DNA of 64,000 nucleotides, taken from NCBI GenBank assembly GCA_963664225.1, contig OY760937.1, forward strand, positions 4,128,001 through 4,192,000, given 5' to 3'. Source of the stretch: Verrucomicrobiia bacterium. GTDB taxonomy: Bacteria > Verrucomicrobiota > Verrucomicrobiia > Limisphaerales > UBA1319. Positions 1 through 64,000 of this stretch are shown one piece after another. The position numbers were made by a program, and so were the translations under genes. The notes below the pieces were generated by a model. The model had not been told where the DNA came from. It was given only the letters and a program-made list of their open reading frames with translations, and did no database searches. Positions within the stretch are counted from its first letter, which is position 1; the number at the start of each line of letters is the position of its first letter.

Positions 1-286
1 GGAGTTGTTGGTCGAATTGATGGCCAAGATCAAAACGTTTCCTTTTGCCGACCCGAAGGCGCAAACACTGAGGCGGTTGTTGGGGGCGGGTTCCACGCAG
101 GTCACTTTGGACAAGGCGGGACGCATTTGTCTACCCCAGGAGATGGCCGATGCGGCTGGGATCTCGAAGGAAGCGGTGTTGAGCGGTTTGCTGGATCGTT
201 TTCAGATTTGGAGTCCGGAGAATTACGCGCAGGTCGAGGCGCAGGATAAGGCATTCAGGAGCGAGGCGTTCCTGTTACTGAGCTAA
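1..286 (+). CDS. mraZ: Division/cell-wall cluster transcriptional regulator MraZ (5' truncated by window edge)
   Basis: SpoVT/AbrB-type motif LDKAGRICLP...GLLDRFQIWSPE; first gene of dcw cluster. Confidence 0.9.
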   Translation, partial: ELLVELMAKIKTFPFADPKAQTLRRLLGAGSTQVTLDKAGRICLPQEMADAAGISKEAVLSGLLDRFQIWSPENYAQVEAQDKAFRSEAFLLLS

Positions 287-294
287 GGAATCTT

Positions 295-972
295 ATGAGT
301 CTGATGCAATTATTGACGGTGGGTCATAGTTTCATGGACGTGAAAAACGCCCCGAGTCCCTACCGGATCAACCGGCGGGGATTATTGCCGCGCTTCGATA
401 CGGTTCCCGTTGTCAAGGGGCCTGTGGCGGCGACGGAAACGGGGGTGGTTGCAGAGAATGCGGCGATTACAGAGAATTTTATCGAAGACAAACCGATGTT
501 GATGACGCCGGAAACGGGATTGATGGCTTCTGCTGCCTCAGAAGCAACGGTTCCGGCGTCATCTGCTCCCTTTGTTGAATCGGAGCCTGAAGCGCAGGTC
601 TTTGGAGGGACACTGGGTGCGGAACTGATGCGTCCGCGTGTGAAACTGCGTGAAGATTCATCCGGGGCTGTTCCGGGAACCGTGGTCGTCAAGAACGAGC
701 CGAAAGTCTTCAAGAAACTGGGTTTGGGGCGGCTTTATTGGCCGGCATGGATGTTTTCGAGCACGGTGGTGGAACCGAATCGGCGTCGCGGGACGCGGGG
801 TGCGAGTCGACAACCGGTGCGTGTGATGCGCAACTCGATGAGTTTGAGCGATGTGGAGATTGTGGCGGCTCCGTCCAGGAAGGCGGCGGGCGCGGGATGG
901 AAAACGATGCCGTTGCAGGCATGGAACTGGCTGACAGGAAGCTGGCGTGGCCGTGGTTCCAGGCGCGGATAG
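295..972 (+). CDS. Hypothetical protein inserted between mraZ and rsmH
   Basis: 225-aa ATG ORF filling the gap, 8 nt after the mraZ stop and 7 nt before the rsmH start; no recognised domain. Confidence 0.7.
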   Translation: MSLMQLLTVGHSFMDVKNAPSPYRINRRGLLPRFDTVPVVKGPVAATETGVVAENAAITENFIEDKPMLMTPETGLMASAASEATVPASSAPFVESEPEAQVFGGTLGAELMRPRVKLREDSSGAVPGTVVVKNEPKVFKKLGLGRLYWPAWMFSSTVVEPNRRRGTRGASRQPVRVMRNSMSLSDVEIVAAPSRKAAGAGWKTMPLQAWNWLTGSWRGRGSRRG

Positions 973-979
973 AGAACGA

Positions 980-1912
980 GTGTCGAATTTTGTCCATAAG
1001 CCGGTGTTGTTGGAGGAAGTGCTGGCGGCTCTCCAACCCGCAAGCGGAGGCCGGTTTCTTGATGGAACGGTTGGGGGCGGGGGGCATGCGCAGGGGATAT
1101 TGAGGGGTAGCGCGCCGGAAGGCTGGCTTTACGGGTGCGACCGGGATGAGACGGCGGTGAAGGCGGCGGAAGAACGGCTGGCGGAGTTTGCGGGGCGGTT
1201 CGAGATACGGCAGATGCGGTTCGATGAGGTGGGAAGCTGGATCGAACGGGGGACGTTGGATGGGGCGCTGCTGGATTTGGGGGTGAGTTCGCCGCAATTG
1301 GATGTTGGGGAGCGGGGGTTCAGTTTTCAGAGCGACGGTCCGCTGGACATGCGGATGGACCGGAGCCGGGGGATGACGGCGGCGGAGTTTTTGAGGACGG
1401 TGGAAGTGGAAGAGATGGCGCGGGTTTTCTGGGAGCTGGGCGGGGAGAGCGAGTCGAGGCGGCTGGCGCGGGAGATCGACCGGGTGCGCAGATCGTGCGC
1501 GCTGCAAACCACGCGACAGCTTGCGGCGTTGATAGAGCGGTGGAAGCCCCGACGCGGGGCGCGGTTGCATCCGGCGACGCAGATTTTTCAGGCGTTGCGG
1601 ATGGCGGTGAACGACGAGTTGGGGTGTTTGGAGCGCGGATTGGAAGTGGTCTGGGGTTGTTTGAAAGTGGGCGGACGCCTTGCAGTGATCACGTTTCACT
1701 CGGGCGAGGATCGGATGGTCAAGCAGTTCGGACGGTTGCGGGCGCGGGATTATACGGTGGATGGGCCGGTGGATGTTCCAGCGCTGCGTCGTCCAGCGGC
1801 GCCGGAGCTAAAAATTTTAACACGAAAAGCGATGAAGCCGGGCGAGGCCGAGGAGGCCGCGAACCCACGGGCGCGAAGCGCGCAGTTGCGGGTTTTTGAA
1901 AAGCTCGGGTGA
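980..1912 (+). CDS. rsmH: 16S rRNA m4C1402 methyltransferase RsmH
   Basis: HKPVLLEE, DGTVGGGGH, DLGVSSPQLD, PLDMRMD, HSGEDR, NPRARSAQLR; GTG start at 980 chosen. Confidence 0.97.
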   Translation: MSNFVHKPVLLEEVLAALQPASGGRFLDGTVGGGGHAQGILRGSAPEGWLYGCDRDETAVKAAEERLAEFAGRFEIRQMRFDEVGSWIERGTLDGALLDLGVSSPQLDVGERGFSFQSDGPLDMRMDRSRGMTAAEFLRTVEVEEMARVFWELGGESESRRLAREIDRVRRSCALQTTRQLAALIERWKPRRGARLHPATQIFQALRMAVNDELGCLERGLEVVWGCLKVGGRLAVITFHSGEDRMVKQFGRLRARDYTVDGPVDVPALRRPAAPELKILTRKAMKPGEAEEAANPRARSAQLRVFEKLG

Positions 1913-1949
1913 ATGCCCCAAACAGGGTGGTTAATCGAGGAAGCGGGTT

Positions 1950-2339
1950 ATGTCTCAAAACAGGAAAAGCCAGTCGGCCAGCGTGCGGTTAGGCACGGTA
2001 TTGCTGGTCATAATCATCATACTGTTCATCGGGGGTGGGGGTGTGGGCTTTGTGTGGCAGAAGAGGGAGATCGTCCAGATGTCGCAAAAAAAGCGCCTCA
2101 AAGAGAATCACCTGGAGGAGTTGCGGCGCGAGAATAAGATGCACCGGGACCGTCTGGATTATTTGCGTCTGCCCTGGGTGCTGGACGTGCGGGCCAGGGA
2201 ATTGAATCTGGGCCTTGCGCCGTGTCCGCTGGAGCAGGTGGTCCGGCTCAACGAGCCTGTGTCCGGGAACAGCTCGACAACTAATACCGCAGCGGGATTG
2301 CTCGCGCGACGGTCCGCGCCCGGAATCGAAGTTCACTAG
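1950..2339 (+). CDS. ftsL: Cell division protein FtsL-like
   Basis: Short cytoplasmic tail, one TM helix, coiled coil, ARELNLGL; lies between rsmH and ftsI. Confidence 0.75.
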   Translation: MSQNRKSQSASVRLGTVLLVIIIILFIGGGGVGFVWQKREIVQMSQKKRLKENHLEELRRENKMHRDRLDYLRLPWVLDVRARELNLGLAPCPLEQVVRLNEPVSGNSSTTNTAAGLLARRSAPGIEVH

Positions 2340-2420
2340 AAAATTCGCCGGTTCCCCGGCATTTCTCCAAAACAACGTGAAATTTCATCGGAGTCGTCTC
2401 TTGATTTTGCCGACGCAAGT

Positions 2421-4409
2421 ATGAGAAAGCCATTCCAGAAAAAAATACTGTGGTGGATGATGGGCGCGCTGATCGGCGGCTTTGTGGGGCTGGGCTATCG
2501 CCTGGTCGATTTGCAGTTGCTGCAGCATGTGGAGTTGGGGGAGATCGCGCAAAGCAACACGCGCCATGCCTATTATCTGGTGGCTCCAAGAGGGGATATC
2601 CGCGATTGCAACGGCAATCTGCTGGCGACCAGCAAGCTGGTCAAGACGGTGTGCGCCGATCCGACGCTGGTCAGCAATGAGCATGTGGGAAACCGCCAGG
2701 CGGAGGTCGCACAGGTGCTGTCGCCAATACTCCAGATGAGCGAAGCCGAGCTGGCCAGGCTGCTACAGACGCGGATGCTCACGAACAAGGCCGGGAAGAT
2801 GGTTCCCGATCAATATGTGGTGCTCAAGCGCAAGGTCAGCCAGGAGGATTGGCAGCGTTTGACCAACGCGATGTGCAAAATCAATCTGGGAATGGACGAC
2901 AAGAGCCGGCCTGTCAAGGATCGTTATGAATACCAGAGCCTGAGAGCGCGGGCGATTTATTCGGAGGACGATCAATTGCGGGTGTATCCCAATAAAAGCC
3001 GCGCGGCCCATGTGCTGGGTTATGTGGGCACGGCGATTGACCTGCAGTCTTCGAACCTGCTGGTGTCCGCCGAGGCGGCCAAGGGCGGATCCATTGCGAC
3101 ACCGGAGGCCAGGAAGAACGATGGGGATCTGAATATGCGGCGTCCGGTTGGGGTGGAGGGCAAGGACGGTGTGGAAAAGACGCTGGAAGACGCGCTCAAG
3201 GGGGTGCCGGGCTGGAGGGCGACCGAGTTGGACATGAGGCGGCGGGAGATGGTGGCGTTCCGCGATCAGGACGTTCCGGCGCGACCGGGGCTGACGGCGA
3301 CGCTGACGCTGGATTTGGGCTTGCAGGAAATTCTGGAAACCGAGCTGGCGGTTGCGGCTCAAAAGCATTCGCCGGTGAGCATTTCCGGCATGATTATTCG
3401 GCCTTCCACGGGCGAGATTCTCGCCATGGCCACACTGCCGAACTTCGATCCAAATAATCCCGGCGCCTTCGATCCGAATGTGCGCCGCAACCGCGTGATC
3501 ACGGATTTGGCCGAGCCGGGTTCCACGTACAAGATTGTGGTTGTGACAGGGGCGCTCAATGAGAAGAAGGTGACGCTGGGGGATTTATTCGATTGTGAAC
3601 AGGGCCACTTTATCTATGCGGGGCGCCTGCTCAGGGATCACGTCCGTTACGGGGTGCTTTCGGTGGAACAGATCATCACCAAGTCCTCAAACATTGGCGC
3701 GGCCAAGATTGGCATAAAAATGGGGCCGGATTTGCTCTATCAATATGAGCGGGCCTTTGGGTTTGGCGAGAGGACTGGCATCGATCTGCCCGGAGAGCGC
3801 ATTGGCTTGGTGTATGCGCCGGAGCACTGGACCAAACTTTCGATTTCCCGAATTCCGATGGGACAGGAGGTGGCGGTCACACCGCTTCAAATGGTGATGG
3901 CGATGAGCGCGATTGCCAACGGCGGCAAGTTGATGCGCCCGTGGATCGTGAAACGTCTCGAGGATGAAAGCGGCAAGTTGGTGCAGCAATACGAACCGCA
4001 GATGGTCCGACAGGTTTGTTTGGAGGCGACCGCACGGCAAATGGTTACGGCGTTGAAAACCGTTGCCGCGACCAATGGCACGGCACCCCAGGCGCAATTG
4101 GATAATTATATTGTGGCCGGAAAAACGGGAACGGCACAGAAATCTGGCGGCAAGCTCGGGTATTTGCCGGGGAAATACTTCTCATCCTTCATCGGTTTTT
4201 TTCCGGCGGACCGTCCGGAGCTGTGCATATCCGTGGTGATGGACGAGCCGCGCAACGGTTATTATGGCGGGCAGGCCGCGGCGCCTTGTTTTCATAACAT
4301 CGGGGAGCGGGCCGCCAAGTATTTGAGCATTCGTCCCGATTCGCTGCCTGTGGATGTCATGGCGATGCCGCTGCGGACGAACCGGTTGACGACAGTGCGC
4401 GCAAGGTGA
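2421..4409 (+). CDS. ftsI: Class B penicillin-binding protein FtsI/PBP3
   Basis: N-terminal TM, RGDIRD, RVYP, GSTYK (SxxK), SSN, KTGT. Confidence 0.93.
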   Translation: MRKPFQKKILWWMMGALIGGFVGLGYRLVDLQLLQHVELGEIAQSNTRHAYYLVAPRGDIRDCNGNLLATSKLVKTVCADPTLVSNEHVGNRQAEVAQVLSPILQMSEAELARLLQTRMLTNKAGKMVPDQYVVLKRKVSQEDWQRLTNAMCKINLGMDDKSRPVKDRYEYQSLRARAIYSEDDQLRVYPNKSRAAHVLGYVGTAIDLQSSNLLVSAEAAKGGSIATPEARKNDGDLNMRRPVGVEGKDGVEKTLEDALKGVPGWRATELDMRRREMVAFRDQDVPARPGLTATLTLDLGLQEILETELAVAAQKHSPVSISGMIIRPSTGEILAMATLPNFDPNNPGAFDPNVRRNRVITDLAEPGSTYKIVVVTGALNEKKVTLGDLFDCEQGHFIYAGRLLRDHVRYGVLSVEQIITKSSNIGAAKIGIKMGPDLLYQYERAFGFGERTGIDLPGERIGLVYAPEHWTKLSISRIPMGQEVAVTPLQMVMAMSAIANGGKLMRPWIVKRLEDESGKLVQQYEPQMVRQVCLEATARQMVTALKTVAATNGTAPQAQLDNYIVAGKTGTAQKSGGKLGYLPGKYFSSFIGFFPADRPELCISVVMDEPRNGYYGGQAAAPCFHNIGERAAKYLSIRPDSLPVDVMAMPLRTNRLTTVRAR

Positions 4410-4464
4410 ATGTTAAATCAGGGGTCATGGGATTGACCGAGGGTGGGGGGAGAGTGAAGTTGAC

Positions 4465-5985
4465 ATGTTGTTAAGTCAGATCATAGCGCAAGTCAAGACC
4501 TTGCATGTGGAGGGGGCATTGGACCGCGAGGTCACGGGGATCACTTATGATTCGCGGCGGGTGACCCCGGGGATGCTCTTTGTGGCGGTGCCCGGCCAGC
4601 ATGTCGATGGGCACGATTATGTGCTGAACGCGGTCGATCGGGGCGCGGTGGCGGTGATTTGCCAGCGCAACGGATTCATCCAGCAGCGGGCCACGAAGAT
4701 CATGGTGGCCGATGCCCGGGAGGCGCTGGCGCAAGTGGCGGCGGCGTTTTACCAGTATCCGGCGGGGAAACTGAAAATGATCGGGATCACGGGCACGAAT
4801 GGGAAGACCACGGTGGCGTTCATGATCAAGCATGTGCTGGAGAGTGCCGGGGTGACGACCGGGCTGCTGGGCACCATTCGTTATGAGATCGGGGAAAGGG
4901 TGATTCCGGCGCAGCGCACAACGCCTGAGTCGCTGGATATTCATCAGATGCTTGCGCACATGGTCCGGTCGGGCTGCAAGGCGTGCGTGATGGAGGTCAG
5001 TTCGCATGCGCTCGAGCAGAAACGGGTGTTCGGACTGGATTTCGATGTTTCGATTTTCACGAACCTGACTCAGGACCACCTGGATTATCACGGCGACATG
5101 GAGTCGTATTACATGGCCAAGAAGAAACTCTTCAGCGGCGATGCCGGGGCGTCCCCGGGCAAGTCCAAGGCGTCGGTGATCAATATCGACGATACGTTTG
5201 GGGCGCGGCTGGCGGCGGAGACCGATGCGCAGGTTCGGGTGGAATACGGGATTGAGAAGGAGGCGGCTGTTCGAGCCACACAAATTCAACTGCGGGCGGA
5301 CTGCACTCAGATGACCGTTGGAACGCCGAAGCAGAACTTTACCTGCAAGCTGCCGTTGATCGGTCGTCACAATGTCTATAACGCTCTGGCGGCCGTGGGG
5401 GCGAGCCTGGCGCTGGATGTGGCGCCGAGCGTGATTCAGAAGGCGCTGAGTTCAGTCCCGGCGGTGCCCGGACGCCTGGAGCGGATTGTGTGCGGGCAGC
5501 CGTTTGTGGTGCTGGTGGATTACGCGCACACGGATGACGCGTTGCGCAACGTGCTGACGACATTGCGCGAGATCACCAAGGGGCGGCTGTTGCTGGTGTT
5601 TGGTTGCGGCGGCAGCAGGGACAAGGGCAAACGGCCCAAGATGGGGCGTGTGGCGGCGGAATTGGCGGATGTTGCGGTGATCACGAGCGATAATCCGCGC
5701 AAGGAATCGGCGGCGGATATCGCCAGCCAGATTCAAGCGGGCTACCACGCCGTTCACGGAACAGATTGCCAGATTGAATTGGACCGTCGCCGCGCGATCG
5801 ACGAGGTCATCCGCATGGCCCAGCCTGGCGACACAGTGCTGATTGCGGGCAAGGGGCATGAGACTTACCAGGAATTTGAGGATACGGTGGTGCCCTTCGA
5901 TGACCGCGCGCATGCGGAGGAAACCTTGGAGGCGCTGGGATTCAGCAGCGCGCGCGGACGCAAGCAGACCACCGGCAGCCGTTGA
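4465..5985 (+). CDS. murE: UDP-MurNAc-Ala-Glu--meso-DAP ligase
   Basis: GITGTNGKTT, MEVSSH, DHLDYH, DYAHT, DNPR (DAP-specific), GKGHE. Confidence 0.97.
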   Translation: MLLSQIIAQVKTLHVEGALDREVTGITYDSRRVTPGMLFVAVPGQHVDGHDYVLNAVDRGAVAVICQRNGFIQQRATKIMVADAREALAQVAAAFYQYPAGKLKMIGITGTNGKTTVAFMIKHVLESAGVTTGLLGTIRYEIGERVIPAQRTTPESLDIHQMLAHMVRSGCKACVMEVSSHALEQKRVFGLDFDVSIFTNLTQDHLDYHGDMESYYMAKKKLFSGDAGASPGKSKASVINIDDTFGARLAAETDAQVRVEYGIEKEAAVRATQIQLRADCTQMTVGTPKQNFTCKLPLIGRHNVYNALAAVGASLALDVAPSVIQKALSSVPAVPGRLERIVCGQPFVVLVDYAHTDDALRNVLTTLREITKGRLLLVFGCGGSRDKGKRPKMGRVAAELADVAVITSDNPRKESAADIASQIQAGYHAVHGTDCQIELDRRRAIDEVIRMAQPGDTVLIAGKGHETYQEFEDTVVPFDDRAHAEETLEALGFSSARGRKQTTGSR

Positions 5986-6022
5986 TTCGATTCGGCAGAT
6001 TTCCGATTTTCATTGACCCATT

Positions 6023-7426
6023 GTGGAGGAACGCCCGCTTTCATTTTTTGTCAAGGCCTGCCAGGGGGAGCTGGTTGGAGCGCAGCCTGAAACCGTCGTG
6101 CGCCGGGTGAGCACGGATTCCAGGTCTGTTCAGGCGGGGGATTTGTTTGTGGCGATCCCCGGAGATCGTTTTGACGGGCATGGTTACGTGGCGCAGGCGC
6201 TTGCGCAAGGGGCGGTTTGCGCGGTGGTGGAACGCCGCGCGCTGGGGCAGTGGCCGGGGATGGCGGCGGCGAATCTTCTGGTGGTTGAGAAAACCCGCCA
6301 GGCCCTCGGCCTGATGGCGGCGGAATACCGGCTCGGATTCGAGTTGCCGGTGGTGGCCGTGGGCGGGTCCAACGGCAAGACCACGACCAAGGAATTGCTG
6401 GCGTCGGTGTTGCGGCAGAGGTGGAGCGTGCTGTGGAGCGAGGCGAGTTTCAATAATGAGATAGGGGTGCCGGTGACCTTGTTGAAATTGGAACGGGCGC
6501 ATGGGGCGGCGGTATTGGAAGCGGGAACCAATCATCCCGGGGAACTGGCGCCATTGCTGCGCATGATCCAGCCGCGATACGGTGTTCTGACCAGCATAGG
6601 CCGGGAACATCTGGAATTTTTCGGGGATCTGGATGGGGTGGCTCTCGAAGAGGGCTGGGTGGGCGAAGCGCTTCCGGCGGACGGGACGCTGTTCATCAAT
6701 GGAGATTGCGCCGGGGTGGAGCCCATATTGAAGAGAACGCGTGCGGCGATCACGCGGATTGGTTTTAACGCGGGAAACGACTGGTGTGTGCGGGGTTTGA
6801 AAATGGACGCCGCAGGGGTGGTGTTTCATCTGGATGCGCCGGACGCGCAATGGACCGGTGAGTATTTCGTGCCGTTGCCGGGGCGGCACCAGGCGACCAA
6901 TGCGGCGCTGGCCATCGCGGTTGCGGCGCTTCTGGGACTGACGCGGGAGCAAATCCAGCGTGGTTTGACGGCCTGTCCGCCGCCAAAGATGCGGATGCAG
7001 GTTCGGGAGTGGGATGGGGTGAAGATTTTGGACGATGCTTATAACGCCAACGCCGATTCGATGGTTGCGGCGCTGCATACGCTTGGCGACATGGAGTGCT
7101 CCGGGCGACGGGTGGCGGTGCTGGGGGATATGGCGGAACTGGGCCCACATAGCCGGGCGGCGCATGTGGAGATTGGCCGGGTGGCCGGGGAATGCCGTTT
7201 GGACGCGGTGATTGCGGTGGGTCAGTGGGCTGGGATCGTGACGGCGGAGGCGGGGCGGGCGGGGGTGGGAACGACCATGGCGCTGCAAACGGTGGAAGAG
7301 GCGGGGGCTGCAGCCAAAGAGTTTGCGCGATCCGGCGATCTGGTTTTGTTCAAGGCTTCGCGGGCCCTGCGGATGGAGCGCGCGTCGGCGTTTCTGAATT
7401 CGAACAGCGGGTTGGAGGGGCATTGA
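6023..7426 (+). CDS. murF: UDP-MurNAc-tripeptide--D-Ala-D-Ala ligase
   Basis: TDSR, GSNGKTTTKE, FNNEIGVP, DDAYNAN, LGDMAELG, FKASR. Confidence 0.97.
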   Translation: MEERPLSFFVKACQGELVGAQPETVVRRVSTDSRSVQAGDLFVAIPGDRFDGHGYVAQALAQGAVCAVVERRALGQWPGMAAANLLVVEKTRQALGLMAAEYRLGFELPVVAVGGSNGKTTTKELLASVLRQRWSVLWSEASFNNEIGVPVTLLKLERAHGAAVLEAGTNHPGELAPLLRMIQPRYGVLTSIGREHLEFFGDLDGVALEEGWVGEALPADGTLFINGDCAGVEPILKRTRAAITRIGFNAGNDWCVRGLKMDAAGVVFHLDAPDAQWTGEYFVPLPGRHQATNAALAIAVAALLGLTREQIQRGLTACPPPKMRMQVREWDGVKILDDAYNANADSMVAALHTLGDMECSGRRVAVLGDMAELGPHSRAAHVEIGRVAGECRLDAVIAVGQWAGIVTAEAGRAGVGTTMALQTVEEAGAAAKEFARSGDLVLFKASRALRMERASAFLNSNSGLEGH

Positions 7427-7524
7427 GCTCACTGAACCGGCGATGCATGGAGTTTGAAGAGCGCCCGAGAAGAATTTTTATGGGTTATACTGGAGTGTTA
7501 CTTTCATAGTCAGCGAGACCGGGT

Positions 7525-8673
7525 GTGTTTTATTATTTAAGCCAGTTTTTGTTGGAGCAGTATGCCGGGACGGAGTGGGCGGAGTATCTGGGACCGCTGC
7601 GGATGTTCAAGTACATCGCGTTTCGTTGCGCGGCGGCGGCCGTGACGGCGCTGCTGATGAGTTGGTGGCTGGGGCCCAAAGTCATCCGCTGGCTCACTCG
7701 GCTGAAACTCGGCCAGGAATACAAGGACAAGGCCGCCGAGGCGGGAGGTCTGTCCGCGCGCATTCTTGAGAAAAAGGGAACGCCCACCATGGGCGGAGTG
7801 TTGATTGTGCTGGTGCTGGACACCGTGGCGCTGATGTGGGCTCAATGGAATGCGCTGTTGATTTTGACCCTGCTTTCCGTGGTGGTGCTTACCGGCCTGG
7901 GTTTTTACGATGATTTCATGAAGATCACGCGCCAAAACAACAGGGGCGTGACCTCGGCCGTGAAGATGTTTGTGCAGTTTCTGCTGGCGGGGATCATCGC
8001 AGTCTATTTGTGGCATGTGCCAGCAACCAGCAATCTGATCACAGACATCATGGTGCCGTTTTACAAATATCCGGTGTTGACGGGCGCCGCGGGGGTGGGT
8101 CTGGTCATCACGGTTTTGAGCATCGTGGGAAGCTCCAATGCGGTGAATCTGACCGATGGACTGGACGGTCTGGCGATTGGATGCACGCTGATAGTGTCGT
8201 TCGTGTTTCTGGTGCTGACCTATGTGGCGGGCAACGAGAAGGTCGCGGGTTACCTGCTTGTGCCTTATGTTCCGGGGGCGGGGGAATTGACGGTGTTTTG
8301 CTCGGCAATGATTGGGGCGGGGCTGGGTTTTTTGTGGTTCAACTGCCATCCGGCGCAGGTGTTCATGGGGGACACGGGATCGCTGGCGCTGGGGGGCGCG
8401 TTGGGGATCATGGCAGTTCTGATCCATCAGCCACTGGTGCTGGTGATTGCGGGGGGAGTGTTTGTGGCGGAGGCGGCTTCGGTGATGATGCAAACGGGCT
8501 GGTTCAAGTTCACCCGGTGGCGGTATGGGGAGGGTCGGCGTATTTTTTTGATGGCCCCGCTGCATCATCATTTTGAGAAAATGGGCTGGTATGAGAGTCA
8601 GGTCGTGACGCGTTTTTACATCTTGTGCATCCTGTGCGCCGTCGTAGCCTTGAGCACTTTAAAAATCAGATGA
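7525..8673 (+). CDS. mraY: Phospho-MurNAc-pentapeptide transferase
   Basis: KKGTPTMGG, NAVNLTDGLDGL, FMGDTGS, APLHHHFE. Confidence 0.98.
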   Translation: MFYYLSQFLLEQYAGTEWAEYLGPLRMFKYIAFRCAAAAVTALLMSWWLGPKVIRWLTRLKLGQEYKDKAAEAGGLSARILEKKGTPTMGGVLIVLVLDTVALMWAQWNALLILTLLSVVVLTGLGFYDDFMKITRQNNRGVTSAVKMFVQFLLAGIIAVYLWHVPATSNLITDIMVPFYKYPVLTGAAGVGLVITVLSIVGSSNAVNLTDGLDGLAIGCTLIVSFVFLVLTYVAGNEKVAGYLLVPYVPGAGELTVFCSAMIGAGLGFLWFNCHPAQVFMGDTGSLALGGALGIMAVLIHQPLVLVIAGGVFVAEAASVMMQTGWFKFTRWRYGEGRRIFLMAPLHHHFEKMGWYESQVVTRFYILCILCAVVALSTLKIR

Positions 8674-10133
8674 GCACAGAAGTTCAAAATGAGACGCAGG
8701 GGCCTATGAGCCTATGGAAGCAACGCCGGGTGTTGGTGCTGGGGTTGGGTGCGAGCGGGGTGGCGGCGACGGAGTTGCTGTTGCGCGCGGGAGCGCGTGT
8801 GACGGTGGCGGATCGCGGGAATAATCCCGGTCTCGAAACGCATGCGCAGGCTTTGCGCGGGCGGGGCGCGGAGGTGACTCTGGGGGGTGGCGAGCTGGCA
8901 CCGGACGGAATTTTTGACCTTTGTGTGGTGAGCCCGGGGGTGCCATGCGCGGGGCCGTGGGTGACGGCATTGCGCCAGCGCGGGGTGCCGATCATCGGCG
9001 AATTGGAGTTGGGATATCAATTTTCCTTGTGTCCCAGTATTGCGATCACGGGGACGAATGGAAAAACCACGACAACCGAATTAATCGAGCGGATTCTTTT
9101 GCACACGAACCGCAAGGCGGTGGCCGCAGGGAATATTGGTCTGCCGTTAAGCCAGGTGGCGGAGAAAACGAAGGATTTGGACATACTGGCCCTGGAAGTC
9201 AGTTCGTTCCAATTGGAGACGATTGAATTTTTCCGGCCCACGGTGGCGATTTTGTTGAACATCACACCGGATCACCTGGATCGGTATCCGAGCATGGTGG
9301 AATATACGCGGGCCAAGGCGCGTATCTTCATGAACCAGCAGAGTTTCGACTGGGCGATCATTCAGAAGGAGGCGCTTAACCAGTTGGAGGCGTTGGGAAT
9401 CGAGGTGCCTTCCAAGGTCATCACGTTTAGTGCGAACGATCCCACTGCGGACATCACGCTGGACCGGGGGTTGCTGATCAGCAGGATACCGGATTGGGCC
9501 GGGCCGCTGATGGACATGGACCAGGCGAAATTGCGCGGACCGCATAACGCGGAGAATTTGATGGCGGCCCTGGCGGCGGGGCGCGTCATGCGTCTGCCCC
9601 TGGCGGAAGTGGCGTCGGCGCTGCGCAGTTACACACCGGCGCGGCATCGGTGCGAGCTGGTGGCCGAGGTGGGAGGGGTGAAATTCATAAACGATTCCAA
9701 GGCAACGAACGTGGACGCGGTGCAGAAGGCGCTTTTGACGATACAACGGGCGCCTGCGGACAAGCCGAATATCTGGCTGATTGCCGGGGGCAAAGATAAG
9801 GGGTTCAGCTATCACGAATTGGGGCCGTATCTGGCGCAACGAGTCAAGGGGGCTTTTCTGATCGGGGAGACCCGGGAGCAGATTCGGGCGGCCTGGAGCC
9901 TCTTTACCCCTTGCACCCTGATGAATTCGCTGTTAGAAGCTGTGAATGAAGCGGCCCGCCAGGCTCAGCCAGGCGAGGTTGTCCTGCTTTCACCGGCGTG
10001 CTCCAGCTTTGACATGTTTCAAAACTACCAGCACCGGGGGGAAGTGTTTCGTGAGGTGGTCCACGCATGGGCCGCCGCCCATGGGGGCGTTCCGGGCGAT
10101 GTCGCCCGGCAGGATGAAAAGAAGATAAACTGA
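8670..10133 (+). CDS. murD: UDP-MurNAc-Ala--D-Glu ligase
   Basis: GLGASG, SPGVP, TGTNGKTTT, LEVSSFQL, NDSKATN, LSPACSSFD; ATGA overlap with the mraY stop. Confidence 0.97.
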   Translation: MSTEVQNETQGPMSLWKQRRVLVLGLGASGVAATELLLRAGARVTVADRGNNPGLETHAQALRGRGAEVTLGGGELAPDGIFDLCVVSPGVPCAGPWVTALRQRGVPIIGELELGYQFSLCPSIAITGTNGKTTTTELIERILLHTNRKAVAAGNIGLPLSQVAEKTKDLDILALEVSSFQLETIEFFRPTVAILLNITPDHLDRYPSMVEYTRAKARIFMNQQSFDWAIIQKEALNQLEALGIEVPSKVITFSANDPTADITLDRGLLISRIPDWAGPLMDMDQAKLRGPHNAENLMAALAAGRVMRLPLAEVASALRSYTPARHRCELVAEVGGVKFINDSKATNVDAVQKALLTIQRAPADKPNIWLIAGGKDKGFSYHELGPYLAQRVKGAFLIGETREQIRAAWSLFTPCTLMNSLLEAVNEAARQAQPGEVVLLSPACSSFDMFQNYQHRGEVFREVVHAWAAAHGGVPGDVARQDEKKIN

Positions 10134-10232
10134 AGCATAGAATTTGATTTTAGGGACGCCGGGGTTCCGACGGCCTTAGAGAATGACCCAGCAACAAAAA
10201 CACATAACACGCCACTTGTGGCGCACTGAAGA

Positions 10233-11099
10233 ATGAATACTCCGAATCCGCTAGTTCCGAAGGGCTCGCTCCTTGAGCAGCAAAAGTCCAAAGGCAAGTC
10301 CAATTTGTTCATCGCCGTTTTCACCATCCTGGCGATCCACGTCATTTTATTCGCCGGCCTGTTGATGCAGGGCTGCCGACCAGCCAAACCTGAAAGCCAG
10401 AGTCTGGAATCCGCTTTGACCAATACGGTTCCAGCCGAGCCGGTCGTTTCGACCAACCCGGCGGTTCCTGTGCCGTCCACCAACGACTATTACGCCGTGG
10501 CGCCGACCAGCGCGCCTCCGGTGAACCCCGGCGCGTTGATGGCTCCCCTGACCAACACGGGCGCAGCCGCGTCCATTGGAATTGCCGACACGACCGCGCT
10601 GGGTGGCGAAGCCAAGAGCTACAAGGTGGCCCCGAACGATTCATTCTATAAGATTGCCAAGGCCCAGGGAATTTCCATCAGCGCCCTGGCCCAGGCCAAT
10701 CCGGGCGTGGATTCGCGCAAGCTCAAAGTGGGGCAAACCCTTCAGGTTCCCGCGCCGGTAGCCAAGACTGAGGTCGCCGCCGCCAGTGCCTCCGCCACAG
10801 GAACGGCGACCGAGGCCGCTGTGAAGCCTGCGGCTTCCAAGACCTACATCGTGAAGGCGGGCGACACCATGACCAAGGTGGCCAAAGCGCACGGAGTAAA
10901 AGTCAAAACGCTGCGGGATGCCAACAAACTCAAGAGCGACCGTCTGGTGGTGGGGCAGAAGTTGAAAATTCCCGCCCACAAGACCGACGCGGCCGCTGCT
11001 CCGGCCGCCGCAGCGCCTGCTGCTGCGCCGGTGGAATCGGCGACCGCACCGATGCCGCTGGCCCCGGCGCCTCTGGCTCCTTTGACGAACCGGATGTAA
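10233..11099 (+). CDS. Membrane-anchored protein with two LysM domains
   Basis: TM segment, Pro/Ala linker, two LysM repeats (YKVAPNDSFYKIAK...LKVGQTLQVP; YIVKAGDTMTKVAK...LVVGQKLKIP). Confidence 0.9.
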   Translation: MNTPNPLVPKGSLLEQQKSKGKSNLFIAVFTILAIHVILFAGLLMQGCRPAKPESQSLESALTNTVPAEPVVSTNPAVPVPSTNDYYAVAPTSAPPVNPGALMAPLTNTGAAASIGIADTTALGGEAKSYKVAPNDSFYKIAKAQGISISALAQANPGVDSRKLKVGQTLQVPAPVAKTEVAAASASATGTATEAAVKPAASKTYIVKAGDTMTKVAKAHGVKVKTLRDANKLKSDRLVVGQKLKIPAHKTDAAAAPAAAAPAAAPVESATAPMPLAPAPLAPLTNRM

Positions 11100-11139
11100 A
11101 GAGGGCCGGCCTCCAAGAAACAAATTTGTTCTGGGTATA

Positions 11140-11174
11140 AACGCCAGGAGCGCTGTTCAAGCGCTCCTGGCGTT
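11140..11174. other. Perfect 15-bp stem-loop inside the dcw cluster (no U tract)
   Basis: AACGCCAGGAGCGCT-gttca-AGCGCTCCTGGCGTT. Confidence 0.7.
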
Positions 11175-11254
11175 GCCGCTTGTCAGACTTCCATGACCCC
11201 GGCTGGCGACTTTCAAGTTGACCGGCCATTCAAGAATCCTCTTCGACTACCTAT

Positions 11255-12385
11255 ATGAAATGGACATTGACCATTTTGGGCTGGTGCGTGGCCGCGCTAC
11301 TTGCCTTGGGGATCGTGATGTTGTTCAGCGCGATGATGGGGCCGGCACAGAAGGAGGGAAATCTCCTGATCAAACAACTGGCCTTTTGCGGCGTTGGCCT
11401 GGTGATGTTTGTGGTGATGATGCTCATCGATTACAGGGCGCTGCGTCCGTTTGTCTGGATCGTGCTGATGGTCTCGATGGTGCTGCTGGCTTTAGTGCTG
11501 GTGCCCGGGATCGGCATAAAAGTATGGGGAGCGAAGCGCTGGCTGCCGTTGGGGCCGGTTCGGATTCAGCCCTCGGAGTTTGCAAAACTGGCGTTCATCC
11601 TGGTGCTGGCGCATTACGGGGCGGCAAACCGCGCGCGAATGTCCACGCTGAAATGGGGGTTGATGGTGCCGCTGCTGATACTGGCCAGTGTGATTGGGCT
11701 GATCTTCAAAGAGCCGGATTGGGGGACCACGTTCCTACTTGTGGCGGTGTGCATGGCGATGCTGGTGCTGGCGGGTTCGCGCTTGATTTACCTGGCTCCG
11801 CTGGTTCCGGTGGGCATCGCGATCGTTTATTTCATGGTGTTGCATGACCCAGTGCGTCTGGCCCGGGTGAAGGCCTACATGGACCAGGAGGGCAGCAAGC
11901 AAGGAACGGGTTATCAGGCGTATCAGGCGAAAATCGCCCTGGGGGCGGGTGGATGGGATGGATTGGGATTGGGCAACGGTCGCCAGAAGATGGGTTTTGT
12001 TCCCATGAATCACACGGATTTCATATTATCGGTGATTGGTGAGGAGGTCGGGTTGCAGGTGACCCTGGGCATCGTGGCTGCATACATCCTGGTGGTTTTT
12101 TGCGGCGCCTTCATAGCCTGGAACGCATCGGATTCCTTTGGATTTCTTCTGGCATCGGGATTGACGTTTATGATCGGATTTCAGGCCTTCATCAATATTG
12201 GCGTGGTGACGAGCGTGCTTCCCAACAAAGGCATGGGGCTGCCGTTCATCAGTTACGGAGGATCGAATCTTGTCCTGTTGCTGATGTCCATCGGGCTGCT
12301 TTTCAGCATTGCGCGCAGATCCGGCGAAGCAGGGGACGAGTCCGACGGATTTGGCGAGCCTTCCACGGGGACGGTACCCTTCTGA
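11255..12385 (+). CDS. ftsW: SEDS peptidoglycan polymerase FtsW
   Basis: GAKRWL, IQPSEFAK, EPDWGT, HTDFILSVIGEE, LPFISYGGS. Confidence 0.96.
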   Translation: MKWTLTILGWCVAALLALGIVMLFSAMMGPAQKEGNLLIKQLAFCGVGLVMFVVMMLIDYRALRPFVWIVLMVSMVLLALVLVPGIGIKVWGAKRWLPLGPVRIQPSEFAKLAFILVLAHYGAANRARMSTLKWGLMVPLLILASVIGLIFKEPDWGTTFLLVAVCMAMLVLAGSRLIYLAPLVPVGIAIVYFMVLHDPVRLARVKAYMDQEGSKQGTGYQAYQAKIALGAGGWDGLGLGNGRQKMGFVPMNHTDFILSVIGEEVGLQVTLGIVAAYILVVFCGAFIAWNASDSFGFLLASGLTFMIGFQAFINIGVVTSVLPNKGMGLPFISYGGSNLVLLLMSIGLLFSIARRSGEAGDESDGFGEPSTGTVPF

Positions 12386-13518
12386 TGAGCGAAGCAATGA
12401 GTCATACCGTTTATATCGCGTGCGGCGGCACGGGGGGACACTTGTATCCGGGCATGGCCGTGGCCGAGGAATTGCAGGAGGCGGGCTGCGATGTGACGTT
12501 GCTGATCTCGCCCAAGGAAGTCGATCAATCCGCGGCCCGCTCCAATCCGCATCTCCAGTTTGCCACGCTGCCGGCCGTTGGCCTGGTGTCGATGAATTTG
12601 CCGGGATTCTTAAAGGGATTCTGGCAATCGTATTGCACGGCCAAGAGGCTGTTCGCGGCCAAACCGCCCCGGGCGGTGGTGGCGATGGGCGGGTTCACAA
12701 GCGCGCCGCCGGTCCTGGCCGCGCGGAGGTATGGCGCGGCGAGTTTCCTGCATGAAGCCAATTCGATTCCCGGACGCGCAAATCGGTGGCTGGCGCCCTG
12801 GGTGAACGAGGTGTTTGTGCATTTTCCGACGGCGGGCGGGCGCTTTCGCGGAAGGCATGTGACGGTGGCCGGGATGCCTGTGCGGCCGCAATTCCAGCCG
12901 ATGGACGCTGAATCGTGCCGGGTGACGTTGGGCCTGGACGGGCGTTCCCCGATGCTGCTGGTGATGGGGGGCAGCCAGGGGGCGTCGGCGATCAACGATT
13001 TGATGGCGCGGTCGATCCCCCTTCTGGCAAAGCGTTTTCCACAGGTCCAATACCTGCACCTGACGGGTCCAAAGGACGAAGAGCGGATGCGAACCATTTA
13101 CGGGGCGCACAAGCGTCGCGCGGTGGTGCGTCCGTTTTTGACGGAGATGGAACTGGCGATGAACGCGGCGACGGCGGCGGTGAGCCGTGCGGGGGCGTCC
13201 TCGCTGGCGGAACTGGCGGTGCTGCGATTGCCGGCGGTGCTGATTCCTTATCCGATTGCGGCGGACAACCATCAGTTCCATAACGCGATGCAATTTGTGG
13301 AAACGGGCGCGGCGCGCATGATGGGGCAATCGATTGCGACCCCGGAACTTCTGGCGGAGGCCCTGGAAACGCTGCTTATGGATGAGGGTGCCCGAGAGCC
13401 CATGCGTGAGGCGCTGGGTCGCTGGCAAAAGCCGCAGGCCGCGCGGGAGGTGGCGGGGCGGGTGTGGTCGGCCATGACGGGTCAGGAATTGCCCGCGAAA
13501 CGCGAGTTGGAGAATTGA
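12385..13518 (+). CDS. murG: Lipid II GlcNAc transferase MurG
   Basis: GGTGGHLYPG, HEANSIPGRAN, GGSQGA, SRAGASS, DNHQFHNA. Confidence 0.97.
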   Translation: MSEAMSHTVYIACGGTGGHLYPGMAVAEELQEAGCDVTLLISPKEVDQSAARSNPHLQFATLPAVGLVSMNLPGFLKGFWQSYCTAKRLFAAKPPRAVVAMGGFTSAPPVLAARRYGAASFLHEANSIPGRANRWLAPWVNEVFVHFPTAGGRFRGRHVTVAGMPVRPQFQPMDAESCRVTLGLDGRSPMLLVMGGSQGASAINDLMARSIPLLAKRFPQVQYLHLTGPKDEERMRTIYGAHKRRAVVRPFLTEMELAMNAATAAVSRAGASSLAELAVLRLPAVLIPYPIAADNHQFHNAMQFVETGAARMMGQSIATPELLAEALETLLMDEGAREPMREALGRWQKPQAAREVAGRVWSAMTGQELPAKRELEN

Positions 13519-13530
13519 TCGGCGCAAAGG

Positions 13531-14970
13531 GTGTTTGAAGTGAATTTCGAGGACGGAGTGAATGTTGAAGAAGTGCTGCGCGGGGCGGCACCCGGGGCTG
13601 TCGCCTACTTGGTTGGGGCGGGCGGTTGCGGGGTGAGCGGATTGGGCCACTTGTTGTTGGACGCGGGATTCCGGGTGGCGGGTTCGGATCTGACGCTCAA
13701 CCAGGAGACGCGGGAGTTGGAGGCAAGGGGAGCGGTGATTCATGAAGGGCATGCCGCAAAAAACGTGGTCGAAGCGAAACCGTTTTTGATGGCGTGGTCA
13801 TCGGCGATTCGTCCCGACAATGTGGAATTAATGGAAGCCCGGAAACTGGGTTGTCCGGTGGTTCGGCGGGCGCGGGTGTTATCGGCGTTGATGAACCGGC
13901 GTCGTGGAATTTGTGTGGCGGGCATGCATGGGAAGACGACGACCACCGCGATGCTGGCCTTTGCTCTGGAGGCTTTGGGGGCGAGGCCGAGTTATGCCAT
14001 TGGATCAATGGTGGCCCAACTGAGTCCGCATGCGCGGTTTGCAGGCGCGGAGGATGGTTGGTTTGTGGCGGAGACGGATGAAAGCGACGGTTCGCTCGGT
14101 TGTTTTACGCCCGAGCAGGCGGTTCTCCTGAATCTCGACGAGGAGCATCTGGATCATTTTCCCAACATGGAGGCCATTTGCAAGGAGTTTGGGGACTTTG
14201 CCCGGAAGACGCGTGGGCCGGTTTTTTATTGCGCGGATGACGCGCGGCTGGTCGCGATGTTGGGCGAACGGGCTGACGGAGTGAGTTACGGGTTTAAAGC
14301 CGGGGCGCGCTATCGGGCGTTCATGGGGCAGTCTGGCAAGCGGGGTGAAACCTTGTTCCAAGTCTGGCAAGAAACGCAATATTTGGGCGAGTTTCGGACG
14401 CGGCTGGCGGGCGAAAAAAACGTGTCCAACGCGACGGCCGTGGTGGCGATTTTGCATGAGATGGGGTACGCGCCGGAAAAGATTGCGGCGGCGATCGCCC
14501 CTTTTGACGGCGCCCGGCGACGACAGGAATTGCTCTGGCACGACGGCCAGACGCGGGTTTTCGACGATTACGGGCATCATCCCCGGGAGATTGCGGCGAC
14601 GCTGGCCGCGTTGAAAAGCGCCGGGAGCGGCAGGTTATTGGTGGCCTTTCAACCGCATCGCTATACACGCACACAGCATTTGCAGGAGCAATTTGCGGAA
14701 TGTTTTGGGGCTGCGGACCTGTTGTGGATCACTGGGATTTATGCCGCGAGCGAGAATCCGATTTCCGGGGTGAGCGGCGAGGCGCTGGCCGAAGCGGTGC
14801 GCCAGCACGGCCAGGCAGTGCAATACGCGGCGGATTTGGATGCACTGCGGCGGGCGGTGCGGCAGACGATGAAGCCCGGGGACACGGTGATTTTTCAGGG
14901 CGCGGGAGACATCACACAGGCGGCGCATGAGCTGGCGCGGGAATTGGCTGAACATGGAATCTGTGCGTGA
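13531..14970 (+). CDS. murC: UDP-MurNAc--L-Ala ligase
   Basis: GAGGCGVSG, GMHGKTTTT, ETDESDGS, DDYGHHP, FQPHRYTRT. Confidence 0.96.
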   Translation: MFEVNFEDGVNVEEVLRGAAPGAVAYLVGAGGCGVSGLGHLLLDAGFRVAGSDLTLNQETRELEARGAVIHEGHAAKNVVEAKPFLMAWSSAIRPDNVELMEARKLGCPVVRRARVLSALMNRRRGICVAGMHGKTTTTAMLAFALEALGARPSYAIGSMVAQLSPHARFAGAEDGWFVAETDESDGSLGCFTPEQAVLLNLDEEHLDHFPNMEAICKEFGDFARKTRGPVFYCADDARLVAMLGERADGVSYGFKAGARYRAFMGQSGKRGETLFQVWQETQYLGEFRTRLAGEKNVSNATAVVAILHEMGYAPEKIAAAIAPFDGARRRQELLWHDGQTRVFDDYGHHPREIAATLAALKSAGSGRLLVAFQPHRYTRTQHLQEQFAECFGAADLLWITGIYAASENPISGVSGEALAEAVRQHGQAVQYAADLDALRRAVRQTMKPGDTVIFQGAGDITQAAHELARELAEHGICA

Positions 14971-15877
14971 AATTCTAAGAATCCTGGCGGCGGAACATCT
15001 CCCGCTGGCCGGTGCGTATCGGCTCGATGAACCGATGGCGCGGCATACGACGATGCGCGTGGGGGGGGCGGCGGACGCTTACTTTGAGCCTGCGGGCGAG
15101 GAGGCGCTGGCGGCGATGCTGCGTAATTGCGCGAAACGGGGCGTGCCGGTTTTTGTGATGGGGCGGGGATCCAATCTGCTCGTCAGGGATGGGGGGATTC
15201 GGGGTCTGGTGGTGTGTCTGGCGGCAGAGGTGTTTGGCAAGATCGAGGTTGAAGAAGAGCGGTTGCGCTGCGGGGCCGGTGCGAGGTTAAAGGCCATTGT
15301 CATGGAAGGGCGGCGCGCGGGACTGGGGGGGATTGAATTCATGGAGGGAATTCCCGGGAGTCTGGGAGGGGCATTGAGAATGAACGCGGGGGCCATGGGC
15401 GCGAGTGTCTTTGGCGCGGTGGAGCGGGTGCGGTTCATGGATCTGGCGGGCGAAGTGGCTGAGCGGACCGCGTCGGAGATACCGGTCGAATATCGCCGTT
15501 GCCCCCTGTTTGAAAAGAATATCGCGCTGGAGGCGAGTCTGCGGGTGCGGCGGATGACGCAAGAGGCGATTGACGAAATCCTGGGTGAATATAACAGGCG
15601 TCGTTGGCAGAGCCAGCCGGCCGCACCCAGCGCCGGATGCATTTTCAAGAACCCAACGGGCCAGGCGGCGGGTCGATTGATCGATGAGGCGGGGCTGAAG
15701 GGAACGCGGGTCGGTGGCGCGGTGGTTTCGGACAAGCATGGCAATTTTATCGTAAACGAAGGTTCTGCGACGGCGAAGGACGTGCTGGCGTTGATTGGGA
15801 AGATTCAAGAGCGCGTGAAGGCGGATCGTGGAATCGCGTTGGAAACAGAAGTGCAAGTGGTGGGCGAGGAGGTTTGA
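14954..15877 (+). CDS. murB: UDP-N-acetylenolpyruvoylglucosamine reductase
   Basis: HTTMRVGG, GRGSNLL, GIPGSLGGALRMNAGA, SAGCIFKNP, KHGNF. Confidence 0.97.
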   Translation: MESVREILRILAAEHLPLAGAYRLDEPMARHTTMRVGGAADAYFEPAGEEALAAMLRNCAKRGVPVFVMGRGSNLLVRDGGIRGLVVCLAAEVFGKIEVEEERLRCGAGARLKAIVMEGRRAGLGGIEFMEGIPGSLGGALRMNAGAMGASVFGAVERVRFMDLAGEVAERTASEIPVEYRRCPLFEKNIALEASLRVRRMTQEAIDEILGEYNRRRWQSQPAAPSAGCIFKNPTGQAAGRLIDEAGLKGTRVGGAVVSDKHGNFIVNEGSATAKDVLALIGKIQERVKADRGIALETEVQVVGEEV

Positions 15878-15885
15878 AAGAATTT

Positions 15886-16794
15886 ATGGGAAGGGTCAGG
15901 AATATTGTGGTGATGCTGGGCGGGACCTCCGCCGAACGGGAAGTGTCCTTGAGGAGCGGGGCGGCGGTGGCGGGAGCGTTGCGCGGGTTGGGCCACACGG
16001 TAACGGAGCTGGATCCGCAGGATAACGAGTGGACGTTGCCGAAGGGGACGGAGGTGGTGTTTCTGGCTTTGCACGGGACGTATGGCGAGGATGGCACGGT
16101 GCAGCGGCGGCTGGAAACGCTGGGGGCGCGTTACACGGGTTGCGGGCCTGAGGCGAGCCGCATCGCCTTCGATAAAGTGCTGACGAAGGAGCGGTGTGTC
16201 GCCTCCCACATTCCGACGGCCCGTTACGTGGTGATCGATGGGGCGTCCGCGCCCTGGCCTGCGGGGTGGGAGCCGCCGGTGGTTCTGAAGCCGGTTTGCC
16301 AGGGATCGAGTGTGGGACTGGAATTTGTAAACCAAAGGGGGGAGTGGACCGGAGCGCTTGCGAATGCGTTGCGCTATGATTCCCGGGTGCTGGTGGAGGA
16401 GCGGATCGCGGGACGCGAGGTGACGGTCGGGATTCTGGCGGACCGGGCGCTGCCGCTGGTGGAAGTGCGTCCGCATAACGGGGCCTACGATTACCACAAT
16501 AAATATACGAAAGGGGCCACAGAGTATTTGTGTCCCGCACCGCTGGATGCCATGATGACGGCGCGCGCACAAGAGGCTGCCCTTGGGGCGTTCCGGGCGA
16601 TTGGCGGGCGGGATTACGCGCGGGTGGATGTGATGATCACGAGTGCGGGCGAGCCGATGGTGCTCGAGGTCAACACGCTGCCGGGAATGACCGAGACGAG
16701 CTTGTTGCCCAAGGCCGCAGCGGCCGCAGGCATGGATTACGCGGGTTTGTGCCAGCGAATGATCGACCTGGCATTAGTCAGGCCGACCAGATGA
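15886..16794 (+). CDS. ddl: D-alanine--D-alanine ligase
   Basis: GGTSAEREVSL, LHGTYGEDG, GSSVG, YDYHNKY, LEVNTLPGMT. Confidence 0.97.
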   Translation: MGRVRNIVVMLGGTSAEREVSLRSGAAVAGALRGLGHTVTELDPQDNEWTLPKGTEVVFLALHGTYGEDGTVQRRLETLGARYTGCGPEASRIAFDKVLTKERCVASHIPTARYVVIDGASAPWPAGWEPPVVLKPVCQGSSVGLEFVNQRGEWTGALANALRYDSRVLVEERIAGREVTVGILADRALPLVEVRPHNGAYDYHNKYTKGATEYLCPAPLDAMMTARAQEAALGAFRAIGGRDYARVDVMITSAGEPMVLEVNTLPGMTETSLLPKAAAAAGMDYAGLCQRMIDLALVRPTR

Positions 16795-16806
16795 TGTGAG
16801 GTGTAT

Positions 16807-17781
16807 ATGTTTTGGAAGAAAAAATCGAGAAACCGTCGCGGGCGGCGGGATGAGGTGCTCGATGTCAAAGTTTATTCGCAGAAGGCGCGCGCCGCGCGCT
16901 GGCGGATGGTGACGACGGCGCTGGGCGTTTCCCTTGGCACGTTGATCGGGCTGCTGCTGCTTTGGCGCGGCACCGAGTGGACCCTCAACGCGATGGTCTT
17001 CAAGAACGAGGCGCTGGCGGTGCAGCGGATCGAGGTCCAGACCGACGGGGTGATCGCGCCGGAACAAATCCGGCTGTGGGCGGGTGTGGCCAAGGGGGAC
17101 AATCTGGCGGGACTGGAGCTGGGGCGGATCCGGCGCAATCTGGAGCTGGCGCCGCTGATCAAGCACGCGTCGGTGGAACGGGTGATGCCCGATACTTTGA
17201 GACTGCGGGTGACCGAACGCGAGCCGATGGTTGAGGCGCATGTGCTGGCGCCCAAGGCCGACGACAGCGGTTATGACATTGTGTCCTATTACCTGGATGA
17301 CGAGGGGTATGTGATGCTGCCGCTGCAAAAGGGAATGCAAAGGCCGCTGGCGAGCGCCGCCTCGGATGCGCTTCCCATTTTGACCGGTTTGAATCGCTCG
17401 GACTTGCGTCCGGGCCGTCCGGTGGAATCGCCGCAGGTGATGGCGGCGCTGAGGTTGATCGAGGCGTTCGAGAATTCGCCCATGTTTGGCCTGGCGGACC
17501 TGGCGCGCATCGATTTGAGTTGGCCGGATGTCCTGCAGGTCACGACACAGTATGGGAGTGAGATCACGTTTTCCATGGATCGCCTGGAGACGCAATTGCT
17601 GCGGTGGCGTTCCATATACGATGTGGGTGCCCGGGCGGGCAAGGGCATTGCCAGCGTGGACCTTTCCGTTACGAACAACGTTCCGACCCTTTGGGTGGAG
17701 ACCGGCGCGGTCGCTCCAGAAAAACTCAAAGCAGTAAAAACCATCCGCCACAAGAAGAAAAATGTTCAGCTCCAGCAATAA
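16807..17781 (+). CDS. ftsQ: Cell division protein FtsQ/DivIB
   Basis: Basic N-terminus, one TM, POTRA-like region (VERVMPDTLRLRVTEREP); lies between ddl and ftsA. Confidence 0.88.
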   Translation: MFWKKKSRNRRGRRDEVLDVKVYSQKARAARWRMVTTALGVSLGTLIGLLLLWRGTEWTLNAMVFKNEALAVQRIEVQTDGVIAPEQIRLWAGVAKGDNLAGLELGRIRRNLELAPLIKHASVERVMPDTLRLRVTEREPMVEAHVLAPKADDSGYDIVSYYLDDEGYVMLPLQKGMQRPLASAASDALPILTGLNRSDLRPGRPVESPQVMAALRLIEAFENSPMFGLADLARIDLSWPDVLQVTTQYGSEITFSMDRLETQLLRWRSIYDVGARAGKGIASVDLSVTNNVPTLWVETGAVAPEKLKAVKTIRHKKKNVQLQQ

Positions 17782-18988
17782 CAACATCGTCGTCGGTCTG
17801 GAAGTGGGCACCGCCAAGATTTGCGCGGTGGCCGGCGAATATAACGAAAAAGGCGCCTTGACGGTCATTGGCGTGGGCCAGAGCGAATCCCGCGGCGTGC
17901 GCAAGGGGGAGGTCGTGGATACGGTGCTGGCGGAGGAGGACATTCGCGCGGCCATTGCCGAGGCCGAACGGAACGCCGACATTGAAATTCACAATGTGTT
18001 TCTGGGGGTCACCGGCAAACATGTGCGCGGATTCGGGAATCGCGGCGTGCATACCATCGTCAGCGCGGATCGGGAGATCACCGACGAGGATGTGCAGGAT
18101 GTAGTTGACAACGCCAAGGCGATCAACCTGCCCATGGGCCATCACGTTCTCCACGCGGTGCGGCAGCATTTTCTGCTGGATGGTCAGGATGGAATATTGA
18201 ACCCAGTGGGGATGTTGGGCACGCGGCTGGAGGTGGAGATGCATGTGATTCACGGGGTCACCAACCGGATTCAAAACGTGTTTCGCGTCGTCAAGGGTCT
18301 CCAGATCGAGGTGGAGAACATGGTTTTCAACGGGCTGGCCAGTTCCCTGGCGCTGCTTTCCCCGGAGGAAAAGGAGATGGGGACGGTGGTGATCGATTTG
18401 GGGGCGGGCACGACCGAATACGTGATGTCCGCCAACGGGATCATCAAGCATTCCGGGGTGCTGGGGGTGGGCGGGGATCATGTGACGAACGACCTGGCCA
18501 TCGGATTGAGAGTGCCGATCGTGCGGGCGGAGCAGTTGAAGATCAGTCACGGGCACGCGCTGCCGGACGAGAGTCTGCGGGGACAGACCTTTACGCCGAC
18601 CAGCGAGTCCGGCCTGCCGGAGCGGCCGGTCAAACTGGAGCATTTGCGGCGGATCATGGCCGCGCGGCTGGAGGAAACACTGGAGATCATCGAGGCGGAT
18701 TTATCCCGGGCGGGCCTGCTGGATTATGTGCGTTCGGGCGTGGTTCTGTGCGGCGGCGGGGCGCGCATTGCCGGCATTCAGCAACTGGCGGAGCGGATCT
18801 TCCAATTGCCGACCCGGATTGGAACCATACAAAACGTGGGCGGAATGAAATCTCTGCTGGAGCAGCCGGAATTTGCCACCTGCATCGGTCTGGTGCGTTT
18901 CGGGGCGATGCAGATGCAGCAAAAGGGGGCCGGACGCCCGCGCACGTGGGGATTTCGCCAGGCATTATCGGGTTTGCTGCGGCGCTAA
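17762..18988 (+). CDS. ftsA: Cell division protein FtsA
   Basis: GLEVGTAKI, GVRKGEV, IDLGAGTT, GGDHVTNDL, VLCGGGA. Confidence 0.96.
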   Translation: MFSSSNNNIVVGLEVGTAKICAVAGEYNEKGALTVIGVGQSESRGVRKGEVVDTVLAEEDIRAAIAEAERNADIEIHNVFLGVTGKHVRGFGNRGVHTIVSADREITDEDVQDVVDNAKAINLPMGHHVLHAVRQHFLLDGQDGILNPVGMLGTRLEVEMHVIHGVTNRIQNVFRVVKGLQIEVENMVFNGLASSLALLSPEEKEMGTVVIDLGAGTTEYVMSANGIIKHSGVLGVGGDHVTNDLAIGLRVPIVRAEQLKISHGHALPDESLRGQTFTPTSESGLPERPVKLEHLRRIMAARLEETLEIIEADLSRAGLLDYVRSGVVLCGGGARIAGIQQLAERIFQLPTRIGTIQNVGGMKSLLEQPEFATCIGLVRFGAMQMQQKGAGRPRTWGFRQALSGLLRR

Positions 18989-19016
18989 TGTTGAATAATA
19001 AAGCGAGTTGATTTTT

Positions 19017-20357
19017 ATGAATACCGATTACCAGGATCAAAAAGCCGAGGGCGGGTTGAAACCGACCCTGGATATCCGATTTTTCGGGGTGGGGCGGGCG
19101 GGATGCCGGATCGTGGAGCAGATTGGCGGGTTGGGGATTGCCCCGGGCTCATTTTATGTGGCTGACACGAACAGTCATGATCTGGCCGGGTATCGCAACG
19201 CCCGGCGGGTGTTGATCGGCGGGAAGATCATGCGCGGCCTGGGGGCGGGCGGCGACATGGAACTGGCCACAGCCGCCGCAGAAGCCGATGGCCCGGAATT
19301 ATCGGGCTTATTTACCGGAGCGGACATTGTGATATTGGTGGCGGGGCTGGGCGGCGGCACGGGGGGGGGCGCGGGACCGGTTCTGGCGCGGATGGCCAGG
19401 CAGACCGGCGCGTTGGTACTGGCGTTTGCGGTCATGCCCTTCGACTGCGAAGGCAAGAAACGTCAGCGTCAGGCGATGCAGGCCATGCGCCAATTGAAGG
19501 CCAGCGTGGATGGCACCATTGGCCTGCCCAATCAGCATTTGCTCAAGCTGACGCCTGAGGGAACGCCTTTGCAGGAGGTGCTCCAGACCGGCAACACCTG
19601 GATTCAAGAGGGAATCTGCGGGGTGTGGCGCATGCTGGCGCGGCCGGGATTGATCACGGTGGATTTTGCGGAGTTGAAGAATTGCCTGCGGGGACGGCAC
19701 TCGGAGGGGGCGCTGGCCTCGAGCAAGGCCGCCGGCGCGGATCGCGCGAAAACGGCGGCGGATATTCTGCTGGCCAGCCCGCTGCTGGGGGATGCGGAGA
19801 CTTTGCGCAAGGCGGACACGGTGCTTGTGAATATTGCGGGCAATACGCGCCTGGGTTTGCCCGAGGTGGACCAGGTGATCACCCGCGTCCGGCAGTGCTG
19901 TGATAATGCGAACGTGATTTTGGGGGCCACTTGCGACGACCAGCTCGGTGAGAATCTGGAGGTGACGTTGATTGCGACGACCCGCCAGACCGAGCCGGAT
20001 GCGGCATCCCAGTCGGAGGAGCGGGTGAATCCCCGTTTTGGAGCGTCCCGTTCCAACGAGGGGCAAGGACTGATGGGGCTGGAAATCAATCCGCTGGATG
20101 GAGTGTCGGCGGAGCGCCCGCGTCCCGGATTGGTGGCTCCGGCGCCTGATCTGAATGCGGAGCAGACCGGGAAATTGCTCAAGCAGCAGGCCCAGGAGGA
20201 CAGCCGGATTCGGAAGAACCTGCCGCAACTGCTGCAGGGTCAGTTGCCGCTGCAAATTGTTTCGAAGGGACGGTTCGAGAAAAGCGAGCCCACGGTGCAT
20301 CGCGGTGAAGATCTGGACAAGCCGACGTATATGCGGCGGAGCATCCTGCTGAATTAA
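19017..20357 (+). CDS. ftsZ: Cell division protein FtsZ (divergent motifs)
   Basis: GLGAGG, GLGGGTGGG, PFDCEG, VDFAEL, C-terminal DLDKPTYMRR; follows ftsA. Confidence 0.92.
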   Translation: MNTDYQDQKAEGGLKPTLDIRFFGVGRAGCRIVEQIGGLGIAPGSFYVADTNSHDLAGYRNARRVLIGGKIMRGLGAGGDMELATAAAEADGPELSGLFTGADIVILVAGLGGGTGGGAGPVLARMARQTGALVLAFAVMPFDCEGKKRQRQAMQAMRQLKASVDGTIGLPNQHLLKLTPEGTPLQEVLQTGNTWIQEGICGVWRMLARPGLITVDFAELKNCLRGRHSEGALASSKAAGADRAKTAADILLASPLLGDAETLRKADTVLVNIAGNTRLGLPEVDQVITRVRQCCDNANVILGATCDDQLGENLEVTLIATTRQTEPDAASQSEERVNPRFGASRSNEGQGLMGLEINPLDGVSAERPRPGLVAPAPDLNAEQTGKLLKQQAQEDSRIRKNLPQLLQGQLPLQIVSKGRFEKSEPTVHRGEDLDKPTYMRRSILLN

Positions 20358-20394
20358 TTTAAGATTGGTCGGGTTGGTTTGGTTTGTTTGGGTT

Positions 20395-20434
20395 GGGCCG
20401 GGTGTTCGCGTGTGCGGACATGCCGGCCCTTTTT
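20395..20434 (+). terminator. Rho-independent terminator of the dcw cluster
   Basis: GGGCCGG..TGTTCGC/GCGGACA..CCGGCCC stem followed by TTTTT. Confidence 0.75.
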
Positions 20435-20454
20435 ATTTCTCGAAATGAACGGGC

Positions 20455-21360
20455 TTAATCCGTGCCCCAGCGTTTGAGAATGGGCTGGTAGGCGTCAATG
20501 CGCCGGTCCCGCAGGAAAGGCCAGTGGGTGCGGGTGACATCGACCTTGTTGAGATCCACGGTGGCGAGGAGGATTTCTTCGCGATCGGAGGAGGCTTTGG
20601 TCAATATTTCGCCGGAGGGACCTGCGATAAAGCTGCTTCCCCAAAACTCGAGACCGTCTCCGCCAACGGGTTTTTCATGACCGATGCGATTGATGGCGGC
20701 GACAAAACAGCCATTGGCGATGGCATGGGAGCGTTGAATGGTTTCCCAGGAGGCCTGCTGGGCGGCCCCGTAATGTGCTTTTTCGGAGGGATGCCAGCCG
20801 ATGGCGGTGGGGTAGAAAAGGATTTGGGCGCCCTGGAGCGCGGTCAACCGGGCCGCCTCGGGATACCATTGGTCCCAGCAGATCAGCACGCCAAGGGTGC
20901 CAAAGCGGGTTTTCCACGCGCGAAAACCGAGGTCGCCGGGTGTAAAATAAAACTTTTCGTAAAACAGCGGGTCCTCCGGGATGTGCATTTTGCGGTAAAT
21001 GCCCAGCAGGGCGCCATCGGCATCGATAATGGCTGCAGTATTGTGATAGAGGCCGGCGGCGCGTTTTTCGAAAAGGGAGGCAATGACGACGACGCCGTGC
21101 TTTTTGGCGAGGGTCTGGAAGGCGCGGGTGCTGGGGCCGGGGATGGTTTCGGCGAGTTTAAAATTGGCGTGATCCTCAGATTGACAGAAGTATTGGGAGC
21201 GAAAAAGCTCCTGGGTGCAGATGATCTGAGCTCCCTGGCGGGCCGCATTGGTGGCCATATCGAGCGTATGGCGCAGGTTGGCCGCGGGATCGGCATGGCC
21301 GGCGGATTGGAGCAGGGCCAGCGTGACCTGGGAGGTGGATGTGTTCTTTTTCCGGGGCAT
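20455..21360 (-). CDS. Carbon-nitrogen hydrolase, N-carbamoylputrescine amidase-like
   Basis: Nitrilase triad motifs QELF, YRKMHIP, ICWDQWYPE; YPTAIGW; RDRRIDAY. Confidence 0.88.
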   Translation of the reverse strand: MPRKKNTSTSQVTLALLQSAGHADPAANLRHTLDMATNAARQGAQIICTQELFRSQYFCQSEDHANFKLAETIPGPSTRAFQTLAKKHGVVVIASLFEKRAAGLYHNTAAIIDADGALLGIYRKMHIPEDPLFYEKFYFTPGDLGFRAWKTRFGTLGVLICWDQWYPEAARLTALQGAQILFYPTAIGWHPSEKAHYGAAQQASWETIQRSHAIANGCFVAAINRIGHEKPVGGDGLEFWGSSFIAGPSGEILTKASSDREEILLATVDLNKVDVTRTHWPFLRDRRIDAYQPILKRWGTD

Positions 21361-21652
21361 AATCAAAGTGATAAAACAGGCCGGTTCAAACCCTGCTGGA
21401 GACGCCCGAATGAGGCGCGCGCGCGCGAAATGCAGCCACCCGGGCGGCAGGAGCGCGAACGGCAACAAGGTGAAATACGAACTATCACAAGCGCATGGTG
21501 TGCTAAAAAACGCGACTGTCAAGGGGCTGAAAAGGCAAAAACCGCATTTTTATTGGGAAAACGCCATTTTTTTACTTGCAACGATTCTTTAAGGCGCTTT
21601 AATGCGTAATAAGTCGTTAAGACTGTGACTGAATTCCAATATTATTAAGATT

Positions 21653-21940
21653 ATGGCTAAACCACTTACCAAATCACAGATCGCGGCGGCCATCGCCGAA
21701 AAGACAGGCGTGACCAAGAAGAACGCGGTTGAGATCCTCGATTATCTGGCCGAGTTGGCCTACAAAAATGCCAAGAATACCTTCACCCTTCCGGGCTTGG
21801 GTAAACTGGTGCTTGTGAACCGCAAGGCTCGCATCGGCCGTAATCCGGCCACTGGCGAATCGATCAAGATCGCCGCCAAGAAGGTTGTGAAGTTCCGCGT
21901 GGCCAAAGCCGCGAAAGATGCGATTTTGGGCACCAAGTAA
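21653..21940 (+). CDS. hup: HU-family DNA-binding protein
   Basis: LTKSQI, LPGLGKL, RKARIGRNPATGE. Confidence 0.93.
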   Translation: MAKPLTKSQIAAAIAEKTGVTKKNAVEILDYLAELAYKNAKNTFTLPGLGKLVLVNRKARIGRNPATGESIKIAAKKVVKFRVAKAAKDAILGTK

Positions 21941-21956
21941 TCGCTTTTTATCAAAT

Positions 21957-21989
21957 AAGGCGCTCTGCGAATAACAGAGCGCCTTTTTT
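21957..21989 (+). terminator. Rho-independent terminator after HU
   Basis: AAGGCGCTCTG-cgaataa-CAGAGCGCCTT-TTTT. Confidence 0.85.
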
Positions 21990-22138
21990 GTGTACCCCCA
22001 CGTACATGGTTTGGAGGCTCAGGTATCAAGCTGTTGGGACAAGAACCGATGCGCATGGAGTGACGACTTCCGGGCCGGTCAATGCATGGGGTCGTGTATT
22101 CATTGGAAATTTGGCAAACCGGAGGCACACTGCAAGGG

Positions 22139-23941
22139 ATGCCGGTTAACGACGACATACAGATCGAAGAACAGTTTGAGCAAAAGCCGCTGAGCAAGGC
22201 CACATTCTCGCGGCTGTCGTTTTATTTGAGGCCTTACCGGCGGGCGTTCGTGTGGAATCTGATTTTGACGCTTCTGGCCACGCTGTGCCAACTGGCCGGG
22301 CCGAAGCTGGTGCAGGTGGGCATCGACCGGTATTTGACGCATATCGTGAGCGATGCGGTGGCGTATCAGGGGGTGTTGTTGGTGGGGGTGATTTACCTGA
22401 TCAATCTGCTGATTGGCTGGGGAATCTCGGTGGCCCAGGTCAAGCAGGCCATTGCGATCGGACAGGGGGCGATGAACGACCTGCGGGAGGAGGTCTTCAA
22501 ACACATCCAGAGACTGTCGATGAACTATTTCGACAAGACCCACCAGGGCCGGATCATCAACCGGGCGGATACGGACATCGATTCGCTGGATCGGGTGTTG
22601 ACCTGGGGCGCGAACCAAATGGTTTCGAGCGGCTTGACGTTGATTGGGGTGGTGGCGCTGATGCTCCAATACGATTGGCGGCTGTGTCTGGCGGTCAGCG
22701 CCGTGCTGCCGCCGCTGGCAGTGGCCACGCGGCTTTTCCATATCCACGGCATGCGGGCCTATCGCAAGGTTCGCGAGCAATCCGCGCGGCTATCCTCGGC
22801 CATGGCGGAAAACATCGCCGGGGTGCGCGTGGTTCAGGCCTTCAGCCGCGAGGAGGAAAATCTGAATCGCTTCCAGCAAATCCACGCGACGCACAACGAA
22901 TACGCGCTGGCGGCCGCCCGGGTGTTTCACACCTACATGCCGTTCCTGGGCTTCATGTCGGGCGTAGGCTCTGCGATCATTCTGGGCTACGGCGGAAGCC
23001 TGGTTCTCAAGGGGGAGATCACCATGGGCGAACTGACGGCCTTTCTCCTCTACCTGGGCATGTTTTTCGGTCCGATCCAGACGATGGGGGATTTGTATAA
23101 TGCGCTGCTTTCGACGGCGGCCAGCGCGGAACGGATTTTTCAACTGCTGGACACGCAGCCATCGGTACAGAACCGGGATCAGGCGGCGCCGTTGGGAGTC
23201 ATTCGCGGTCATGTGGTTTTCGAGCATGTGTTTTTTCATTACGACACCACGCCGCCGAACACCTGGGTGCTCGACGATATTTGTTTCGAGGCGCGCCCCG
23301 GGGAAACCGTGGCGCTGGTCGGACGAACGGGTTCGGGAAAGACCAGCGTGATCAGTTTGCTGGCCCGGTTTTACGAGCCGCAGAAGGGCCGGATTCTGGT
23401 GGATGGCGTCGATCTGGCCACCACCACGGTGGAATCCCTGCGGGCGCAAATTGGGATTGTGACGCAGGAAAATTTTCTTTTTACCGGCACCGTGATGGAC
23501 AACCTGAAATTTGCGCGACCCGAGGCCACGGACTCAGAGGTCAAGGAGGCGGCGCGCGAATTGGGTGTGGACGCGATCATTGCAAAGCTCGACAAGGGCT
23601 ACGAAACGCCGGTATCGGAACGCGGCGGGAATTTCAGCGCCGGAGAGCGGCAATTGCTGTGTTTCGCGCGCGCGATGGTGGCGCACCCGCGGATTCTCAT
23701 TCTGGACGAAGCCACCAGCGCGGTGGATCCGAACACCGAGGCGCTGATTCAGGCGGCGCTTCTGAAGCTGGTTTCCCGGCAAACGTGTTTTGTGATCGCG
23801 CACCGGCTGTCCACCGTGCGCAAGGCCAGCCGTATACTCGTTCTGGAGGGCGGGCGCATCATCGAACAGGGGACCCACGAAACGCTCATGGCCGGAAATG
23901 GCCGCTACCGCGATTTGTACACTGAGTTCACGCGACAATAA
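22139..23941 (+). CDS. ABC exporter (fused TMD + NBD, MsbA/MdlB-like)
   Basis: TM domain, GRTGSGKT, FSAGERQ, ILDEATS, IAHRLST. Confidence 0.93.
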   Translation: MPVNDDIQIEEQFEQKPLSKATFSRLSFYLRPYRRAFVWNLILTLLATLCQLAGPKLVQVGIDRYLTHIVSDAVAYQGVLLVGVIYLINLLIGWGISVAQVKQAIAIGQGAMNDLREEVFKHIQRLSMNYFDKTHQGRIINRADTDIDSLDRVLTWGANQMVSSGLTLIGVVALMLQYDWRLCLAVSAVLPPLAVATRLFHIHGMRAYRKVREQSARLSSAMAENIAGVRVVQAFSREEENLNRFQQIHATHNEYALAAARVFHTYMPFLGFMSGVGSAIILGYGGSLVLKGEITMGELTAFLLYLGMFFGPIQTMGDLYNALLSTAASAERIFQLLDTQPSVQNRDQAAPLGVIRGHVVFEHVFFHYDTTPPNTWVLDDICFEARPGETVALVGRTGSGKTSVISLLARFYEPQKGRILVDGVDLATTTVESLRAQIGIVTQENFLFTGTVMDNLKFARPEATDSEVKEAARELGVDAIIAKLDKGYETPVSERGGNFSAGERQLLCFARAMVAHPRILILDEATSAVDPNTEALIQAALLKLVSRQTCFVIAHRLSTVRKASRILVLEGGRIIEQGTHETLMAGNGRYRDLYTEFTRQ

Positions 23942-23969
23942 AAAGGGCGCCGGAAACCACTCCGGCGCC
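23940..23969 (-). terminator. Terminator between converging ABC exporter and hsp20
   Basis: GGCGCCGGA/TCCGGCGCC stem with an A-run on the left (U-tract on the minus strand). Confidence 0.65.
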
Positions 23970-24012
23970 GTAGTTACAACCCATTTCCAATCAACCCAAT
24001 CAGACCAAATGT

Positions 24013-24492
24013 TTAGCCGATCTTGATATCGACGGTTTTAGGTTTGGCTTTTTCGCTCTTGGCCACATGGACCTTGAGCATGCCATCCTTGAATTCGGCG
24101 CTGACCTTCGATTCGTCGGCATCCTCGGGCATGACGAAACTGCGGAGAAAACTTCCATAGGCCCGCTCGATGCGATGATAGCGTTTGCCTTTGTCCTCTT
24201 TCTCGAATTTGCGCTCGCCGCGCAGCATCAAGACGCCGTTCTCGAGGGTCACCGCCACATCCTCTTTCTGGACATCGGGCAACTCCGCCTTAATGGTGTA
24301 TTCCTTGTCGTCCTCGGCAATATCCACCAGTGGCGCCCACTCGGCCGCGCTGGCGTTCACGGCACCCTTTTCACCGGTCACCGGCATTCGTTCTACCGAG
24401 GGATTAAAAAGGGAGGCGAGACGGTTTTGCAGCAATTCCATTTCCTTGAAAGGATTCCACTTTCCAGTTTCGTTCTGTGTTAATGCGTTCAT
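24013..24492 (-). CDS. Small heat-shock protein (Hsp20/alpha-crystallin)
   Basis: WAPLVDI, KAELP, RIERAYGSFLRSF, AEFKDGML. Confidence 0.95.
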   Translation of the reverse strand: MNALTQNETGKWNPFKEMELLQNRLASLFNPSVERMPVTGEKGAVNASAAEWAPLVDIAEDDKEYTIKAELPDVQKEDVAVTLENGVLMLRGERKFEKEDKGKRYHRIERAYGSFLRSFVMPEDADESKVSAEFKDGMLKVHVAKSEKAKPKTVDIKIG

Positions 24493-24582
24493 AGTCTCAT
24501 TTCTTTCTGTGTTGATGCGTCGTCTTCCGCAACCCACGACTGACGGGCATCACGTTTTACATCGTTTAACGCCTCAGAAAGG

Positions 24583-24714
24583 ATCATCTTCCGTGCCAGC
24601 ACCGTGATTATTTATAAAACACTTGTAATGAATAATATACAGAAGTGGCGTTTTTAGATATGTGACATAATGACCCATGTATTACAGCATAAACATGAGA
24701 CATTAAGCGTCACA
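24583..24714 (-). promoter_or_regulatory. Possible sigma54-type promoter region of hsp20
   Basis: TGGCAC-N5-ATGAT (imperfect -12), IHF-like TATAAAACACTTG, dyad TGTGACA-N3-TGACCCA. Confidence 0.35.
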
Positions 24715-24920
24715 TTGTCCCTACACAGTTCATTATTTTGCCGTTAACATTTGACGGCGGCCGGATTCGCTGTGAGTGTAACGGGCCTTTGGGATGCCAC
24801 GCCGGATGTTTGAGCATTTTCGGTCATGCGGAATTTTAATACGTATCATCGGTTTTGTGATTGCATTGGATGGGGGTATTGGTATTCTAATCCTTCGTAT
24901 TTGGATAAAGAGAGGACCTC

Positions 24921-25178
24921 TTGAACTCGGAACTTTGTAACAAAGCACTAAAAAAAGTCGGCAACGCCAACACCTTGATTAACCTGGTGTCCAAGCGTGT
25001 CCGCCAACTGACATCAGGCGGCGGCGGCAACTCGAGACCCTTGGTGACGGAAACCGCCAATCAAGGTTGGGCGGACATTGCCTTGCGGGAGTTGATCGAA
25101 GATAAGATTGGCTGGGAAGCCTGCGAAGCTGAGCCCACGTCGGCGGAACCTGGAACCAAGAAGCGCAAGAAGGCTTAG
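24921..25178 (+). CDS. rpoZ: RNA polymerase omega subunit
   Basis: LINLVSKRVRQL...RPLV...DIALRELIEDKI; TTG start. Confidence 0.85.
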   Translation: MNSELCNKALKKVGNANTLINLVSKRVRQLTSGGGGNSRPLVTETANQGWADIALRELIEDKIGWEACEAEPTSAEPGTKKRKKA

Positions 25179-25304
25179 CGGCGCAGGATAGCTTTCCTGG
25201 GGGGAGTTCGCGAATTTAGGCTGGAACCACAATTCCGGCCTGTTTTTGTCAACGGTCATTAATTCCTTTTAAATCCGATAGCCAGATAACGGCGAAAACG
25301 GACC

Positions 25305-25766
25305 ATGGCCATGTCGGACATACTGAATAACTCCAAGGCGCGTCGCGATTACAATATTCTGGAAACCGTCGAGGCGGGCATCGCTTTGCACGGGACGGAA
25401 GTAAAATCCCTGCGTGGGGGCAAGGGGCAGATACGGGATGCGTTCGCGCTGGTGGAACGCGGCGAGGTGTTTCTTCACAACGCGCACATCGACGAGTATT
25501 CCTTCGGCAACCTCCAGAACCACCAGCCCAAGTCCGTCCGCAAACTGCTCCTCCACAAGTCCGAGATTCGTCGCCTAAGCTCCAGCCTTGCGGCCAAGGG
25601 GACGGCGCTGGTGCCGCTGTCGTTTTATTGGAAAAACGGCAAGGTGAAGGTTCTGCTGGCCGTGGGCAAGGGCAAGGCGGAATACGACAAGCGGGAGACG
25701 ATGAAAGAGCAGGAGGCGGATCGGGAGTTGAAGCGGGCCACAATGCACCGGTTCAAGGGGCGCTAG
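25305..25766 (+). CDS. smpB: SsrA-binding protein
   Basis: NSKARRDY, EAGIALHGTEVKSLR, RKLLLHK, GKGKAEYDKR. Confidence 0.97.
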   Translation: MAMSDILNNSKARRDYNILETVEAGIALHGTEVKSLRGGKGQIRDAFALVERGEVFLHNAHIDEYSFGNLQNHQPKSVRKLLLHKSEIRRLSSSLAAKGTALVPLSFYWKNGKVKVLLAVGKGKAEYDKRETMKEQEADRELKRATMHRFKGR

Positions 25767-25845
25767 ACGATCGAAGGGTCGCCCGACGCGGGTCAATAGA
25801 CGGTTCGCATGTTCCAAATTCTCCCATCCTTCTGATCTGTACACG

Positions 25846-25872
25846 AAAAAACGAGGTCCGGAGACCTCGTTT
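25846..25872 (-). terminator. Terminator of rpmB (possibly bidirectional)
   Basis: AAAAAACGAGGTC-cgga-GACCTCGTTT. Confidence 0.75.
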
Positions 25873-25891
25873 CAAATTGGTCGCGGAACGC

Positions 25892-26164
25892 TTAGGCCTT
25901 GGCGGCTGCGGCGGTCGGCTTCACATAGGTGCGCTTGAGAGGCTTGGTGACCAAACCCTTCTTCAAAGCCTTCGCGCAGACCTTGATATAACGCACTTCG
26001 CCATTGATCACGGCCTTGACGCGTTTCAAATTGACCATGAAGCGTCGTTTGGTAATCGCTGTAACATGCGTACCAATACCACCGCTCTTCTTGGCTTTAC
26101 CACTGCGCCAGATAATGTTGCCCTTAACGGGGCGCTTTCCAGTCAATTCACAAATTTTAGCCAT
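25892..26164 (-). CDS. rpmB: 50S ribosomal protein L28
   Basis: MAKICELTGKRP...TKRRFMVNL...KVCAKALK. Confidence 0.95.
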   Translation of the reverse strand: MAKICELTGKRPVKGNIIWRSGKAKKSGGIGTHVTAITKRRFMVNLKRVKAVINGEVRYIKVCAKALKKGLVTKPLKRTYVKPTAAAAKA

Positions 26165-26435
26165 ATACCATTCTTTCGCTCTAAAAGAGGGGACAAGCTA
26201 ATAATTACATCGGCCCACCGCAAGCCAAATTTTGGATTTTTTGCAGGGCAGGCGGCTTTTGGATCATTTCAAGTGTGGATGCGAGGCGTTTAAACAGTCG
26301 CCCTGGCGCCGTGGTTCCCGGAATGCAGCAGTTTTTGCCATGATAATACGGGATGACGGGTGTCCGGTGCTCCTGCGAGCAGAGGACGGCCTGAAATGGA
26401 ATTGATTTATACGATGGATCGCACCATAAGTGAGC

Positions 26436-29400
26436 ATGCCCAATGCAAGACCTTCAAATCCTTTCTGGAGCCGCCGTGATTTTCTGTCGGGGCTGGCGCA
26501 AATAGGCGTGGTATGCACTGTCGCACCCGTACCGATGGCGTGGGGAGAGGAAACGCCCGCAACGGGAATTCCGGACCCGGTGCTGACCTTTCCAGGTCCA
26601 TGGAGTTTTAATCGACCCAAAGCGGGGCTCATCCTGGTGACCGACCAGCAATTGGACGATTTGCAGGATCCCGACAAGGAAGTGGATGTCAGCCTGTCTT
26701 CGACACCCAACCGGATCACGTTGCGGAGTTTTTGCGCGCAACAACAGGCCGCCGGGGTTCGCACCATCATTCTGGCGTTCGACCACTTTTTCGCCCAATA
26801 CCGGAAGGGGCAGGGGGAAAAAGGCCGCGAGTATATGCCGGATACGGATGCCTACCTCCAGCGCATCCAAAAGATCAGCCAGACGCTGAAAGAATACGGC
26901 CTGGGTCTGGAATTGAGCCTGCTCAGTCCACTGGAACTGGGGCCGGGGTATCGCAAGCAAACGGGCGGTCATGGCCGCTGGGTGCAATACCGCGAAGGAG
27001 TGCGCGACGCGAAGACCGGCTTTTACGATGTGCAACTCTGGGAGCACCGACGCTGGACCAATAACAAGGGAACCATCGATGTGCGGCGCGATGGCGTGCG
27101 CGTATTCGCGTTTAAGGAGCAACGCGTGGGGGGAACTGCTTTCTACGCGGTGAACCCGGCTGAAATTGTGGAGTTGAAAGAAAAGCCGGAGTTGCGCGAG
27201 TGGGAGGGGGCGTCGGTGGATGTGGGAGGGAGTTTCTCCGCGCGCCGACTCAGTGTCAGCGGAAGCGGGGATGCGCAGGCGGTGGGACTGGACCGTGTGC
27301 TGGTGGTTGTTTCCTATGACACGCCGGAACTGGATTATTTCAGTCCCCAGGCCGCGCCTTTCCTGAAAAGTCTGGTTCAACGTTACCACGAGGCGGGGGT
27401 GCCATTGAACGGGCTTTACTCGGACGAAATGCACATCCAGCAGGACTGGGTTTATAGCGGGCATCACGACGAGGGCCAATTCACGCTGCGATATCTGACG
27501 CAATCCATGGCGGAGGCCTTTGCTTCAACCTACGGTGCCGAATTCAAGGACTTCGAAAAGTATCTGGTCTATTTTTGCTACGGCCAGCATGGATTTTTAT
27601 CCAACCTGGATGCGCGGCTGCAGGACCAGCATGTGTTGGATGGCTCGCCTGAGGGCATCCAGCGCACGTTCCTGCTGCGACGCCGGTATTATGATTTGCT
27701 GGATCGGACCGTGATCGGGTTGTTCACCGGGGCCAGGGAGTATGCCGAATCCCTCTATGGGCACGCGCTTGAAGCCCGTGCTCACGCGACCTGGGCGCAG
27801 AGTCCGACGATTGATTACTGGGAGCGGGGCAATCAACCGCACGCCCCCAAGCAATACGAATACACGCCGGATTTTCAGTGGTCGAACACCATCCAGCAAT
27901 CTGCCGCAGCCTGCGCGGATTACTTTCGGTGGAACGATTTTCTCACGGGCGGGGGTAACGACCATGCCGAAGGGGGCTGGTCCGACCGCGACTACTATGC
28001 CCTGGCGCTGGCGTGTTCAACGGGGATTCTCAACCGGGTTCCGTATGCCTATGCGGCGCACTGGGGGATGCCTGCGGCGGCCTCCGAGCGACGACAGGCC
28101 CTTGTGGATGCCTATGGGACATCAGCGCAGCCTTCGTTTCAGGCAATCGAAAACTCGGAGCATCGCGACGTGGAGGTGCTGATGTTGTATCCGCTTTCGC
28201 TGGTTGCGTGCGAGGAACGTTTTGGGAGTTGGATGACGCAATACGGCTACGCGAACTACGTCACTGCGGAACGGTTGTTGTCCGCGGGCAAAGTGACGGG
28301 GGACGGGCGGATCGCCATGGCCGGACGCAGTTTCAGCACGTTGGCCGCGCTGTTTGAACCGCTGCCTCCGGCGGGCTTGATGGAATTTCTGGAGGACTTT
28401 GTCAACAAGGGCGGGCGCTTGATCTGGTCGGGCCCACCGCCGCGACTGGATATGAGCGGCACGGCGATTTTGGAGCGCTGGCAGAATCTCATGGGAGTGC
28501 AGCGTCTGGACTTCGCTCAGGAAGGACTTTCCGCACCGGGTCAAATGGTTGAATTCGAGGGCGCGCTCCAAACGGTTCCCAAACAAACCATCCTCACTGC
28601 GTTCCTCGTGGATCGTGTGTATCCGGTCGCGCCGCAGAAAGAGGCGGGTGTTCTTGCGCGAGTGGATGGAAAAATCACGGGCACCAGCCGCAAAACGGCG
28701 CAGGGCGGAAGCGCGGTTTATCTGGGATTCCGTCCCCGCGACGACCAGGCGGCCTCGCTGGGTTATGAAACGCGGACCTGGTTTGAGATTCTCAAGGCGT
28801 TGGGGGCGTATCCAAAGACACGGGAGAACGTGCCCACGCAGGATAATCCGAGTGTGTTGTCCCGGGAAAATCCCTGGCTGGCGTGCCGTTTCCCGAACGG
28901 GACAGTGACCGTGGCCGTGCATTACAATCGTCATGTGGAAAGCTGGCCGGGCGGATTCCAGCGCAATCCCAAGGAGGACGAAACCATCCTGGCGGGCAAT
29001 CCACTTCCACCCGACCGTCTGGAGCTTAATGCGATCTGGATCAACGGTTGGAAGGTAAGTTACCGGGGGCGTTTGCTGGTGGCATTTCGCGCGGGTGAGG
29101 GCAATACCCTGCTGGCCTTTGGCGGCTATGATTGTGAGCGGATTGTCATCAACGACCGGGAGCATCGCTTCGCGGACAAGCCCATGCCGCATCTGGCCTG
29201 GGCGCCTGTGGCCACGAACCGGCGTGTGACTGGCGGGGCGGTGATGGAGATTTGGGCGGTGGGTGACGCCCTCATAAGTATTCCGTTGCCCCCGGACGCA
29301 ATGAAGGGAAAACTGTTTTTCGCGGGAACCAAACTTGGTTCGCTGGGTGGCGAGATTCCATCCGAGTGCAGGGAAGGCGTCCTGCATTTTGAGTCAAAAT

Positions 29401-29438
29401 CCAGTTGGCCGCAAAAGCACTTGTATTGGGGTGTATGA
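26436..29438 (+). CDS. Large Tat-exported hypothetical protein, possibly glycoside hydrolase-like
   Basis: SRRDFL twin-arginine signal; aromatic-rich; YSDEMH motif; no family recognised with certainty. Confidence 0.6.
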   Translation: MPNARPSNPFWSRRDFLSGLAQIGVVCTVAPVPMAWGEETPATGIPDPVLTFPGPWSFNRPKAGLILVTDQQLDDLQDPDKEVDVSLSSTPNRITLRSFCAQQQAAGVRTIILAFDHFFAQYRKGQGEKGREYMPDTDAYLQRIQKISQTLKEYGLGLELSLLSPLELGPGYRKQTGGHGRWVQYREGVRDAKTGFYDVQLWEHRRWTNNKGTIDVRRDGVRVFAFKEQRVGGTAFYAVNPAEIVELKEKPELREWEGASVDVGGSFSARRLSVSGSGDAQAVGLDRVLVVVSYDTPELDYFSPQAAPFLKSLVQRYHEAGVPLNGLYSDEMHIQQDWVYSGHHDEGQFTLRYLTQSMAEAFASTYGAEFKDFEKYLVYFCYGQHGFLSNLDARLQDQHVLDGSPEGIQRTFLLRRRYYDLLDRTVIGLFTGAREYAESLYGHALEARAHATWAQSPTIDYWERGNQPHAPKQYEYTPDFQWSNTIQQSAAACADYFRWNDFLTGGGNDHAEGGWSDRDYYALALACSTGILNRVPYAYAAHWGMPAAASERRQALVDAYGTSAQPSFQAIENSEHRDVEVLMLYPLSLVACEERFGSWMTQYGYANYVTAERLLSAGKVTGDGRIAMAGRSFSTLAALFEPLPPAGLMEFLEDFVNKGGRLIWSGPPPRLDMSGTAILERWQNLMGVQRLDFAQEGLSAPGQMVEFEGALQTVPKQTILTAFLVDRVYPVAPQKEAGVLARVDGKITGTSRKTAQGGSAVYLGFRPRDDQAASLGYETRTWFEILKALGAYPKTRENVPTQDNPSVLSRENPWLACRFPNGTVTVAVHYNRHVESWPGGFQRNPKEDETILAGNPLPPDRLELNAIWINGWKVSYRGRLLVAFRAGEGNTLLAFGGYDCERIVINDREHRFADKPMPHLAWAPVATNRRVTGGAVMEIWAVGDALISIPLPPDAMKGKLFFAGTKLGSLGGEIPSECREGVLHFESKSSWPQKHLYWGV

Positions 29439-29583
29439 CAAAATTCGTCGGTAAGAAAAAAGTCCCTTAGAGCCCCATCCCTCCAACTCCCTCTCCGCTC
29501 GTGCCTCGCAGGGCGGGAGAGAAGATATGCGGCACGGTCACGCTCGTGCCAATTCAGGTTTGGGGCGAGAGTGAGGAATTTTA

Positions 29584-30114
29584 TCACGCACCTGTCGTCT
29601 GCAGCGATTTGGCAGGTGGCAACATCAATTGCAGATAGATTGCATCGAACCTTTGATTGAACTTCTGGCCGACATCCCGCAAGTGCGCGACCTTCTGGAA
29701 TCCGAATTTCTCGTGCAGTCGAAGGCTCGGTGTCTGATCTGCGGAGATGTTTGCAAGAATGGAACGCAGGCCCGAGCGCCGCGCGGCATCAATCAGTGCC
29801 TGGAGCAACTGACTCCCAATCCGCTGACGGTGAAAATCATGATGCACATAGATGGAGTCTTCCAGCATGCCCGCGGCAGTGTAGGCCGCCCGGAATGAGC
29901 CGAGCGCGCCCCAGCCGACGACGCGCCCGTCATGCTCGGCAACCACAATGGGCATGGACGGTGTGTGCTCCTGATACCAGGCGATGCGTTCGGCTTCCGA
30001 ACACGGTTGCGTGGTCCAAACGCAAGTGGAGTGCGCCACGTAATGATTGTAGATCGCGTTGATTTCGGTGAGGTCGGCGGAACTGCCCGGTCGGATGATG
30101 AGGTGGTCCATCAT
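29584..30114 (-). CDS. GNAT N-acetyltransferase, YncA/phosphinothricin acetyltransferase family; possibly an old gene cassette
   Basis: INAIYNHYV, EDSIYV, RIGSQLL, SLRLHEKFGF, VGQKF. Confidence 0.9.
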   Translation of the reverse strand: MMDHLIIRPGSSADLTEINAIYNHYVAHSTCVWTTQPCSEAERIAWYQEHTPSMPIVVAEHDGRVVGWGALGSFRAAYTAAGMLEDSIYVHHDFHRQRIGSQLLQALIDAARRSGLRSILANISADQTPSLRLHEKFGFQKVAHLRDVGQKFNQRFDAIYLQLMLPPAKSLQTTGA

Positions 30115-30154
30115 GGATTCGAGACTTTCAGGCAATGCAGGATTTGTCGGTGGT

Positions 30155-30254
30155 GGTAAACGTGGAGGGGTTAGGCGCTCGGGGGTGAGGACATGAACCG
30201 CGTGCGGAACTGGAGACGCCATTCCGTCTTGCCTGTTGCGATATTTTGTCAGGC
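30155..30254 (-). repeat. Degenerate attC site
   Basis: Minus strand GCCTGAC...CAGTTCCGCACGCGGTTCATG...GTTTACC, 100 bp; shares the TTCCGC..CGCGGTTCA core with the other sites. Confidence 0.6.
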
Positions 30255-30278
30255 TGCTGGTCGTAAATCATCTGCGTA

Positions 30279-30581
30279 TCAAGTCAAAGCCCTGCCTTTT
30301 CTCTCTCGCCACGCAGCCCAGGCCAACATGACGAGATACTGCGCTATCCAGCCGATCAACAAAGCTGGCACCGCACTCCAAAGCAATGTCTCAACAAAAA
30401 AGCGCCAAATGTCATGGGTGATTCTGTAATCAGTCTGGTGCAAATAGCTCATCAAATAACCCCAGTCCGAAATCATCGAACCCTTCACATCGCGTGTCCT
30501 CGCCCAACTATAAACTATCGGCGGGACGCTAAGCGCCATCCATAGCCACCAATTTATCTTTAGCTTGCGATGAATTTCCAT
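30279..30581 (-). CDS. Cassette-encoded small membrane protein
   Basis: ATG 11 nt after the attC core GTTAGGT; two hydrophobic Trp-rich segments. Confidence 0.7.
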   Translation of the reverse strand: MEIHRKLKINWWLWMALSVPPIVYSWARTRDVKGSMISDWGYLMSYLHQTDYRITHDIWRFFVETLLWSAVPALLIGWIAQYLVMLAWAAWRERKGRALT

Positions 30582-30592
30582 ACGCGTAAGCA

Positions 30593-30691
30593 ACCTAACG
30601 TGGATAGATGAGCCGACGCTGACTCGCGGCGTGAAGCGCGTCAACGGAATAGGCCGCGACAACGGCGGTTGGACCAGGAGATCGGTTAGGC
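30593..30691 (-). repeat. attC site (99 bp)
   Basis: Minus strand GCCTAAC...GTTAGGT; the upstream ORF's TAA stop lies within GCCTAAC. Confidence 0.88.
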
Positions 30692-30964
30692 CACGTTGTG
30701 ACTCTCTGAAACATGACTCTTGCGTGTGTAAATGCTCCGCAATCGCTGCCAAATCCATAAGGCGACAGTATCAACAGTAGCAAAAATGAGTGCGTAAAGG
30801 CCGCCCCAAAGTACGCGGTCTGAAACCGTCGCTATGTCCTTGATAACCTTCCGCTCGGGATAAACGACGTATAGGTTGTAGTCGCCGATGCTCGCGAAAC
30901 ACGCCCACGCCACTAGGAGCGTCACAAAGAAAACGGTGGTGCAAGTGATTCGCATACGTTTCAT
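30686..30964 (-). CDS. Cassette-encoded small membrane protein
   Basis: GTTAGGC-C-ATG start; two hydrophobic helices; stop codon inside the inverse core. Confidence 0.75.
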   Translation of the reverse strand: MKRMRITCTTVFFVTLLVAWACFASIGDYNLYVVYPERKVIKDIATVSDRVLWGGLYALIFATVDTVALWIWQRLRSIYTRKSHVSESHNVA

Positions 30965-30965
30965 G

Positions 30966-31064
30966 GCCTAACGACAAAAGTTGATCCACCGCCGTGTTGT
31001 GGCGTGAAGCCAGATAGCGGAACGGACCGAGACAACGGCGGATGGAGCCGGAGAGTGGGTAGAT
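30966..31064 (-). repeat. attC site (99 bp, inverse core mutated to ATCTACC)
   Basis: ATCTACC...TCCATCCGCCGTTG/CAACACGGCGGTGGA...GTTAGGC. Confidence 0.85.
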
Positions 31065-31071
31065 GACTTCA

Positions 31072-31467
31072 TCAGTCAATGGCGTTAAGCAGTGAAGGAA
31101 CCGCACCCGCAAACCAAACGAACAATCCGATGCTCCACGTTCCAATTCGGAAAGCAAAAGCACCCCGGCGGAATGGCAAGGGGACGACCTGACCGAGAGC
31201 GGCCAGTCCCAGAAAGGAGGCGCAGGCGGGCAAGCACCACCGGGCGGCCATCCATGCAGCACCATCGCCTGGTCTGGCGATGATGCCGGCGAACGGGCCT
31301 GTAACTGTGGCCAGCGTCGCCCTGAGGACAAGCGGGAGGTCGTGGTGTATTGCCCTCCAGTTCATCAGGCAGCAAAACAACACGAGCGCCATAAACGCTG
31401 CCAATAGTCCACCGGCGACAAAGACGTGAGCACGCGTGAAGTTATTTCGAAGGCGTAACATCGTCAT
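31072..31467 (-). CDS. Cassette-encoded multi-TM protein
   Basis: ATG overlaps the core site (GTTAGATG); 3-4 hydrophobic segments. Confidence 0.75.
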   Translation of the reverse strand: MTMLRLRNNFTRAHVFVAGGLLAAFMALVLFCCLMNWRAIHHDLPLVLRATLATVTGPFAGIIARPGDGAAWMAARWCLPACASFLGLAALGQVVPLPFRRGAFAFRIGTWSIGLFVWFAGAVPSLLNAID

Positions 31468-31564
31468 CTAACGTAAAAAGCTGATCCACCGCCAACTTGC
31501 GGCGTGAACCGCGACAGCGGAACGCGCCGAGACAAGGGTGGCGAGCTCCGGAGAGTGGGTAGCA
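31466..31564 (-). repeat. attC site (99 bp, inverse core mutated to TGCTACC)
   Basis: Same length and internal consensus as its neighbours; ends GTTAGAT. Confidence 0.85.
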
Positions 31565-31570
31565 TCAGGC

Positions 31571-31816
31571 TCATTTTTCCCTAAAAATCTTCCTTTCCAA
31601 CTCGGTGTAATGGCCAGTCTCCAGTTTGTGTGGCGTGAGAATAGAACAGGAAAGTTCTCGTGACATATCATCGGCGAAAGTGTGGAAATGCTCATTCGCT
31701 TCCGGGTCGGTGAGCAGCCCGTCTAACTGCTTCCGAAGATTTGTCGCCTCGGTCACGGTCAGATAAAGCTGCAACACCATTACTGACTGTTCTCGTTCTG
31801 TGTCTAAAATGCGCAT
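31571..31816 (-). CDS. Cassette-encoded small soluble protein (81 aa)
   Basis: MRILDTERE...EHFHTFADD; fills the space between two attC sites. Confidence 0.7.
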   Translation of the reverse strand: MRILDTEREQSVMVLQLYLTVTEATNLRKQLDGLLTDPEANEHFHTFADDMSRELSCSILTPHKLETGHYTELERKIFREK

Positions 31817-31836
31817 AAAAGTGGTGGTGCAGTGAT

Positions 31837-31935
31837 TCCTAACCTTGAAAGTTGATCCGCCGCCGACTCGCGGCGTGAACCGCGACAGCGGAACGGACCG
31901 AGACAAGGGTGGTTGGTGACGGGGACTGGTTAGAC
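31837..31935 (-). repeat. attC site (99 bp)
   Basis: Minus strand GTCTAAC...CCGTTCCGCTGTCGCGGTTCACGCCGCGAGTCGGCGG...GTTAGGA. Confidence 0.88.
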
Positions 31936-31947
31936 GCATGTCTCATC

Positions 31948-32274
31948 TCAAAATCGTGCCGAATGATAAATAAAATGTGCGCGATTCTCCTCTGAAAATG
32001 GGCTTTCGCGAACTAAAGCATGAATGCCCGAGTGGCTAATCTTTGCAATCTTCACTCCGTTCAGCTCACAGGTCCAAGAGTGCCCGACTCCGGCAACTGG
32101 CGGAAGATAACCAGAAGAAACCTCTCTGGCGAAGATTTCTGGATCAACAAACGAATATATCTCGACCATCTTCTCATGTGGCGCGTCGCAATCATCGCCC
32201 GCACATACCGACTGGCGGGTTAAGAAGACCTGAATCTTCGGTCTGGCTTTTAGAATTTGGAACTCGGTTTTCAT
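31948..32274 (-). CDS. First-cassette small soluble protein (108 aa)
   Basis: ATG 11 nt after GTTGGGC; TRQSVCAGDDCDAPH motif. Confidence 0.7.
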   Translation of the reverse strand: MKTEFQILKARPKIQVFLTRQSVCAGDDCDAPHEKMVEIYSFVDPEIFAREVSSGYLPPVAGVGHSWTCELNGVKIAKISHSGIHALVRESPFSEENRAHFIYHSARF

Positions 32275-32285
32275 GCGCGAATGCC

Positions 32286-32384
32286 GCCCAACAGTATTTA
32301 TTGTCTCAAACTTAGACGCCGGAAACAAACCGGGTTGCCGGTGCCCTTTAGGGGAGATTAACCCCGTATTGCATTAAAAAGCAA
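32286..32384 (-). promoter_or_regulatory. attI-like junction (GTTGGGC at 32292-32286) with an upstream sigma70-like promoter
   Basis: AATAAATACTG/TTGGGC not preceded by an attC body; TTGCTT-N18-TAATCT at 32384-32355 points into the array. Confidence 0.5.
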
Positions 32385-32472
32385 GAAAATAGTGTTTTGG
32401 CGCGGGAAAATAGGTTGGGTTATTGCGAATGATGCGCAAGCAGGTGGGACGCGCGGGAGATTGATGGAAATG

Positions 32473-32541
32473 ATGCCGCTCCTACGGAGCTTGAATCTCG
32501 TTGTTGTTCCATTTCTATAAACATGGCGCTCCCATGGAGCT
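32473..32541. repeat. Pair of 19-bp REP-like direct repeats 50 bp apart
   Basis: ATGCCGCTCCTACGGAGCT and ATGGCGCTCCCATGGAGCT (GCTCC/GGAGC hairpin). Confidence 0.6.
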
Positions 32542-32690
32542 ACCAATAAACCACACAGATTACCATGCGTTTGGCGGGGTTGGTCGCAAAGTGACTGAAT
32601 GTCGCTTGATGCATTAAAAGCTCAAGGTAGAGAACCTCAGGGTGCGTAGGTTCATTGGCAGCCTTGCCCTACCGGGAAGGTCCGGGGGAC

Positions 32691-32901
32691 GGCTCGGCGG
32701 GAGCCTCGCCCTACCGTTGTGCGGCTCGGTGGGAACCTCGCACCACCCTTGTGCGGCTCGGCGGGAGCCTCGCCCTACCGTTGTGCGGCTCGGCGGGAGC
32801 CTCGCCCTACCGTTGTGCGGCTTGGCGGCCTCGCCCTACCGTTGTGCGGCTTGGCGGCCTCGTACCACCGTTGTGCGGCTCGGTGGGAACCTCGCCCTAC
32901 C
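32691..32901. repeat. Tandem array of seven REP-like units (period 32/29 bp)
   Basis: GGCTCGGCGGGAGCCTCGCCCTACC + GTTGTGC linker; reverse strand begins GGTAG; an eighth decayed copy at about 32649-32673. Confidence 0.9.
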
Positions 32902-32912
32902 GGGATGGTTTA

Positions 32913-35000
32913 TTAGTCGGGTTGCGGTCCAACCTGGTCGAGTGGGAGCGGATTGAAACCGGTTTTTAACACGGGGGCGTCGGCGCGGAGGCGGTAGTTG
33001 CCAGTTGCCGGGTTAACGAAACCGGGATCGCCTTCGGTCCAGTTGTCGGTCATCTCGACTGTTTTTTCACTCATGCCATCGAGCCAGTCGATCCACTTGC
33101 CTTTGCCGAAACGGATATTACGCAGGATGCGGTTATACTTCGCGGCGGCGGGATCGTCTTCGAGGATGTTGGCCAGATGTGGATAGCGTGTGCTGTAGGG
33201 CGGTTGGTCGAATGGCACAGAGCGCAGGTTGCGGATCATCACCCAGTCGCCATCGGGCGCGAAGGATTTGGCGGCCCAGCCTTTTCCACGTTGATCGACA
33301 TGGAGGGCGGGATTGCAGTCCACGAAAACATTGTTCTCGATGGTATTATCGCGGCCGCCGCCGAGCATGATGGCCCGGCCCGCGCGCTCGAAAAGGTTGC
33401 CCAGAACCGTCACACCGCAATAACAGTCGTCCAGGTAAACCGCCATCACCTCGGTATAACGATCCGACTGCGCGGCGTTGATGGTGGGGCCGATGTCATG
33501 AAAGTAATTGTAACGAACCACCGTGCCGCGCTGTTCCAGGTGCCGGCCCATATAGACGGCCCCCGCGTCGCCGGTTTGCGTGCAGACGCGCGAGATATCG
33601 TTGTATTCGACCATGTGATCGTTTCCGCCCATGAGGATCGCGTTATGCGGACCGTCGTGGATGATGTTGTGCGCGGCCCGATTTCCCACGCCGTTGATGG
33701 CGATGGCGGGACGATAGGTGCGATCCCAGCGGCTCTGGTGATGAATGCGGCAATTCACGGCAAAATGATTCGCAGGTTCCAGCGTCTTGAGATCTCCGCC
33801 GGTTAATTCAATGCCGGTGTCACCAATTTCAGACACCTCGCAGGATTGCACGCCGCATCGCGCGCCGCCCCGAATGATAACACCGTCCGTGCCCATATTG
33901 CGAATGGTGCATCCGGCCACGAGACAATCGTGAGAGTCGGTGATTTGAATCGCCTGCGCGCGCGAAGCCTCGAGTATCATGCCGCGCAAAACCAGATTTG
34001 CGGCGTTCTTAATGGTCACCATCGGAGTCTCCAGCAACGAAACCACCGTGGAACCTTCCTTCAAGGGTTCGGGCGGCCAGAAGTAGAGTATGCCCTTCTC
34101 GCGGTCCAGATACCATTCGCCCGGGGCATCGAGTTCCTCGAGGAGGTTCAGCGCATAGAAGCGGCGACCGGGTTTGTAACCGTAGGCGCCATGGGGCGGT
34201 ACCGTGGCAATCTGGTGCGTTGCGGGATCGATGGAGGCGATCTTCTCGTGCGAGTCCGCCCAATCGAATGTCCAGTAGCCGTGGACCCAGGCATCAGGAG
34301 CATTTGTCCAGCGGGCGAGCCGGTCGGAATCACAAGTAAACACGCCACCCTCCGGACCTTTGGGCGCGTCTTTGATGATGGCCCATTGCTCGCCGTTCGG
34401 CCAGCGCGCCAGAGGCATCGGACGATTCTGAAAGAACAGTTCTAGTGCTGCGGGCGCGCCAGCGTGATTAAAACCCCGGGCCATCAAGCGGCCGAAATTG
34501 GTGACTCCCTGAGCGGGCAGGCCGGTCTGAAGCACATGGCTGCGCGCGGCGGGATCGAGAAGGTTGAGGATTTTCTCATCTGTGACCGGTTTCCAATCCC
34601 CGACCTTGCAGCCGCCCACAAGATGGACTTGTTCTTCATGATACGTCCGCCAGAGGACCGGGGCCGAGGTAGTGCCGCCATCTTTGGCCTCGAGCGCCAA
34701 GGTCCGTTCGATGCGATAGGTGCCCGCGCGGATTTGAATGACCGCGCCGGGGGCATTCGTTGGGGAAGCGGCGCGCGCGTCCCGGAGAACGTCCCGGGCC
34801 CGTTCCAGTGTGGCAAGGGGGCCGTCGGTTTTGGCGGCATTGGGAGCGGGCAAGCGTCCGGACCATTGATCGCGACCCTGTGGGGAAACGAAAAACTCGA
34901 GCGTGCCGTTGGTCTGCGCAGCCACGAGCGTGGTGGTGCTCAAGACCAGCGCGCTCACGAGAGCCGCCAGCAATGCGACAGAAAAGTTTCTGGTTTTCAT
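32913..35000 (-). CDS. Secreted right-handed beta-helix protein (GH141-like/pectin-lyase fold)
   Basis: Signal peptide, FFVSPQGRDQWSG, DGPLATLERARD, MPLARWPN, ELDAPGEWYLD, GDAGAVY, VYLDD. Confidence 0.8.
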   Translation of the reverse strand: MKTRNFSVALLAALVSALVLSTTTLVAAQTNGTLEFFVSPQGRDQWSGRLPAPNAAKTDGPLATLERARDVLRDARAASPTNAPGAVIQIRAGTYRIERTLALEAKDGGTTSAPVLWRTYHEEQVHLVGGCKVGDWKPVTDEKILNLLDPAARSHVLQTGLPAQGVTNFGRLMARGFNHAGAPAALELFFQNRPMPLARWPNGEQWAIIKDAPKGPEGGVFTCDSDRLARWTNAPDAWVHGYWTFDWADSHEKIASIDPATHQIATVPPHGAYGYKPGRRFYALNLLEELDAPGEWYLDREKGILYFWPPEPLKEGSTVVSLLETPMVTIKNAANLVLRGMILEASRAQAIQITDSHDCLVAGCTIRNMGTDGVIIRGGARCGVQSCEVSEIGDTGIELTGGDLKTLEPANHFAVNCRIHHQSRWDRTYRPAIAINGVGNRAAHNIIHDGPHNAILMGGNDHMVEYNDISRVCTQTGDAGAVYMGRHLEQRGTVVRYNYFHDIGPTINAAQSDRYTEVMAVYLDDCYCGVTVLGNLFERAGRAIMLGGGRDNTIENNVFVDCNPALHVDQRGKGWAAKSFAPDGDWVMIRNLRSVPFDQPPYSTRYPHLANILEDDPAAAKYNRILRNIRFGKGKWIDWLDGMSEKTVEMTDNWTEGDPGFVNPATGNYRLRADAPVLKTGFNPLPLDQVGPQPD

Positions 35001-35186
35001 GATCGTGCGATTAAATTGTGTGAACCCGCTCCAACAATACTCAGACGCGTAATCCGTGAAAACTATTGAGATTATCTCAAGATGTCGATTCCTCGGGCCA
35101 TGGGTGTCGGCAATGGTTCAACACCACTTGAAGCGAATTGTGCTCATGGAAATCCCCGCCGCTCGTCGGCAGAGAATTGCGTCCGG

Positions 35187-36428
35187 TTAGTCCTTGGATT
35201 CGGACAACACCTGCTCCTGACGGGAGCGCAGGGAACCGATATCCTGGGATTTATTCTCCGGGTGCAGGGGATTGAGGGGCGACATGGCGCGCAGTTTGCC
35301 GATGATGTCCGGCAATTTCGCCAGGAGATAATCGATTTCCTCCGCTGTGTTATAGACGCCCAGGCTGAAGCGGACGCTTCCACGGGCCTGCATGGGGCTG
35401 ATGCCCATGGCCACGAGCACATGCGAGGGGTCGAGCGAGCCGGTGGTGCAGGCCGAACCGCTGGAGGCGCAAATCCCGGCCTGATCGAAGAGCATCAGGA
35501 TGGCCTCCGCTTCCACAAAATCGAAGGCGATGTTGGAAGTATTGGGCAGGCGGGACTGCGTGTTGCCGTTGACCCGGGTGTATCGAATGGTTTTGAGAAT
35601 GGAGGATTCCAAACGGTCGCGCAGCGCGCGCACGCGGGTGTTTTCCTCCTCGATATGCGCCATGGCCATTTCGGCCGCCTTGCCGAAGCCAACGATGCTG
35701 GCGACGTTCTCGGTTCCACCGCGCCGACCGCGCTCCTGGTGTCCGCCCATGATGTAGGGTTGGAACTTGGTGCGGCGTTTGACGTAGAGCATGCCGACTC
35801 CTTTTGGGGCGTGGAGTTTGTGCGCGCTGAGCGAAAGGAAATCGACGCCCAGTTCCTTGACGTCGAGCTTGATTTTCCCGGGCGTTTGAACCGCATCCGT
35901 ATGAAACGGAACCCCTTTGGAGCGACAAATGGCGGCAATTTCAGAAATGGGGAAGACGACGCCGGTTTCGTTGTTGGCGTACATGACCGAAACGAGGGCG
36001 GTGTCCGGCCGGATGGAGCGTTCCAGCAAATGAAGGTCCAGGCGTCCTTCGGAATCCACCGGGAGATAGGTCACGTCCACGCCCTGTTTTTTAAGCAACT
36101 GGCAGTGGGCCATGATGGCTGAATGCTCGACGGAAGTGGTTAGTATGTGGCGCTTTTGGGGCTGAGTCACCAGGGCGCTATGCAGGGCGGTGTTATCGCT
36201 CTCAGTGCCGCAACTGGTGAAGAAGATTTCCTTGGGATCCGCGTTGATCAACGCGGCAACCCGGGTGCGGGCGTCATCCAGAAACTGCCCGACCTGATGC
36301 CCAAAAGTGTAAGCGCTGGAAGGGTTTCCATAATACTCGCTCAAGATCGGTGTCATCGCCGCCACCACTTCGGGCGCTACCCGGGTCGTGGCATTGTTAT
36401 CAAAATAGAAAATTTTGCTCTCAGCCAT
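35187..36428 (-). CDS. nifS: Cysteine desulfurase (NifS/IscS family)
   Basis: YFDNNATT, GNPSS, HTDAVQ, SAHKLHAPKG, SSGSACT. Confidence 0.92.
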   Translation of the reverse strand: MAESKIFYFDNNATTRVAPEVVAAMTPILSEYYGNPSSAYTFGHQVGQFLDDARTRVAALINADPKEIFFTSCGTESDNTALHSALVTQPQKRHILTTSVEHSAIMAHCQLLKKQGVDVTYLPVDSEGRLDLHLLERSIRPDTALVSVMYANNETGVVFPISEIAAICRSKGVPFHTDAVQTPGKIKLDVKELGVDFLSLSAHKLHAPKGVGMLYVKRRTKFQPYIMGGHQERGRRGGTENVASIVGFGKAAEMAMAHIEEENTRVRALRDRLESSILKTIRYTRVNGNTQSRLPNTSNIAFDFVEAEAILMLFDQAGICASSGSACTTGSLDPSHVLVAMGISPMQARGSVRFSLGVYNTAEEIDYLLAKLPDIIGKLRAMSPLNPLHPENKSQDIGSLRSRQEQVLSESKD

Positions 36429-36640
36429 AAATTTTGCTTCGGATGGCGGCGGGTGATCATTGGATCGTCCCCGGGACACCCGATAAATATATCATCGCCA
36501 GTGTAGGTGAGGTCCGCCAAATCGCAAGAGGCAAGAGGAAATGCGGACTTGGTCAATCCTGCGGTCCTTGGTGAGGCCCGACAGTAATGCCCCGATCTTC
36601 AGAAAGAATTTCGGGGCTGAAGCCGGAATGGATTGTGGAC

Positions 36641-37471
36641 CTAAAACGACGGCAGGGTAATCGAGGGCCCTTTGTTTTGGTCGATCACGCTGCGCAGATT
36701 GAGCGTCTGCCTGGTATTGCCTCCGGTTGTCAGGAAGAACCACTCCTTGCCAAACCCGGCGTCGATGTTGTCTTTAGACTCGAAATCAGCATCTGAAGCG
36801 GTGAACCGGGCCTTGGCGAGTGGATACCATTCCCCTTTGATGTCCTTGATCCAGCCGTGACCAAAACGCGCTTTGCGGACTTCCTCCACGCTTTTGAAAT
36901 CCCTGCGGAAATCCTCAATAAACGAATACAACCCTTTCAAAGGAAGCCCGCCAGTCTGCGTGCGGAAGGTCACCAGATGGAGCCAGCTCTTTTTGCCGTT
37001 GAGATAAAGATAGCCCGAATAAGCCGTCTTATTGCCTTCCACCAGCCCCCGCACCAGGAACCGGTTGGTTTCTCCGATCTTCCAGTCGTAATCCATCATG
37101 CACTGGCCACCGGTTCCCTCACCTCCAAACCGTTTGATGCGCACCGCTGGATCGCTATGCAGCAATTCCACGCGGTCCTCCACCTTTACCGCAGACTGAT
37201 CGTCGCCCTTGGTGGGATCCCAGACCGAGAAGATCGCGACCTTTTTGCCATCGCCCAGTTCCTGGATGCCAAAGTACCCGGTATTCCAACCGACAGCCAT
37301 GAAGTAGCTTCCCGTTGTGGACTGATCCACAACTACTTCGTTGTAAATAAGTTCTGCATCCGGCGCCGGATAGCTCAGGTGTACTGAACGCGCTGCACGA
37401 AAGGGTTCCGCAGCCCTGGTGTTGCCCGCTGTTATTACAAACATCAATGCCAGGATTATGAGTTTCTTCAT
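36641..37471 (-). CDS. Secreted DUF3472-like protein
   Basis: Signal peptide, RSVHL, GYFGIQE, FSVWD, FGGEGTGG, SFIEDF. Confidence 0.75.
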   Translation of the reverse strand: MKKLIILALMFVITAGNTRAAEPFRAARSVHLSYPAPDAELIYNEVVVDQSTTGSYFMAVGWNTGYFGIQELGDGKKVAIFSVWDPTKGDDQSAVKVEDRVELLHSDPAVRIKRFGGEGTGGQCMMDYDWKIGETNRFLVRGLVEGNKTAYSGYLYLNGKKSWLHLVTFRTQTGGLPLKGLYSFIEDFRRDFKSVEEVRKARFGHGWIKDIKGEWYPLAKARFTASDADFESKDNIDAGFGKEWFFLTTGGNTRQTLNLRSVIDQNKGPSITLPSF

Positions 37472-37736
37472 TATAATTTCACTTTTGTTTGGTCCCATTC
37501 ATCCTGCTGGGACGCTCGATTTATTGTCAACACTGTGGAATGGCTTCATCGCGAGGGACTTTCGCCATCCAAACTGATGTGCAATGTCCCGAGACCAGCG
37601 GATTTGTGGCGCAGACATGCAGGTGATCAAGGGGACCCACGCTAAGCGAAGATTGCTCTTTCCTGGATAACGAAAGGTAAGCGGAGGACGCAAACCGGTT
37701 TTGACCTGAGTGGGGCAGGGCGTTACACTGCGGACG

Positions 37737-38537
37737 ATGTCGTTACCGCCAGATTATCACATGCACACGCCGTTGTGTCGTCATGCCACGGGCGCGCCAG
37801 CCGAATATGCCACCCAGGCCTTGCGTCTGGGCCTGACCGAGATTGGTTTTTCCGATCACTCGCCGATGCGCTCGGACCATTTCGACGATTGGCGCATGCG
37901 ACTGGATCAGTTGGACGAGTATGTGGAGGCGGTTCGACGCACGCAGCGTGATTTTCCGCAACTGACGATCCGGCTGGCTCTGGAAATGGATTATCTGCCG
38001 GGCCATGAGGATTGGATTCGGGAGCTAACGGCCCGGTATCCGTGGGATTATCTGATTGGCTCAGTGCATTATGTGCTGGGGGATTGGGATGTGGATAATC
38101 CGGCCAAGCAGGGGAAATGGAAGGATATGAATCCGTCCGAAGTATGGGCGGATTACTTCGAGCGTCTGGCCAAGGCGGCGGCCTCCGGGCTGTTCGATTA
38201 CATTGGGCACGCGGATCTTCCCAAGAAATTCGGGGTGTTTCCCACGGCGGATTGCGCGGCGCATTATGAACGGTTTTTGCGTGTGGCGGGCGAAAAACAG
38301 GTGCCCATCGAATTGAACACTGCGGGTTTGCGCAAGGACTGCCATGAAATTTACCCGAGCCAGGCCTTTGTGCGCATGGCTTTCAAGCACGGGGTGCCGA
38401 TCACCTTTGGATCGGACGCGCACGCACCCGCAGAGGTGGGTTTTGCGCTCGAGCAGGCGGTGCAATCCGCCCGGGACGCGGGATATACCCGCTACAGCCG
38501 GTTTGCGCAACGGAAGCGCACGGAGGCGTCTCTCTAA
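37737..38537 (+). CDS. PHP-family histidinol-phosphatase (HisJ/HisK-like)
   Basis: DYHMHTPLCRHA, FSDHSP, IGSVHY, GHADL, ELNTAG, GSDAH. Confidence 0.88.
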   Translation: MSLPPDYHMHTPLCRHATGAPAEYATQALRLGLTEIGFSDHSPMRSDHFDDWRMRLDQLDEYVEAVRRTQRDFPQLTIRLALEMDYLPGHEDWIRELTARYPWDYLIGSVHYVLGDWDVDNPAKQGKWKDMNPSEVWADYFERLAKAAASGLFDYIGHADLPKKFGVFPTADCAAHYERFLRVAGEKQVPIELNTAGLRKDCHEIYPSQAFVRMAFKHGVPITFGSDAHAPAEVGFALEQAVQSARDAGYTRYSRFAQRKRTEASL

Positions 38538-38635
38538 AGGACGGGAAATAAGGCGCGAAAAGGGGTTTCCGTCTTTTCCAAAAAGTGTGTTCGCCCTTGA
38601 CCCGAGAGGCGGGCTGGAGGCTAATCGCGATATAA

Positions 38636-39769
38636 ATGAAGTTGAATCCTAAACAAGTGGTGTGGGGGGTGGCGGGAATTGTGATCGCCGCCAACGTGCT
38701 GGTGGCGGCATGGTCATTTCGTTCGCATAAAACGGAAACACCTCCGTCGGTTAAAACTGCGGCAAATGTATTAGTATTAACCGGCGCGGTGGAGCGCATT
38801 CAGGAACTGCCTCAAACCACGAATGCAGCCCCGCAGAAGTCTGTGGAAAGCCCAGTGGAAAACCCTGTGGTGGCCGCAGTCACCAATGCTCCTGTGGCGC
38901 CGGTTGTCGCGGAGATTCCGGCAACGACAGCGGTTTCGAGCGCAGTCGAACCTCTGGGTGGAATCGTCATCACCCATTGGCAGGCGCCCACGAATGGGCC
39001 GGGGCTCGCGGAATTCGAGAAGGGTTTAAAGGCTGCAAAGGGGGAGGGTCAGCCCAAGGATTTGGTCCAGGCCGCCGAGTGGTTCCGACAATCGGCTGCG
39101 GCGGGCAATGTGGAGGGACAGTTTAATCTGGGTCTGCTTTACGTATCCGGTCAAGGGGTCGATAAAGACTATGTCAAGGCGGCCGAGTGGTTTAAGAAAG
39201 CGGCGGATCAGGGTCATCCGGACGCGCAGTTCAACCTGGCCGTTCTGTATATTGGGGGATTGGGTGTGACACAGGATAATACGGTGGCCGCGCAGTGGGC
39301 CCGCAAGGCGGCGGAACACGGGAACTACGAAGCGGCGTATAATATGGGGATTTTATACACCAGCGGTCGGGGGGTGCCCCAGGACGCGGCGCAGGCGGCG
39401 CGGTGGTTCCAGGTGGCTGCGGAAGGCGACATATCGGCGGCGCAATCCAATCTGGGCGTTTTCTATATTCACGGCAAAGGGGTGGCCAAGGACGATGTGC
39501 AGGCGCATAAATGGTTTATGAAGGCGGCGCAGCACGGGAATGCCACGGCGCAGTTTAACCTGGGCGTCATGTATGCCAAAGGGCAGGGGGTGGAGAAGAA
39601 TCTGGCGGAATCCTATTTCTGGAGCAGTCTGGCGGCCATGCAAGGGGATGACCAGGCGGGCAATAACCGCGATCAAGTGGCCCTGGATCTGACGCCGAAG
39701 GTTATTGCGGAAACTCTCAAGCGCGTGACGTCATTTGCGATGACCAATGTCGCAGGGGGCAAGCCGTAA
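38636..39769 (+). CDS. Membrane-anchored SEL1-like repeat protein
   Basis: N-terminal TM, linker, about six AQFNLG..Y..G.GV..D...A..WF..AA repeats. Confidence 0.92.
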   Translation: MKLNPKQVVWGVAGIVIAANVLVAAWSFRSHKTETPPSVKTAANVLVLTGAVERIQELPQTTNAAPQKSVESPVENPVVAAVTNAPVAPVVAEIPATTAVSSAVEPLGGIVITHWQAPTNGPGLAEFEKGLKAAKGEGQPKDLVQAAEWFRQSAAAGNVEGQFNLGLLYVSGQGVDKDYVKAAEWFKKAADQGHPDAQFNLAVLYIGGLGVTQDNTVAAQWARKAAEHGNYEAAYNMGILYTSGRGVPQDAAQAARWFQVAAEGDISAAQSNLGVFYIHGKGVAKDDVQAHKWFMKAAQHGNATAQFNLGVMYAKGQGVEKNLAESYFWSSLAAMQGDDQAGNNRDQVALDLTPKVIAETLKRVTSFAMTNVAGGKP

Positions 39770-39813
39770 CGGCGCACTCTTATTTCGCACGAGAAAACAC
39801 TCTCAGACGCGAG

Positions 39814-40089
39814 ATGGAGTGCAGTCAAGGCATTAAACATGATCAGTTCGATGCCGCGATTTGCAGCCGACTTTATTTGGTGGAAACAGAATTAGGTAAT
39901 CACACTGCGGCAGAAAAATATTATAAATTGGCTGCCACCAATTGCCAAAAGTATTGCGCAAGTGAGAAGCGGCCGCCACTGACACAGGAGGAAGTGCGTA
40001 TGCTCATTGAAATGGTTGACAAAAATGTGCAGGTGCCGCAATGGAAAGGGCAGATTAATGTTTCCTGTGATAATAGGCGAGAGCATTGA
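39814..40089 (+). CDS. Small hypothetical ORF, possibly a 5'-truncated remnant
   Basis: More AT-rich than its flanks; helical-looking 91 aa; frame is open upstream of the ATG. Confidence 0.4.
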   Translation: MECSQGIKHDQFDAAICSRLYLVETELGNHTAAEKYYKLAATNCQKYCASEKRPPLTQEEVRMLIEMVDKNVQVPQWKGQINVSCDNRREH

Positions 40090-40151
40090 TTTCAATACGT
40101 TTAGAGTTCGGATTCGTCGGTTCAGATCATGGTGGGCGCGCTCCCAGATGC

Positions 40152-42518
40152 TCACCGGACGATTAGCGCATCCACAGCCACCGGCCCGGGACCGCGATTG
40201 ACGATGTTAATGGCGTGTTTGCCTGACACCAGGCCGGTCACTTCGCACACTGCCTGCCGGGCCTGGCGCGCGCCGATAATGGACAAATCCACCGTTGCGC
40301 GCGTTTGGCCGTCAATCTGAATTTCGATTTTTCCGGCTCCGGGTTCTTTCGGGGCGATGACTGAGACACTGCTGCCGGTGAATGAACAGCTCCAAACCAC
40401 GCCGGGGGTGTCACTTGTCGTGATGTCATTGTTGAAGTCGCCGGCGCCCAGGTTGCAGCGGCGAAGCCAGCCGGGCGCCACTGCGCCTGGGTCATCGTCA
40501 TTGAGCCAGCCTTTGTCATGCGTGATGCGCAAGACGCGGCAGGCGGAAGCCAGCGATTGATTGGTGATGCCCGCCAGCGGCTGCGGCGTTCCGCCGGGCG
40601 CCACGGTCAAACCTTGATCATTTTGCACAAACGACAGCGGGACATCGGAACCGAGGAGTTCGACTTTCGACACTTGGCCCAATGTCGCCCCGCCGGCACG
40701 CAGGGCTTTGAGCGTGATCGGGCCGTTGGTCCAATTCATCAAGGCGGCATAGACGTTGCCGTTGTTGCGCGTGTAACAGATGGCATTGGCCTCTTCCTGA
40801 CAGACTTCAAATGGACGCGAACCATAGACCGCTTCGCCGTTGATTTTCAACCAGGCACCGATGTCTTTGGCAATTTGAATCACCTGTGGATCCAGATCGC
40901 CGCGGCCATGCTGGGTGAGGTTGAGCAAGAGCGTGCCGTTGCGCGAAACGTTCTGCATCAACAAACCGATTATTTTTTTCGCGTCCATGTATCGTTGCCC
41001 GGCCTTGTAGTGCCAGTCGGCGACGGTGGTTTCGGTCTGGAATGAATAGGGCATAATTTCCGGCTCGATGTCGGACTCGCTGCTCTTGACCAGGGCGCGT
41101 TCCACGAAGGGAATCAGTTCGGGGCTGTTTTTAAAGCTGTTGTAACGCCCACCGATGCACTTGAGGTTGATCACAACATCCAACTTCCCAGGCTTCCACT
41201 TCAAGGATTGGTTGTAGTAGTTTGCGACGAGCGGCGGAGCGAGAAAACCCAGCCCCATCTTGACACCCAAATCCAGCAGGGTGTCGCCCCCAGCCTCGTC
41301 AAAATAGATCGCGTCGGGATGATATTTGGAGATCGCGTCATCCACGCGCCACATAAATTGATTGGCGAAGGGCGAGAACAAGGGGTCCTTGTTGTTGTGA
41401 ACCGGCCCGTAAAGGTCCACCGGATCCATGCCCTCCCACCACGTGCCTTTTCCGTCGCGGATCGTTAGGAGCGCATCGTAGGGCACGCCTTTTTTTTGGC
41501 CTTTTTTGTCGCTGGTGTAACGCACCGGCATGAATTGGCCCCACGTCCGGGGCGGAGAGGCGTGAAAGCCGATGCCAAACCGGATTCCCTTCTGGCGCGC
41601 GGCCTTTTCCCATGTGCCGATGACATCCACCTTGGGGCCGACGCGGACGGAGTTCCAGGGTTGATAGGCTGAATCCCAGCAATCGAAGTTGTCGTGGTGA
41701 ACGCCCATCGCCATGAAATAACGGGCTCCCATTTCGGTGTAAAGGTTCATCAACTCGTTTGGATTCCAGCGGTCAATGACCCAGTTGTGGCAAATGTCCT
41801 TGTAACCGTATTCCGATGGATGGCCGAAGTTTTTGACGTGATAATTATACTGTGGATGGCCCTCCTGATACATGCCGCGCGAATACCAATCGCCATACTC
41901 GGGCATGGACTGCGGGTCCCAATGGGCCCACGCGCCAAACTTGGCCTCGCGCCACCACTCCGGCACGGTGTAACTCCGGCTGATCGCCTTCCAGTCGGGT
42001 GAATAAGGACCGGCGGCCACCGGCAAAGGCGGCAGGTTCCAAATATCCGGCGGCAACCCCAAATCTCCGTTGCCGACGATGATGCGATCAATGTTCACCG
42101 CGACATCGTTGGTCGCCAGACGGATGGTCAGCGTGGCCCTGGCGGGAATCGCCAGTTCAATGATTGCATTGAGAAAAGAATTGGTGAGAGCCCCGGAGGA
42201 ATGAACATTCACCTTGCGCGCCGGTTGGTCGTTGACTGCGACGCTGATCGTCCCCACCTCCACCGACGCATAGCGAATCGCCAATTTGCTGGCAGCCGGC
42301 AGGCGGGTGAACTTGAGGCCCTGGCCGGGTTTGCACAAACCGACCAAAGAAGCTCCGGAGGCTCCGAGGTCGGCCACCTTGGACGCCCCAGCGACACGTT
42401 TGGCGGCTTCCGCCTCGATCATGTGCTTGTCGGCAGCGACGGCAGAAACGGAAGCGGAAAGTAAAAATAAGGATGCAACAACAAGAAACCGCAGGTCATG
42501 GAACAATTTGCAGCGCAT
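40152..42518 (-). CDS. Secreted alpha-L-fucosidase (GH29) with accessory beta-sandwich domains
   Basis: PEWWREAKFGAWAHW, HHDNFDCWDS, YFD nucleophile motif, VSRNGTLLLN, WLKINGEAVYGSRP. Confidence 0.9.
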   Translation of the reverse strand: MRCKLFHDLRFLVVASLFLLSASVSAVAADKHMIEAEAAKRVAGASKVADLGASGASLVGLCKPGQGLKFTRLPAASKLAIRYASVEVGTISVAVNDQPARKVNVHSSGALTNSFLNAIIELAIPARATLTIRLATNDVAVNIDRIIVGNGDLGLPPDIWNLPPLPVAAGPYSPDWKAISRSYTVPEWWREAKFGAWAHWDPQSMPEYGDWYSRGMYQEGHPQYNYHVKNFGHPSEYGYKDICHNWVIDRWNPNELMNLYTEMGARYFMAMGVHHDNFDCWDSAYQPWNSVRVGPKVDVIGTWEKAARQKGIRFGIGFHASPPRTWGQFMPVRYTSDKKGQKKGVPYDALLTIRDGKGTWWEGMDPVDLYGPVHNNKDPLFSPFANQFMWRVDDAISKYHPDAIYFDEAGGDTLLDLGVKMGLGFLAPPLVANYYNQSLKWKPGKLDVVINLKCIGGRYNSFKNSPELIPFVERALVKSSESDIEPEIMPYSFQTETTVADWHYKAGQRYMDAKKIIGLLMQNVSRNGTLLLNLTQHGRGDLDPQVIQIAKDIGAWLKINGEAVYGSRPFEVCQEEANAICYTRNNGNVYAALMNWTNGPITLKALRAGGATLGQVSKVELLGSDVPLSFVQNDQGLTVAPGGTPQPLAGITNQSLASACRVLRITHDKGWLNDDDPGAVAPGWLRRCNLGAGDFNNDITTSDTPGVVWSCSFTGSSVSVIAPKEPGAGKIEIQIDGQTRATVDLSIIGARQARQAVCEVTGLVSGKHAINIVNRGPGPVAVDALIVR

Positions 42519-42670
42519 GAAGACATTTTGCCAATCGGGTGATCGGTTGTCAAAATTGATATTCCAGAGGCGCGAAAGCCGCAAAAAAGCAAAAAATCGC
42601 CGGATGGGTCAATACTTGCAGTAGGCAAACGGCATGGACCCCACCCTTACACTGGGACCAATCGAACCAA

Positions 42671-43567
42671 TCATTTCCCGCGGGACGAAATGGTTAATCC
42701 GCCGCCTGATGGGGCGTCGTTTTCGAGGCGTCGCAATAATTCCTGGACGATTTCCTGGAAGACAGGTCTTTTACGCATCACCTCGGGCGGTTCGTCCGGG
42801 CGGGGCACATCGAGAGTTTCCACCAGGCGACCCGGGTTGGCCGCCATGCGGAAGACGCGGTCGCCCAGATAGACGGCTTCCTCGACGGAATGGGTGACAA
42901 TGAAGACGGTGGATTCCTGCTCCTTCCAGAGTTGGACGAGCAGTTCCTGCATGTTGAGGCGGATCTTGGGGTCCAGCGCGCCGAAAGGTTCGTCCATCAA
43001 CAAAATCTTGGGGCCAAGAATGAGGGTGGCCGCAATGGAGACGCGCTGCTGCATTCCGCCGGAAAGCTCGGATGGATATTTGGATTCCGCGCCTTCGAGG
43101 CCGACCTTCTTCACCCATTCGTGGGCGCGATCCGTGCGTTCGCGGCGTCCCATGCCACGGAGCATCAGGCCGAAGGCAATGTTCTCCAGCACGGTGAGGT
43201 GGGGCATGAGCGAGTATTTCTGGTCCACCATTCCACGCTCGGAACTGGGGCTTACAATAGGTTTGCCAAATGCGATGATTTCGCCGGTTGTTTGCGGAAA
43301 ATGAGGTGTCAGGGCCGCGAGCATTCGCAGGAGGGTGGATTTCCCGCAGCCTGAAGGCCCGACGATGGCGATGAGTTCGCCGACATTGGGCAGGTCGTGA
43401 ATGACGAAGGAGATGTCCTGCAACGCAACTTTCGCCTGGTTGCCTTCGCCGAATTTCTTGGTCACGTTTTTGAATACGACCAATTCAGGCAGCCCGGTTT
43501 TAGACGACACAGCGGGATCTGTCGGGCCAGTTGAATCGGGCTTGGTTTCGGATGCGGGGGTGTCCAT
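42671..43567 (-). CDS. ABC ATPase, NitT/TauB family
   Basis: GPSGCGKST, LSGGMQQR, LLMDEPFGALD, VTHSVEEA. Confidence 0.93.
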   Translation of the reverse strand: MDTPASETKPDSTGPTDPAVSSKTGLPELVVFKNVTKKFGEGNQAKVALQDISFVIHDLPNVGELIAIVGPSGCGKSTLLRMLAALTPHFPQTTGEIIAFGKPIVSPSSERGMVDQKYSLMPHLTVLENIAFGLMLRGMGRRERTDRAHEWVKKVGLEGAESKYPSELSGGMQQRVSIAATLILGPKILLMDEPFGALDPKIRLNMQELLVQLWKEQESTVFIVTHSVEEAVYLGDRVFRMAANPGRLVETLDVPRPDEPPEVMRKRPVFQEIVQELLRRLENDAPSGGGLTISSRGK

Positions 43568-43572
43568 GCGGT

Positions 43573-44433
43573 TCAGTTGACGTAACGATAGGGGAACAGA
43601 ATCCGGCCGCCGAGCTTCCACAATTGGTCGCAGGCGACGGCGATGGCGACGATGACGATGATGATGGCAAACATGGAGGCCGTGTGGCCTCGGCGTTCGG
43701 AGATGGAGATGAGATAGCCCAGGCCTTGCTCGGCATTGACCACTTCAGCCAGGATGATCCAGCCCCAACCCACGCCGTACACCCCGCGCAAATGATCCCA
43801 GATATCCGCCTTGGCCACCGGAAACAAGACGTGGCGAACGATCTGCCATTGCGAGGCGCCCTTGGTCACGGCCACATCGATATAGGCGGACGGAACGTCC
43901 GTGATGGTCTTGATGACCAGGGGCAGGAGCGCGACAAAACAGCCGATGAACAGGAACCCAACCTTCTGGGTTTCGGTCAGCCCGAACCAAGCGAGAGTCA
44001 AAGGGACGAATACGACGATCGGCACATAGGAGCCAATGAGCGCGAGCGGACGGAAGAAGGCCGACATGGGAGGAAAGGTGGCCATGTAAACGCCCAATGG
44101 GACCGCAACGATGGCCGCCAGCGTGAAGCCCGTGGTCACGCGCATGAACGAGATCAAGGCGCTACGGACCAAAGCCTGCTCAAAGTGCAGCCGGGGAAAA
44201 GCCGCCAACACCTCGACCGGGCTGGGAAGAATGAGCGGCATGACGATCCGGTCCTCCATGCGCTCGCCACGCGTTACAAACCACCACGCCAGCATCATGA
44301 CTCCAACAAAGGCCGCTGTCAGGGCCAGGCCGCGCGTTTCGGGCAGCGTTTTGCGCACGTTCAGACCGCCGAAGCGCACCACGGCGGTCAGAAGTGTGAC
44401 AAAAACCACCGCAAAGATGAAAAACCCCGTCAT
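43573..44433 (-). CDS. ABC permease, NitT/TauC family, with extra N-terminal TM
   Basis: ILPSPVEV, SFMRVTTGF, EAA-like YIDVAVTKGAS, IILAEVV, GLGYLI. Confidence 0.92.
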   Translation of the reverse strand: MTGFFIFAVVFVTLLTAVVRFGGLNVRKTLPETRGLALTAAFVGVMMLAWWFVTRGERMEDRIVMPLILPSPVEVLAAFPRLHFEQALVRSALISFMRVTTGFTLAAIVAVPLGVYMATFPPMSAFFRPLALIGSYVPIVVFVPLTLAWFGLTETQKVGFLFIGCFVALLPLVIKTITDVPSAYIDVAVTKGASQWQIVRHVLFPVAKADIWDHLRGVYGVGWGWIILAEVVNAEQGLGYLISISERRGHTASMFAIIIVIVAIAVACDQLWKLGGRILFPYRYVN

Positions 44434-46202
44434 TATTCTTTCTCCAAGGGGAAGACTTTGACTTCAACACGGCGGTTTTTGCGGTTGTGATCCACATTGC
44501 TGGGATCGGTCATGCCCGGTAGCGGATTATCCCAACCATTGCCGATGACCTTGAATTTATTCGGGTCGAATTTGTATTTGGCGATGATGGCTTTCCGCAC
44601 GGAATCCGCGCGATCATAGGAGAGTTGACGCACGAGGTCGGCGGGAACCACGCCCTTGCGGCTGGCGTCGGTGTTGCCTTCGACCACAACGTAGGCGTTG
44701 CCGAACGAACCGGCCATCTTGCTGATTTCCTCCAGGGTGGCGGGAATCGTGGCATCATACTCCGCATTGAGCGTCGATTTGTTTGGCTCGAAGGAAATGA
44801 TGACGGCCTTGGTCAGGATTTCGCTGGAATCGGCTTCCGCCGTCTTGAACAAGGCGCCCGGCTTGAAGGTTGGCTGTGAGAGATCGCGAGTCTCCTTGTA
44901 TTCCTCGGACATTTTGGCCAGAACGCCCGCCGCCTTGACCTTCGCCGCTTGAGCCGGGACGTCGATTGCGCCGAGGGATTTGTAGATCGTCGAAGCCCGG
45001 TTCCAGACCACTTCGAAATTGGCCGGGTTCATCGGGTCCAGGAAGAAATTGGAATTCTCCCGGTAATTGGCCAGATGGGCGTCGCCTTCGCTGATACCGC
45101 CGTCCTTGCCGATCATGTTCTGGCAATCCTCGACGGGCAGTTTATAGGCGGCGGACAGGATGCGGGCTGCGCCTGGAACGTCTTTGCGGACCATGTCCAT
45201 GCCTTCGAAAATACCGCGCACCAGGTTGGCCGCGATATCAGGGTGATCCCGGTAGAAATCGTTGCGCAAGGCCCAGACGTCCGCGATCAAATGATTGGCC
45301 GCCGCAGTGCTGACCACGAGGCGGGTTCCGGTTACCTGCTCGGACACGGTGTAAATGTCCGGGGACCAACCAACAAAGGCGTCAAACGAGGTGTCCTGAA
45401 CAAAGATTTTTGCCGCAGCCGGAGCGTCCCCCGCCCATTTGAAATCGACCTGCGCGGGATCGATCCCCGCGTCGATGAGTAGGGACATGATCAGGTAATG
45501 GCTGGGTGAGTTTTGAGCCAGAACCACTTTGCGGCGCTTGCCATCCTTCATGCGAAAATCGTTGATGCTCCGAATATCGCCACGGGCCACAATACCGTCA
45601 CCACCAGACGACCAGTCCACCTGCTGGCAAATGACGGGGACGGTGCGGGAGTCCTTGACCAGTTCGGGCGCGAAGAGGGCCATCATATCGAGTGTGCCCC
45701 AGAGGACATGGCTGTGACCGCTGGCGAAGAGGTCACGGGCCTTGACCGGATCATCGACCAGCGAAAGCTTCACGTAGAAGCCATATTTCTTGAAAAAGAT
45801 GCTTCCTTCGTTGGGCTCCATACCGTTGTTGGCGACGATGATCGGCGCCCAACCCGGCCAGACGTTGATTGGAAATTGAACGATGAGTTTGCCATCTTTC
45901 ATCGGCTTGTCGTAATCGCTGACGCCGCTGACCGATGGAATGGCGGAACCATCGACCAGGGAGACCGCCTTGTCGCCGGCCAGCAACTTGCTGGTGACGT
46001 CGGTGGCGGGTTTGGCCGGCTGCCCGGCTGAGGGCGCGCCTGTCGGTTTGTTGGCGTCCAGGGCCTGTTTAATTGCCGCCGTGTCGAGGGACGGATTGGA
46101 GGATTTGCCGGTGGGGGCGATTTTATCCCACCAACGATAGGTGCCGAATCCGGCCACAGCCAGGATCAACAGCGTTAATACGATTTTTCCGCGAGCAGTC
46201 AT
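44433..46202 (-). CDS. Membrane-anchored NMT1/SsuA-type substrate-binding protein fused to a C-terminal OmpA-like peptidoglycan-binding domain
   Basis: N-terminal TM; WPGWAP, DWSSGGDGIV, WSPD; C-terminal ISFEPNKS, VEGNTD, LSYDRA, GNGWDNP, NRRVEV. Confidence 0.87.
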   Translation of the reverse strand: MTARGKIVLTLLILAVAGFGTYRWWDKIAPTGKSSNPSLDTAAIKQALDANKPTGAPSAGQPAKPATDVTSKLLAGDKAVSLVDGSAIPSVSGVSDYDKPMKDGKLIVQFPINVWPGWAPIIVANNGMEPNEGSIFFKKYGFYVKLSLVDDPVKARDLFASGHSHVLWGTLDMMALFAPELVKDSRTVPVICQQVDWSSGGDGIVARGDIRSINDFRMKDGKRRKVVLAQNSPSHYLIMSLLIDAGIDPAQVDFKWAGDAPAAAKIFVQDTSFDAFVGWSPDIYTVSEQVTGTRLVVSTAAANHLIADVWALRNDFYRDHPDIAANLVRGIFEGMDMVRKDVPGAARILSAAYKLPVEDCQNMIGKDGGISEGDAHLANYRENSNFFLDPMNPANFEVVWNRASTIYKSLGAIDVPAQAAKVKAAGVLAKMSEEYKETRDLSQPTFKPGALFKTAEADSSEILTKAVIISFEPNKSTLNAEYDATIPATLEEISKMAGSFGNAYVVVEGNTDASRKGVVPADLVRQLSYDRADSVRKAIIAKYKFDPNKFKVIGNGWDNPLPGMTDPSNVDHNRKNRRVEVKVFPLEKE

Positions 46203-46265
46203 AATTCTAGTCCTTTCAAGTACGGCTTCAAGGGTTCTGGGATCAACGGCGCAAAAGGGTCTGGC

Positions 46266-47027
46266 TCATTTCTCGGCGATTTTCTGGCGATCCTCCTTGG
46301 GAGGCGCGGCAACAGCCGGGGCGGCATCGGCCTGAACCATGCCCATCTTTTTCTTGTATTCCTGGAACAACATCGCGCCCCGGGCCTTGCGCATGTCCTG
46401 CTGGCGTTGGACGTTGGAGCCCATTTCCTTGGCCAGGTCCAGCGTCGCGCGCATCTGGCCTTCACCCGCCGCTGCGGATTGCCTGAGCTGCTGCATGGAT
46501 TGGCCCAATTCGCCACCCATCATGCCCTGCAATTCCGTGATGGAGCCCTTCATCAGGCTGGCCAGGTTTTCGAGCGAACGGCCCACAGCCACGCGGACTT
46601 TGACCTGCTCGAAATCGCGCTGGAATTTCTGAATTTCGCGCAAACTCTGGGCGATGATCTGGGTGTTCTGCTGGTAAAGCTCTTCAAGGCTGTTGAGCTG
46701 GGACTTGTTGTCTTCCAAGTCCTTCTCCACATCGGAGAGTTGCTCGGCGTAATGCGCACCGTTGGCATCGTCATTGGCCGCCGCCGCCGCCTGGACCAGA
46801 CCCTGCAAGTCCTCACGTCCTCGCTCCTGGCGTTTGACCTGGTCCTTGAGCAGGGCGATCTGGCCGGCCAGTTGGCCATTGGCGTAATGGGCCTTGTCGG
46901 CCTTGGCCTTGGCATCGCGAATGCCCCGTTCCACCACGGCCTGATTGATCGCGTCGGTTTCGGTGGCTTTTTCGGCAGCCAGCCCCATCCAGATGAACAG
47001 CCGTTTGATGGCTCTAAAGATACCCAT
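46266..47027 (-). CDS. PspA/IM30 (bacterial ESCRT-III)-like coiled-coil protein
   Basis: Amphipathic N-terminus MGIFRAIKRLF, ERGIRD, long helical hairpin with AAAAANDDANG turn, terminal helix LFQEYKKKMG; 253 aa. Confidence 0.72.
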   Translation of the reverse strand: MGIFRAIKRLFIWMGLAAEKATETDAINQAVVERGIRDAKAKADKAHYANGQLAGQIALLKDQVKRQERGREDLQGLVQAAAAANDDANGAHYAEQLSDVEKDLEDNKSQLNSLEELYQQNTQIIAQSLREIQKFQRDFEQVKVRVAVGRSLENLASLMKGSITELQGMMGGELGQSMQQLRQSAAAGEGQMRATLDLAKEMGSNVQRQQDMRKARGAMLFQEYKKKMGMVQADAAPAVAAPPKEDRQKIAEK

Positions 47028-47039
47028 ATTCGTCGATTG

Positions 47040-47795
47040 TTAGTTGGTTGTTGATTTTGCGGGGGCCGCTTTGGCCGGAGGTTCCTCCTCTTCGAGTAGA
47101 ATCTTCTTTTCGAAAATGTAGGTCAACTGCGATTCAAGCTGGGTTGCATTGGAGGCGCTGACCACAGTGGCCCCCTGTTTCTTAAGGGGATTAAACACGG
47201 CGGCGTCCACGTCAAAAGCGATGACATGGGTCTGAAACGCGGTATTGGCGCTTTCTGCGGCGGTTTTAAGTTTGGGCAGCACGGCATCGGGACTTGGTCC
47301 GGTGGTATTCATGCCATCGGTGACAATGAGGACATGTTTGTGCGTCAGCGGTGATCGAATGAGGGTTTGTGCGGCCAGGCTTAGGGAATTGCCCAGGGGG
47401 GTATTGCCATCGGGACCTTTGTACTGGGTGATCCAATCGCGAAATGGCTGCGGATTGAATGGGCCAAAGGGGACCGCAAATTTGGGAGTTCCTTGATTGA
47501 AGACAATCAGGCCGGCGTTAACTTTTCGAGGGGCGCCTTCAGAAGCCGCTTTCTGGTAGGCCTCCAACCGGTTCAGGATTTTACCCAGCGCCCGATTGGC
47601 GATGATGTACTTTGGAGCTGCCTGGCCATTTTGGTCCCGGACAGTTTCACGCATGCTTCCAGAGGTATCGCAAACGATGACCAGGGAAACACCTTCCTGC
47701 GGGGCGGGCTGGTCGGCGGCAAAGGAGGCCATTGCGCATGTCAAGCCTAGCAATGCGGCTAAAAGCGCTCCCGGCCTTGAGTTGGTTGGATTCAT
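47040..47795 (-). CDS. Exported von Willebrand factor A (vWA) domain protein
   Basis: Signal peptide; MIDAS DTSGS, GNTPL, VTDG. Confidence 0.88.
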   Translation of the reverse strand: MNPTNSRPGALLAALLGLTCAMASFAADQPAPQEGVSLVIVCDTSGSMRETVRDQNGQAAPKYIIANRALGKILNRLEAYQKAASEGAPRKVNAGLIVFNQGTPKFAVPFGPFNPQPFRDWITQYKGPDGNTPLGNSLSLAAQTLIRSPLTHKHVLIVTDGMNTTGPSPDAVLPKLKTAAESANTAFQTHVIAFDVDAAVFNPLKKQGATVVSASNATQLESQLTYIFEKKILLEEEEPPAKAAPAKSTTN

Positions 47796-47821
47796 ATCTT
47801 AGCTTGTGCAAGACTAACCAT

Positions 47822-47851
47822 AGTTTAGCAGTTTAAAACCTTCACTGTCAA
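47822..47851 (-). promoter_or_regulatory. sigma70-type promoter of the vWA-PspA-ABC operon
   Basis: TTGACA-N18-TAAACT with extended -10 TGn, -10 box ending 26 nt upstream of the ATG. Confidence 0.65.
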
Positions 47852-48239
47852 ACAATAACCCAGTCCCAATCCGGTAATTCGGAGAGGGTCTGCTTGAACT
47901 AATATAAACCAGCCGAACAGATTGGCCTTTATAAAAACCTCTCCTGTTTATACCTGCATCGATCAAAAGCCGGTTTGAAGATATGGCTTGCCGGGATGTC
48001 AGCAAGATTTGCAAAGCGTTGACGACTGTCCAAAACCCAAGCCGCATAAAAAATGATGCCAAATGTGTTTTGTGCTGGAAATCCATGCGGCGGTGGATTA
48101 TAGATACCCGGGTTCCCCAGCGGTTACCGGACGGTTCATAGGCAAGAGCGGATATGGAAGATGGACACGGCGTCTTGCGGCGGGCGCGCGGTCCGGAACT
48201 CGCGGGAAATAGCATGTAAAACAACCAACCGAGCTGATT

Positions 48240-48758
48240 ATGGATATAACATTCAACTGCCCCAATTGCAAACAAGAGATGTTGGTGGACGCCGAGGACG
48301 TGGGACGCGAGGTGGAGTGTCCATCCTGCGGGGCGAGTATCACCATTCCCGGAGAGGAAGCTGCGGAAGCACGGCCAGCGGCCGAGGCTCCAGTAGAGCA
48401 GCAGCCTTCAGCCGTGCATCCCGTCAATGCAATGGCCTCTTCTGCCGCAGCCAAGGAATCCAAGCATTATGCGGTGCCAGCGCATGATGCGCCGACCGAG
48501 GTGCTCATCAGCAAGCCGAATAAGCCGCTGGAAGTCGCGGCCAAAGAGACGGATAAGAAATTAAGAATCCGGACCATCCGGCGCACGGATTGCGTGGAAG
48601 TAGGGAAGGATCTGTTCGATCAAAGGGTCTCTGACTTTCTGCAACAAGTGGGTGAGACCAATGTGGTCAGCATCAATTCCATTGCCTATACCCACGTGGA
48701 TTTGGGATCCCATCAGTTAATGACGGATTTCGGCGTCATGATTGTTTTTAAGGGGTAA
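48240..48758 (+). CDS. Zn-ribbon domain hypothetical protein
   Basis: CPNC...CPSC at the N-terminus, linker, small C-terminal domain. Confidence 0.8.
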   Translation: MDITFNCPNCKQEMLVDAEDVGREVECPSCGASITIPGEEAAEARPAAEAPVEQQPSAVHPVNAMASSAAAKESKHYAVPAHDAPTEVLISKPNKPLEVAAKETDKKLRIRTIRRTDCVEVGKDLFDQRVSDFLQQVGETNVVSINSIAYTHVDLGSHQLMTDFGVMIVFKG

Positions 48759-48788
48759 ATCGCCCCAGACAACAAAGATCCAACTATT

Positions 48789-49709
48789 TTGGCGGGCGCG
48801 AGTTCGAAAAATAACGTTGCGGCGCCGTTGGCGTGGATCAGGCGAACTTGCGAGTCACGCATCAGTAATTCAAAGCCATATTTGAAAGCCAAAGGTTTAA
48901 CCTCATCGGAAAAAGCCCCGATCCCTCTGGGTCAACCTGATGCGCTGCGTCTTGAGACAGGCGATGGAGTGCGAACGATTGAGATGTCGGGCGTCCTGGT
49001 TTCGCGCATGATTCATGAACTGACCAATCACCTGACCGTGGTGGCGGGCAATCTGCAGGTGGTGGAAATGGCGCCTGAGGATCCAGACCTTGTCCGCAAG
49101 GCGCTGGAATCGGTGCGTCTGGCGAGTGTGGGCATGACGGAGGTCGTGGAACGTTACGCCGGTTTTCGCCGACAGCTTCGGAACGACTCCCTGGGATGCG
49201 ATCCGTCTGATTTTGCAAATCTGGTCATGAAAGGACCGCCGCCAGAGCCTTTTCAGGCGACGGGGCAAAACGCCGGGAGCGAATGGTGGGCGGACTGGAA
49301 GGTAACGGCTCCAACCCCCATGCAAGGATGGCTGCCCATTGAAGCGCGGTGGATTAACCATGCGATCTGGCGTGTGGCCGCTCTGAGCGGATCACCCAGC
49401 GGCGAAATCCGGTTTTTCCCGCCCGGCAGCAACCCGGACTTGCAGGGGGTAAGCACTTTAACAACCGGAAACCGGTTGGGGAATTTCCTGCACATCTCTA
49501 TTTCCTGGAAGGGAGATAAGTCGTCTTTGGACCGCCAGGAATTGCATAAGCCCAGCACCCTTGCCCTGGCGGTGGTCATCGGGCTGGTGAGATGGGTCGA
49601 TGGCCAGGTCGGCGTGGTGTTCCTGCCGCCCGACGAAAATCGATTCTGGATATTTCTGCCCATGGAACGTCGCAAGGATCCCACGACTGATGGAAGAAAG
49701 ACGGCGTAG
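48789..49709 (+). CDS. Histidine-kinase-like protein with H-box but degenerate ATPase domain (start uncertain)
   Basis: MIHELTNHLTVVAGNLQ H-box; no N/G1/G2 boxes visible. Confidence 0.6.
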   Translation: MAGASSKNNVAAPLAWIRRTCESRISNSKPYLKAKGLTSSEKAPIPLGQPDALRLETGDGVRTIEMSGVLVSRMIHELTNHLTVVAGNLQVVEMAPEDPDLVRKALESVRLASVGMTEVVERYAGFRRQLRNDSLGCDPSDFANLVMKGPPPEPFQATGQNAGSEWWADWKVTAPTPMQGWLPIEARWINHAIWRVAALSGSPSGEIRFFPPGSNPDLQGVSTLTTGNRLGNFLHISISWKGDKSSLDRQELHKPSTLALAVVIGLVRWVDGQVGVVFLPPDENRFWIFLPMERRKDPTTDGRKTA

Positions 49710-49981
49710 GGGCTGATCAGGCAGGCATTGCAGAGACAACAAAGGCGGTTTCGATGATTTGCGGGTCCATTGTTGTGCACGGTCCCGTTAGTCTTGAAGC
49801 GGTATGAGACTTTTAATGGCTGCCAATCCGGAGCGTTAATTTCCACTTCAATCATGGTTTCACGTTCCATGAGGCGTCGCTTTCCCAGAGATCGATCCAC
49901 TCTGAGCCAATGGAGTCCGTCGCATATTTTCGACGCCAATACTTGCCGTCCGGCCATGCGACGTGTCAACATGGGTCTGAA

Positions 49982-51154
49982 GTGCGGGAAACATTGCGAG
50001 CATGGAATGAAGCATTGGAAACGTTTGTTCTGGCGGTCATTTTCGACCAGCGCCGGGGCAAACGGGCGGCGCTTGTGCGTGTGCTTCTGCTGGTCCTCTC
50101 GAATGTCTTCGCGGTGGCGGTCAAGGCGCGCCGATTCCTTTACAACATGCGAATTTTGAGGGATTCCACGCTGGGCGTGCAGGTCATCGCCATTGGCAAC
50201 CTCACGGTGGGCGGGACGGGTAAGACACCTGTGGTGGAAAAATTCGCGCGAGAATTGCAGGACCAGGGCCGCACTGTGGCCATTTTATCCCGTGGCTATC
50301 GCTCCAAGCCGCCGCCCTTTACGAAACGTCTGATCAATAAACTGTTGTTGCGGGAGGACATCACACCGCCGCGCATTGTGTCGGACGGTAAATCGCTTTT
50401 GCTGGATTCCGAAACCGCCGGGGATGAGCCCTACATGCTGGCCTCGAACCTGAAGGACGTGGTGGTGCTGGTGGACAAGGACCGCGTCAAGAGCGGACGT
50501 TATGCCATCGAAAAATACGGATGCGACACCCTTCTGCTCGACGATGGTTTCCAGTATTGGAAGCTGCGCGGGCGTCGTCGGGATATTGTTCTGATCGATT
50601 GCCAGCAGCCTTTCGGCAACGAGTTCCTGCTTCCTCGCGGCACACTGCGGGAGCCGCCTTCCCACCTGGCCCGGGCGAGCACCATTTTCATCACCAAGAG
50701 CACTGGGGACACCACGGAGTTGCGCAAGCGCATCGAGGCCTTGAATTCCACAGCCAAGATCATCGAGTGCATCCATCACCCGCTCTATTTTGAGGACCTG
50801 TTCACTGGCCAGCGCCATGGCATGGAATTTCTCAAAGGCCGCAGGGTCGCCTCTCTGAGCGGCATTGCGCAGCCGGAAAGTTTTGAGGAAAGCCTCATTA
50901 AATTCGGGGCCGAGCTGGTGTATTCGAAACGGTTTGCCGATCACCATCGTTTCAGTCAGCAGGAGGTGTTGAATGTGATCAACCGCAGTAAAAAGCGCCA
51001 GGCTGAAGTCATCATCACCACCCAGAAGGATGCGGTGCGTTTTCCGAAGATCGACCGCCGGGACCTGCCCATTTATTTCATGCGTGTGGAAATCAAGATC
51101 ATCAGCGGCGCGAGCAATTTCCAGGATTGCGTGCGCCAAATCTGCTTTCGATAG
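49982..51154 (+). CDS. lpxK: Tetraacyldisaccharide 4'-kinase
   Basis: [43 protein letters not shown]. Confidence 0.96.
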
Positions 51155-51156
51155 AC

Positions 51157-52086
51157 ATGTCATACCTCGTTTATTTATTGGTGCGCGCGCTGCTGTGGCT
51201 TTTGCGATTGCTGCCTTTGCGGGCCATCGCACGCGTGGGGCGGGCGGGTGGCGCGCTGGCCTATGCGTTGGATCGCAGGCATCGGCGCGTGGCGGTGGAT
51301 AACCTGACGCAATGCTTTGGGGATTCGAAAACGCAGGAGGAAATCAAGGCGCTGGCGCGCGAAAACTTCAAGCGCATCGGCGAGAATTTTGCCGCAGCCG
51401 TGAAAACCTCCTCGATGAACGAGGCGGCCATTCGTGAATGCGTGGAACTGGTGGGCGCGGAGCACGTTTTGCCTGCCGCGAATGAAGGGCAGGCCAAAGG
51501 CAGGATCATCGCCATCGGCCACTTTGGAAATTTCGAACTCTACGCCCGGTGCAATTATTTTGTTCCCGGTTTGCAGTTTGCCACCACGTATCGCGGGATC
51601 AACCAGCCGTTGTTGAACCGCATTCTGCAGGACCTGCGCAATCAATCCGGCTGCCTCTATTTCGAGCGCCGCAGCGAGGGGGGCGCGTTGAGGCATGCCC
51701 TGCAAAATCAGGGTGTCATGCTCGGCCTGCTGGTGGACCAACACGCCGGAGATCACGGATTGCGCGTGCCGTTTTTTGGCCGGGATTGTTCGACCAGTCC
51801 TGCCCCCGGCATCTATGCCCAGCGCTATCACCTGCCGCTGCATGTTGCCATTTGCTATCGGGTCGGCCTGGGCCGCTGGCGTATTGAAATGGGCGAGGAG
51901 ATACCGACATTCGAGGCGGGCGAGCCGCGTTCGTCCGAAGCTGTGGCCGCAGATATCAACAAGGCCTATGAAGCCGCGATTCGTCGCGATCCGGCCAATT
52001 GGTTTTGGGTGCATCGTCGCTGGAAGGCGACGCACTATCGCGCGAAATCCACCGCGTCGGAAACCGCCCATCCCACGCCGGGTTGA
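51157..52086 (+). CDS. lpxL: Lipid A late acyltransferase (LpxL/HtrB family)
   Basis: GHFGNFE, LLVDQ, VPFFG, PANWFWVHRRWK. Confidence 0.88.
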   Translation: MSYLVYLLVRALLWLLRLLPLRAIARVGRAGGALAYALDRRHRRVAVDNLTQCFGDSKTQEEIKALARENFKRIGENFAAAVKTSSMNEAAIRECVELVGAEHVLPAANEGQAKGRIIAIGHFGNFELYARCNYFVPGLQFATTYRGINQPLLNRILQDLRNQSGCLYFERRSEGGALRHALQNQGVMLGLLVDQHAGDHGLRVPFFGRDCSTSPAPGIYAQRYHLPLHVAICYRVGLGRWRIEMGEEIPTFEAGEPRSSEAVAADINKAYEAAIRRDPANWFWVHRRWKATHYRAKSTASETAHPTPG

Positions 52087-52094
52087 AATGTGTC

Positions 52095-53339
52095 ATGGAG
52101 GCAATTCGCATGGCGCAATCCGATTCACCTTCACAATTCCGCGGATCCGGTAGCCCGGCAGATCAAAGGGCGAACCTCCAGGCTTTTGTTTTGCTAATGC
52201 CCGCCAATGGTCGCGGCGTGCGCCTGGTCGTGCGCGGCGTGAACTGGCTGGGGGACGCCATCATGACCACGCCCGCGTTGCTCCGCCTGCGTGAGTTGCT
52301 GCCCGAGGCGCACACCACCCTCTGCGGTCCCGACAAGCTGGCCGGGTTATGGCTGAACCATCCCGCGATCGATTCCGTGATGTCCATCGCGCATGACGAT
52401 GGCTTGCTGAAAGTAGCCGCAACGTTGCGCGCTGGCGGATTCACGCATGCGTTGATTCTGCCCAATTCGCCGCGCTCGGCATTGGAATCGTGGATGGGTG
52501 ATATTCCCTGCCGCATTGGATATGCCCGGTTTTGGCGCAACGCCTTTCTGACGCACAAGGTTTTCGACCGACAGGGTATTGTGCGCATGCAAAAAAAATC
52601 CCTGGCGCAAATCCAACGGTGCTGCGACGAACCTCTGCGTCAGGCGCCTGCAAGTTCGATTCCGCCCGAGGCGCATCATATTTATCATTATCTGCATCTC
52701 GTTGGTGCGATGGGTGCCAATTCCGCGCCGCTGCCTCCCCGATTGTATGTCACGGAACAGGAGCGTGCCGCCTTGTGCCAGCGGTTTCAGCTCGATCCCG
52801 CGCGCCTCTGGTGCGGGTTGAATCCCGGCGCCGAATACGGTCCCGCCAAGCGGTGGCCCATCGAGCGGTTTGCGAAGGCGGCCATCGAGGTGCAAAAACG
52901 CACCGGTTGCGGCTGGCTGATTTTTGGCGGAAAAGCGGATGTGGAGTCTGGACGTGCTCTGGCGGAAAAAATCCGTGGGCAGGCTGGGTCGAATAGCGCC
53001 AGCCCGGTGGTTTGTCTGGCGGGGGAAACCAATTTGCGTGAACTCTGCGCCGGGTTGGCCGTTTGCCGTGTGCTGCTTACCAACGATACCGGTCCCATGC
53101 ACCTGGCGGCGGCGGTGGGAACGCCCGTGGTTGCGATTTTCGGAAGCACCTCCCCTGAACTGACCGGCCCTGGGCTTCCGGGGTCCGGGCAGCATGTCCT
53201 CTTGCGCTCCAACGCCCCGTGTTCGCCGTGTTACCTGCGGGAGTGTCCGATAGATTTTCGCTGCATGACGGGCATCAGCGCGGAGGATGCGGTTCACGCA
53301 GTCCTCGGCACCTTGTCGGAAAGAAACAACGGCGGATAG
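52095..53339 (+). CDS. waaF: LPS heptosyltransferase II (GT9; start uncertain)
   Basis: NWLGDAIM, NPGAEYGPAKRWP, TNDTGPMHLAAA, IFGST, CSPC. Confidence 0.9.
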   Translation: MEAIRMAQSDSPSQFRGSGSPADQRANLQAFVLLMPANGRGVRLVVRGVNWLGDAIMTTPALLRLRELLPEAHTTLCGPDKLAGLWLNHPAIDSVMSIAHDDGLLKVAATLRAGGFTHALILPNSPRSALESWMGDIPCRIGYARFWRNAFLTHKVFDRQGIVRMQKKSLAQIQRCCDEPLRQAPASSIPPEAHHIYHYLHLVGAMGANSAPLPPRLYVTEQERAALCQRFQLDPARLWCGLNPGAEYGPAKRWPIERFAKAAIEVQKRTGCGWLIFGGKADVESGRALAEKIRGQAGSNSASPVVCLAGETNLRELCAGLAVCRVLLTNDTGPMHLAAAVGTPVVAIFGSTSPELTGPGLPGSGQHVLLRSNAPCSPCYLRECPIDFRCMTGISAEDAVHAVLGTLSERNNGG

Positions 53340-53360
53340 ACCACCGTTGTTTGCAGTAAC

Positions 53361-54608
53361 TTAAAACTCGAACGCCACGTCGCCCAGACGTTGGGCCACT
53401 TCCTTGAGCACGCGCTTTTCTTCCGTCTTGTTCTTTGCGATGAACGTGACGCTGAACCGCAGGAACGCGCCTGCGTCATCCCAGGGCACCGTCGAGATGA
53501 GTTTCTCGGTGATTAGCCATTGGGAGACGGCTTCGGCGCTGTCGAACGCGATCCGCGATCCGTCCTTTTTCACCGCGGCCTTGGGCGCGGGCACGTAGAG
53601 GAAGAACGAACCCTTGGGCTTCTCGGCCTTGAGACCCAGTTTGCGCAGGACCCCGACCAGCGCATCCATGCGGCGCGAGTATTTCGCGGAGATTTTCTCC
53701 GTGATTTCGGGATGTTCGAAGCAATACGCCGCAGAATGTTGCACCGCCAGGAATTGCCCCGAGTCCGTGTTGTCCTTCACGTCTCCATAGGCGCGGACGA
53801 GCAGGGGATTGCCCGCGACAAATCCGCAGCGCCATCCGGTCATGTTGAAGCTCTTGCTCGTGGAATGCAGCTCCACACCCACATCCTTCGCGCCCGGCGT
53901 GGCCAGGAAGCTCAGGGGCTTGCCCTCGAAAACCAGCGCGGCATAGGCGGCATCATGAATCACCACCAGATTGTTCTTTTTCGCAAAGGCGACCACCTTC
54001 GCAAAGAATTCCGGCGTTGCGCTCGCACCCGTGGGGTTGTTTGGGTAATTGATGACGATCACCTTGGCCAGCTTCAGCACGTCGGCGGGCACCGCATCCA
54101 GGTCCGGCAGAAACTTGTTCGCGGCGGTCAACGGCATGTTATGAACCTTGCCCCCGAGATAACGGGCATGCGTGCCGAACACCGGATACCCCGGCGTCGT
54201 CATCATCACATAATCCCCGGGATTGATCAGCGCGGCGGGCAGGATGGACAATGCCGCCTTGCTGCCGATGGAGTGAATGACCTCGGTCTCGGGATCGATG
54301 CCCTCCACGCCGCAGACATTCTTCAAATACCGCGCCGCAGCCTGTTTCAGGACGATGTCACCATTGTCGGCGTAACCGCGATTTTCAGGCTTCTTCGCCT
54401 CCTCGTGCAATTTGGCCACCACCTCGCGAAACGCCATTTCGTCCGGTTCGCCCACACCCATGTCGATCAATTCACGCCCAGGATTGGCCGCCAGAGCGGC
54501 ACGCTTGGCGCGCTTGATCTTTTCAAACTTATAGATGGCGGTGGACTTGCCGTATTGGTTGCCGCCAATTCTCTCCGCAAACAGATTTTGAATGTAACTT
54601 TCTGACAT
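53361..54608 (-). CDS. dapL: LL-diaminopimelate aminotransferase
   Basis: FAERIGG, YKFEKIK, GVGEPD, NYPNNPTG, DAAY, SKSFNMTGWR. Confidence 0.85.
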   Translation of the reverse strand: MSESYIQNLFAERIGGNQYGKSTAIYKFEKIKRAKRAALAANPGRELIDMGVGEPDEMAFREVVAKLHEEAKKPENRGYADNGDIVLKQAAARYLKNVCGVEGIDPETEVIHSIGSKAALSILPAALINPGDYVMMTTPGYPVFGTHARYLGGKVHNMPLTAANKFLPDLDAVPADVLKLAKVIVINYPNNPTGASATPEFFAKVVAFAKKNNLVVIHDAAYAALVFEGKPLSFLATPGAKDVGVELHSTSKSFNMTGWRCGFVAGNPLLVRAYGDVKDNTDSGQFLAVQHSAAYCFEHPEITEKISAKYSRRMDALVGVLRKLGLKAEKPKGSFFLYVPAPKAAVKKDGSRIAFDSAEAVSQWLITEKLISTVPWDDAGAFLRFSVTFIAKNKTEEKRVLKEVAQRLGDVAFEF

Positions 54609-55370
54609 AAAATGTTCCGCGAACCTTAATCCTCGCAGCCTGCAAACACAAGTTTAACTCCTCTGAGGCAACTCGGTGCAGAATCCAGGAAGATGCAAAC
54701 AGAAATATAAAACCACAGTGGCACCAAAACACAGAGGAAGAACAGGTGCGGGAAGGGAGTTTGGAGAGAAGGACGGAGGTCCAGAAGACTTTTGCCCTGC
54801 GCCCGAGTTTAGGAACGAGACAACATTCGCATTGGAGCATCTGACCGCCTGAGCAGGATTGTGAGACGTTCCATGAGCGTGCATGTTGCGCTGCCTCGTT
54901 GGATGAAAGCGCCAGACGTCGAGTTGGACCTTCATTCAGGCCTTTGAACACAACTGGCGAGTATGGCGAGATGTTCCTTATCCCGGGCAGGGGTGAGGAA
55001 CTTGAGGAGGCTTCCACGCGGGAACGTGGTCTTGGGTTAGTGCGAGGCCAGCTTACGATCTCGAATCTCCCCCTCTGCAACCTTCCATTCCACTTGATCG
55101 GAAGCATTTAGGCTGACAGCCTCGTAGATAAACTGAGGGGGAGCCCGTCGGCGACTTTTGTCGATCACCGTTGCATTCACAGAAAGGCATTGCCTCAAAA
55201 TGGCTTCATTTTTACGAGGGATTTGGAGCGTTTATCGGACCCGGCAATGGAAGCGCGGGAAAAATCGGCTTGCGCCGGAATGCTGGAAGACTAGAATGGA
55301 CTCCATTGTTGATGGGGTGGGGCCATAACCGGCCTTCTTCATATTTTTACCACCTGGAATTTATCACAAC

Positions 55371-56315
55371 GTGAAAATTTTTTCCGGCACATCTAATCCG
55401 AATCTGGCGCGTTCCATTTGCGCTTATGTGGGCGTGGAACAAGGCAAGTGCTCTGTGAGCGCTTTCCCGGACGGGGAGACGTTTGTCAAAATCGAAGAGA
55501 ACGTCCGCGGGGATGATGTTTTCATCATCCAATCCACCTGTCCGCCGACGAACCACAATTTGATGGAGTTGTTCATCATCATGGACGCCTTGCGACGGGC
55601 GAGCGCGAAACGGATCACGGCGGTAATGCCTTTCTATGGGTATGCGCGCCAGGACCGCAAGGACCAGCCGCGTGTGCCGATCACCGCCAAGCTGGTGGCC
55701 AATCTTCTGGTGGCGGCGGGCGCGAATCGTGTGCTTACGATGGACCTGCACGCGCAGCAGATTCAGGGCTTTTTCGATATTCCGGTGGATCATCTATATG
55801 CGGCGCCAGTGATGTATGAATATTTGAAGAAACAGTATCCAGACGGGGTGATGGTGGTCAGTCCGGATGTGGGCGGGCTGAAGATGGCGCATGCTTACGC
55901 GCAGACGCTGGGTTCGGACCTGGCCATTGTGGCCAAGCGGCGAAAAAGTGCGACGGAGATTGAGGCGATGACGCTGATTGGCGAGGTGGACGGTAAGAAC
56001 GTGTTGCTGGTGGACGACCTGACGGAAACGGCGGGGACGCTGACGACGGCGGCCAATTTGCTGAAGCAAAAAGGGGCCCGGAGCATCCGGGCTTGCGTAT
56101 CCCACGCCATACTGAATGATCTGGGCGTCGAACGATTGAGAAAATCGGCTATTGACGAACTTATCACGACTGATAGTGTTCCCCACCCTGACATTGAAGG
56201 CGTGAAGATGACGACATTGTCGGTGGCGGGATTGTTGGGCGAAGCGATCAAGCGAATTAATAGTAATTCGTCGGTTAATTCGCTCTTTGAGTTTAAAGGC
56301 GCGCGCACGAGCTAG
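55371..56315 (+). CDS. prs: Ribose-phosphate pyrophosphokinase
   Basis: FPDGE, YARQDRK, DLHAQQIQGFF, VSPDVGG, VDDLTETAGT. Confidence 0.97.
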   Translation: MKIFSGTSNPNLARSICAYVGVEQGKCSVSAFPDGETFVKIEENVRGDDVFIIQSTCPPTNHNLMELFIIMDALRRASAKRITAVMPFYGYARQDRKDQPRVPITAKLVANLLVAAGANRVLTMDLHAQQIQGFFDIPVDHLYAAPVMYEYLKKQYPDGVMVVSPDVGGLKMAHAYAQTLGSDLAIVAKRRKSATEIEAMTLIGEVDGKNVLLVDDLTETAGTLTTAANLLKQKGARSIRACVSHAILNDLGVERLRKSAIDELITTDSVPHPDIEGVKMTTLSVAGLLGEAIKRINSNSSVNSLFEFKGARTS

Positions 56316-56351
56316 ACAGCGGATGGCGCCGCCGAGGCACGAATTGATAAA

Positions 56352-57128
56352 ATGAAATCTGTACCCTTGACTGTTTTTCCGCGGTCGCTGGCGAAGCGAA
56401 CCGGAGTAAAGAAATTACGCGTCACGAATCGTATTCCGGCCGTGGCCTATGGTCGCCAGAACCCGCCGCAACGGTTGGAAGTGCCGATCCTCGACTTTGA
56501 GAAGGCAATCCATGACGCAGTGTCGGAATTCGTGCTGCTCGAATTGACCGTGGACGGGGATCCCCGGCCCAAGCGCCTGGCCATCGTTCAGGAAGTCCAG
56601 CACCACGCCTTGAGCGGCAAGGTGTTGCATGTCGATTTCCATGAAGTGGCCGAGGACGAGAAGGTGACCATCACCGTTCCCGTGGAAACGGTGGGCGAAG
56701 CCATTGGCACCAAGAACGGCGGCATTCTCGAACACGTACTTTTCAAATTGCGCGTGCGCGCATTGCCCAAGGATCTGCCAGACTCCATCAAGGTCGATGT
56801 GACCGCGCTGGAACTGGGCAAATCCATTCATATTGGGGAAATCGTCCCGCCGCCTAACACCGAGATACTTGGCCTCAAGAAGGTGGTCGTCATCTCCGTG
56901 GCGGCTCCGATGACCGAGGCTGAGGAAGCGGCTCAAACGGCAGCGGCTGAAACAGCGCCGACCGAGCCCGAGATGCTCAAGGAGAAGAAGGAAGAGGGCG
57001 AAGAGGGCGCAGCTCCCGAAAAGGGCGGGGAGAAGAAACCGGCCGAAAAGGGCGGCGAGAAGAAGCCGGCCGAAAAGGGTGCCGCCGCCGAAAAGGGTGG
57101 CGAGAAGAAGGCCGAGAAGAAGAAATAA
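56352..57128 (+). CDS. rplY: 50S ribosomal protein L25 (long Ctc form)
   Basis: IPAVAYG, HVDFHEV, GGIL, LPKDLP; repetitive EKGGEKKPA tail. Confidence 0.95.
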   Translation: MKSVPLTVFPRSLAKRTGVKKLRVTNRIPAVAYGRQNPPQRLEVPILDFEKAIHDAVSEFVLLELTVDGDPRPKRLAIVQEVQHHALSGKVLHVDFHEVAEDEKVTITVPVETVGEAIGTKNGGILEHVLFKLRVRALPKDLPDSIKVDVTALELGKSIHIGEIVPPPNTEILGLKKVVVISVAAPMTEAEEAAQTAAAETAPTEPEMLKEKKEEGEEGAAPEKGGEKKPAEKGGEKKPAEKGAAAEKGGEKKAEKKK

Positions 57129-57176
57129 TTTCGGGTGGGGCATGGCGAGCCGTGAAATGTCCCCCCGGCGCGCTTC

Positions 57177-57782
57177 ATGGAGCCGATGCATCTTATTGTG
57201 GGGCTGGGAAATCCCGGCCCCGAGTATGCTCACACCCGCCACAACGCGGGTTTTATGGTGGTGGAGCGGCTTGCCTCGCGCTGGGGGGCCGCCTGGAAAA
57301 ACGAAACACGGTTCAAAGCGCGCCTGGCCCGGACCGTGGTGGACGGGCGCAAGGTAACGCTGTGCGAGCCGCGCACTTTCATGAATTTGAGTGGTGAGGC
57401 GGTTCGGGCGTTGACAGCCTACCATCAAATAGCGCAGGATGGAATTCTTGTGGTGGTGGACGACGCGGATCTGGCTGTGGGCGTGTTACGATTACGCCCG
57501 GGCGGAAGCAGCGGCGGCCATCATGGACTGGATAGTGTGGAGCAACATTTGGGCGGGCGTGAGTACGCCCGGTTGAAGTTGGGTATCGGCAGGAGCGGAA
57601 CCGCAGAGCGGCAAATCCGTAATCATGTGCTCGGGCGGTTTGATGCCGCCGAGAGCGAGCGGTTCGAGAAGGTACTTGAGCGCGCGGCCTGTCAGGCGGA
57701 ATGCTGGTTGCTGAATGGCATTCAGCGGGCCATGAACGAATTTAACGGAACGATAGAAACAGCAGGAACAAAGGAACGTTAA
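57177..57782 (+). CDS. pth: Peptidyl-tRNA hydrolase
   Basis: VGLGNPG, TRHNAGF, TFMNLSG, GGHHGL. Confidence 0.96.
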   Translation: MEPMHLIVGLGNPGPEYAHTRHNAGFMVVERLASRWGAAWKNETRFKARLARTVVDGRKVTLCEPRTFMNLSGEAVRALTAYHQIAQDGILVVVDDADLAVGVLRLRPGGSSGGHHGLDSVEQHLGGREYARLKLGIGRSGTAERQIRNHVLGRFDAAESERFEKVLERAACQAECWLLNGIQRAMNEFNGTIETAGTKER

Positions 57783-58100
57783 GTGAAAAGGTACGAAGGT
57801 TTATTCATCTTGAACACCGCCGGCAAAGAGGAAGGTGTGAAAGAGGTGATCGATAAGATCACTGCGGAGATCGATAAGAACGGTGGCAAGGTGGAGACCG
57901 TCCAAAAGATGGACCGCCGCGCATTTTCCCGCGTCACCAAGAAGAACATGACGTCGGGATTTTACGTCAATTTTATCTTCGAGTGCAAGCCCGAGGGGAT
58001 CGCCTTGCTGCGGTCGCGGTTCGCGCTTTCGGAGGACGTTTACCGGGTGTTGTTCTCGGAAGCATCAGCCACGCCCGCGCCGCAACCCGTGGCCGCGTAA
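57783..58100 (+). CDS. rpsF: 30S ribosomal protein S6
   Basis: MKRYEGLFIL...GFYVNFIF; lies before ssb. Confidence 0.9.
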   Translation: MKRYEGLFILNTAGKEEGVKEVIDKITAEIDKNGGKVETVQKMDRRAFSRVTKKNMTSGFYVNFIFECKPEGIALLRSRFALSEDVYRVLFSEASATPAPQPVAA

Positions 58101-58113
58101 GACGTCAGCAGTT

Positions 58114-58593
58114 ATGGGCAACTTCAACAAAGTCATTCTCCTGGGGAATCTGACCCGAGACCCGGAGTTGCGCTACACACCCAAGGGCACCGCAATTGTC
58201 AAACTGGGCATGGCGATTAATCGCACCTGGAAAGACGAGTCGGGCGCCTCCAAGGAGGAGGTTACCTTTGTGGATGTGGATGCCTTTGGCCGCCAGGCCG
58301 AAGTCATAGCCCAATATTTGAGGAAAGGCCGTCAATTGTTTGTTGAAGGCCGTTTGCGCCTGGACACCTGGGACGATAAGCAGACCGGGCAGAAACGCAC
58401 CAAAATGGGGGTGGTGCTCGAAAACTTCCAATTTGTCGATTCCGGCGGTGCCCGTTCCGGCGAGGAAGGCGGGGCTGCTCCCGCCGCGCGTCCCCGCCCG
58501 TCCGCCGCGTCGGCTTCCGCCGCGCCCAATGCGGCTCCATCCACTCCCGCCCAGGATGGTCCTCCCCTGGAGGAGGACGATGTGCCGTTTTGA
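58114..58593 (+). CDS. ssb: Single-stranded DNA-binding protein
   Basis: NKVILLGNLTRDPELRYT, VEGRL, C-terminal DDVPF. Confidence 0.97.
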   Translation: MGNFNKVILLGNLTRDPELRYTPKGTAIVKLGMAINRTWKDESGASKEEVTFVDVDAFGRQAEVIAQYLRKGRQLFVEGRLRLDTWDDKQTGQKRTKMGVVLENFQFVDSGGARSGEEGGAAPAARPRPSAASASAAPNAAPSTPAQDGPPLEEDDVPF

Positions 58594-58641
58594 GCACATA
58601 GCCCTGTAAGAATTTAAACCTAAAAGCAACCATTTTTAGTT

Positions 58642-59220
58642 ATGCCTAAAGTCGAAGTCGTATTAACGCAAAACGTCGTGGGCCTCGGGTCCGAATCCGA
58701 TCAAGTCAAAGTCGCCGCCGGTTACGCGCGCAATTATTTGCTCCCGTACCGCCTGGCCATTCCTGTGACCGCCGTCAATAAGCGGCGCATGGAAGCGCTC
58801 AAACAGCGCCGCGCGGAGCGTGAGGCCCATGAGTTGAACACCATGATGGAGCTTTCCAAGGCCCTGTCGAAGGTGACTCTCCTGATCAAGGTCAAAACAG
58901 GCGAAGGCGACAAGATTTACGGTTCTGTGACCGCGGGCACCATATCGGACGAGCTCAAGCATCAGATGGATGTCACGCTGGACAAACGCAAAATTCATCT
59001 CGAGAAGACCATTCGTACCCTGGGTCAATACGAGGTTCCCCTGCATCTGCATGCCGACGTTTCCACGACCTTGAAGGTCACCGTCGAGAGCAACGCTCCG
59101 AAGAGCACGCCGGAGGAGATCGCCGCGATTGCCGCCAAGGAAGCCGCCGCCAAGGCCGATGAAAGACCGGCCCGCAGGGAACGGCCCGAGCGCAAGGCTC
59201 AGGCGCCCAAAGCCTCCTAA
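58642..59220 (+). CDS. rplI: 50S ribosomal protein L9
   Basis: VKVAAGYARNYLLP, KIYGSVT, IRTLG. Confidence 0.96.
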   Translation: MPKVEVVLTQNVVGLGSESDQVKVAAGYARNYLLPYRLAIPVTAVNKRRMEALKQRRAEREAHELNTMMELSKALSKVTLLIKVKTGEGDKIYGSVTAGTISDELKHQMDVTLDKRKIHLEKTIRTLGQYEVPLHLHADVSTTLKVTVESNAPKSTPEEIAAIAAKEAAAKADERPARRERPERKAQAPKAS

Positions 59221-59289
59221 GAAGATCGGCCAAAACGGCCGCTCGAGGAATTGCGAGTGCCAGACACCCGCTTTTTCAAGGTTTGATTT

Positions 59290-59326
59290 AATAAAAAAGA
59301 CCGGAGTTTATCCGGTCTTTTTTATT
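59290..59326. terminator. Bidirectional Rho-independent terminator
   Basis: AATAAAAAAGACCGGA-gttta-TCCGGTCTTTTTTATT between converging genes. Confidence 0.9.
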
Positions 59327-59349
59327 GTCTGAATTAAAAGCGGATTCCA

Positions 59350-60492
59350 CTATTTCACAAGTTTCCACTCCCCATTTTCCACTTTCACCATCACCAGTGA
59401 ATTGATATCCAGACCGCAATGGTCGGTGGGGCTGAGGGTGTAAATGCCGCTCACGCCGACATAGCCACTGGTTTTTTCGATCGCGTCGCGCAGGGCGTTG
59501 GGTTCAGTACCGGCTTTTTTGAGGGCTTCAAACACAATTTGCACGGCATCCCAGGCATAGCCGGAATGGGTGCTCATGGCGCCGATTTTGCGATTCTGGA
59601 ATTCTTTTGCAAAATCCAGCACCACAGTTCGTTGGGGATCATTCTCGGGCAATTGATCTCCCACCATGAGTTTTGTGGAGGGCATCGCGGTCCCATTGGC
59701 CGCCTCGCCCGCCAGCTTCACATAGGCGGCATCCGGCTGGCCGTGGCATTGGAATAACGGTATATCGGATGCGTTCTGGCTGGCATTTTTTGCAATCATC
59801 GCTCCCGCCGGGCCAATGGTCCAAACCACGATGGCCTGGGGTTTGGCGGAAGCCAGTTTCATCCATTGCACCGCCATGTCCGTGTCGTTGGGATCGAAGG
59901 ATTCCTGGGCCAGAATTTCGATGCCGTATTTCGCGGCCATGGATTTGAGGCAGGCCTCTCCTTCCTGCCCGAATTTGTCGGAGGCGGTGAGGACGCCGAT
60001 CTTCGTCAGGCCTTTTTCCTTGAGATGGGTGTAAAGCCGCTCGACCGCCGTGCTGGTGCGCTGGGGAGTTTTAAAGACCCATTTGCGCGCGGGATTCACC
60101 GGCGCGTCTCCACCCACGCAGGCCACCATGGGGATTTTGGCCTCCTCGATGGCGTTCATGCAGGCCATGGCCGCCCCGGTGGTTGTGGGGCCAATGACGG
60201 CCACCACCTTGTCCTTGCCCAGTAACCGTTTCAGCGCCACGACCGCCTGCGAAGGCTCGCTTTGCGTGTCGGCCACGATGAGTTCAATCTGGCGTCCATT
60301 TAGGCCGCCGCTTTTATTGATGCGATCCACCATCATTTGCGCCACTTCCTTTGTGGGCGCGCCGATTTGCTGGGCCTTTCCCGACAGGTCGAATAAACCG
60401 CCGATTTTGATCGCCTCTTCGGCGCGGACCGACAGGATTATGAGAAGGGCAGCGCCCACCGTTAAGAACTTATGGATCGAGTGCTTGATCAT
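59350..60492 (-). CDS. LivJ/LivK-type ABC substrate-binding protein
   Basis: Signal peptide, IKIGGLFDLSG, INKSGGLNGRQIEL, YVGVSG. Confidence 0.9.
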   Translation of the reverse strand: MIKHSIHKFLTVGAALLIILSVRAEEAIKIGGLFDLSGKAQQIGAPTKEVAQMMVDRINKSGGLNGRQIELIVADTQSEPSQAVVALKRLLGKDKVVAVIGPTTTGAAMACMNAIEEAKIPMVACVGGDAPVNPARKWVFKTPQRTSTAVERLYTHLKEKGLTKIGVLTASDKFGQEGEACLKSMAAKYGIEILAQESFDPNDTDMAVQWMKLASAKPQAIVVWTIGPAGAMIAKNASQNASDIPLFQCHGQPDAAYVKLAGEAANGTAMPSTKLMVGDQLPENDPQRTVVLDFAKEFQNRKIGAMSTHSGYAWDAVQIVFEALKKAGTEPNALRDAIEKTSGYVGVSGIYTLSPTDHCGLDINSLVMVKVENGEWKLVK

Positions 60493-60615
60493 GGTGATTA
60501 TGGTTTTAAGGGCCGACGCGGACGGTAGAGATCGTCTTTATGACTGTCACGCGAAATTATTTCCGAACGGCACAATCTCAACAAACTCCTGCATGGAACC
60601 CGTACCGCGCAGGCT

Positions 60616-61332
60616 TTACTGGCCCAGATAGGTCTGGCGTACTTCGTCTGAGTCCATGAGGTCTTTGGCGGGACCATTCATGACCACACGGCCATTCTTG
60701 AGCACGTAAGCGCGGTCCGCAACGCGCAGGGCGCCTTGAACGTTTTGCTCCGCGAGCACGATGGCCAGGCCTGAGTCCCTGAGCTGTCGGATTTGATTGA
60801 ACATCGCGGCCACGAGCAGCGGCGCCAGGCCGGTGGACGGCTCGTCCAATAGGAGAACACGCGGAGACCCGGTCAACGCCCTGGCCAGCGCCAGCATCTG
60901 CTGCTGACCGCCGCTCAAACTGCCTGCGCGGTCCTGGAGTTTGGCCTTCAAATCCGGGAAGCGCTCGCAGGCCTGGTCCACGCGCAGGGCCATTTCCGCG
61001 CCCCGGATTTTTTGGGCGTAGCCGCCCATCCGCAAATTTTCGAGGACCGACATGCCGGGGAAGAGTCCGCGTCCCTCAGGCACGAGAGCCAGGCCCTGGG
61101 CCGCAATCCGGTGCGCGGGCCAACCTGCGAGATCACGGTCTTCGAGTTGAATGCGCCCTTCCTGGGGCAGTTCCAGTCCGGCGATGGTTTTGAGCAACGT
61201 GCTTTTGCCCGCGCCATTGGCCCCGAGCAGGGCCACGATCTCCCCCTTTTGAACATTCATCGAGATGCCGTGCAGGACGCGCAGCGGTCCGTAGCCGGAG
61301 CACAAATGAATTACCTTCAGCATGGATTGCAT
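60616..61332 (-). CDS. livF: LivF-type ABC ATPase
   Basis: GANGAGKST, VPEGR, LSGGQQQM, LDEPSTGLAP, EQN. Confidence 0.9.
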   Translation of the reverse strand: MQSMLKVIHLCSGYGPLRVLHGISMNVQKGEIVALLGANGAGKSTLLKTIAGLELPQEGRIQLEDRDLAGWPAHRIAAQGLALVPEGRGLFPGMSVLENLRMGGYAQKIRGAEMALRVDQACERFPDLKAKLQDRAGSLSGGQQQMLALARALTGSPRVLLLDEPSTGLAPLLVAAMFNQIRQLRDSGLAIVLAEQNVQGALRVADRAYVLKNGRVVMNGPAKDLMDSDEVRQTYLGQ

Positions 61333-62099
61333 GAATTACCTCCGACTCCCAGATAAGCCATGCAGACCTTTTCATCCCGCTGAGCTTCCGTTGGCGCGCC
61401 ATCGAAAATCAACGCCCCCCGATCCAGCACCAAAACGCGATGGGCGAGGTTCATCACCAGACTCATGTCGTGCTCGACCAGCAGGATGGTCGTGCCCTGG
61501 TTATGGAGGCGTCGGATGAGGCTGCCCAGAGCCGCAGTCTCGGTGGCGTTGAGGCCCGCCGCCGGTTCGTCGAGCAGCAGCAGGCGCGGTTTCAAGGCCA
61601 TGGCACGGGCGATTTCCACGAGTCGCTGCTGTCCAAATGGAATTCCCCCGGCGGGTTGGTCGGCCAGGGCGTGAACACCGGCCTCCTGCAAAAGGTAGAA
61701 TGCCTTTTTCATTCTCAGCCGTTCCTCGTGCCAGGCACGCGAGGTGGGGAGGCAGGCGCGCAAGAAACCGGTCTGGCCCATGCCCGTCATGACATTATCG
61801 CGAACGGTCATGTTGGGAAACAAACGCACGTTTTGAAAGGTGCGCGCAATGCCCAAGGCACAGGCGTTTTGGGAGGAAGCAATCCTGCCGCCTGCGCAAA
61901 GGATTTCGCCCCGGGTTGGCGTCAGTGCGCCTGCGATCAGATTGAACAGTGTCGTTTTACCCGCGCCATTGGGGCCGATCAGCGCGGCGAGCGAACCTTC
62001 AGGCAAATCAAACGAAACGGCGTCGACCGCGGTGTGCCCCCCGAATTGGCGGGTCACGCTACGGACGGACAACAGGGTCGGCTCGAGGCGATCACTCAC
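61317..62099 (-). CDS. livG: LivG-type ABC ATPase
   Basis: GPNGAGKTT, ARTFQN, FGQQRLVEIARA, LDEPAAG, VEHDM. Confidence 0.9.
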   Translation of the reverse strand: MSDRLEPTLLSVRSVTRQFGGHTAVDAVSFDLPEGSLAALIGPNGAGKTTLFNLIAGALTPTRGEILCAGGRIASSQNACALGIARTFQNVRLFPNMTVRDNVMTGMGQTGFLRACLPTSRAWHEERLRMKKAFYLLQEAGVHALADQPAGGIPFGQQRLVEIARAMALKPRLLLLDEPAAGLNATETAALGSLIRRLHNQGTTILLVEHDMSLVMNLAHRVLVLDRGALIFDGAPTEAQRDEKVCMAYLGVGGNSCNPC

Positions 62100-62201
62100 A
62101 GTATCGAATCAACCGCTCCGTGCCACACGGAACAGCGGCGCTCATTCATAGAGGCAGGGTGTTTGATTGTCAGGTGAAAAGGACTGCGGTTGTGATAAAA
62201 C

Positions 62202-62228
62202 AAAAACGGCGGCCTTTTGAGCCGCCGT
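62202..62228 (-). terminator. Terminator of argG
   Basis: ACGGCGGC/GCCGCCGT stem with an A-run on the left. Confidence 0.65.
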
Positions 62229-62257
62229 CTCGAGAATACATTATTTTATGGGGCGTG

Positions 62258-63496
62258 CTATTTCCTGCCCTTGCGCGCGGCGGCATGAACCTTGGCCGCC
62301 ACTTTCAATCGCAAGCCGTTCAAACGGATGAAGCCTGTGGCGTCATCCTGGTTGTAGGCCTGGGTGGGGTCGGCCTCCATCGTGGCGATCTGGGGGTTGT
62401 AGAGGCTCACGGGGGATTTGCGGCCGGCCGTGATGATGTTGCCCTTGTAGAGCTTCACACGGACGGTGCCGGTCACGTTTTTCTGGCTCTCGGTCACCAG
62501 AGCCTGCAGGGCGAGGCGTTCGGGAGCGAACCAGAATCCGTAGTAAACCAGTTCGGAATAGCGGGGGATCAGGGAATCGCGCAGGTGCATGACCTCGCGG
62601 TCCATGGTCAGGGACTCCATCTGGCGATGGGCGAAATGCAAGATTGCGCCGCCGGGGGTCTCATAAACACCGCGGGATTTCATGCCCACGAAGCGGTTTT
62701 CCACCATATCGACACGTCCGACACCGTGCTTGCCGCCGAGACGATTGAGCGTTTTCATCACGCCCAGCGGGTTCATGCGTTTGCCGTTGACCGCGACGCA
62801 ATTGCCCTGCTCGAAATCCAGGATCACATACTCGGACTTGTTGGGGGCGTCCTCGGGAGAGACGCTCAATTTGTACATTTCCTTGTATTTGGGATCCGAG
62901 GCATCCATCCAGGGATCCTCCATGATGCCGGCCTCGTAGGAAATATGCAGGAGGTTGCGGTCCATGGAATAGGGCTTCTTGGAGCTGGCCTCGACCGGGA
63001 TTTTTTTGTCCTGACAATATTTGATCATCTCGGCCCGTCCCGGAAATTCGCTTCGGAAGGAGGCGTCGCGCCAGGGGGCGATGACTTCCAACTCGGGGGC
63101 CAGGGCGGCGACGGTCAGTTCGAAACGGACCTGGTCGTTGCCTTTGCCGGTGGCGCCATGCGCGACGGCATCCGCCTTCTCCGCACGCGCGATTTCGACC
63201 ATGCGTTTGGCAATCAATGGACGGGCGATGCTGGTGCCCAGGAAATACTGGCCCTCGTAAATCGCCCCGGCCTGCATCATCGGGAAGATGAAGTCACTGG
63301 CGAATTCCTCGCTCAAATCGTCGATGTAGAGCTTGGACGCGCCCGTCTTCATCGCCTTTTGTTTCAGGCCTTTGAGCTCGTCCTCCTGGCCGACATCGGC
63401 GCAAAAGGCGATCATCTCCGCCTGATATTTATCCTTGATCCACGAGAGCAGCACCGAAGTGTCGAGTCCGCCCGAATACGCTAAAACAATTTTCAT
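62258..63496 (-). CDS. argG: Argininosuccinate synthase
   Basis: [39 protein letters not shown]. Confidence 0.98.
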
Positions 63497-63772
63497 AAGT
63501 CAGTTTCCAAACCTTGATCGTCTAAACCAAACCCTAATTAACGCAAATTTACGCCGGTAGAAAAGAATTTATTGCACGTGCGGCAACGGTCGCCGCGCGC
63601 CTTTCTTGCTTTTCACGGGGAGTTTGCCTATTGATAAGCGCATGCTGAACACGAGCGCGCTCGATCCGGCCCGCCTCGCGGGCCATCGAATAATACAGTT
63701 TTGGACCGCGAAAAACGCGCGTTCTGGCCGATTACTGCTGCCCGGGTATGGTGCCTGGTGGATGGGATTGCC

Positions 63773-64000
63773 ATGAAGCCGCGCGTGCTCATTGATTTTT
63801 GCGATTTCCACCCTGGATTCAACAAGGTGGACAATTTTTTCTACAACCTGTTGAAGGACCGGTTCGACCTGTGTATTTGCGACCAGCCGGATTTCTTGAT
63901 TTACGATCTGTTTGGCCAACAGCACAAACTGCACACCGGGGTGCGGATTTTTTTTACGGGTGAATCCAACGCGCCGGACTACTCGGTATGCGACTACGCC
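63773..64000 (+). CDS. GT10 alpha-1,3/4-fucosyltransferase-like protein (3' truncated; not in the ORF track)
   Basis: Manual translation MKPRVLIDFCDFHPGF...PDFLIY...RIFFTGESNAPDYSVCDYA. Confidence 0.75.
   Translation, partial: MKPRVLIDFCDFHPGFNKVDNFFYNLLKDRFDLCICDQPDFLIYDLFGQQHKLHTGVRIFFTGESNAPDYSVCDYA

Follow-up and report, generated by a model that had tools for sequence, protein, structure and literature searches.

Five small minus-strand ORFs, each followed by a 99-nt repeat, lie in a 64-kb window of a soil-type Verrucomicrobiota chromosome (the window being the whole stretch of DNA that was analysed, 64,000 nts), which raises the question of whether these units are integron cassettes and, if so, of which kind. 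An earlier account made from the letters of the DNA (hereafter the sequence-only reading) had taken them for an integrase-less cassette array with attC-like sites, similar to the CALINs. Integrons and CALINs have already been recorded in the Verrucomicrobia (supplementary table of PMC4889954; PMC8618304), and the former source lists two CALINs for Opitutus terrae, a member of this phylum. Integrase-less cassette clusters are common, hence the plain reading would be an ordinary one. The evidence presented below suggests that the locus is probably an integron-like, CALIN-like cassette array, the sites of which are non-canonical.

The four intact repeats are located on the minus strand at 31837-31935 (repeat 1), 31466-31564 (repeat 2), 30966-31064 (repeat 3) and 30593-30691 (repeat 4). 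Repeat detection in the window returned one family of four copies with 95 nts in register (30595-30689, 30968-31062, 31468-31562 and 31839-31933; 71, 79, 100 and 81% identity), spaced by 373, 500 and 371 nts. The similarity between copies begins at CTA(A/C)C and stops at GTTAG, and the four copies align without gaps across 105 columns, so that the equal length of 99 nts between core motifs, which the sequence-only reading had reported, is correct. R1, a covariance model built from the four intact repeats and run on the 64 kb with filters off, recovered exactly these four, at 117.9, 114.9, 106.9 and 110.7 bits for repeats 1 to 4, the next best match scoring 11.8 bits, and nhmmer agreed. Hence, the intact repeats are confined to one 2-kb stretch and to a single orientation. 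An Rfam scan of the window returned 0 families, and a 21-base repeat pattern had 0 matches in a collection of genome contigs that holds neither the genome of the window nor close carriers. A degenerate core pattern was matched four times in the window against 0.01 expected, a count reached by none of 100 shuffles. That the repeats result from chance or from an assembly artefact is thus exceedingly improbable: no supporting point was found, and this excess, the R1 scores of 107-118 bits and the occurrence of the 99-nt unit in about 146 independent proteins of other origin all speak against it.

A decayed fifth site had also been proposed, at 30155-30254 on the minus strand. Its flanks have diverged and it was matched neither by R1 (E ≤ 10) nor by nhmmer (E ≤ 100), but its central hairpin motif, GTTCCGC..GCGGTTCA, is retained at 30194-30210. 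This motif occurs three times in the window against 0.00 expected, the other two copies being inside intact repeats. The fifth site was confirmed only in part.

Between these repeats, the minus strand is divided into units that each carry a single small ORF, all five ORFs being co-oriented, as previously described. Cassette 1 (31843-32291, 449 nts) carries ORF c1 (32274 to 31948, 108 aa) and cassette 2 (31472-31842, 371 nts) carries c2 (31816 to 31571, 81 aa), both predicted to be soluble. Cassette 3 (30972-31471, 500 nts) contains c3 (31467 to 31072, 131 aa, three hydrophobic segments), cassette 4 (30599-30971, 373 nts) contains c4 (30964 to 30686, 92 aa, two hydrophobic segments) and cassette 5 (30161-30598) contains c5 (30581 to 30279, 100 aa, hydrophobic). 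The lengths of the first four cassettes reproduce those given before; the 438 nts of the fifth, which hold if the GTTTACC of the remnant is its end, follow from the coordinates of the sequence-only reading itself. The 5′ boundary of cassette 1 is set by a motif alone, the putative leading core GTTGGGC at 32286-32292. Two overlaps described earlier are present: the stop codon TAA of c4 (30686-30688) falls inside GCCTAAC, and the ATG of c3 overlaps GTTAGATG, the last bases of repeat 2. Repeat copies elsewhere than at the borders of single ORFs had been named as evidence against cassettes, and within the window none was seen.

The cassette ORFs are small and without family match, and three of them encode predicted membrane proteins. 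The c1 family comprises 221 clusters at E ≤ 0.001 (68-93% identity among the 120 matches listed) and has no Pfam match; the AF2 model of c1 (pLDDT 86.7) gave only weak beta-grasp-like matches. For c2, 13 homologous clusters were found (54-86% identity). The N-terminal extensions of c1 and c2 homologues contain no read-through of the repeat. The GC content of the array is about 0.49-0.55 versus about 0.59-0.61 in the flanks.

The absence of a tyrosine recombinase from the window, also claimed previously, was confirmed. No Phage_integrase match was obtained at E ≤ 0.001 in the 62 window ORFs of at least 90 aa or in 113 further overlapping ORFs of at least 110 aa (175 ORFs in all), nor at E ≤ 1 in the 12 stop-to-stop ORFs of the upstream gap. 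This non-coding gap (32293-32912, 620 nts) is the place where intI and attI would be expected. Within it, a terminator-like hairpin occupies 32342-32329 of the minus strand and a 32-nt tandem array extends over 32690-32907; no sigma-70-like promoter was detected on its minus strand. The arrangement of a complete integron, with intI, attI and Pc beside the first cassette, was therefore not seen in the window. With no integrase in the 30 kb to either side, the array is CALIN-like: at least two co-oriented sites follow each other, each at the end of a single promoterless ORF, and no intI is near. As in the CALINs described in PMC4889954, which have two or more consecutive attC-like sites, no intI nearby and a chromosomal location, the ORFs are small, co-oriented and of unknown function, and about five sites is a typical CALIN size according to that source.

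The ends of the repeats are those of integron sites. On the top strand, an attC begins with an inverse core of the type RYYYAAC and finishes with a core of the type GTTRRRY, the two being mutually complementary, and the repeats follow this pattern. Repeats 1 to 4 read GTCTAAC...GTTAGGA, TGCTACC...GTTAGAT, ATCTACC...GTTAGGC and GCCTAAC...GTTAGGT, respectively, i.e., the AAC of the inverse core (R″) is kept in two sites and replaced by ACC in the two others, while the core (R′) is GTTAG followed by two variable bases in all four. A cassette that was once circular is expected to have a leading core that pairs with its own trailing inverse core. As previously claimed, GTTAGGC/GCCTAAC pair exactly and GTTAGAT/ATCTACC with one mismatch; the remaining three cassettes have two mismatches each. 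Overall, 28 of 35 positions are complementary between the leading core and the inverse core of the same cassette, and 22 of 35 when the core of the same site is used. The true cassette order gives the maximum over all orderings, a statistically weak result as it is tied by 8 of 120 permutations.

Alternatively, the 99-nt unit could be a lineage-specific intergenic repeat unrelated to integrons, either REP/ERIC/MITE-like or an RNA leader or stabiliser of small genes, which would be clustered here by chance and have core-like ends by convergence or coincidence. REP/REPIN, ERIC and Correia-type MITEs are abundant intergenic imperfect palindromes of about 100 nts that are sometimes read through by gene callers. 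REP/REPIN or MITE families are marked by dispersed copies in either orientation, a target-site duplication or a GTAG-type head, and a RAYT or transposase. The 99-nt unit is likewise an imperfect palindrome, abundant and intergenic, and no recombinase is in evidence at the locus. However, the 2.1 kb of the array contain five copies and the remaining 62 kb contain none. All share one orientation, each goes with one ORF, and across about 100 contexts the ends are exactly the integron 7-mers, GNCTAAC first and GTTAGRC last, as the order in an integron site requires. Direct duplications at the repeat ends were not found in the sequence; instead, the flanking bases complement each other across the cassette. 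Finally, the 64 kb contain no RAYT, no match to a Y1 transposase or to any transposase family, and no Rfam match. An intergenic repeat is therefore unlikely, although further points in its favour come from the interior of the unit and from its wider family.

The interior of the sites departs from that of attCs. In the supplement of PMC4889954, the L″ and L′ boxes lie 5-6 nts inside the R boxes and form seven pairs with one extra base in L″; according to PMC2727003, the extrahelical bases are on the R″-L″ arm, the first being a G on the bottom strand. An L box at the canonical spacing of 5-6 nts is absent in all four sites of the array, where the best score per site is 4.5-5.5 of 7 and is reached by 61 to 264 of 300 shuffles. 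Applied to nine plasmid loci, the same rule recovered 16 distinct real attCs at cassette ends, with nine likely false calls among 28. A comparable L-like helix is found only at 11-13 and 12-14 nts from the core boxes, leaving about 12-13 unpaired nts, and is best in site 3 (TCCA[T]CCG/CGGTGGA, 7/7 paired). It has one bulged base at a common position on the R″ side, i.e., on the R″-L″ arm that is correct for an attC, but this base is T or A when read on the top strand, hence A or T on the bottom strand, where attCs conserve a G. There are no compensatory base changes among the four copies; an alternative helix, in which bases next to R″ pair with the 3′ arm (A2 columns 22-27 and 93-98), has two compensatory changes, both in one copy, and overlaps the R box; RNAalifold gave unstable consensus structures for the four copies; and DNA hairpin stability is modest (z-scores of +0.56 to -2.54). 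The failure of the unit to reproduce the canonical attC architecture or to score with attC models, its weak palindromy and sense-strand RNA folds with z-scores of -1.4 to -2.6 would all suit an intergenic repeat.

Two stand-in covariance models were built from real class 1 attC sites, R2 from 4 seeds and R3 from 13 rows, with spacers of 5 and 6 columns. Because a MAFFT alignment of 16 attCs of mixed length lost the L′ register, the stand-in model was grown from four 60-nt sites with Infernal re-alignment. R2, with filters off and E ≤ 10, did not match the four sites. R3 gave 12.2 bits (E 1.1) on site 4, owed to the R boxes alone, and a partial match of 10.8 bits on site 3, and left sites 1 and 2 unmatched; its background includes a 13.5-bit match in 1.23 Mb of unrelated loci. 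On attCs outside its training rows, R3 scored 29.0/23.3 bits for arr-3, 28.1 for qacG2 (99 nts) and 27.6/22.9 for blaOXA-2. The sequence-only reading had named a lack of any attC-model hit as evidence against it; the background scores come close to that outcome with these two models, which are not the model of IntegronFinder. The CALINs are defined by matches to an attC covariance model, unlike the present array, which was scored by the stand-ins only. With no canonical L box in any site, a bulge that is not a G and stand-in scores at background, a reading of the sites as standard attCs was not upheld.

Nevertheless, this could be a standard CALIN after all, the sites of which would be called by the IntegronFinder model, the departures described above being artefacts of the stand-ins and of four diverged copies. 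The IntegronFinder alignment, as given in the supplement of PMC4889954, allots 8 and 10 consensus columns to the two spacers and handles the loop as an insertion, which makes it more tolerant than R2 and R3. In addition, of seven real attC types not used to train it, R3 misses three (qnrVC1, cupin and aadA5), and the two ends of its best match in the window are exactly those of site 4. However, each of the four copies requires spacers of 12-13 nts, versus 5-6 in the attCs of CALINs, none has a G as its bulged base and, as described below, the GC-rich helix encoded by the conserved codons of the wider family is equally far from the ends. A standard CALIN is therefore possible but has rather less than an even chance of being correct.

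Strand asymmetry is retained in spite of the altered interior. At all four sites, the top strand has a GC skew of -0.10 to -0.24 and an AT skew of -0.16 to -0.38, whereas the GC skew of the ORF bodies is 0.00 to 0.28. The bottom strand is hence purine-rich, and it is more stable in three of the four sites by a mean difference of 1.8 kcal/mol. Likewise, the bottom strands of attCs were reported to be purine-rich and 2.12 kcal/mol more stable (Nivina 2016, PMC5027507). In the L-like helix, pairing covers 89% of cells on the bottom strand versus 79% on the top strand. The base after the bottom-strand AAC is a G in three of four sites, a position reported as conserved in attCs (Bouvier 2009, PMC2727003). 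Skew and stability thus favour the strand expected from integron logic, which argues against an unrelated intergenic repeat.

The repeat family extends far beyond the window. A peptide read through the repeat matched 148 representatives at E ≤ 0.001, corresponding to about 146 other proteins; 147 proteins were analysed, i.e., the 148 minus two unrelated repeat proteins plus P0124. A search among the matches for read-through peptides of the bottom strand is biased by stop codons and was set aside as evidence. The four copies of the window are diverged members (62-83% identity to the matches at the peptide level). In 92 of 95 cases, the read-through unit spans 32 codons. The residue in front of it is one of C, R, S and G in 97 of 110 cases, and the one behind it is P, R, H, L or Q in 121 of 130. 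Unit length and flanking residues together indicate that members of the family end in GNCTAAC...GTTAGRC and measure 99 nts. The codons also put a GC-rich helix (CCN CCN/GGN GGN) at the same distance as in the window, hence the wide geometry is a trait of the family and not a product of decay.

Downstream of the read-through unit, 116 segments fall into 109 unrelated groups, and six proteins contain the unit twice in one orientation, at distances of roughly 20 to 450 nts. A tblastn search of plasmids with the family member P0122 gave no match. In 44 of 93 cases, a Met follows the unit by no more than 10 residues, versus 21% in the control, and a short leader, ..HYTxMK, recurs in about ten proteins of the family; a start codon close behind the unit and this leader would fit a 5′ leader, and the abundance and uniformity of the family resemble those of dispersed repeats. 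Conserved sequence also reaches upstream of the unit in subsets of 13, 11 and 9 proteins, which a pure cassette model does not predict unless multi-copy cassettes are involved, and which again suits an intergenic repeat.

The repeats of Vibrio cholerae are the uniform attC family of a sedentary chromosomal integron. The 99-nt family is similar in that a single family of sites, constant in length and highly similar in sequence, stands beside very many unrelated small ORFs, with tandem copies a few hundred nts apart, but it differs by its internal architecture and by having no linked integrase or attI. The suggestion that the array reflects a wider resident chromosomal integron agrees with the occurrence of the unit beside unrelated sequences in about 146 proteins. 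Conservation of attCs within taxa has been described (Ghaly 2021, PMC8352920).

In the preferred reading of an integron-like array, five promoterless cassettes on the minus strand would each consist of a small ORF and a 99-nt recombination site with an inverse core (GNCTAAC) at its start and a core (GTTAGRC) at its end. By analogy with integrons, the bottom strand of the site, i.e., the plus strand of the window, would fold into a hairpin, the paired core boxes and second GC-rich helix of which would be bound by a tyrosine recombinase encoded elsewhere. By the same analogy, cutting would occur in the 5′-AAC-3′ of the bottom strand, corresponding to a position between G and TT on the top strand, so that cassettes could be excised as circles and re-inserted. 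With the second helix 12-13 nts out and a bulge other than G, the cognate enzyme, if any, would have to accept a wider geometry. A more tentative proposal, which we would not favour over its negation, is that the 99-nt unit represents a separate architectural class of integron-like sites, which in soil Verrucomicrobiota would serve a divergent integrase or some other tyrosine recombinase. This class might be characterized by canonical core boxes and a second helix about twice as far away, without the extrahelical G. If so, standard attC models would miss such sites, and large Verrucomicrobiota cassette reservoirs would currently be uncounted.

Less ordinary than an integrase-less cluster is that integron ends and strand asymmetry are kept while the canonical spacing is not, and that the length of 99 nts is strict across about 100 contexts. 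If the sites are recombined, they show how much geometry an integron-type recombinase can tolerate, and cassette numbers in a dominant soil phylum are underestimated by surveys that rely on models. If they are not, the family is a repeat that mimics attC ends, which bears on the false positives of cassette calling by eye or by motif.

Next after the remnant, at 29584-30114 on the minus strand, is a gene for a GNAT acetyltransferase that resembles phosphinothricin/arsinothricin-resistance enzymes, below curated cut-offs. No repeat was found behind it by R1 or nhmmer, and its GC content resembles that of the flanks. A search with a flanking protein of 1002 aa gave 80 loci, with non-syntenic flanks and no homologue of a cassette, of the GNAT gene or of the repeat. 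The best matches of this protein (58-68% identity) are in Verrucomicrobiota MAGs.

The locus is most likely an integron-type cassette array, the recombinase of which, if extant, is encoded elsewhere. The first evidence for integron-type cassettes is the layout of the array, in which single co-oriented ORFs are separated by repeats bounded by core motifs. A repeat search of the window returned one family with four copies (30595-30689, 30968-31062, 31468-31562 and 31839-31933); their identity to the reference copy is 71-81%, and the spacing is 373, 500 and 371 nts. The four repeats align without a gap over 105 columns, hence the 99-nt length between their end motifs is exact, and the equal-length repeats of the sequence-only reading (sites 1 to 4 at 31837-31935, 31466-31564, 30966-31064 and 30593-30691) are present where they had been placed. 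On the ORF strand, they start with GTCTAAC, TGCTACC, ATCTACC or GCCTAAC and end with GTTAGGA, GTTAGAT, GTTAGGC or GTTAGGT. A degenerate core pattern has 4 matches in the window against 0.01 expected. R1, a covariance model of the four repeats run with the filters off, found only these in the 64 kb (106.9-117.9 bits; next match 11.8 bits), and nhmmer agrees. A decayed fifth repeat had also been proposed (30155-30254). Its centre, at 30194-30210 (-), retains GTTCCGC..GCGGTTCA, a motif with 3 matches in the window against 0.00 expected, the other two being within intact repeats, but this remnant was reported neither by R1 (E≤10) nor by nhmmer (E≤100).

Every repeat unit holds one ORF, all on the minus strand: c1 (32274→31948, 108 aa), c2 (31816→31571, 81 aa), c3 (31467→31072, 131 aa), c4 (30964→30686, 92 aa) and c5 (30581→30279, 100 aa). 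With the crossover set at G|TT, the first four cassettes measure 449, 371, 500 and 373 nts, reproducing the lengths proposed earlier, and cassette 5 measures 438 nts, provided that GTTTACC of the remnant marks its end. The stop codon that had been noticed inside GCCTAAC is that of c4, and the start codon overlapping GTTAGATG is that of c3. The GC content is ~0.49-0.55 in the array, with the exception of cassette 3, and ~0.59-0.61 in the flanks. None of the five ORF products matched Pfam or NCBIfam (0/5). The well-conserved family of c1 (108 aa) comprises 221 clusters at E≤0.001, with 68-93% identity among the 120 of these 221 clusters listed, and Verrucomicrobiota is its most frequent phylum in the Atlas. 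The AlphaFold model of c1 is confident (pLDDT 86.7, pTM 0.78) and has weak beta-grasp-like structure matches (best E 0.013, TM up to 0.51), with no match at E≤0.001 to solved structures. Cys, His and Trp positions are invariant in the c1 family (31948-32274, -). For c2, 13 homologous clusters were found (54-86% identity), while c3, c4 and c5 encode small hydrophobic proteins.

The signature of formerly circular units, claimed from the pairing of each leading core with the inverse core of its own cassette, is present but statistically weak. Own-core pairing is complementary at 28/35 positions, against 22/35 when cores are paired within one site, and the true cassette order gives the maximum among all orderings, but this maximum is tied by 8/120. 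On the top (ORF) strand, GC and AT skews are negative in 4/4 sites, which is not so in the ORF bodies. Folding of the bottom strands (window +), put forward earlier as a check, gave the expected direction, the bottom strand being more stable in 3/4 sites with a mean difference of 1.8 kcal/mol. The corresponding value for 263 attC sites, with purine-rich bottom strands, is 2.12 kcal/mol in Nivina et al. (2016, PMC5027507). The difference between the two strands agrees with the direction in which the ORFs run. A G follows the bottom-strand AAC in 3/4 sites, a base conserved in most attCs according to Bouvier et al. (2009, PMC2727003). The sites also have a helix at a common position, from which one base bulges out on the R'' arm (R''/R' being the outer core boxes of an attC and L''/L' the inner ones). 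It is best in site 3, where TCCA[T]CCG/CGGTGGA forms 7/7 pairs, a score reached by 6/300 shuffles. In a specified structure, the paired share of cells is 85.0% for the bottom and 83.8% for the top strand; the L-like helix by itself reaches 89% and 79%.

The core motifs and array layout speak for the integron cassettes proposed in the sequence-only reading, but the internal structure of the sites speaks against standard attCs. In the IntegronFinder alignment, as set out in a supplement of PMC4889954, R''(7) is followed by a spacer of 5 nts (up to 8 columns), L''(8, fourth base unpaired), the loop, L'(7), a spacer of 5-6 nts (up to 10 columns) and R'(7). No L box was found at this canonical spacing in 4/4 sites, the best scores (4.5-5.5/7) being reached by 61-264/300 shuffles; the existing L-like helix sits 11-13 and 12-14 nts from the core boxes. 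The bulged base on the bottom strand is A or T in the window sites and not the G conserved in attCs (PMC2727003). DNA hairpin z-scores range from +0.56 to -2.54, indicating modest stability, and the four copies contain no compensatory changes in the specified structure. Because two defining features that were tested are lacking, the sites are not filed as standard attCs. An alternative helix within the repeats, between columns 22-27 and 93-98 of the repeat alignment A2 (ATCCAC with GTGGGT), overlaps the R'' box; it is retained in repeat 4 via two compensatory changes (AGCCGA/TCGGTT) and is stronger on the window + strand because of G-T pairs.

Stand-in attC models remained at background in the window. 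In the positive control, nine class 1 integron loci from plasmids, the L-box rule used for the window gave 28 candidates, of which 19 were at cassette ends (16 distinct attCs, spacers of 4-8 nts) and 9 within genes or an intron. R2, a covariance model built from four 60-nt attCs, recovered nine further attC copies beyond its four seed sites in these loci (E≤0.01) and had no match to the window sites at E≤10 with the filters off. The broader R3 (13 rows) recognized attCs outside its training rows, namely those of arr-3 (29.0/23.3 bits), qacG2 (also 99 nts; 28.1 bits), blaOXA-2 (27.6/22.9 bits) and dfrA27 (16.2 bits), and missed those of qnrVC1, cupin and aadA5. Its best match in the window was site 4, with exact ends, via the R boxes alone (12.2 bits, E 1.1); site 3 was matched partially (10.8 bits) and sites 1 and 2 not at all. 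The background was one 13.5-bit match in 1.23 Mb of unrelated loci. Group II introns are known to be associated with attCs in cassette arrays, and one lies beside an attC in such an array in two of the control plasmids (L084 3353-4702 and L085 4601-5950).

One frame is open through the repeat. With a 40-residue read-through peptide from the ORF 31939→31571 as query, a word-indexed search returned four other proteins and an exhaustive one 148 representatives at E≤0.001. Removal of P0148 and P0209, which are unrelated repeat proteins, and addition of P0124 from the word-indexed search gave a family of 147 proteins, which have LTSRRSQPPLALSVPLSRFTSRVGGGSAFFVR in common. The L-to-R stretch of the unit is 32 residues in 92/95. 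The preceding residue is C, R, S or G in 97/110 (codons with a second-position G) and the following one P, R, H, L or Q in 121/130 (codons beginning with C), therefore the DNA unit is 99 nts long and reads GNCTAAC...GTTAGRC. In this wider family, conserved Pro-Pro and Gly-Gly-Gly codons place the helix at an equal distance, so the wide helix distance characterizes the family and does not reflect decay. The 116 downstream segments (at least 40 aa) form 109 groups that are unrelated to one another, upstream there are 28 groups from 35 segments, a Met lies ≤10 residues behind the unit in 44/93 proteins against 21% at control positions, and six proteins carry two unit copies in the same orientation, ~20 to 450 nts apart. 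From these counts, the four copies of the window belong, as diverged members, to a widespread family of invariant length that adjoins very many different small ORFs. The pattern looks like that of a chromosomal integron site family, but a dispersed repeat could equally lie behind the counts. A weak point of the cassette reading is that subsets of 13, 11 and 9 proteins have conserved sequence upstream of the unit; these could be cassettes present in several copies, variants of the left arm or insertions. In these subsets, which are drawn from P0121-P0269 (proteins from other sources found with the peptide), the 13 have ~45 residues in common ending in ..CRTSNLNPP, the 11 have ..DTDCPLCNTQQLT in place of LTSRRS and the nine share ..RKMSFHTGS.

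By analogy with integrons, we infer that the window + strand would fold, that the core boxes, once paired, would be bound together with the GC-rich helix farther in, that cleavage would occur in AAC and that cassettes would be excised as circles. A spacer of such unpaired length would demand an enzyme or a synapse of different reach. Integrons and CALINs (attC clusters without integrase) are already known in Verrucomicrobia: a supplement table of PMC4889954 lists a complete integron and an In0 in Coraliomargarita akajimensis and two CALINs with 6 and 7 attCs in Opitutus terrae, and the phylum is also among those in a list in PMC8618304. A full-text literature search of partial coverage returned no account of attCs in which the R-L spacing is doubled, nor of the 99-nt family seen here.

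The absence of a tyrosine recombinase from the window was borne out. Searches for a Phage_integrase domain were negative for 62 ORFs of at least 90 aa, for 113 further overlapping ORFs of at least 110 aa and, at E≤1, for the 12 stop-to-stop ORFs of the gap upstream of c1. This 620-nt non-coding gap, the expected place of an integrase and attI, is followed by a gene for a beta-helix protein. A terminator-like hairpin (32329-32342, -) followed by a T-rich run lies directly upstream of c1 on the cassette strand and no promoter was found upstream, hence expression of the array is uncertain. Between the array and the beta-helix gene, a GC-rich tandem array of a 32-nt unit (32649-32909; 6 copies, 63-92% identity, periods of 32 and 29 nts) is flanked on both sides by related 33-nt units and has no Pfam match in any frame. 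Downstream of the remnant is a GNAT acetyltransferase, with no repeat behind it.

The window is chromosomal: besides lpxK, ribosomal protein genes and others, it carries the dcw cluster (mraZ to ftsZ). This setting is confirmed by the full division and cell-wall cluster at 5-20354, which comprises mraZ, rsmH, ftsI, murE, murF, mraY, murD, a LysM protein gene, ftsW, murG, murC, murB, ddl, ftsQ, ftsA and ftsZ. The closest relatives of a flanking 1002-aa protein (26430-29438, +) are from Verrucomicrobiota / subdivision 3 MAGs (58-68% identity). This protein is without a Pfam family and has a weak hint of a Tat signal; its 211 confirmed relatives in genome contigs (~48-68% identity) are in non-syntenic contexts, in MAGs of Verrucomicrobiota, Acidobacteriota, Hydrogenedentota, Planctomycetota, Nitrospirota and Armatimonadota.

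Follow-up and report, generated by a model that had tools for sequence, protein, structure and literature searches.

PspA/Vipp1 proteins represent the ESCRT-III superfamily in bacteria, and the locus family studied here bears on how cells target and recycle the polymers of these proteins beyond a few model systems. In the window, by which we mean the whole 64-kb stretch of DNA that was analyzed, taken from a soil or freshwater member of the Verrucomicrobiota, a co-oriented cluster of five genes on the minus strand (47795-42671) encodes, in this order, a vWA-domain protein, a PspA-like protein, an SBP-OmpA fusion, an ABC permease, and an ABC ATPase. What, then, ties a PspA-like protein to such neighbors? 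The original prediction saw in the cluster a dedicated trans-envelope machine, an idea that we find plausible. The reading we prefer, which we hold with about as much confidence as doubt, is that the locus is the window's version of a PspA/IM30 envelope module spread throughout Verrucomicrobiota, in which the SBP-OmpA protein would partner the PspA-like protein at the membrane. The features on which the argument turns are the following:

47822..47851, minus strand: promoter-like site TTGACA-18-TAAACT (10/12 consensus matches; upstream TG before the second hexamer)
47040..47795, minus strand: predicted exported vWA-domain protein, 251 aa (Pfam VWA_2 1.2e-10, VWA 1.6e-7)
46266..47027, minus strand: predicted divergent PspA/IM30 (ESCRT-III superfamily) protein, 253 aa (Pfam sub-threshold, hhalign, Foldseek)
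44433..46202, minus strand: predicted membrane-anchored periplasmic SBP-OmpA protein, 589 aa (Pfam, NCBIfam, AF2, Foldseek)
43573..44433, minus strand: predicted ABC importer permease, NitT/TauT type, 286 aa (BPD_transp_1 2e-17; 1-nt overlap between its start and the SBP-OmpA stop)
42671..43567, minus strand: predicted ABC ATP-binding subunit, TauB-like, 298 aa from the ATG at 43567 (ABC_tran 1.4e-30)

The five genes and their products

The ORF coordinates bear out the tight packing of the cluster, with gaps of 12, 63, -1, and 5 nt; for the ATPase gene, the longest ORF starts at a GTG at 43621 and encodes 316 aa. The surroundings are those of a core chromosome, with cell-wall, division, and lipid A genes and no defense island. 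The near-consensus promoter proposed ahead of the operon is there as a promoter-like consensus match, whose end lies 26 nt upstream of the ATG of the vWA gene. Because the region holds six such sites, compared to 2.4 ± 1.6 in shuffled sequence, a lone match carries little weight. Of 54 related loci, 19 have a comparable site no more than 200 nt upstream of their vWA gene, and in 14 of the 19 the TTGACA is exact (counts taken without a shuffle control). Between the PspA-like and SBP-OmpA genes, the 63-nt gap shows no hairpin or attenuator (z-score, -0.34), and the scanner called no terminator 3′ of the ATPase gene, where an imperfect hairpin is followed by U-runs (z-score, -0.08).

That the 253-aa protein belongs to the PspA/ESCRT-III proteins had been set beforehand as one of two claims open to refutation, and it withstood the comparison. 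When a 17-sequence family alignment was compared with eight proteins above the PspA_IM30 cut-off (40 to 151 bits), hhalign returned a probability of 99.8% (E 5.2e-29, 228 columns), a comparison that may favor similarity because the eight bona fide proteins were drawn from the far end of the same query's match list. The window protein on its own stays sub-threshold in Pfam (PF04012, PspA_IM30; E 3.1e-4, 20.8 bits, gathering cut-off 33.9), and among 11 full-length family members one passes (P0251, 34.4 bits), six are sub-threshold, and four give no match. The AF2 model (pLDDT 70.5; helices at 3-22, 25-83, 87-169, and 175-227) shows the N-terminal helix, the α1/α2-3 hairpin, α4, and α5 of the expected fold. 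Foldseek places Vipp1 at ranks 1 to 6 (best E 2.5e-3) and aligns PspA 4whe with a TMt of 0.79 and an rmsd of 1.4 over 116 columns; no match reaches E 1e-3, and the unrelated coiled coils YscO and SMC are mixed among the matches. PspA_IM30 is carried by 28 of the 30 nearest Atlas clusters, and the family profile finds CdvB as its top match among PDB sequences (E 0.029), with PspA/Vipp1 chains absent from its matches up to E 10. Taken by profile and predicted fold, the protein is a true PspA/IM30 homologue, if a divergent one. It opens with a hydrophobic/amphipathic helix, continues with a long helical hairpin and a variable linker rich in Pro and Ala, and has toward its C terminus a conserved peptide, DRQKIAEK, whose strict motif is found in the window and in 60 of 80 related loci (the best 80 of 174 relatives).

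The SBP-OmpA fusion is likewise real. Following the N-terminus, MTARGK, come one TM helix, a low-complexity linker, the SBP domain (∼100-440), and an OmpA-like domain (471-583), so ordered that only ∼6 residues would be cytoplasmic. Pfam matches OmpA at 6.3e-10, and in the AF2 model (pLDDT 68.4) Foldseek recognizes the TauA/SsuA/CmpA fold in the SBP domain (TauA 6ssy, 5.9e-12; SsuA 3uif, 4.1e-11). In NCBIfam, the SBP part weakly resembles TIGR03427/SsuA/TauA, with sub-threshold matches to TIGR03427 (4e-12; 45.9 against a cut-off of 333.9) and SsuA_fam (1.5e-8). The C-terminal domain aligns with 3td5, a complex with a peptidoglycan peptide (TMt 0.80, 29% identity), and its profile finds Omp38 3td3 among PDB sequences (3.4e-11); it is an OmpA-like domain of the predicted peptidoglycan-binding type.

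The permease and ATPase support the original assignment of a Tau-type ABC core. The nearest NCBIfam families are SaoP (2.4e-30) and TauC (1.3e-25) for the permease, both under the cut-off, and TauB for the ATPase (8.7e-62; 208.9 against a cut-off of 357). Walker A, signature, and Walker B motifs can be read in the translated ATPase, as can an EAA-like coupling loop in the permease. Together with the TauA/SsuA-fold SBP, the two subunits are predicted to make up a canonical NitT/TauT-type type I ABC importer, whose substrate cannot be named because every NCBIfam match falls far below its equivalog cut-off.

The first gene of the operon encodes a protein that agrees with the exported vWA adaptor originally proposed. 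An N-terminal signal peptide was read from its sequence, and both the intact MIDAS motif (D43-x-S45-x-S47, T132, D160) and a C-terminal KILLE (231-235) are at least 95% conserved in an alignment of 53 sequences. A search of PDB sequences gave no match at E ≤ 0.01. As an operon member it fared less uniformly: of the 73 related loci that extend upstream by at least 1 kb (among the best 80 of 174 relatives), 52 have the gene, which is thus frequent but optional.

Conservation among related loci

Our comparison covers the best 80 of 174 relatives of the PspA-like query, obtained by a genome scan with an eight-sequence alignment, the 94 weaker ones being excluded. The 80 loci all belong to a single phylum, Verrucomicrobiota, with PspA-like proteins that are 75 to 87% identical, and, as they were found via the PspA-like query, all counts are seen from the PspA side only. 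The same holds for the second refuting condition set beforehand, under which the SBP-OmpA/ABC trio would usually occur apart from the PspA and vWA genes. Within this set, 68 loci reach at least 2.5 kb downstream, and in 66 of them an SBP-OmpA gene comes immediately after the PspA-like one. This adjacency holds with either of two SBP-OmpA types, one 70 to 85% identical to the window's protein and the other a paralogue only 25 to 31% identical to it. With the window's type, the permease is present in 33/33 loci and the ATPase in 32/33, the sole locus without it (L003) having a 100-N gap; with the paralogous type, permease and ATPase are found in 0/21 loci, and the PspA-like gene is retained. The ABC core, which in the original prediction could signal to or recruit the polymer, can thus not be the general link to the PspA-like protein. 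The constant pair, almost always found together, is the PspA-like protein and the anchored SBP-OmpA protein, and it is the latter, not the ABC core, that is the invariant partner. The stretch most conserved between the two SBP-OmpA types is the N-terminal anchor, that is, the N-terminus plus the TM helix, where seven positions are invariant in both (T2, G5, K6, T10, L14, G20, and W24); over their full length, the two types share only about 30% identity. Co-folding of the PspA-like protein with SBP-OmpA residues 1-60 scored 0.00 against a mark of 0.32 and, run without controls, is evidence neither way.

Gene neighborhood conservation, which the original prediction had proposed as a check, came out in its favor within Verrucomicrobiota. 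Related genomes repeat the gene order of the cluster but not its flanks, which also vary among the loci themselves: the Zn-ribbon protein, orf306, and LpxK that flank the operon in the window are each found in 0/80 loci, and the fucosidase is found in one, elsewhere in that locus and on the opposite strand. Because the same order recurs while the flanks differ, the arrangement goes beyond chance and speaks for selection on the cluster itself, not on the region; because the loci come from one phylum and their PspA-like proteins are so similar, part of the synteny is simple descent. On a quick tree of 81 PspA-like proteins, architecture labels cluster (16 changes compared to 34.1 when shuffled, 0 of 200 shuffles being as low), but the window's architecture type needs 12 changes, two of them forced by well-supported branches, so that no order of events can be claimed.

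These data bear directly on the simplest alternative, namely, that the locus encodes an ordinary nutrient importer of the sulfonate, taurine, nitrate, or bicarbonate class with a wall-tethered SBP, next to which the PspA-like and vWA genes are independent and lie by shared descent within one order. The importer half of this account draws on the BPD_transp_1 and ABC_tran domains, with TauC and TauB as their nearest relatives, and on the TauA/SsuA fold of the SBP, and its descent half draws on the closeness of the 80 loci, all of them Verrucomicrobiota-like. Yet the adjacency of the PspA-like and SBP-OmpA genes outlasts both the swap of the SBP-OmpA type and the loss of the ABC genes, the anchor is conserved far beyond what a passive anchor needs, the flanking genes are not conserved, and a published survey (PMC11237479) reports the same association in other lineages as well. 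We therefore consider an ordinary importer quite unlikely.

Additional partners and a proposed mechanism

To judge from the relatives, the five genes are not the full unit. Among the best 80 of 174, the comparable loci of the window's type add two genes, one for a coiled-coil protein with two TM helices (C8; 29/29) and one for a Cdc48-like AAA+ ATPase (C9; 27/29). No homologue of either was found within the 64-kb window (for C9, by tblastn at E ≤ 1e-3 and HMM at E ≤ 1e-5), so that in this genome the two genes must lie elsewhere or else can be dispensed with. Both are also missing from 8 of 21 loci with the other SBP-OmpA type, for which reason they cannot be essential neighbors. C9 has ∼600 aa, with the Pfam AAA domain in its C-terminal half, and is by its matches a classical AAA protein (PF00004, 1.2e-19; best PDB match a VCP-like ATPase, 5e-25) nearest to the Cdc48/VCP D2 domain, CdvC reaching only 8.6e-8; Pfam found no MIT domain in it. 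C8 matches nothing in Pfam at E ≤ 0.1. Its candidacy as a PspA or Snf7 relative was rejected at the sequence level (hhalign, 1.0% and 0.5%), and its nearest named Atlas neighbors, clusters of the Rv2743c family (score, 0.86), are a lead only.

The near constancy of C8 and C9 in the window's type raises the possibility that they are the decisive components of an ATP-driven remodeler resembling ESCRT-III/Vps4, of which the window would hold a decayed or split copy with its partners elsewhere. The classical AAA character of C9 would fit such a role, the C-terminal peptide that follows the variable linker of the PspA-like protein recalls the ESCRT-III tails that recruit Vps4, and ATP-dependent remodeling has been proposed by Ravi et al. 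(mSystems 2024; PMC11237479). Against this stand the absence of both genes from the window and from 8 of 21 loci of the other type, a C9 without an MIT match, and a C8 profile unlike PspA, and we rate this explanation as unlikely, if worth keeping in view.

We return to the preferred reading, that of an envelope module built around the constant pair. Here, the anchored SBP-OmpA protein would serve the PspA-like protein as its partner in the membrane, a role played by PspBC, LiaI, or PspM elsewhere. Its N-terminus and TM helix would mark a site in the inner membrane, while its periplasmic part, pinned to the wall, could report a ligand or the state of the envelope; in the window's type, the binding domain may in addition feed the linked importer. 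The PspA-like protein would bind the cytoplasmic face of the membrane through its N-terminal helix, and its polymer would stabilize or reshape the membrane at the site so marked. In the periplasm, the vWA protein may have an accessory role, with its MIDAS site engaging a partner, and in most relatives C8 and C9 presumably anchor and remodel the PspA-like polymer.

A more ambitious version of these ideas is a Verrucomicrobiota ATP-driven machine analogous to ESCRT-III/Vps4, in which the PspA-like polymer, the C8 anchor, and C9 would be mechanically coupled to the wall and gated from the periplasmic side by the peptidoglycan-tethered, ligand-binding SBP-OmpA protein, with vWA/MIDAS as an accessory and the ABC importer as one of two interchangeable output/input modules. 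We regard this as rather improbable. The PVC group is known for its unusual membrane organization, and such a machine, if true, would give it a dedicated remodeling system. It would also contradict the statement of a 2025 review that a Vps4-like ATPase appears to be absent in bacteria. With a highly conserved PspA-like protein, a constant membrane-spanning partner predicted to bind the wall, and an AAA+ ATPase in most genomes, the locus family lends itself well to such tests; the window's copy is incomplete and hence not the best experimental entry point.

The original prediction also contemplated a response to phages or toxins, in which envelope damage would trigger the PspA-like polymer. PspA systems do respond to phage secretins and envelope damage, and one cluster of PspA/IM30 neighbors in the Atlas has Uroviricota as its commonest known taxon. 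Nevertheless, in PADLOC the ABC ATPase and the AAA protein drew generic P-loop matches and no others, and the vWA, PspA-like, SBP-OmpA, permease, C8, and C25 proteins drew none at all; tblastn against 50,697 phage records returned no match; and the operon sits in the core-chromosome setting described above rather than in a defense island. The phage response thus found little to sustain it, and we judge an anti-phage or toxin-response system highly improbable.

Comparison with known systems

The association itself is already catalogued, as the original prediction had suspected, because Ravi et al. (mSystems 2024; PMC11237479) describe in section 18 a neighborhood of PspA, a double-AAA+ ATPase, an ABC ATPase, a permease, and a PBPb-OmpA protein. 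With this neighborhood the window shares a PspA homologue, an SBP+OmpA protein, a permease, and an ATPase in one operon; it differs in having neither the AAA+ ATPase nor the two-TM protein, whereas its relatives do have the AAA+ protein. In the protein with two AAA+ domains of that neighborhood, the N-terminal AAA+ copy is inactive. The main text of the survey contains no occurrence of a vWA gene, which the supplement (Text S2.2, Table S3) may list. Beyond that main text, our analysis may add the invariance of the SBP-OmpA protein, its two types, the ABC-less form, the conserved anchor, and the frequency of the vWA gene, although either the vWA gene or the form lacking the ABC genes may already figure in the supplement.

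Archaeal and eukaryotic ESCRT-III with Vps4 resemble the locus in the superfamily fold, in having an AAA ATPase nearby (here, in the relatives), and in a C-terminal peptide after a flexible linker. They differ in that C9 is nearest to the D2 domain of Cdc48/VCP rather than to Vps4/CdvC, has no detected MIT domain, and is missing from the window. The TauABC, SsuABC, and NrtABC importers share the permease and ATPase families and a binding domain of the TauA/SsuA/CmpA fold, but the SBP of the window is anchored by a TM helix of its own and ends in an OmpA-like domain, and PspA-like and vWA operon partners are foreign to nutrient importers.

The original prediction held that no classical Psp or Lia partner is encoded here, and Pfam agrees: PspB, PspC, PspF, LiaI/LiaF, and Toastrack found no match among eight operon and neighbor proteins and 47 further window ORFs, several small ones of which match no Pfam family whatever. 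Even so, the layout has its counterparts in E. coli PspFABC, B. subtilis LiaIH, and M. tuberculosis PspA-PspM/Rv2743c, in which a PspA/IM30 gene likewise lies beside a gene for a possible membrane anchor. What sets the window apart from the classical Psp and Lia systems is the nature of its candidate anchor, a large periplasmic SBP-OmpA protein that would extend into the cytoplasm by a stub of only about six residues.

The cluster and its encoded proteins

The five genes of the operon lie on the same strand with intergenic gaps of 12, 63, -1 and 5 nt (5′ to 3′), just as originally described and as the ORF coordinates confirm.

Operon features in the window (position, strand, description)
47851-47822 (-): promoter-like site TTGACA-18-TAAACT with an upstream TG, a 10/12 consensus match
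47795-47040 (-): vWA gene; ORF, Pfam VWA_2 1.2e-10
47027-46266 (-): PspA-like gene; ORF, Pfam PspA_IM30 3.1e-4, 20.8 bits, below the 33.9-bit cut-off
46202-44433 (-): SBP-OmpA gene; ORF, Pfam OmpA 6.3e-10
44433-43573 (-): permease gene; ORF, Pfam BPD_transp_1 2e-17
43567-42671 (-): ATPase gene; ORF, Pfam ABC_tran 1.4e-30

The 6.1-kb operon region holds 6 promoter-like sites (2.4 ± 1.6 in shuffles), and of 54 related loci from the best 80 of 174 relatives, 19 have a comparable site 5′ of vWA, 14 of these with an exact TTGACA (raw counts).

Judged from profile alignment and modelled fold, the 253-aa protein is a divergent PspA/ESCRT-III protein. A phmmer search of 1.84 billion cluster representatives gave 115 matches at E≤1e-3 (82 at ≤1e-10, 34 at ≤1e-30), with many fragments among them; full-length relatives range from 56% down to 34% identity, and beneath them lie tail proteins at 20-28%, 8 of the 13 scanned exceeding the PspA_IM30 cut-off with 40-151 bits. 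Eleven closer family members were scanned against PspA_IM30: one is above the cut-off, six are sub-threshold and four have no match. An hhalign-type comparison of a 17-member family profile with a profile of 8 bona fide PspA proteins, the latter drawn from the query's own match list, returned 99.8% probability (E 5.2e-29, 228 columns), and in the alignments the N-terminus MGIFRAIKRLF... is similar to the opening residues of the consensus for bona fide PspA. Against PDB sequences, the sole match of the family profile was CdvB, at E 0.029. The AF2 model (pLDDT 70.5) has helices at residues 3-22, 25-83, 87-169 and 175-227; Vipp1 chains take ranks 1-6 of its Foldseek matches in the PDB and PspA 7abk is also present; the lowest E value is 2.5e-3, short of 1e-3, and other coiled coils are scattered among the matches. 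Superposition on PspA 4whe gave TMt 0.79 and an rmsd of 1.4 over 116 columns, and PspA_IM30 occurs in 28 of the 30 Atlas clusters nearest to the protein. The original prediction had named failure of this protein to model as PspA/ESCRT-III as grounds for its rejection; the profile match and the fold matches therefore leave it standing on that point.

At its extreme C-terminus, behind a variable Pro/Ala/Thr-rich linker, the PspA-like family shares a conserved motif, (E/D)(R/K)Q(K/R)(I/V), which is kept in the alignment down to members 34% identical and which, as a strict pattern, occurs in 60 of the best 80 of 174 relatives, in every architecture class. The window's copy reads DRQKIAEK (46266-46295). 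The vWA protein, which has a signal peptide as read from its translation and no relative among PDB sequences at E≤0.01, ends in a comparable way: across 53 sequences its MIDAS residues D43, S45, S47, T132 and D160 and its C-terminal KILLE are at least 95% conserved. KILLE occupies residues 231-235 (window 47091-47105). Both peptides sit behind variable linkers and look like putative short docking motifs.

The SBP-OmpA protein starts with six residues ahead of a single TM helix; a low-complexity linker then leads to the binding domain, and an OmpA-like domain follows. Its binding-domain model (pLDDT 68.4) best matches TauA (6ssy, 5.9e-12) in Foldseek, with SsuA (3uif, 2x26) and CmpA/NrtA also matched; among NCBIfam families this part lies weakly near TIGR03427/SsuA/TauA, below curated cut-offs. 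The OmpA-like domain superimposes on the peptidoglycan-peptide complex 3td5 with TMt 0.80. A paralogue found in related loci, type B, shares the TM, SBP-like and OmpA architecture (NMT1 4e-4, OmpA 2.8e-11) of the window's type A and is ~30% identical to it overall (9 type A and 10 type B sequences aligned). Across both types T2, G5, K6, T10, L14, G20 and W24, all in the N-terminus and TM helix, are invariant, and in two loci tblastn with the window's protein matched this stretch only. Since a passive anchor would not be expected to be so conserved, we infer that the stretch serves as a contact surface; the simplest candidate to bind it is the PspA-like protein, the sole partner always present.

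For the ABC genes, the nearest NCBIfam families are SaoP/TauC (permease) and TauB (ATPase), all below curated cut-offs. An EAA-like loop, Walker A, signature and Walker B are readable in the translations, which look like those of a working type I importer.

Gene order in related loci

To place the operon in a broader perspective, we seeded a genome scan with the PspA-like family and took the best 80 of 174 relatives (75-87% identity; by accession prefix, no two from one assembly); locus ORFs were clustered, and an HMM built for each conserved neighbour was searched against all 80 loci and the window. All counts in this section refer to these best 80 of 174. The SBP-OmpA gene lies directly 3′ of the PspA-like gene in 66 of the 68 loci whose downstream sequence reaches 2.5 kb or more (exceptions L017 and L072). 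It is type A in 43 loci (70-85% identical to the window's) and type B in 33 (25-31% identical, architecture unchanged); four loci have none, two of which end 551-959 nt past the PspA-like gene. The vWA gene is present in 52 of the 73 loci that extend 1 kb or more upstream, in 36/41 of type A—a lower bound, because L003 has a tblastn match—and in 15/28 of type B.

Type A loci carry the permease in 33/33 cases and the ATPase in 32/33 (the exception, L003, has a 100-N gap), and type B loci carry the permease in 0/21. The proposal of a trans-envelope machine, in which an ABC core is linked to an ESCRT-III-like polymer, thus holds in part: the cluster is real and conserved and differs from an ordinary importer operon, yet its ABC core fails as a general link. 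An ordinary importer lying beside unrelated genes would fit the permease and ATPase sequences; given the conserved cluster, we consider it improbable.

Nor is the cluster a five-gene unit, being bigger in most genomes. Among type A loci reaching at least 4 kb past the ATPase gene, C8, a 2-TM coiled-coil protein, is encoded in 29/29 and C9, a Cdc48-like AAA+ ATPase, in 27/29 (absent from L004 and L075); type B loci have both in 13/21 and neither in 8/21. C8 (~320 aa) pairs two TM helices at its N-terminus with a long coiled coil, and no Pfam or NCBIfam family was found for it. C9 (~600 aa) contains an AAA domain (PF00004, ~335-470, 1.2e-19) with the Walker A GRVGVGKS; its best PDB match is a VCP-like ATPase (5e-25), and its NCBIfam matches, CDC48 (5.6e-17) and CdvC (8.6e-8), are both below cut-offs. 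By type, C9 belongs to the Cdc48/VCP D2 group of AAA+ ATPases. The nearest named Atlas cluster to C8 is the Rv2743c/PspM family (0.86), a lead only. In most relatives the two genes sit past the ABC ATPase gene or the type B SBP-OmpA gene (e.g., L015:14340-17137 and L062:12487-15284).

Several loci hold tandem type B SBP-OmpA pairs (L007:2032-5449, L024:10756-14097, L045:4995-8918 and L042), and these loci lack the ABC permease and ATPase as well as C8 and C9. C25, a small multi-TM protein, is inserted in some loci, and in L045 and L042 its gene lies between the two tandem genes. Eight operon contigs (L036, L041, L045, L058, L073, L077, L033 and L002; PspA-like identity 77-84%) are labelled Haliangiales, Bifidobacterium sp., Akkermansia muciniphila, Lentisphaerae or Planctomycetota, which probably reflects loose or wrong MAG taxonomy and not true spread.

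Genomic setting and proposed mechanism

Within the 64 kb of the window, tblastn and HMM searches found neither C8 nor C9: the window's operon is an incomplete copy without its AAA+ partner. Of its flanking genes, three have counterparts in 0/80 and the fucosidase in 1/80 of the best 80 of 174 relatives, and flanks also vary from locus to locus among the relatives; conservation is therefore limited to the gene cluster.

Surroundings of the operon in the window (position, strand, description)
2421-20357 (+): near-complete dcw cluster: PBP transpeptidase, MurE, MurF, MraY, MurD, LysM protein, MurG, MurC, MurB, Ddl, FtsQ, FtsA, FtsZ
11255-12385: 376-aa ORF in the dcw cluster, at the expected ftsW place
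24013-24537 (-): Hsp20 gene, farther from the operon
40152-42584 (-): GH29 alpha-L-fucosidase, 810 aa, exported, with a C-terminal CE2_N-like domain
42553-42525 (-): the fucosidase's own promoter-like site, TTGACA-17-CAAAAT; the likely start is an internal ATG beyond it
48240-48758 (+): zinc-ribbon protein, 172 aa (weak DUF7560, Zn_ribbon), transcribed away from the operon, with a 444-nt spacer between
49910-53339 (+): LpxK, lipid A acyltransferase and family 9 heptosyltransferase, just upstream of the operon region

The fucosidase gene starts 86 nt past the ATPase gene and occupies the place that C8 and C9 take in relatives. The zinc-ribbon protein lies outside the module, as none of the 80 loci encodes a counterpart. 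The lipid A/LPS core genes offer an envelope-related context, their adjacency to the operon not being conserved in relatives. The window carries a dcw cluster for cell wall and division together with genes for lipid A and ribosomal proteins, and it belongs to the core chromosome of a Verrucomicrobiota bacterium, of Pedosphaera/Limisphaerales type by the names of its homologues. A role in phage or toxin defence is highly improbable: the operon is set in this core chromosome, PADLOC gives nothing specific and there is no match in the phage collection.

These comparisons establish what each part is by homology and fold, that the gene order is conserved and that the ABC, vWA, C8 and C9 genes are optional. 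As to mechanism, SBP-OmpA may partner the PspA-like protein at the membrane, in a role like that of PspBC, LiaI or PspM, with its OmpA-like domain pinning it to the wall and, in type A, one binding domain also serving the importer. The PspA-like protein would bind the inner leaflet and polymerise; C8 and C9, where present, would anchor and remodel the polymer; and the vWA protein would bind a periplasmic partner via its MIDAS site. We consider the association itself very likely, offer this specific anchor/sensor mechanism tentatively, as a possibility somewhat short of an even chance, and hold association and mechanism combined, our best overall explanation, to be evenly balanced between right and wrong. 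Alternatively, the system could be an AAA+-driven ESCRT-like machine of which the window holds a split or decayed copy; C8 and C9 in most relatives would fit, their absence here and the eight type B loci with neither would not, and we regard this reading as doubtful.

Comparison with known systems

Section 18 of Ravi et al. (mSystems 2024, PMC11237479) reports that bacterial PspA is now and then encoded alongside a double-AAA+ protein whose N-terminal AAA+ copy is inactive, describes an ABC ATPase, a permease and a PBPb-OmpA protein in the neighbourhood, and takes such operons to suggest ATP-dependent membrane remodelling tied to solute transport. As described there, this is the system studied here, and the caveat in the original prediction that surveys may already list it was therefore correct. 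According to a 2025 review (PMC7619361), a Vps4-like ATPase appears absent in bacteria; ABC, OmpA and Verrucomicrobia each have 0 occurrences in that review. Among open-access papers and bioRxiv preprints, we found none characterising the system by title or abstract opening. The terms "vWA" and "von Willebrand" are absent from the main text of PMC11237479, whereas the vWA gene is frequent here. The system is thus catalogued but uncharacterised, and our comparison adds some new detail to it.
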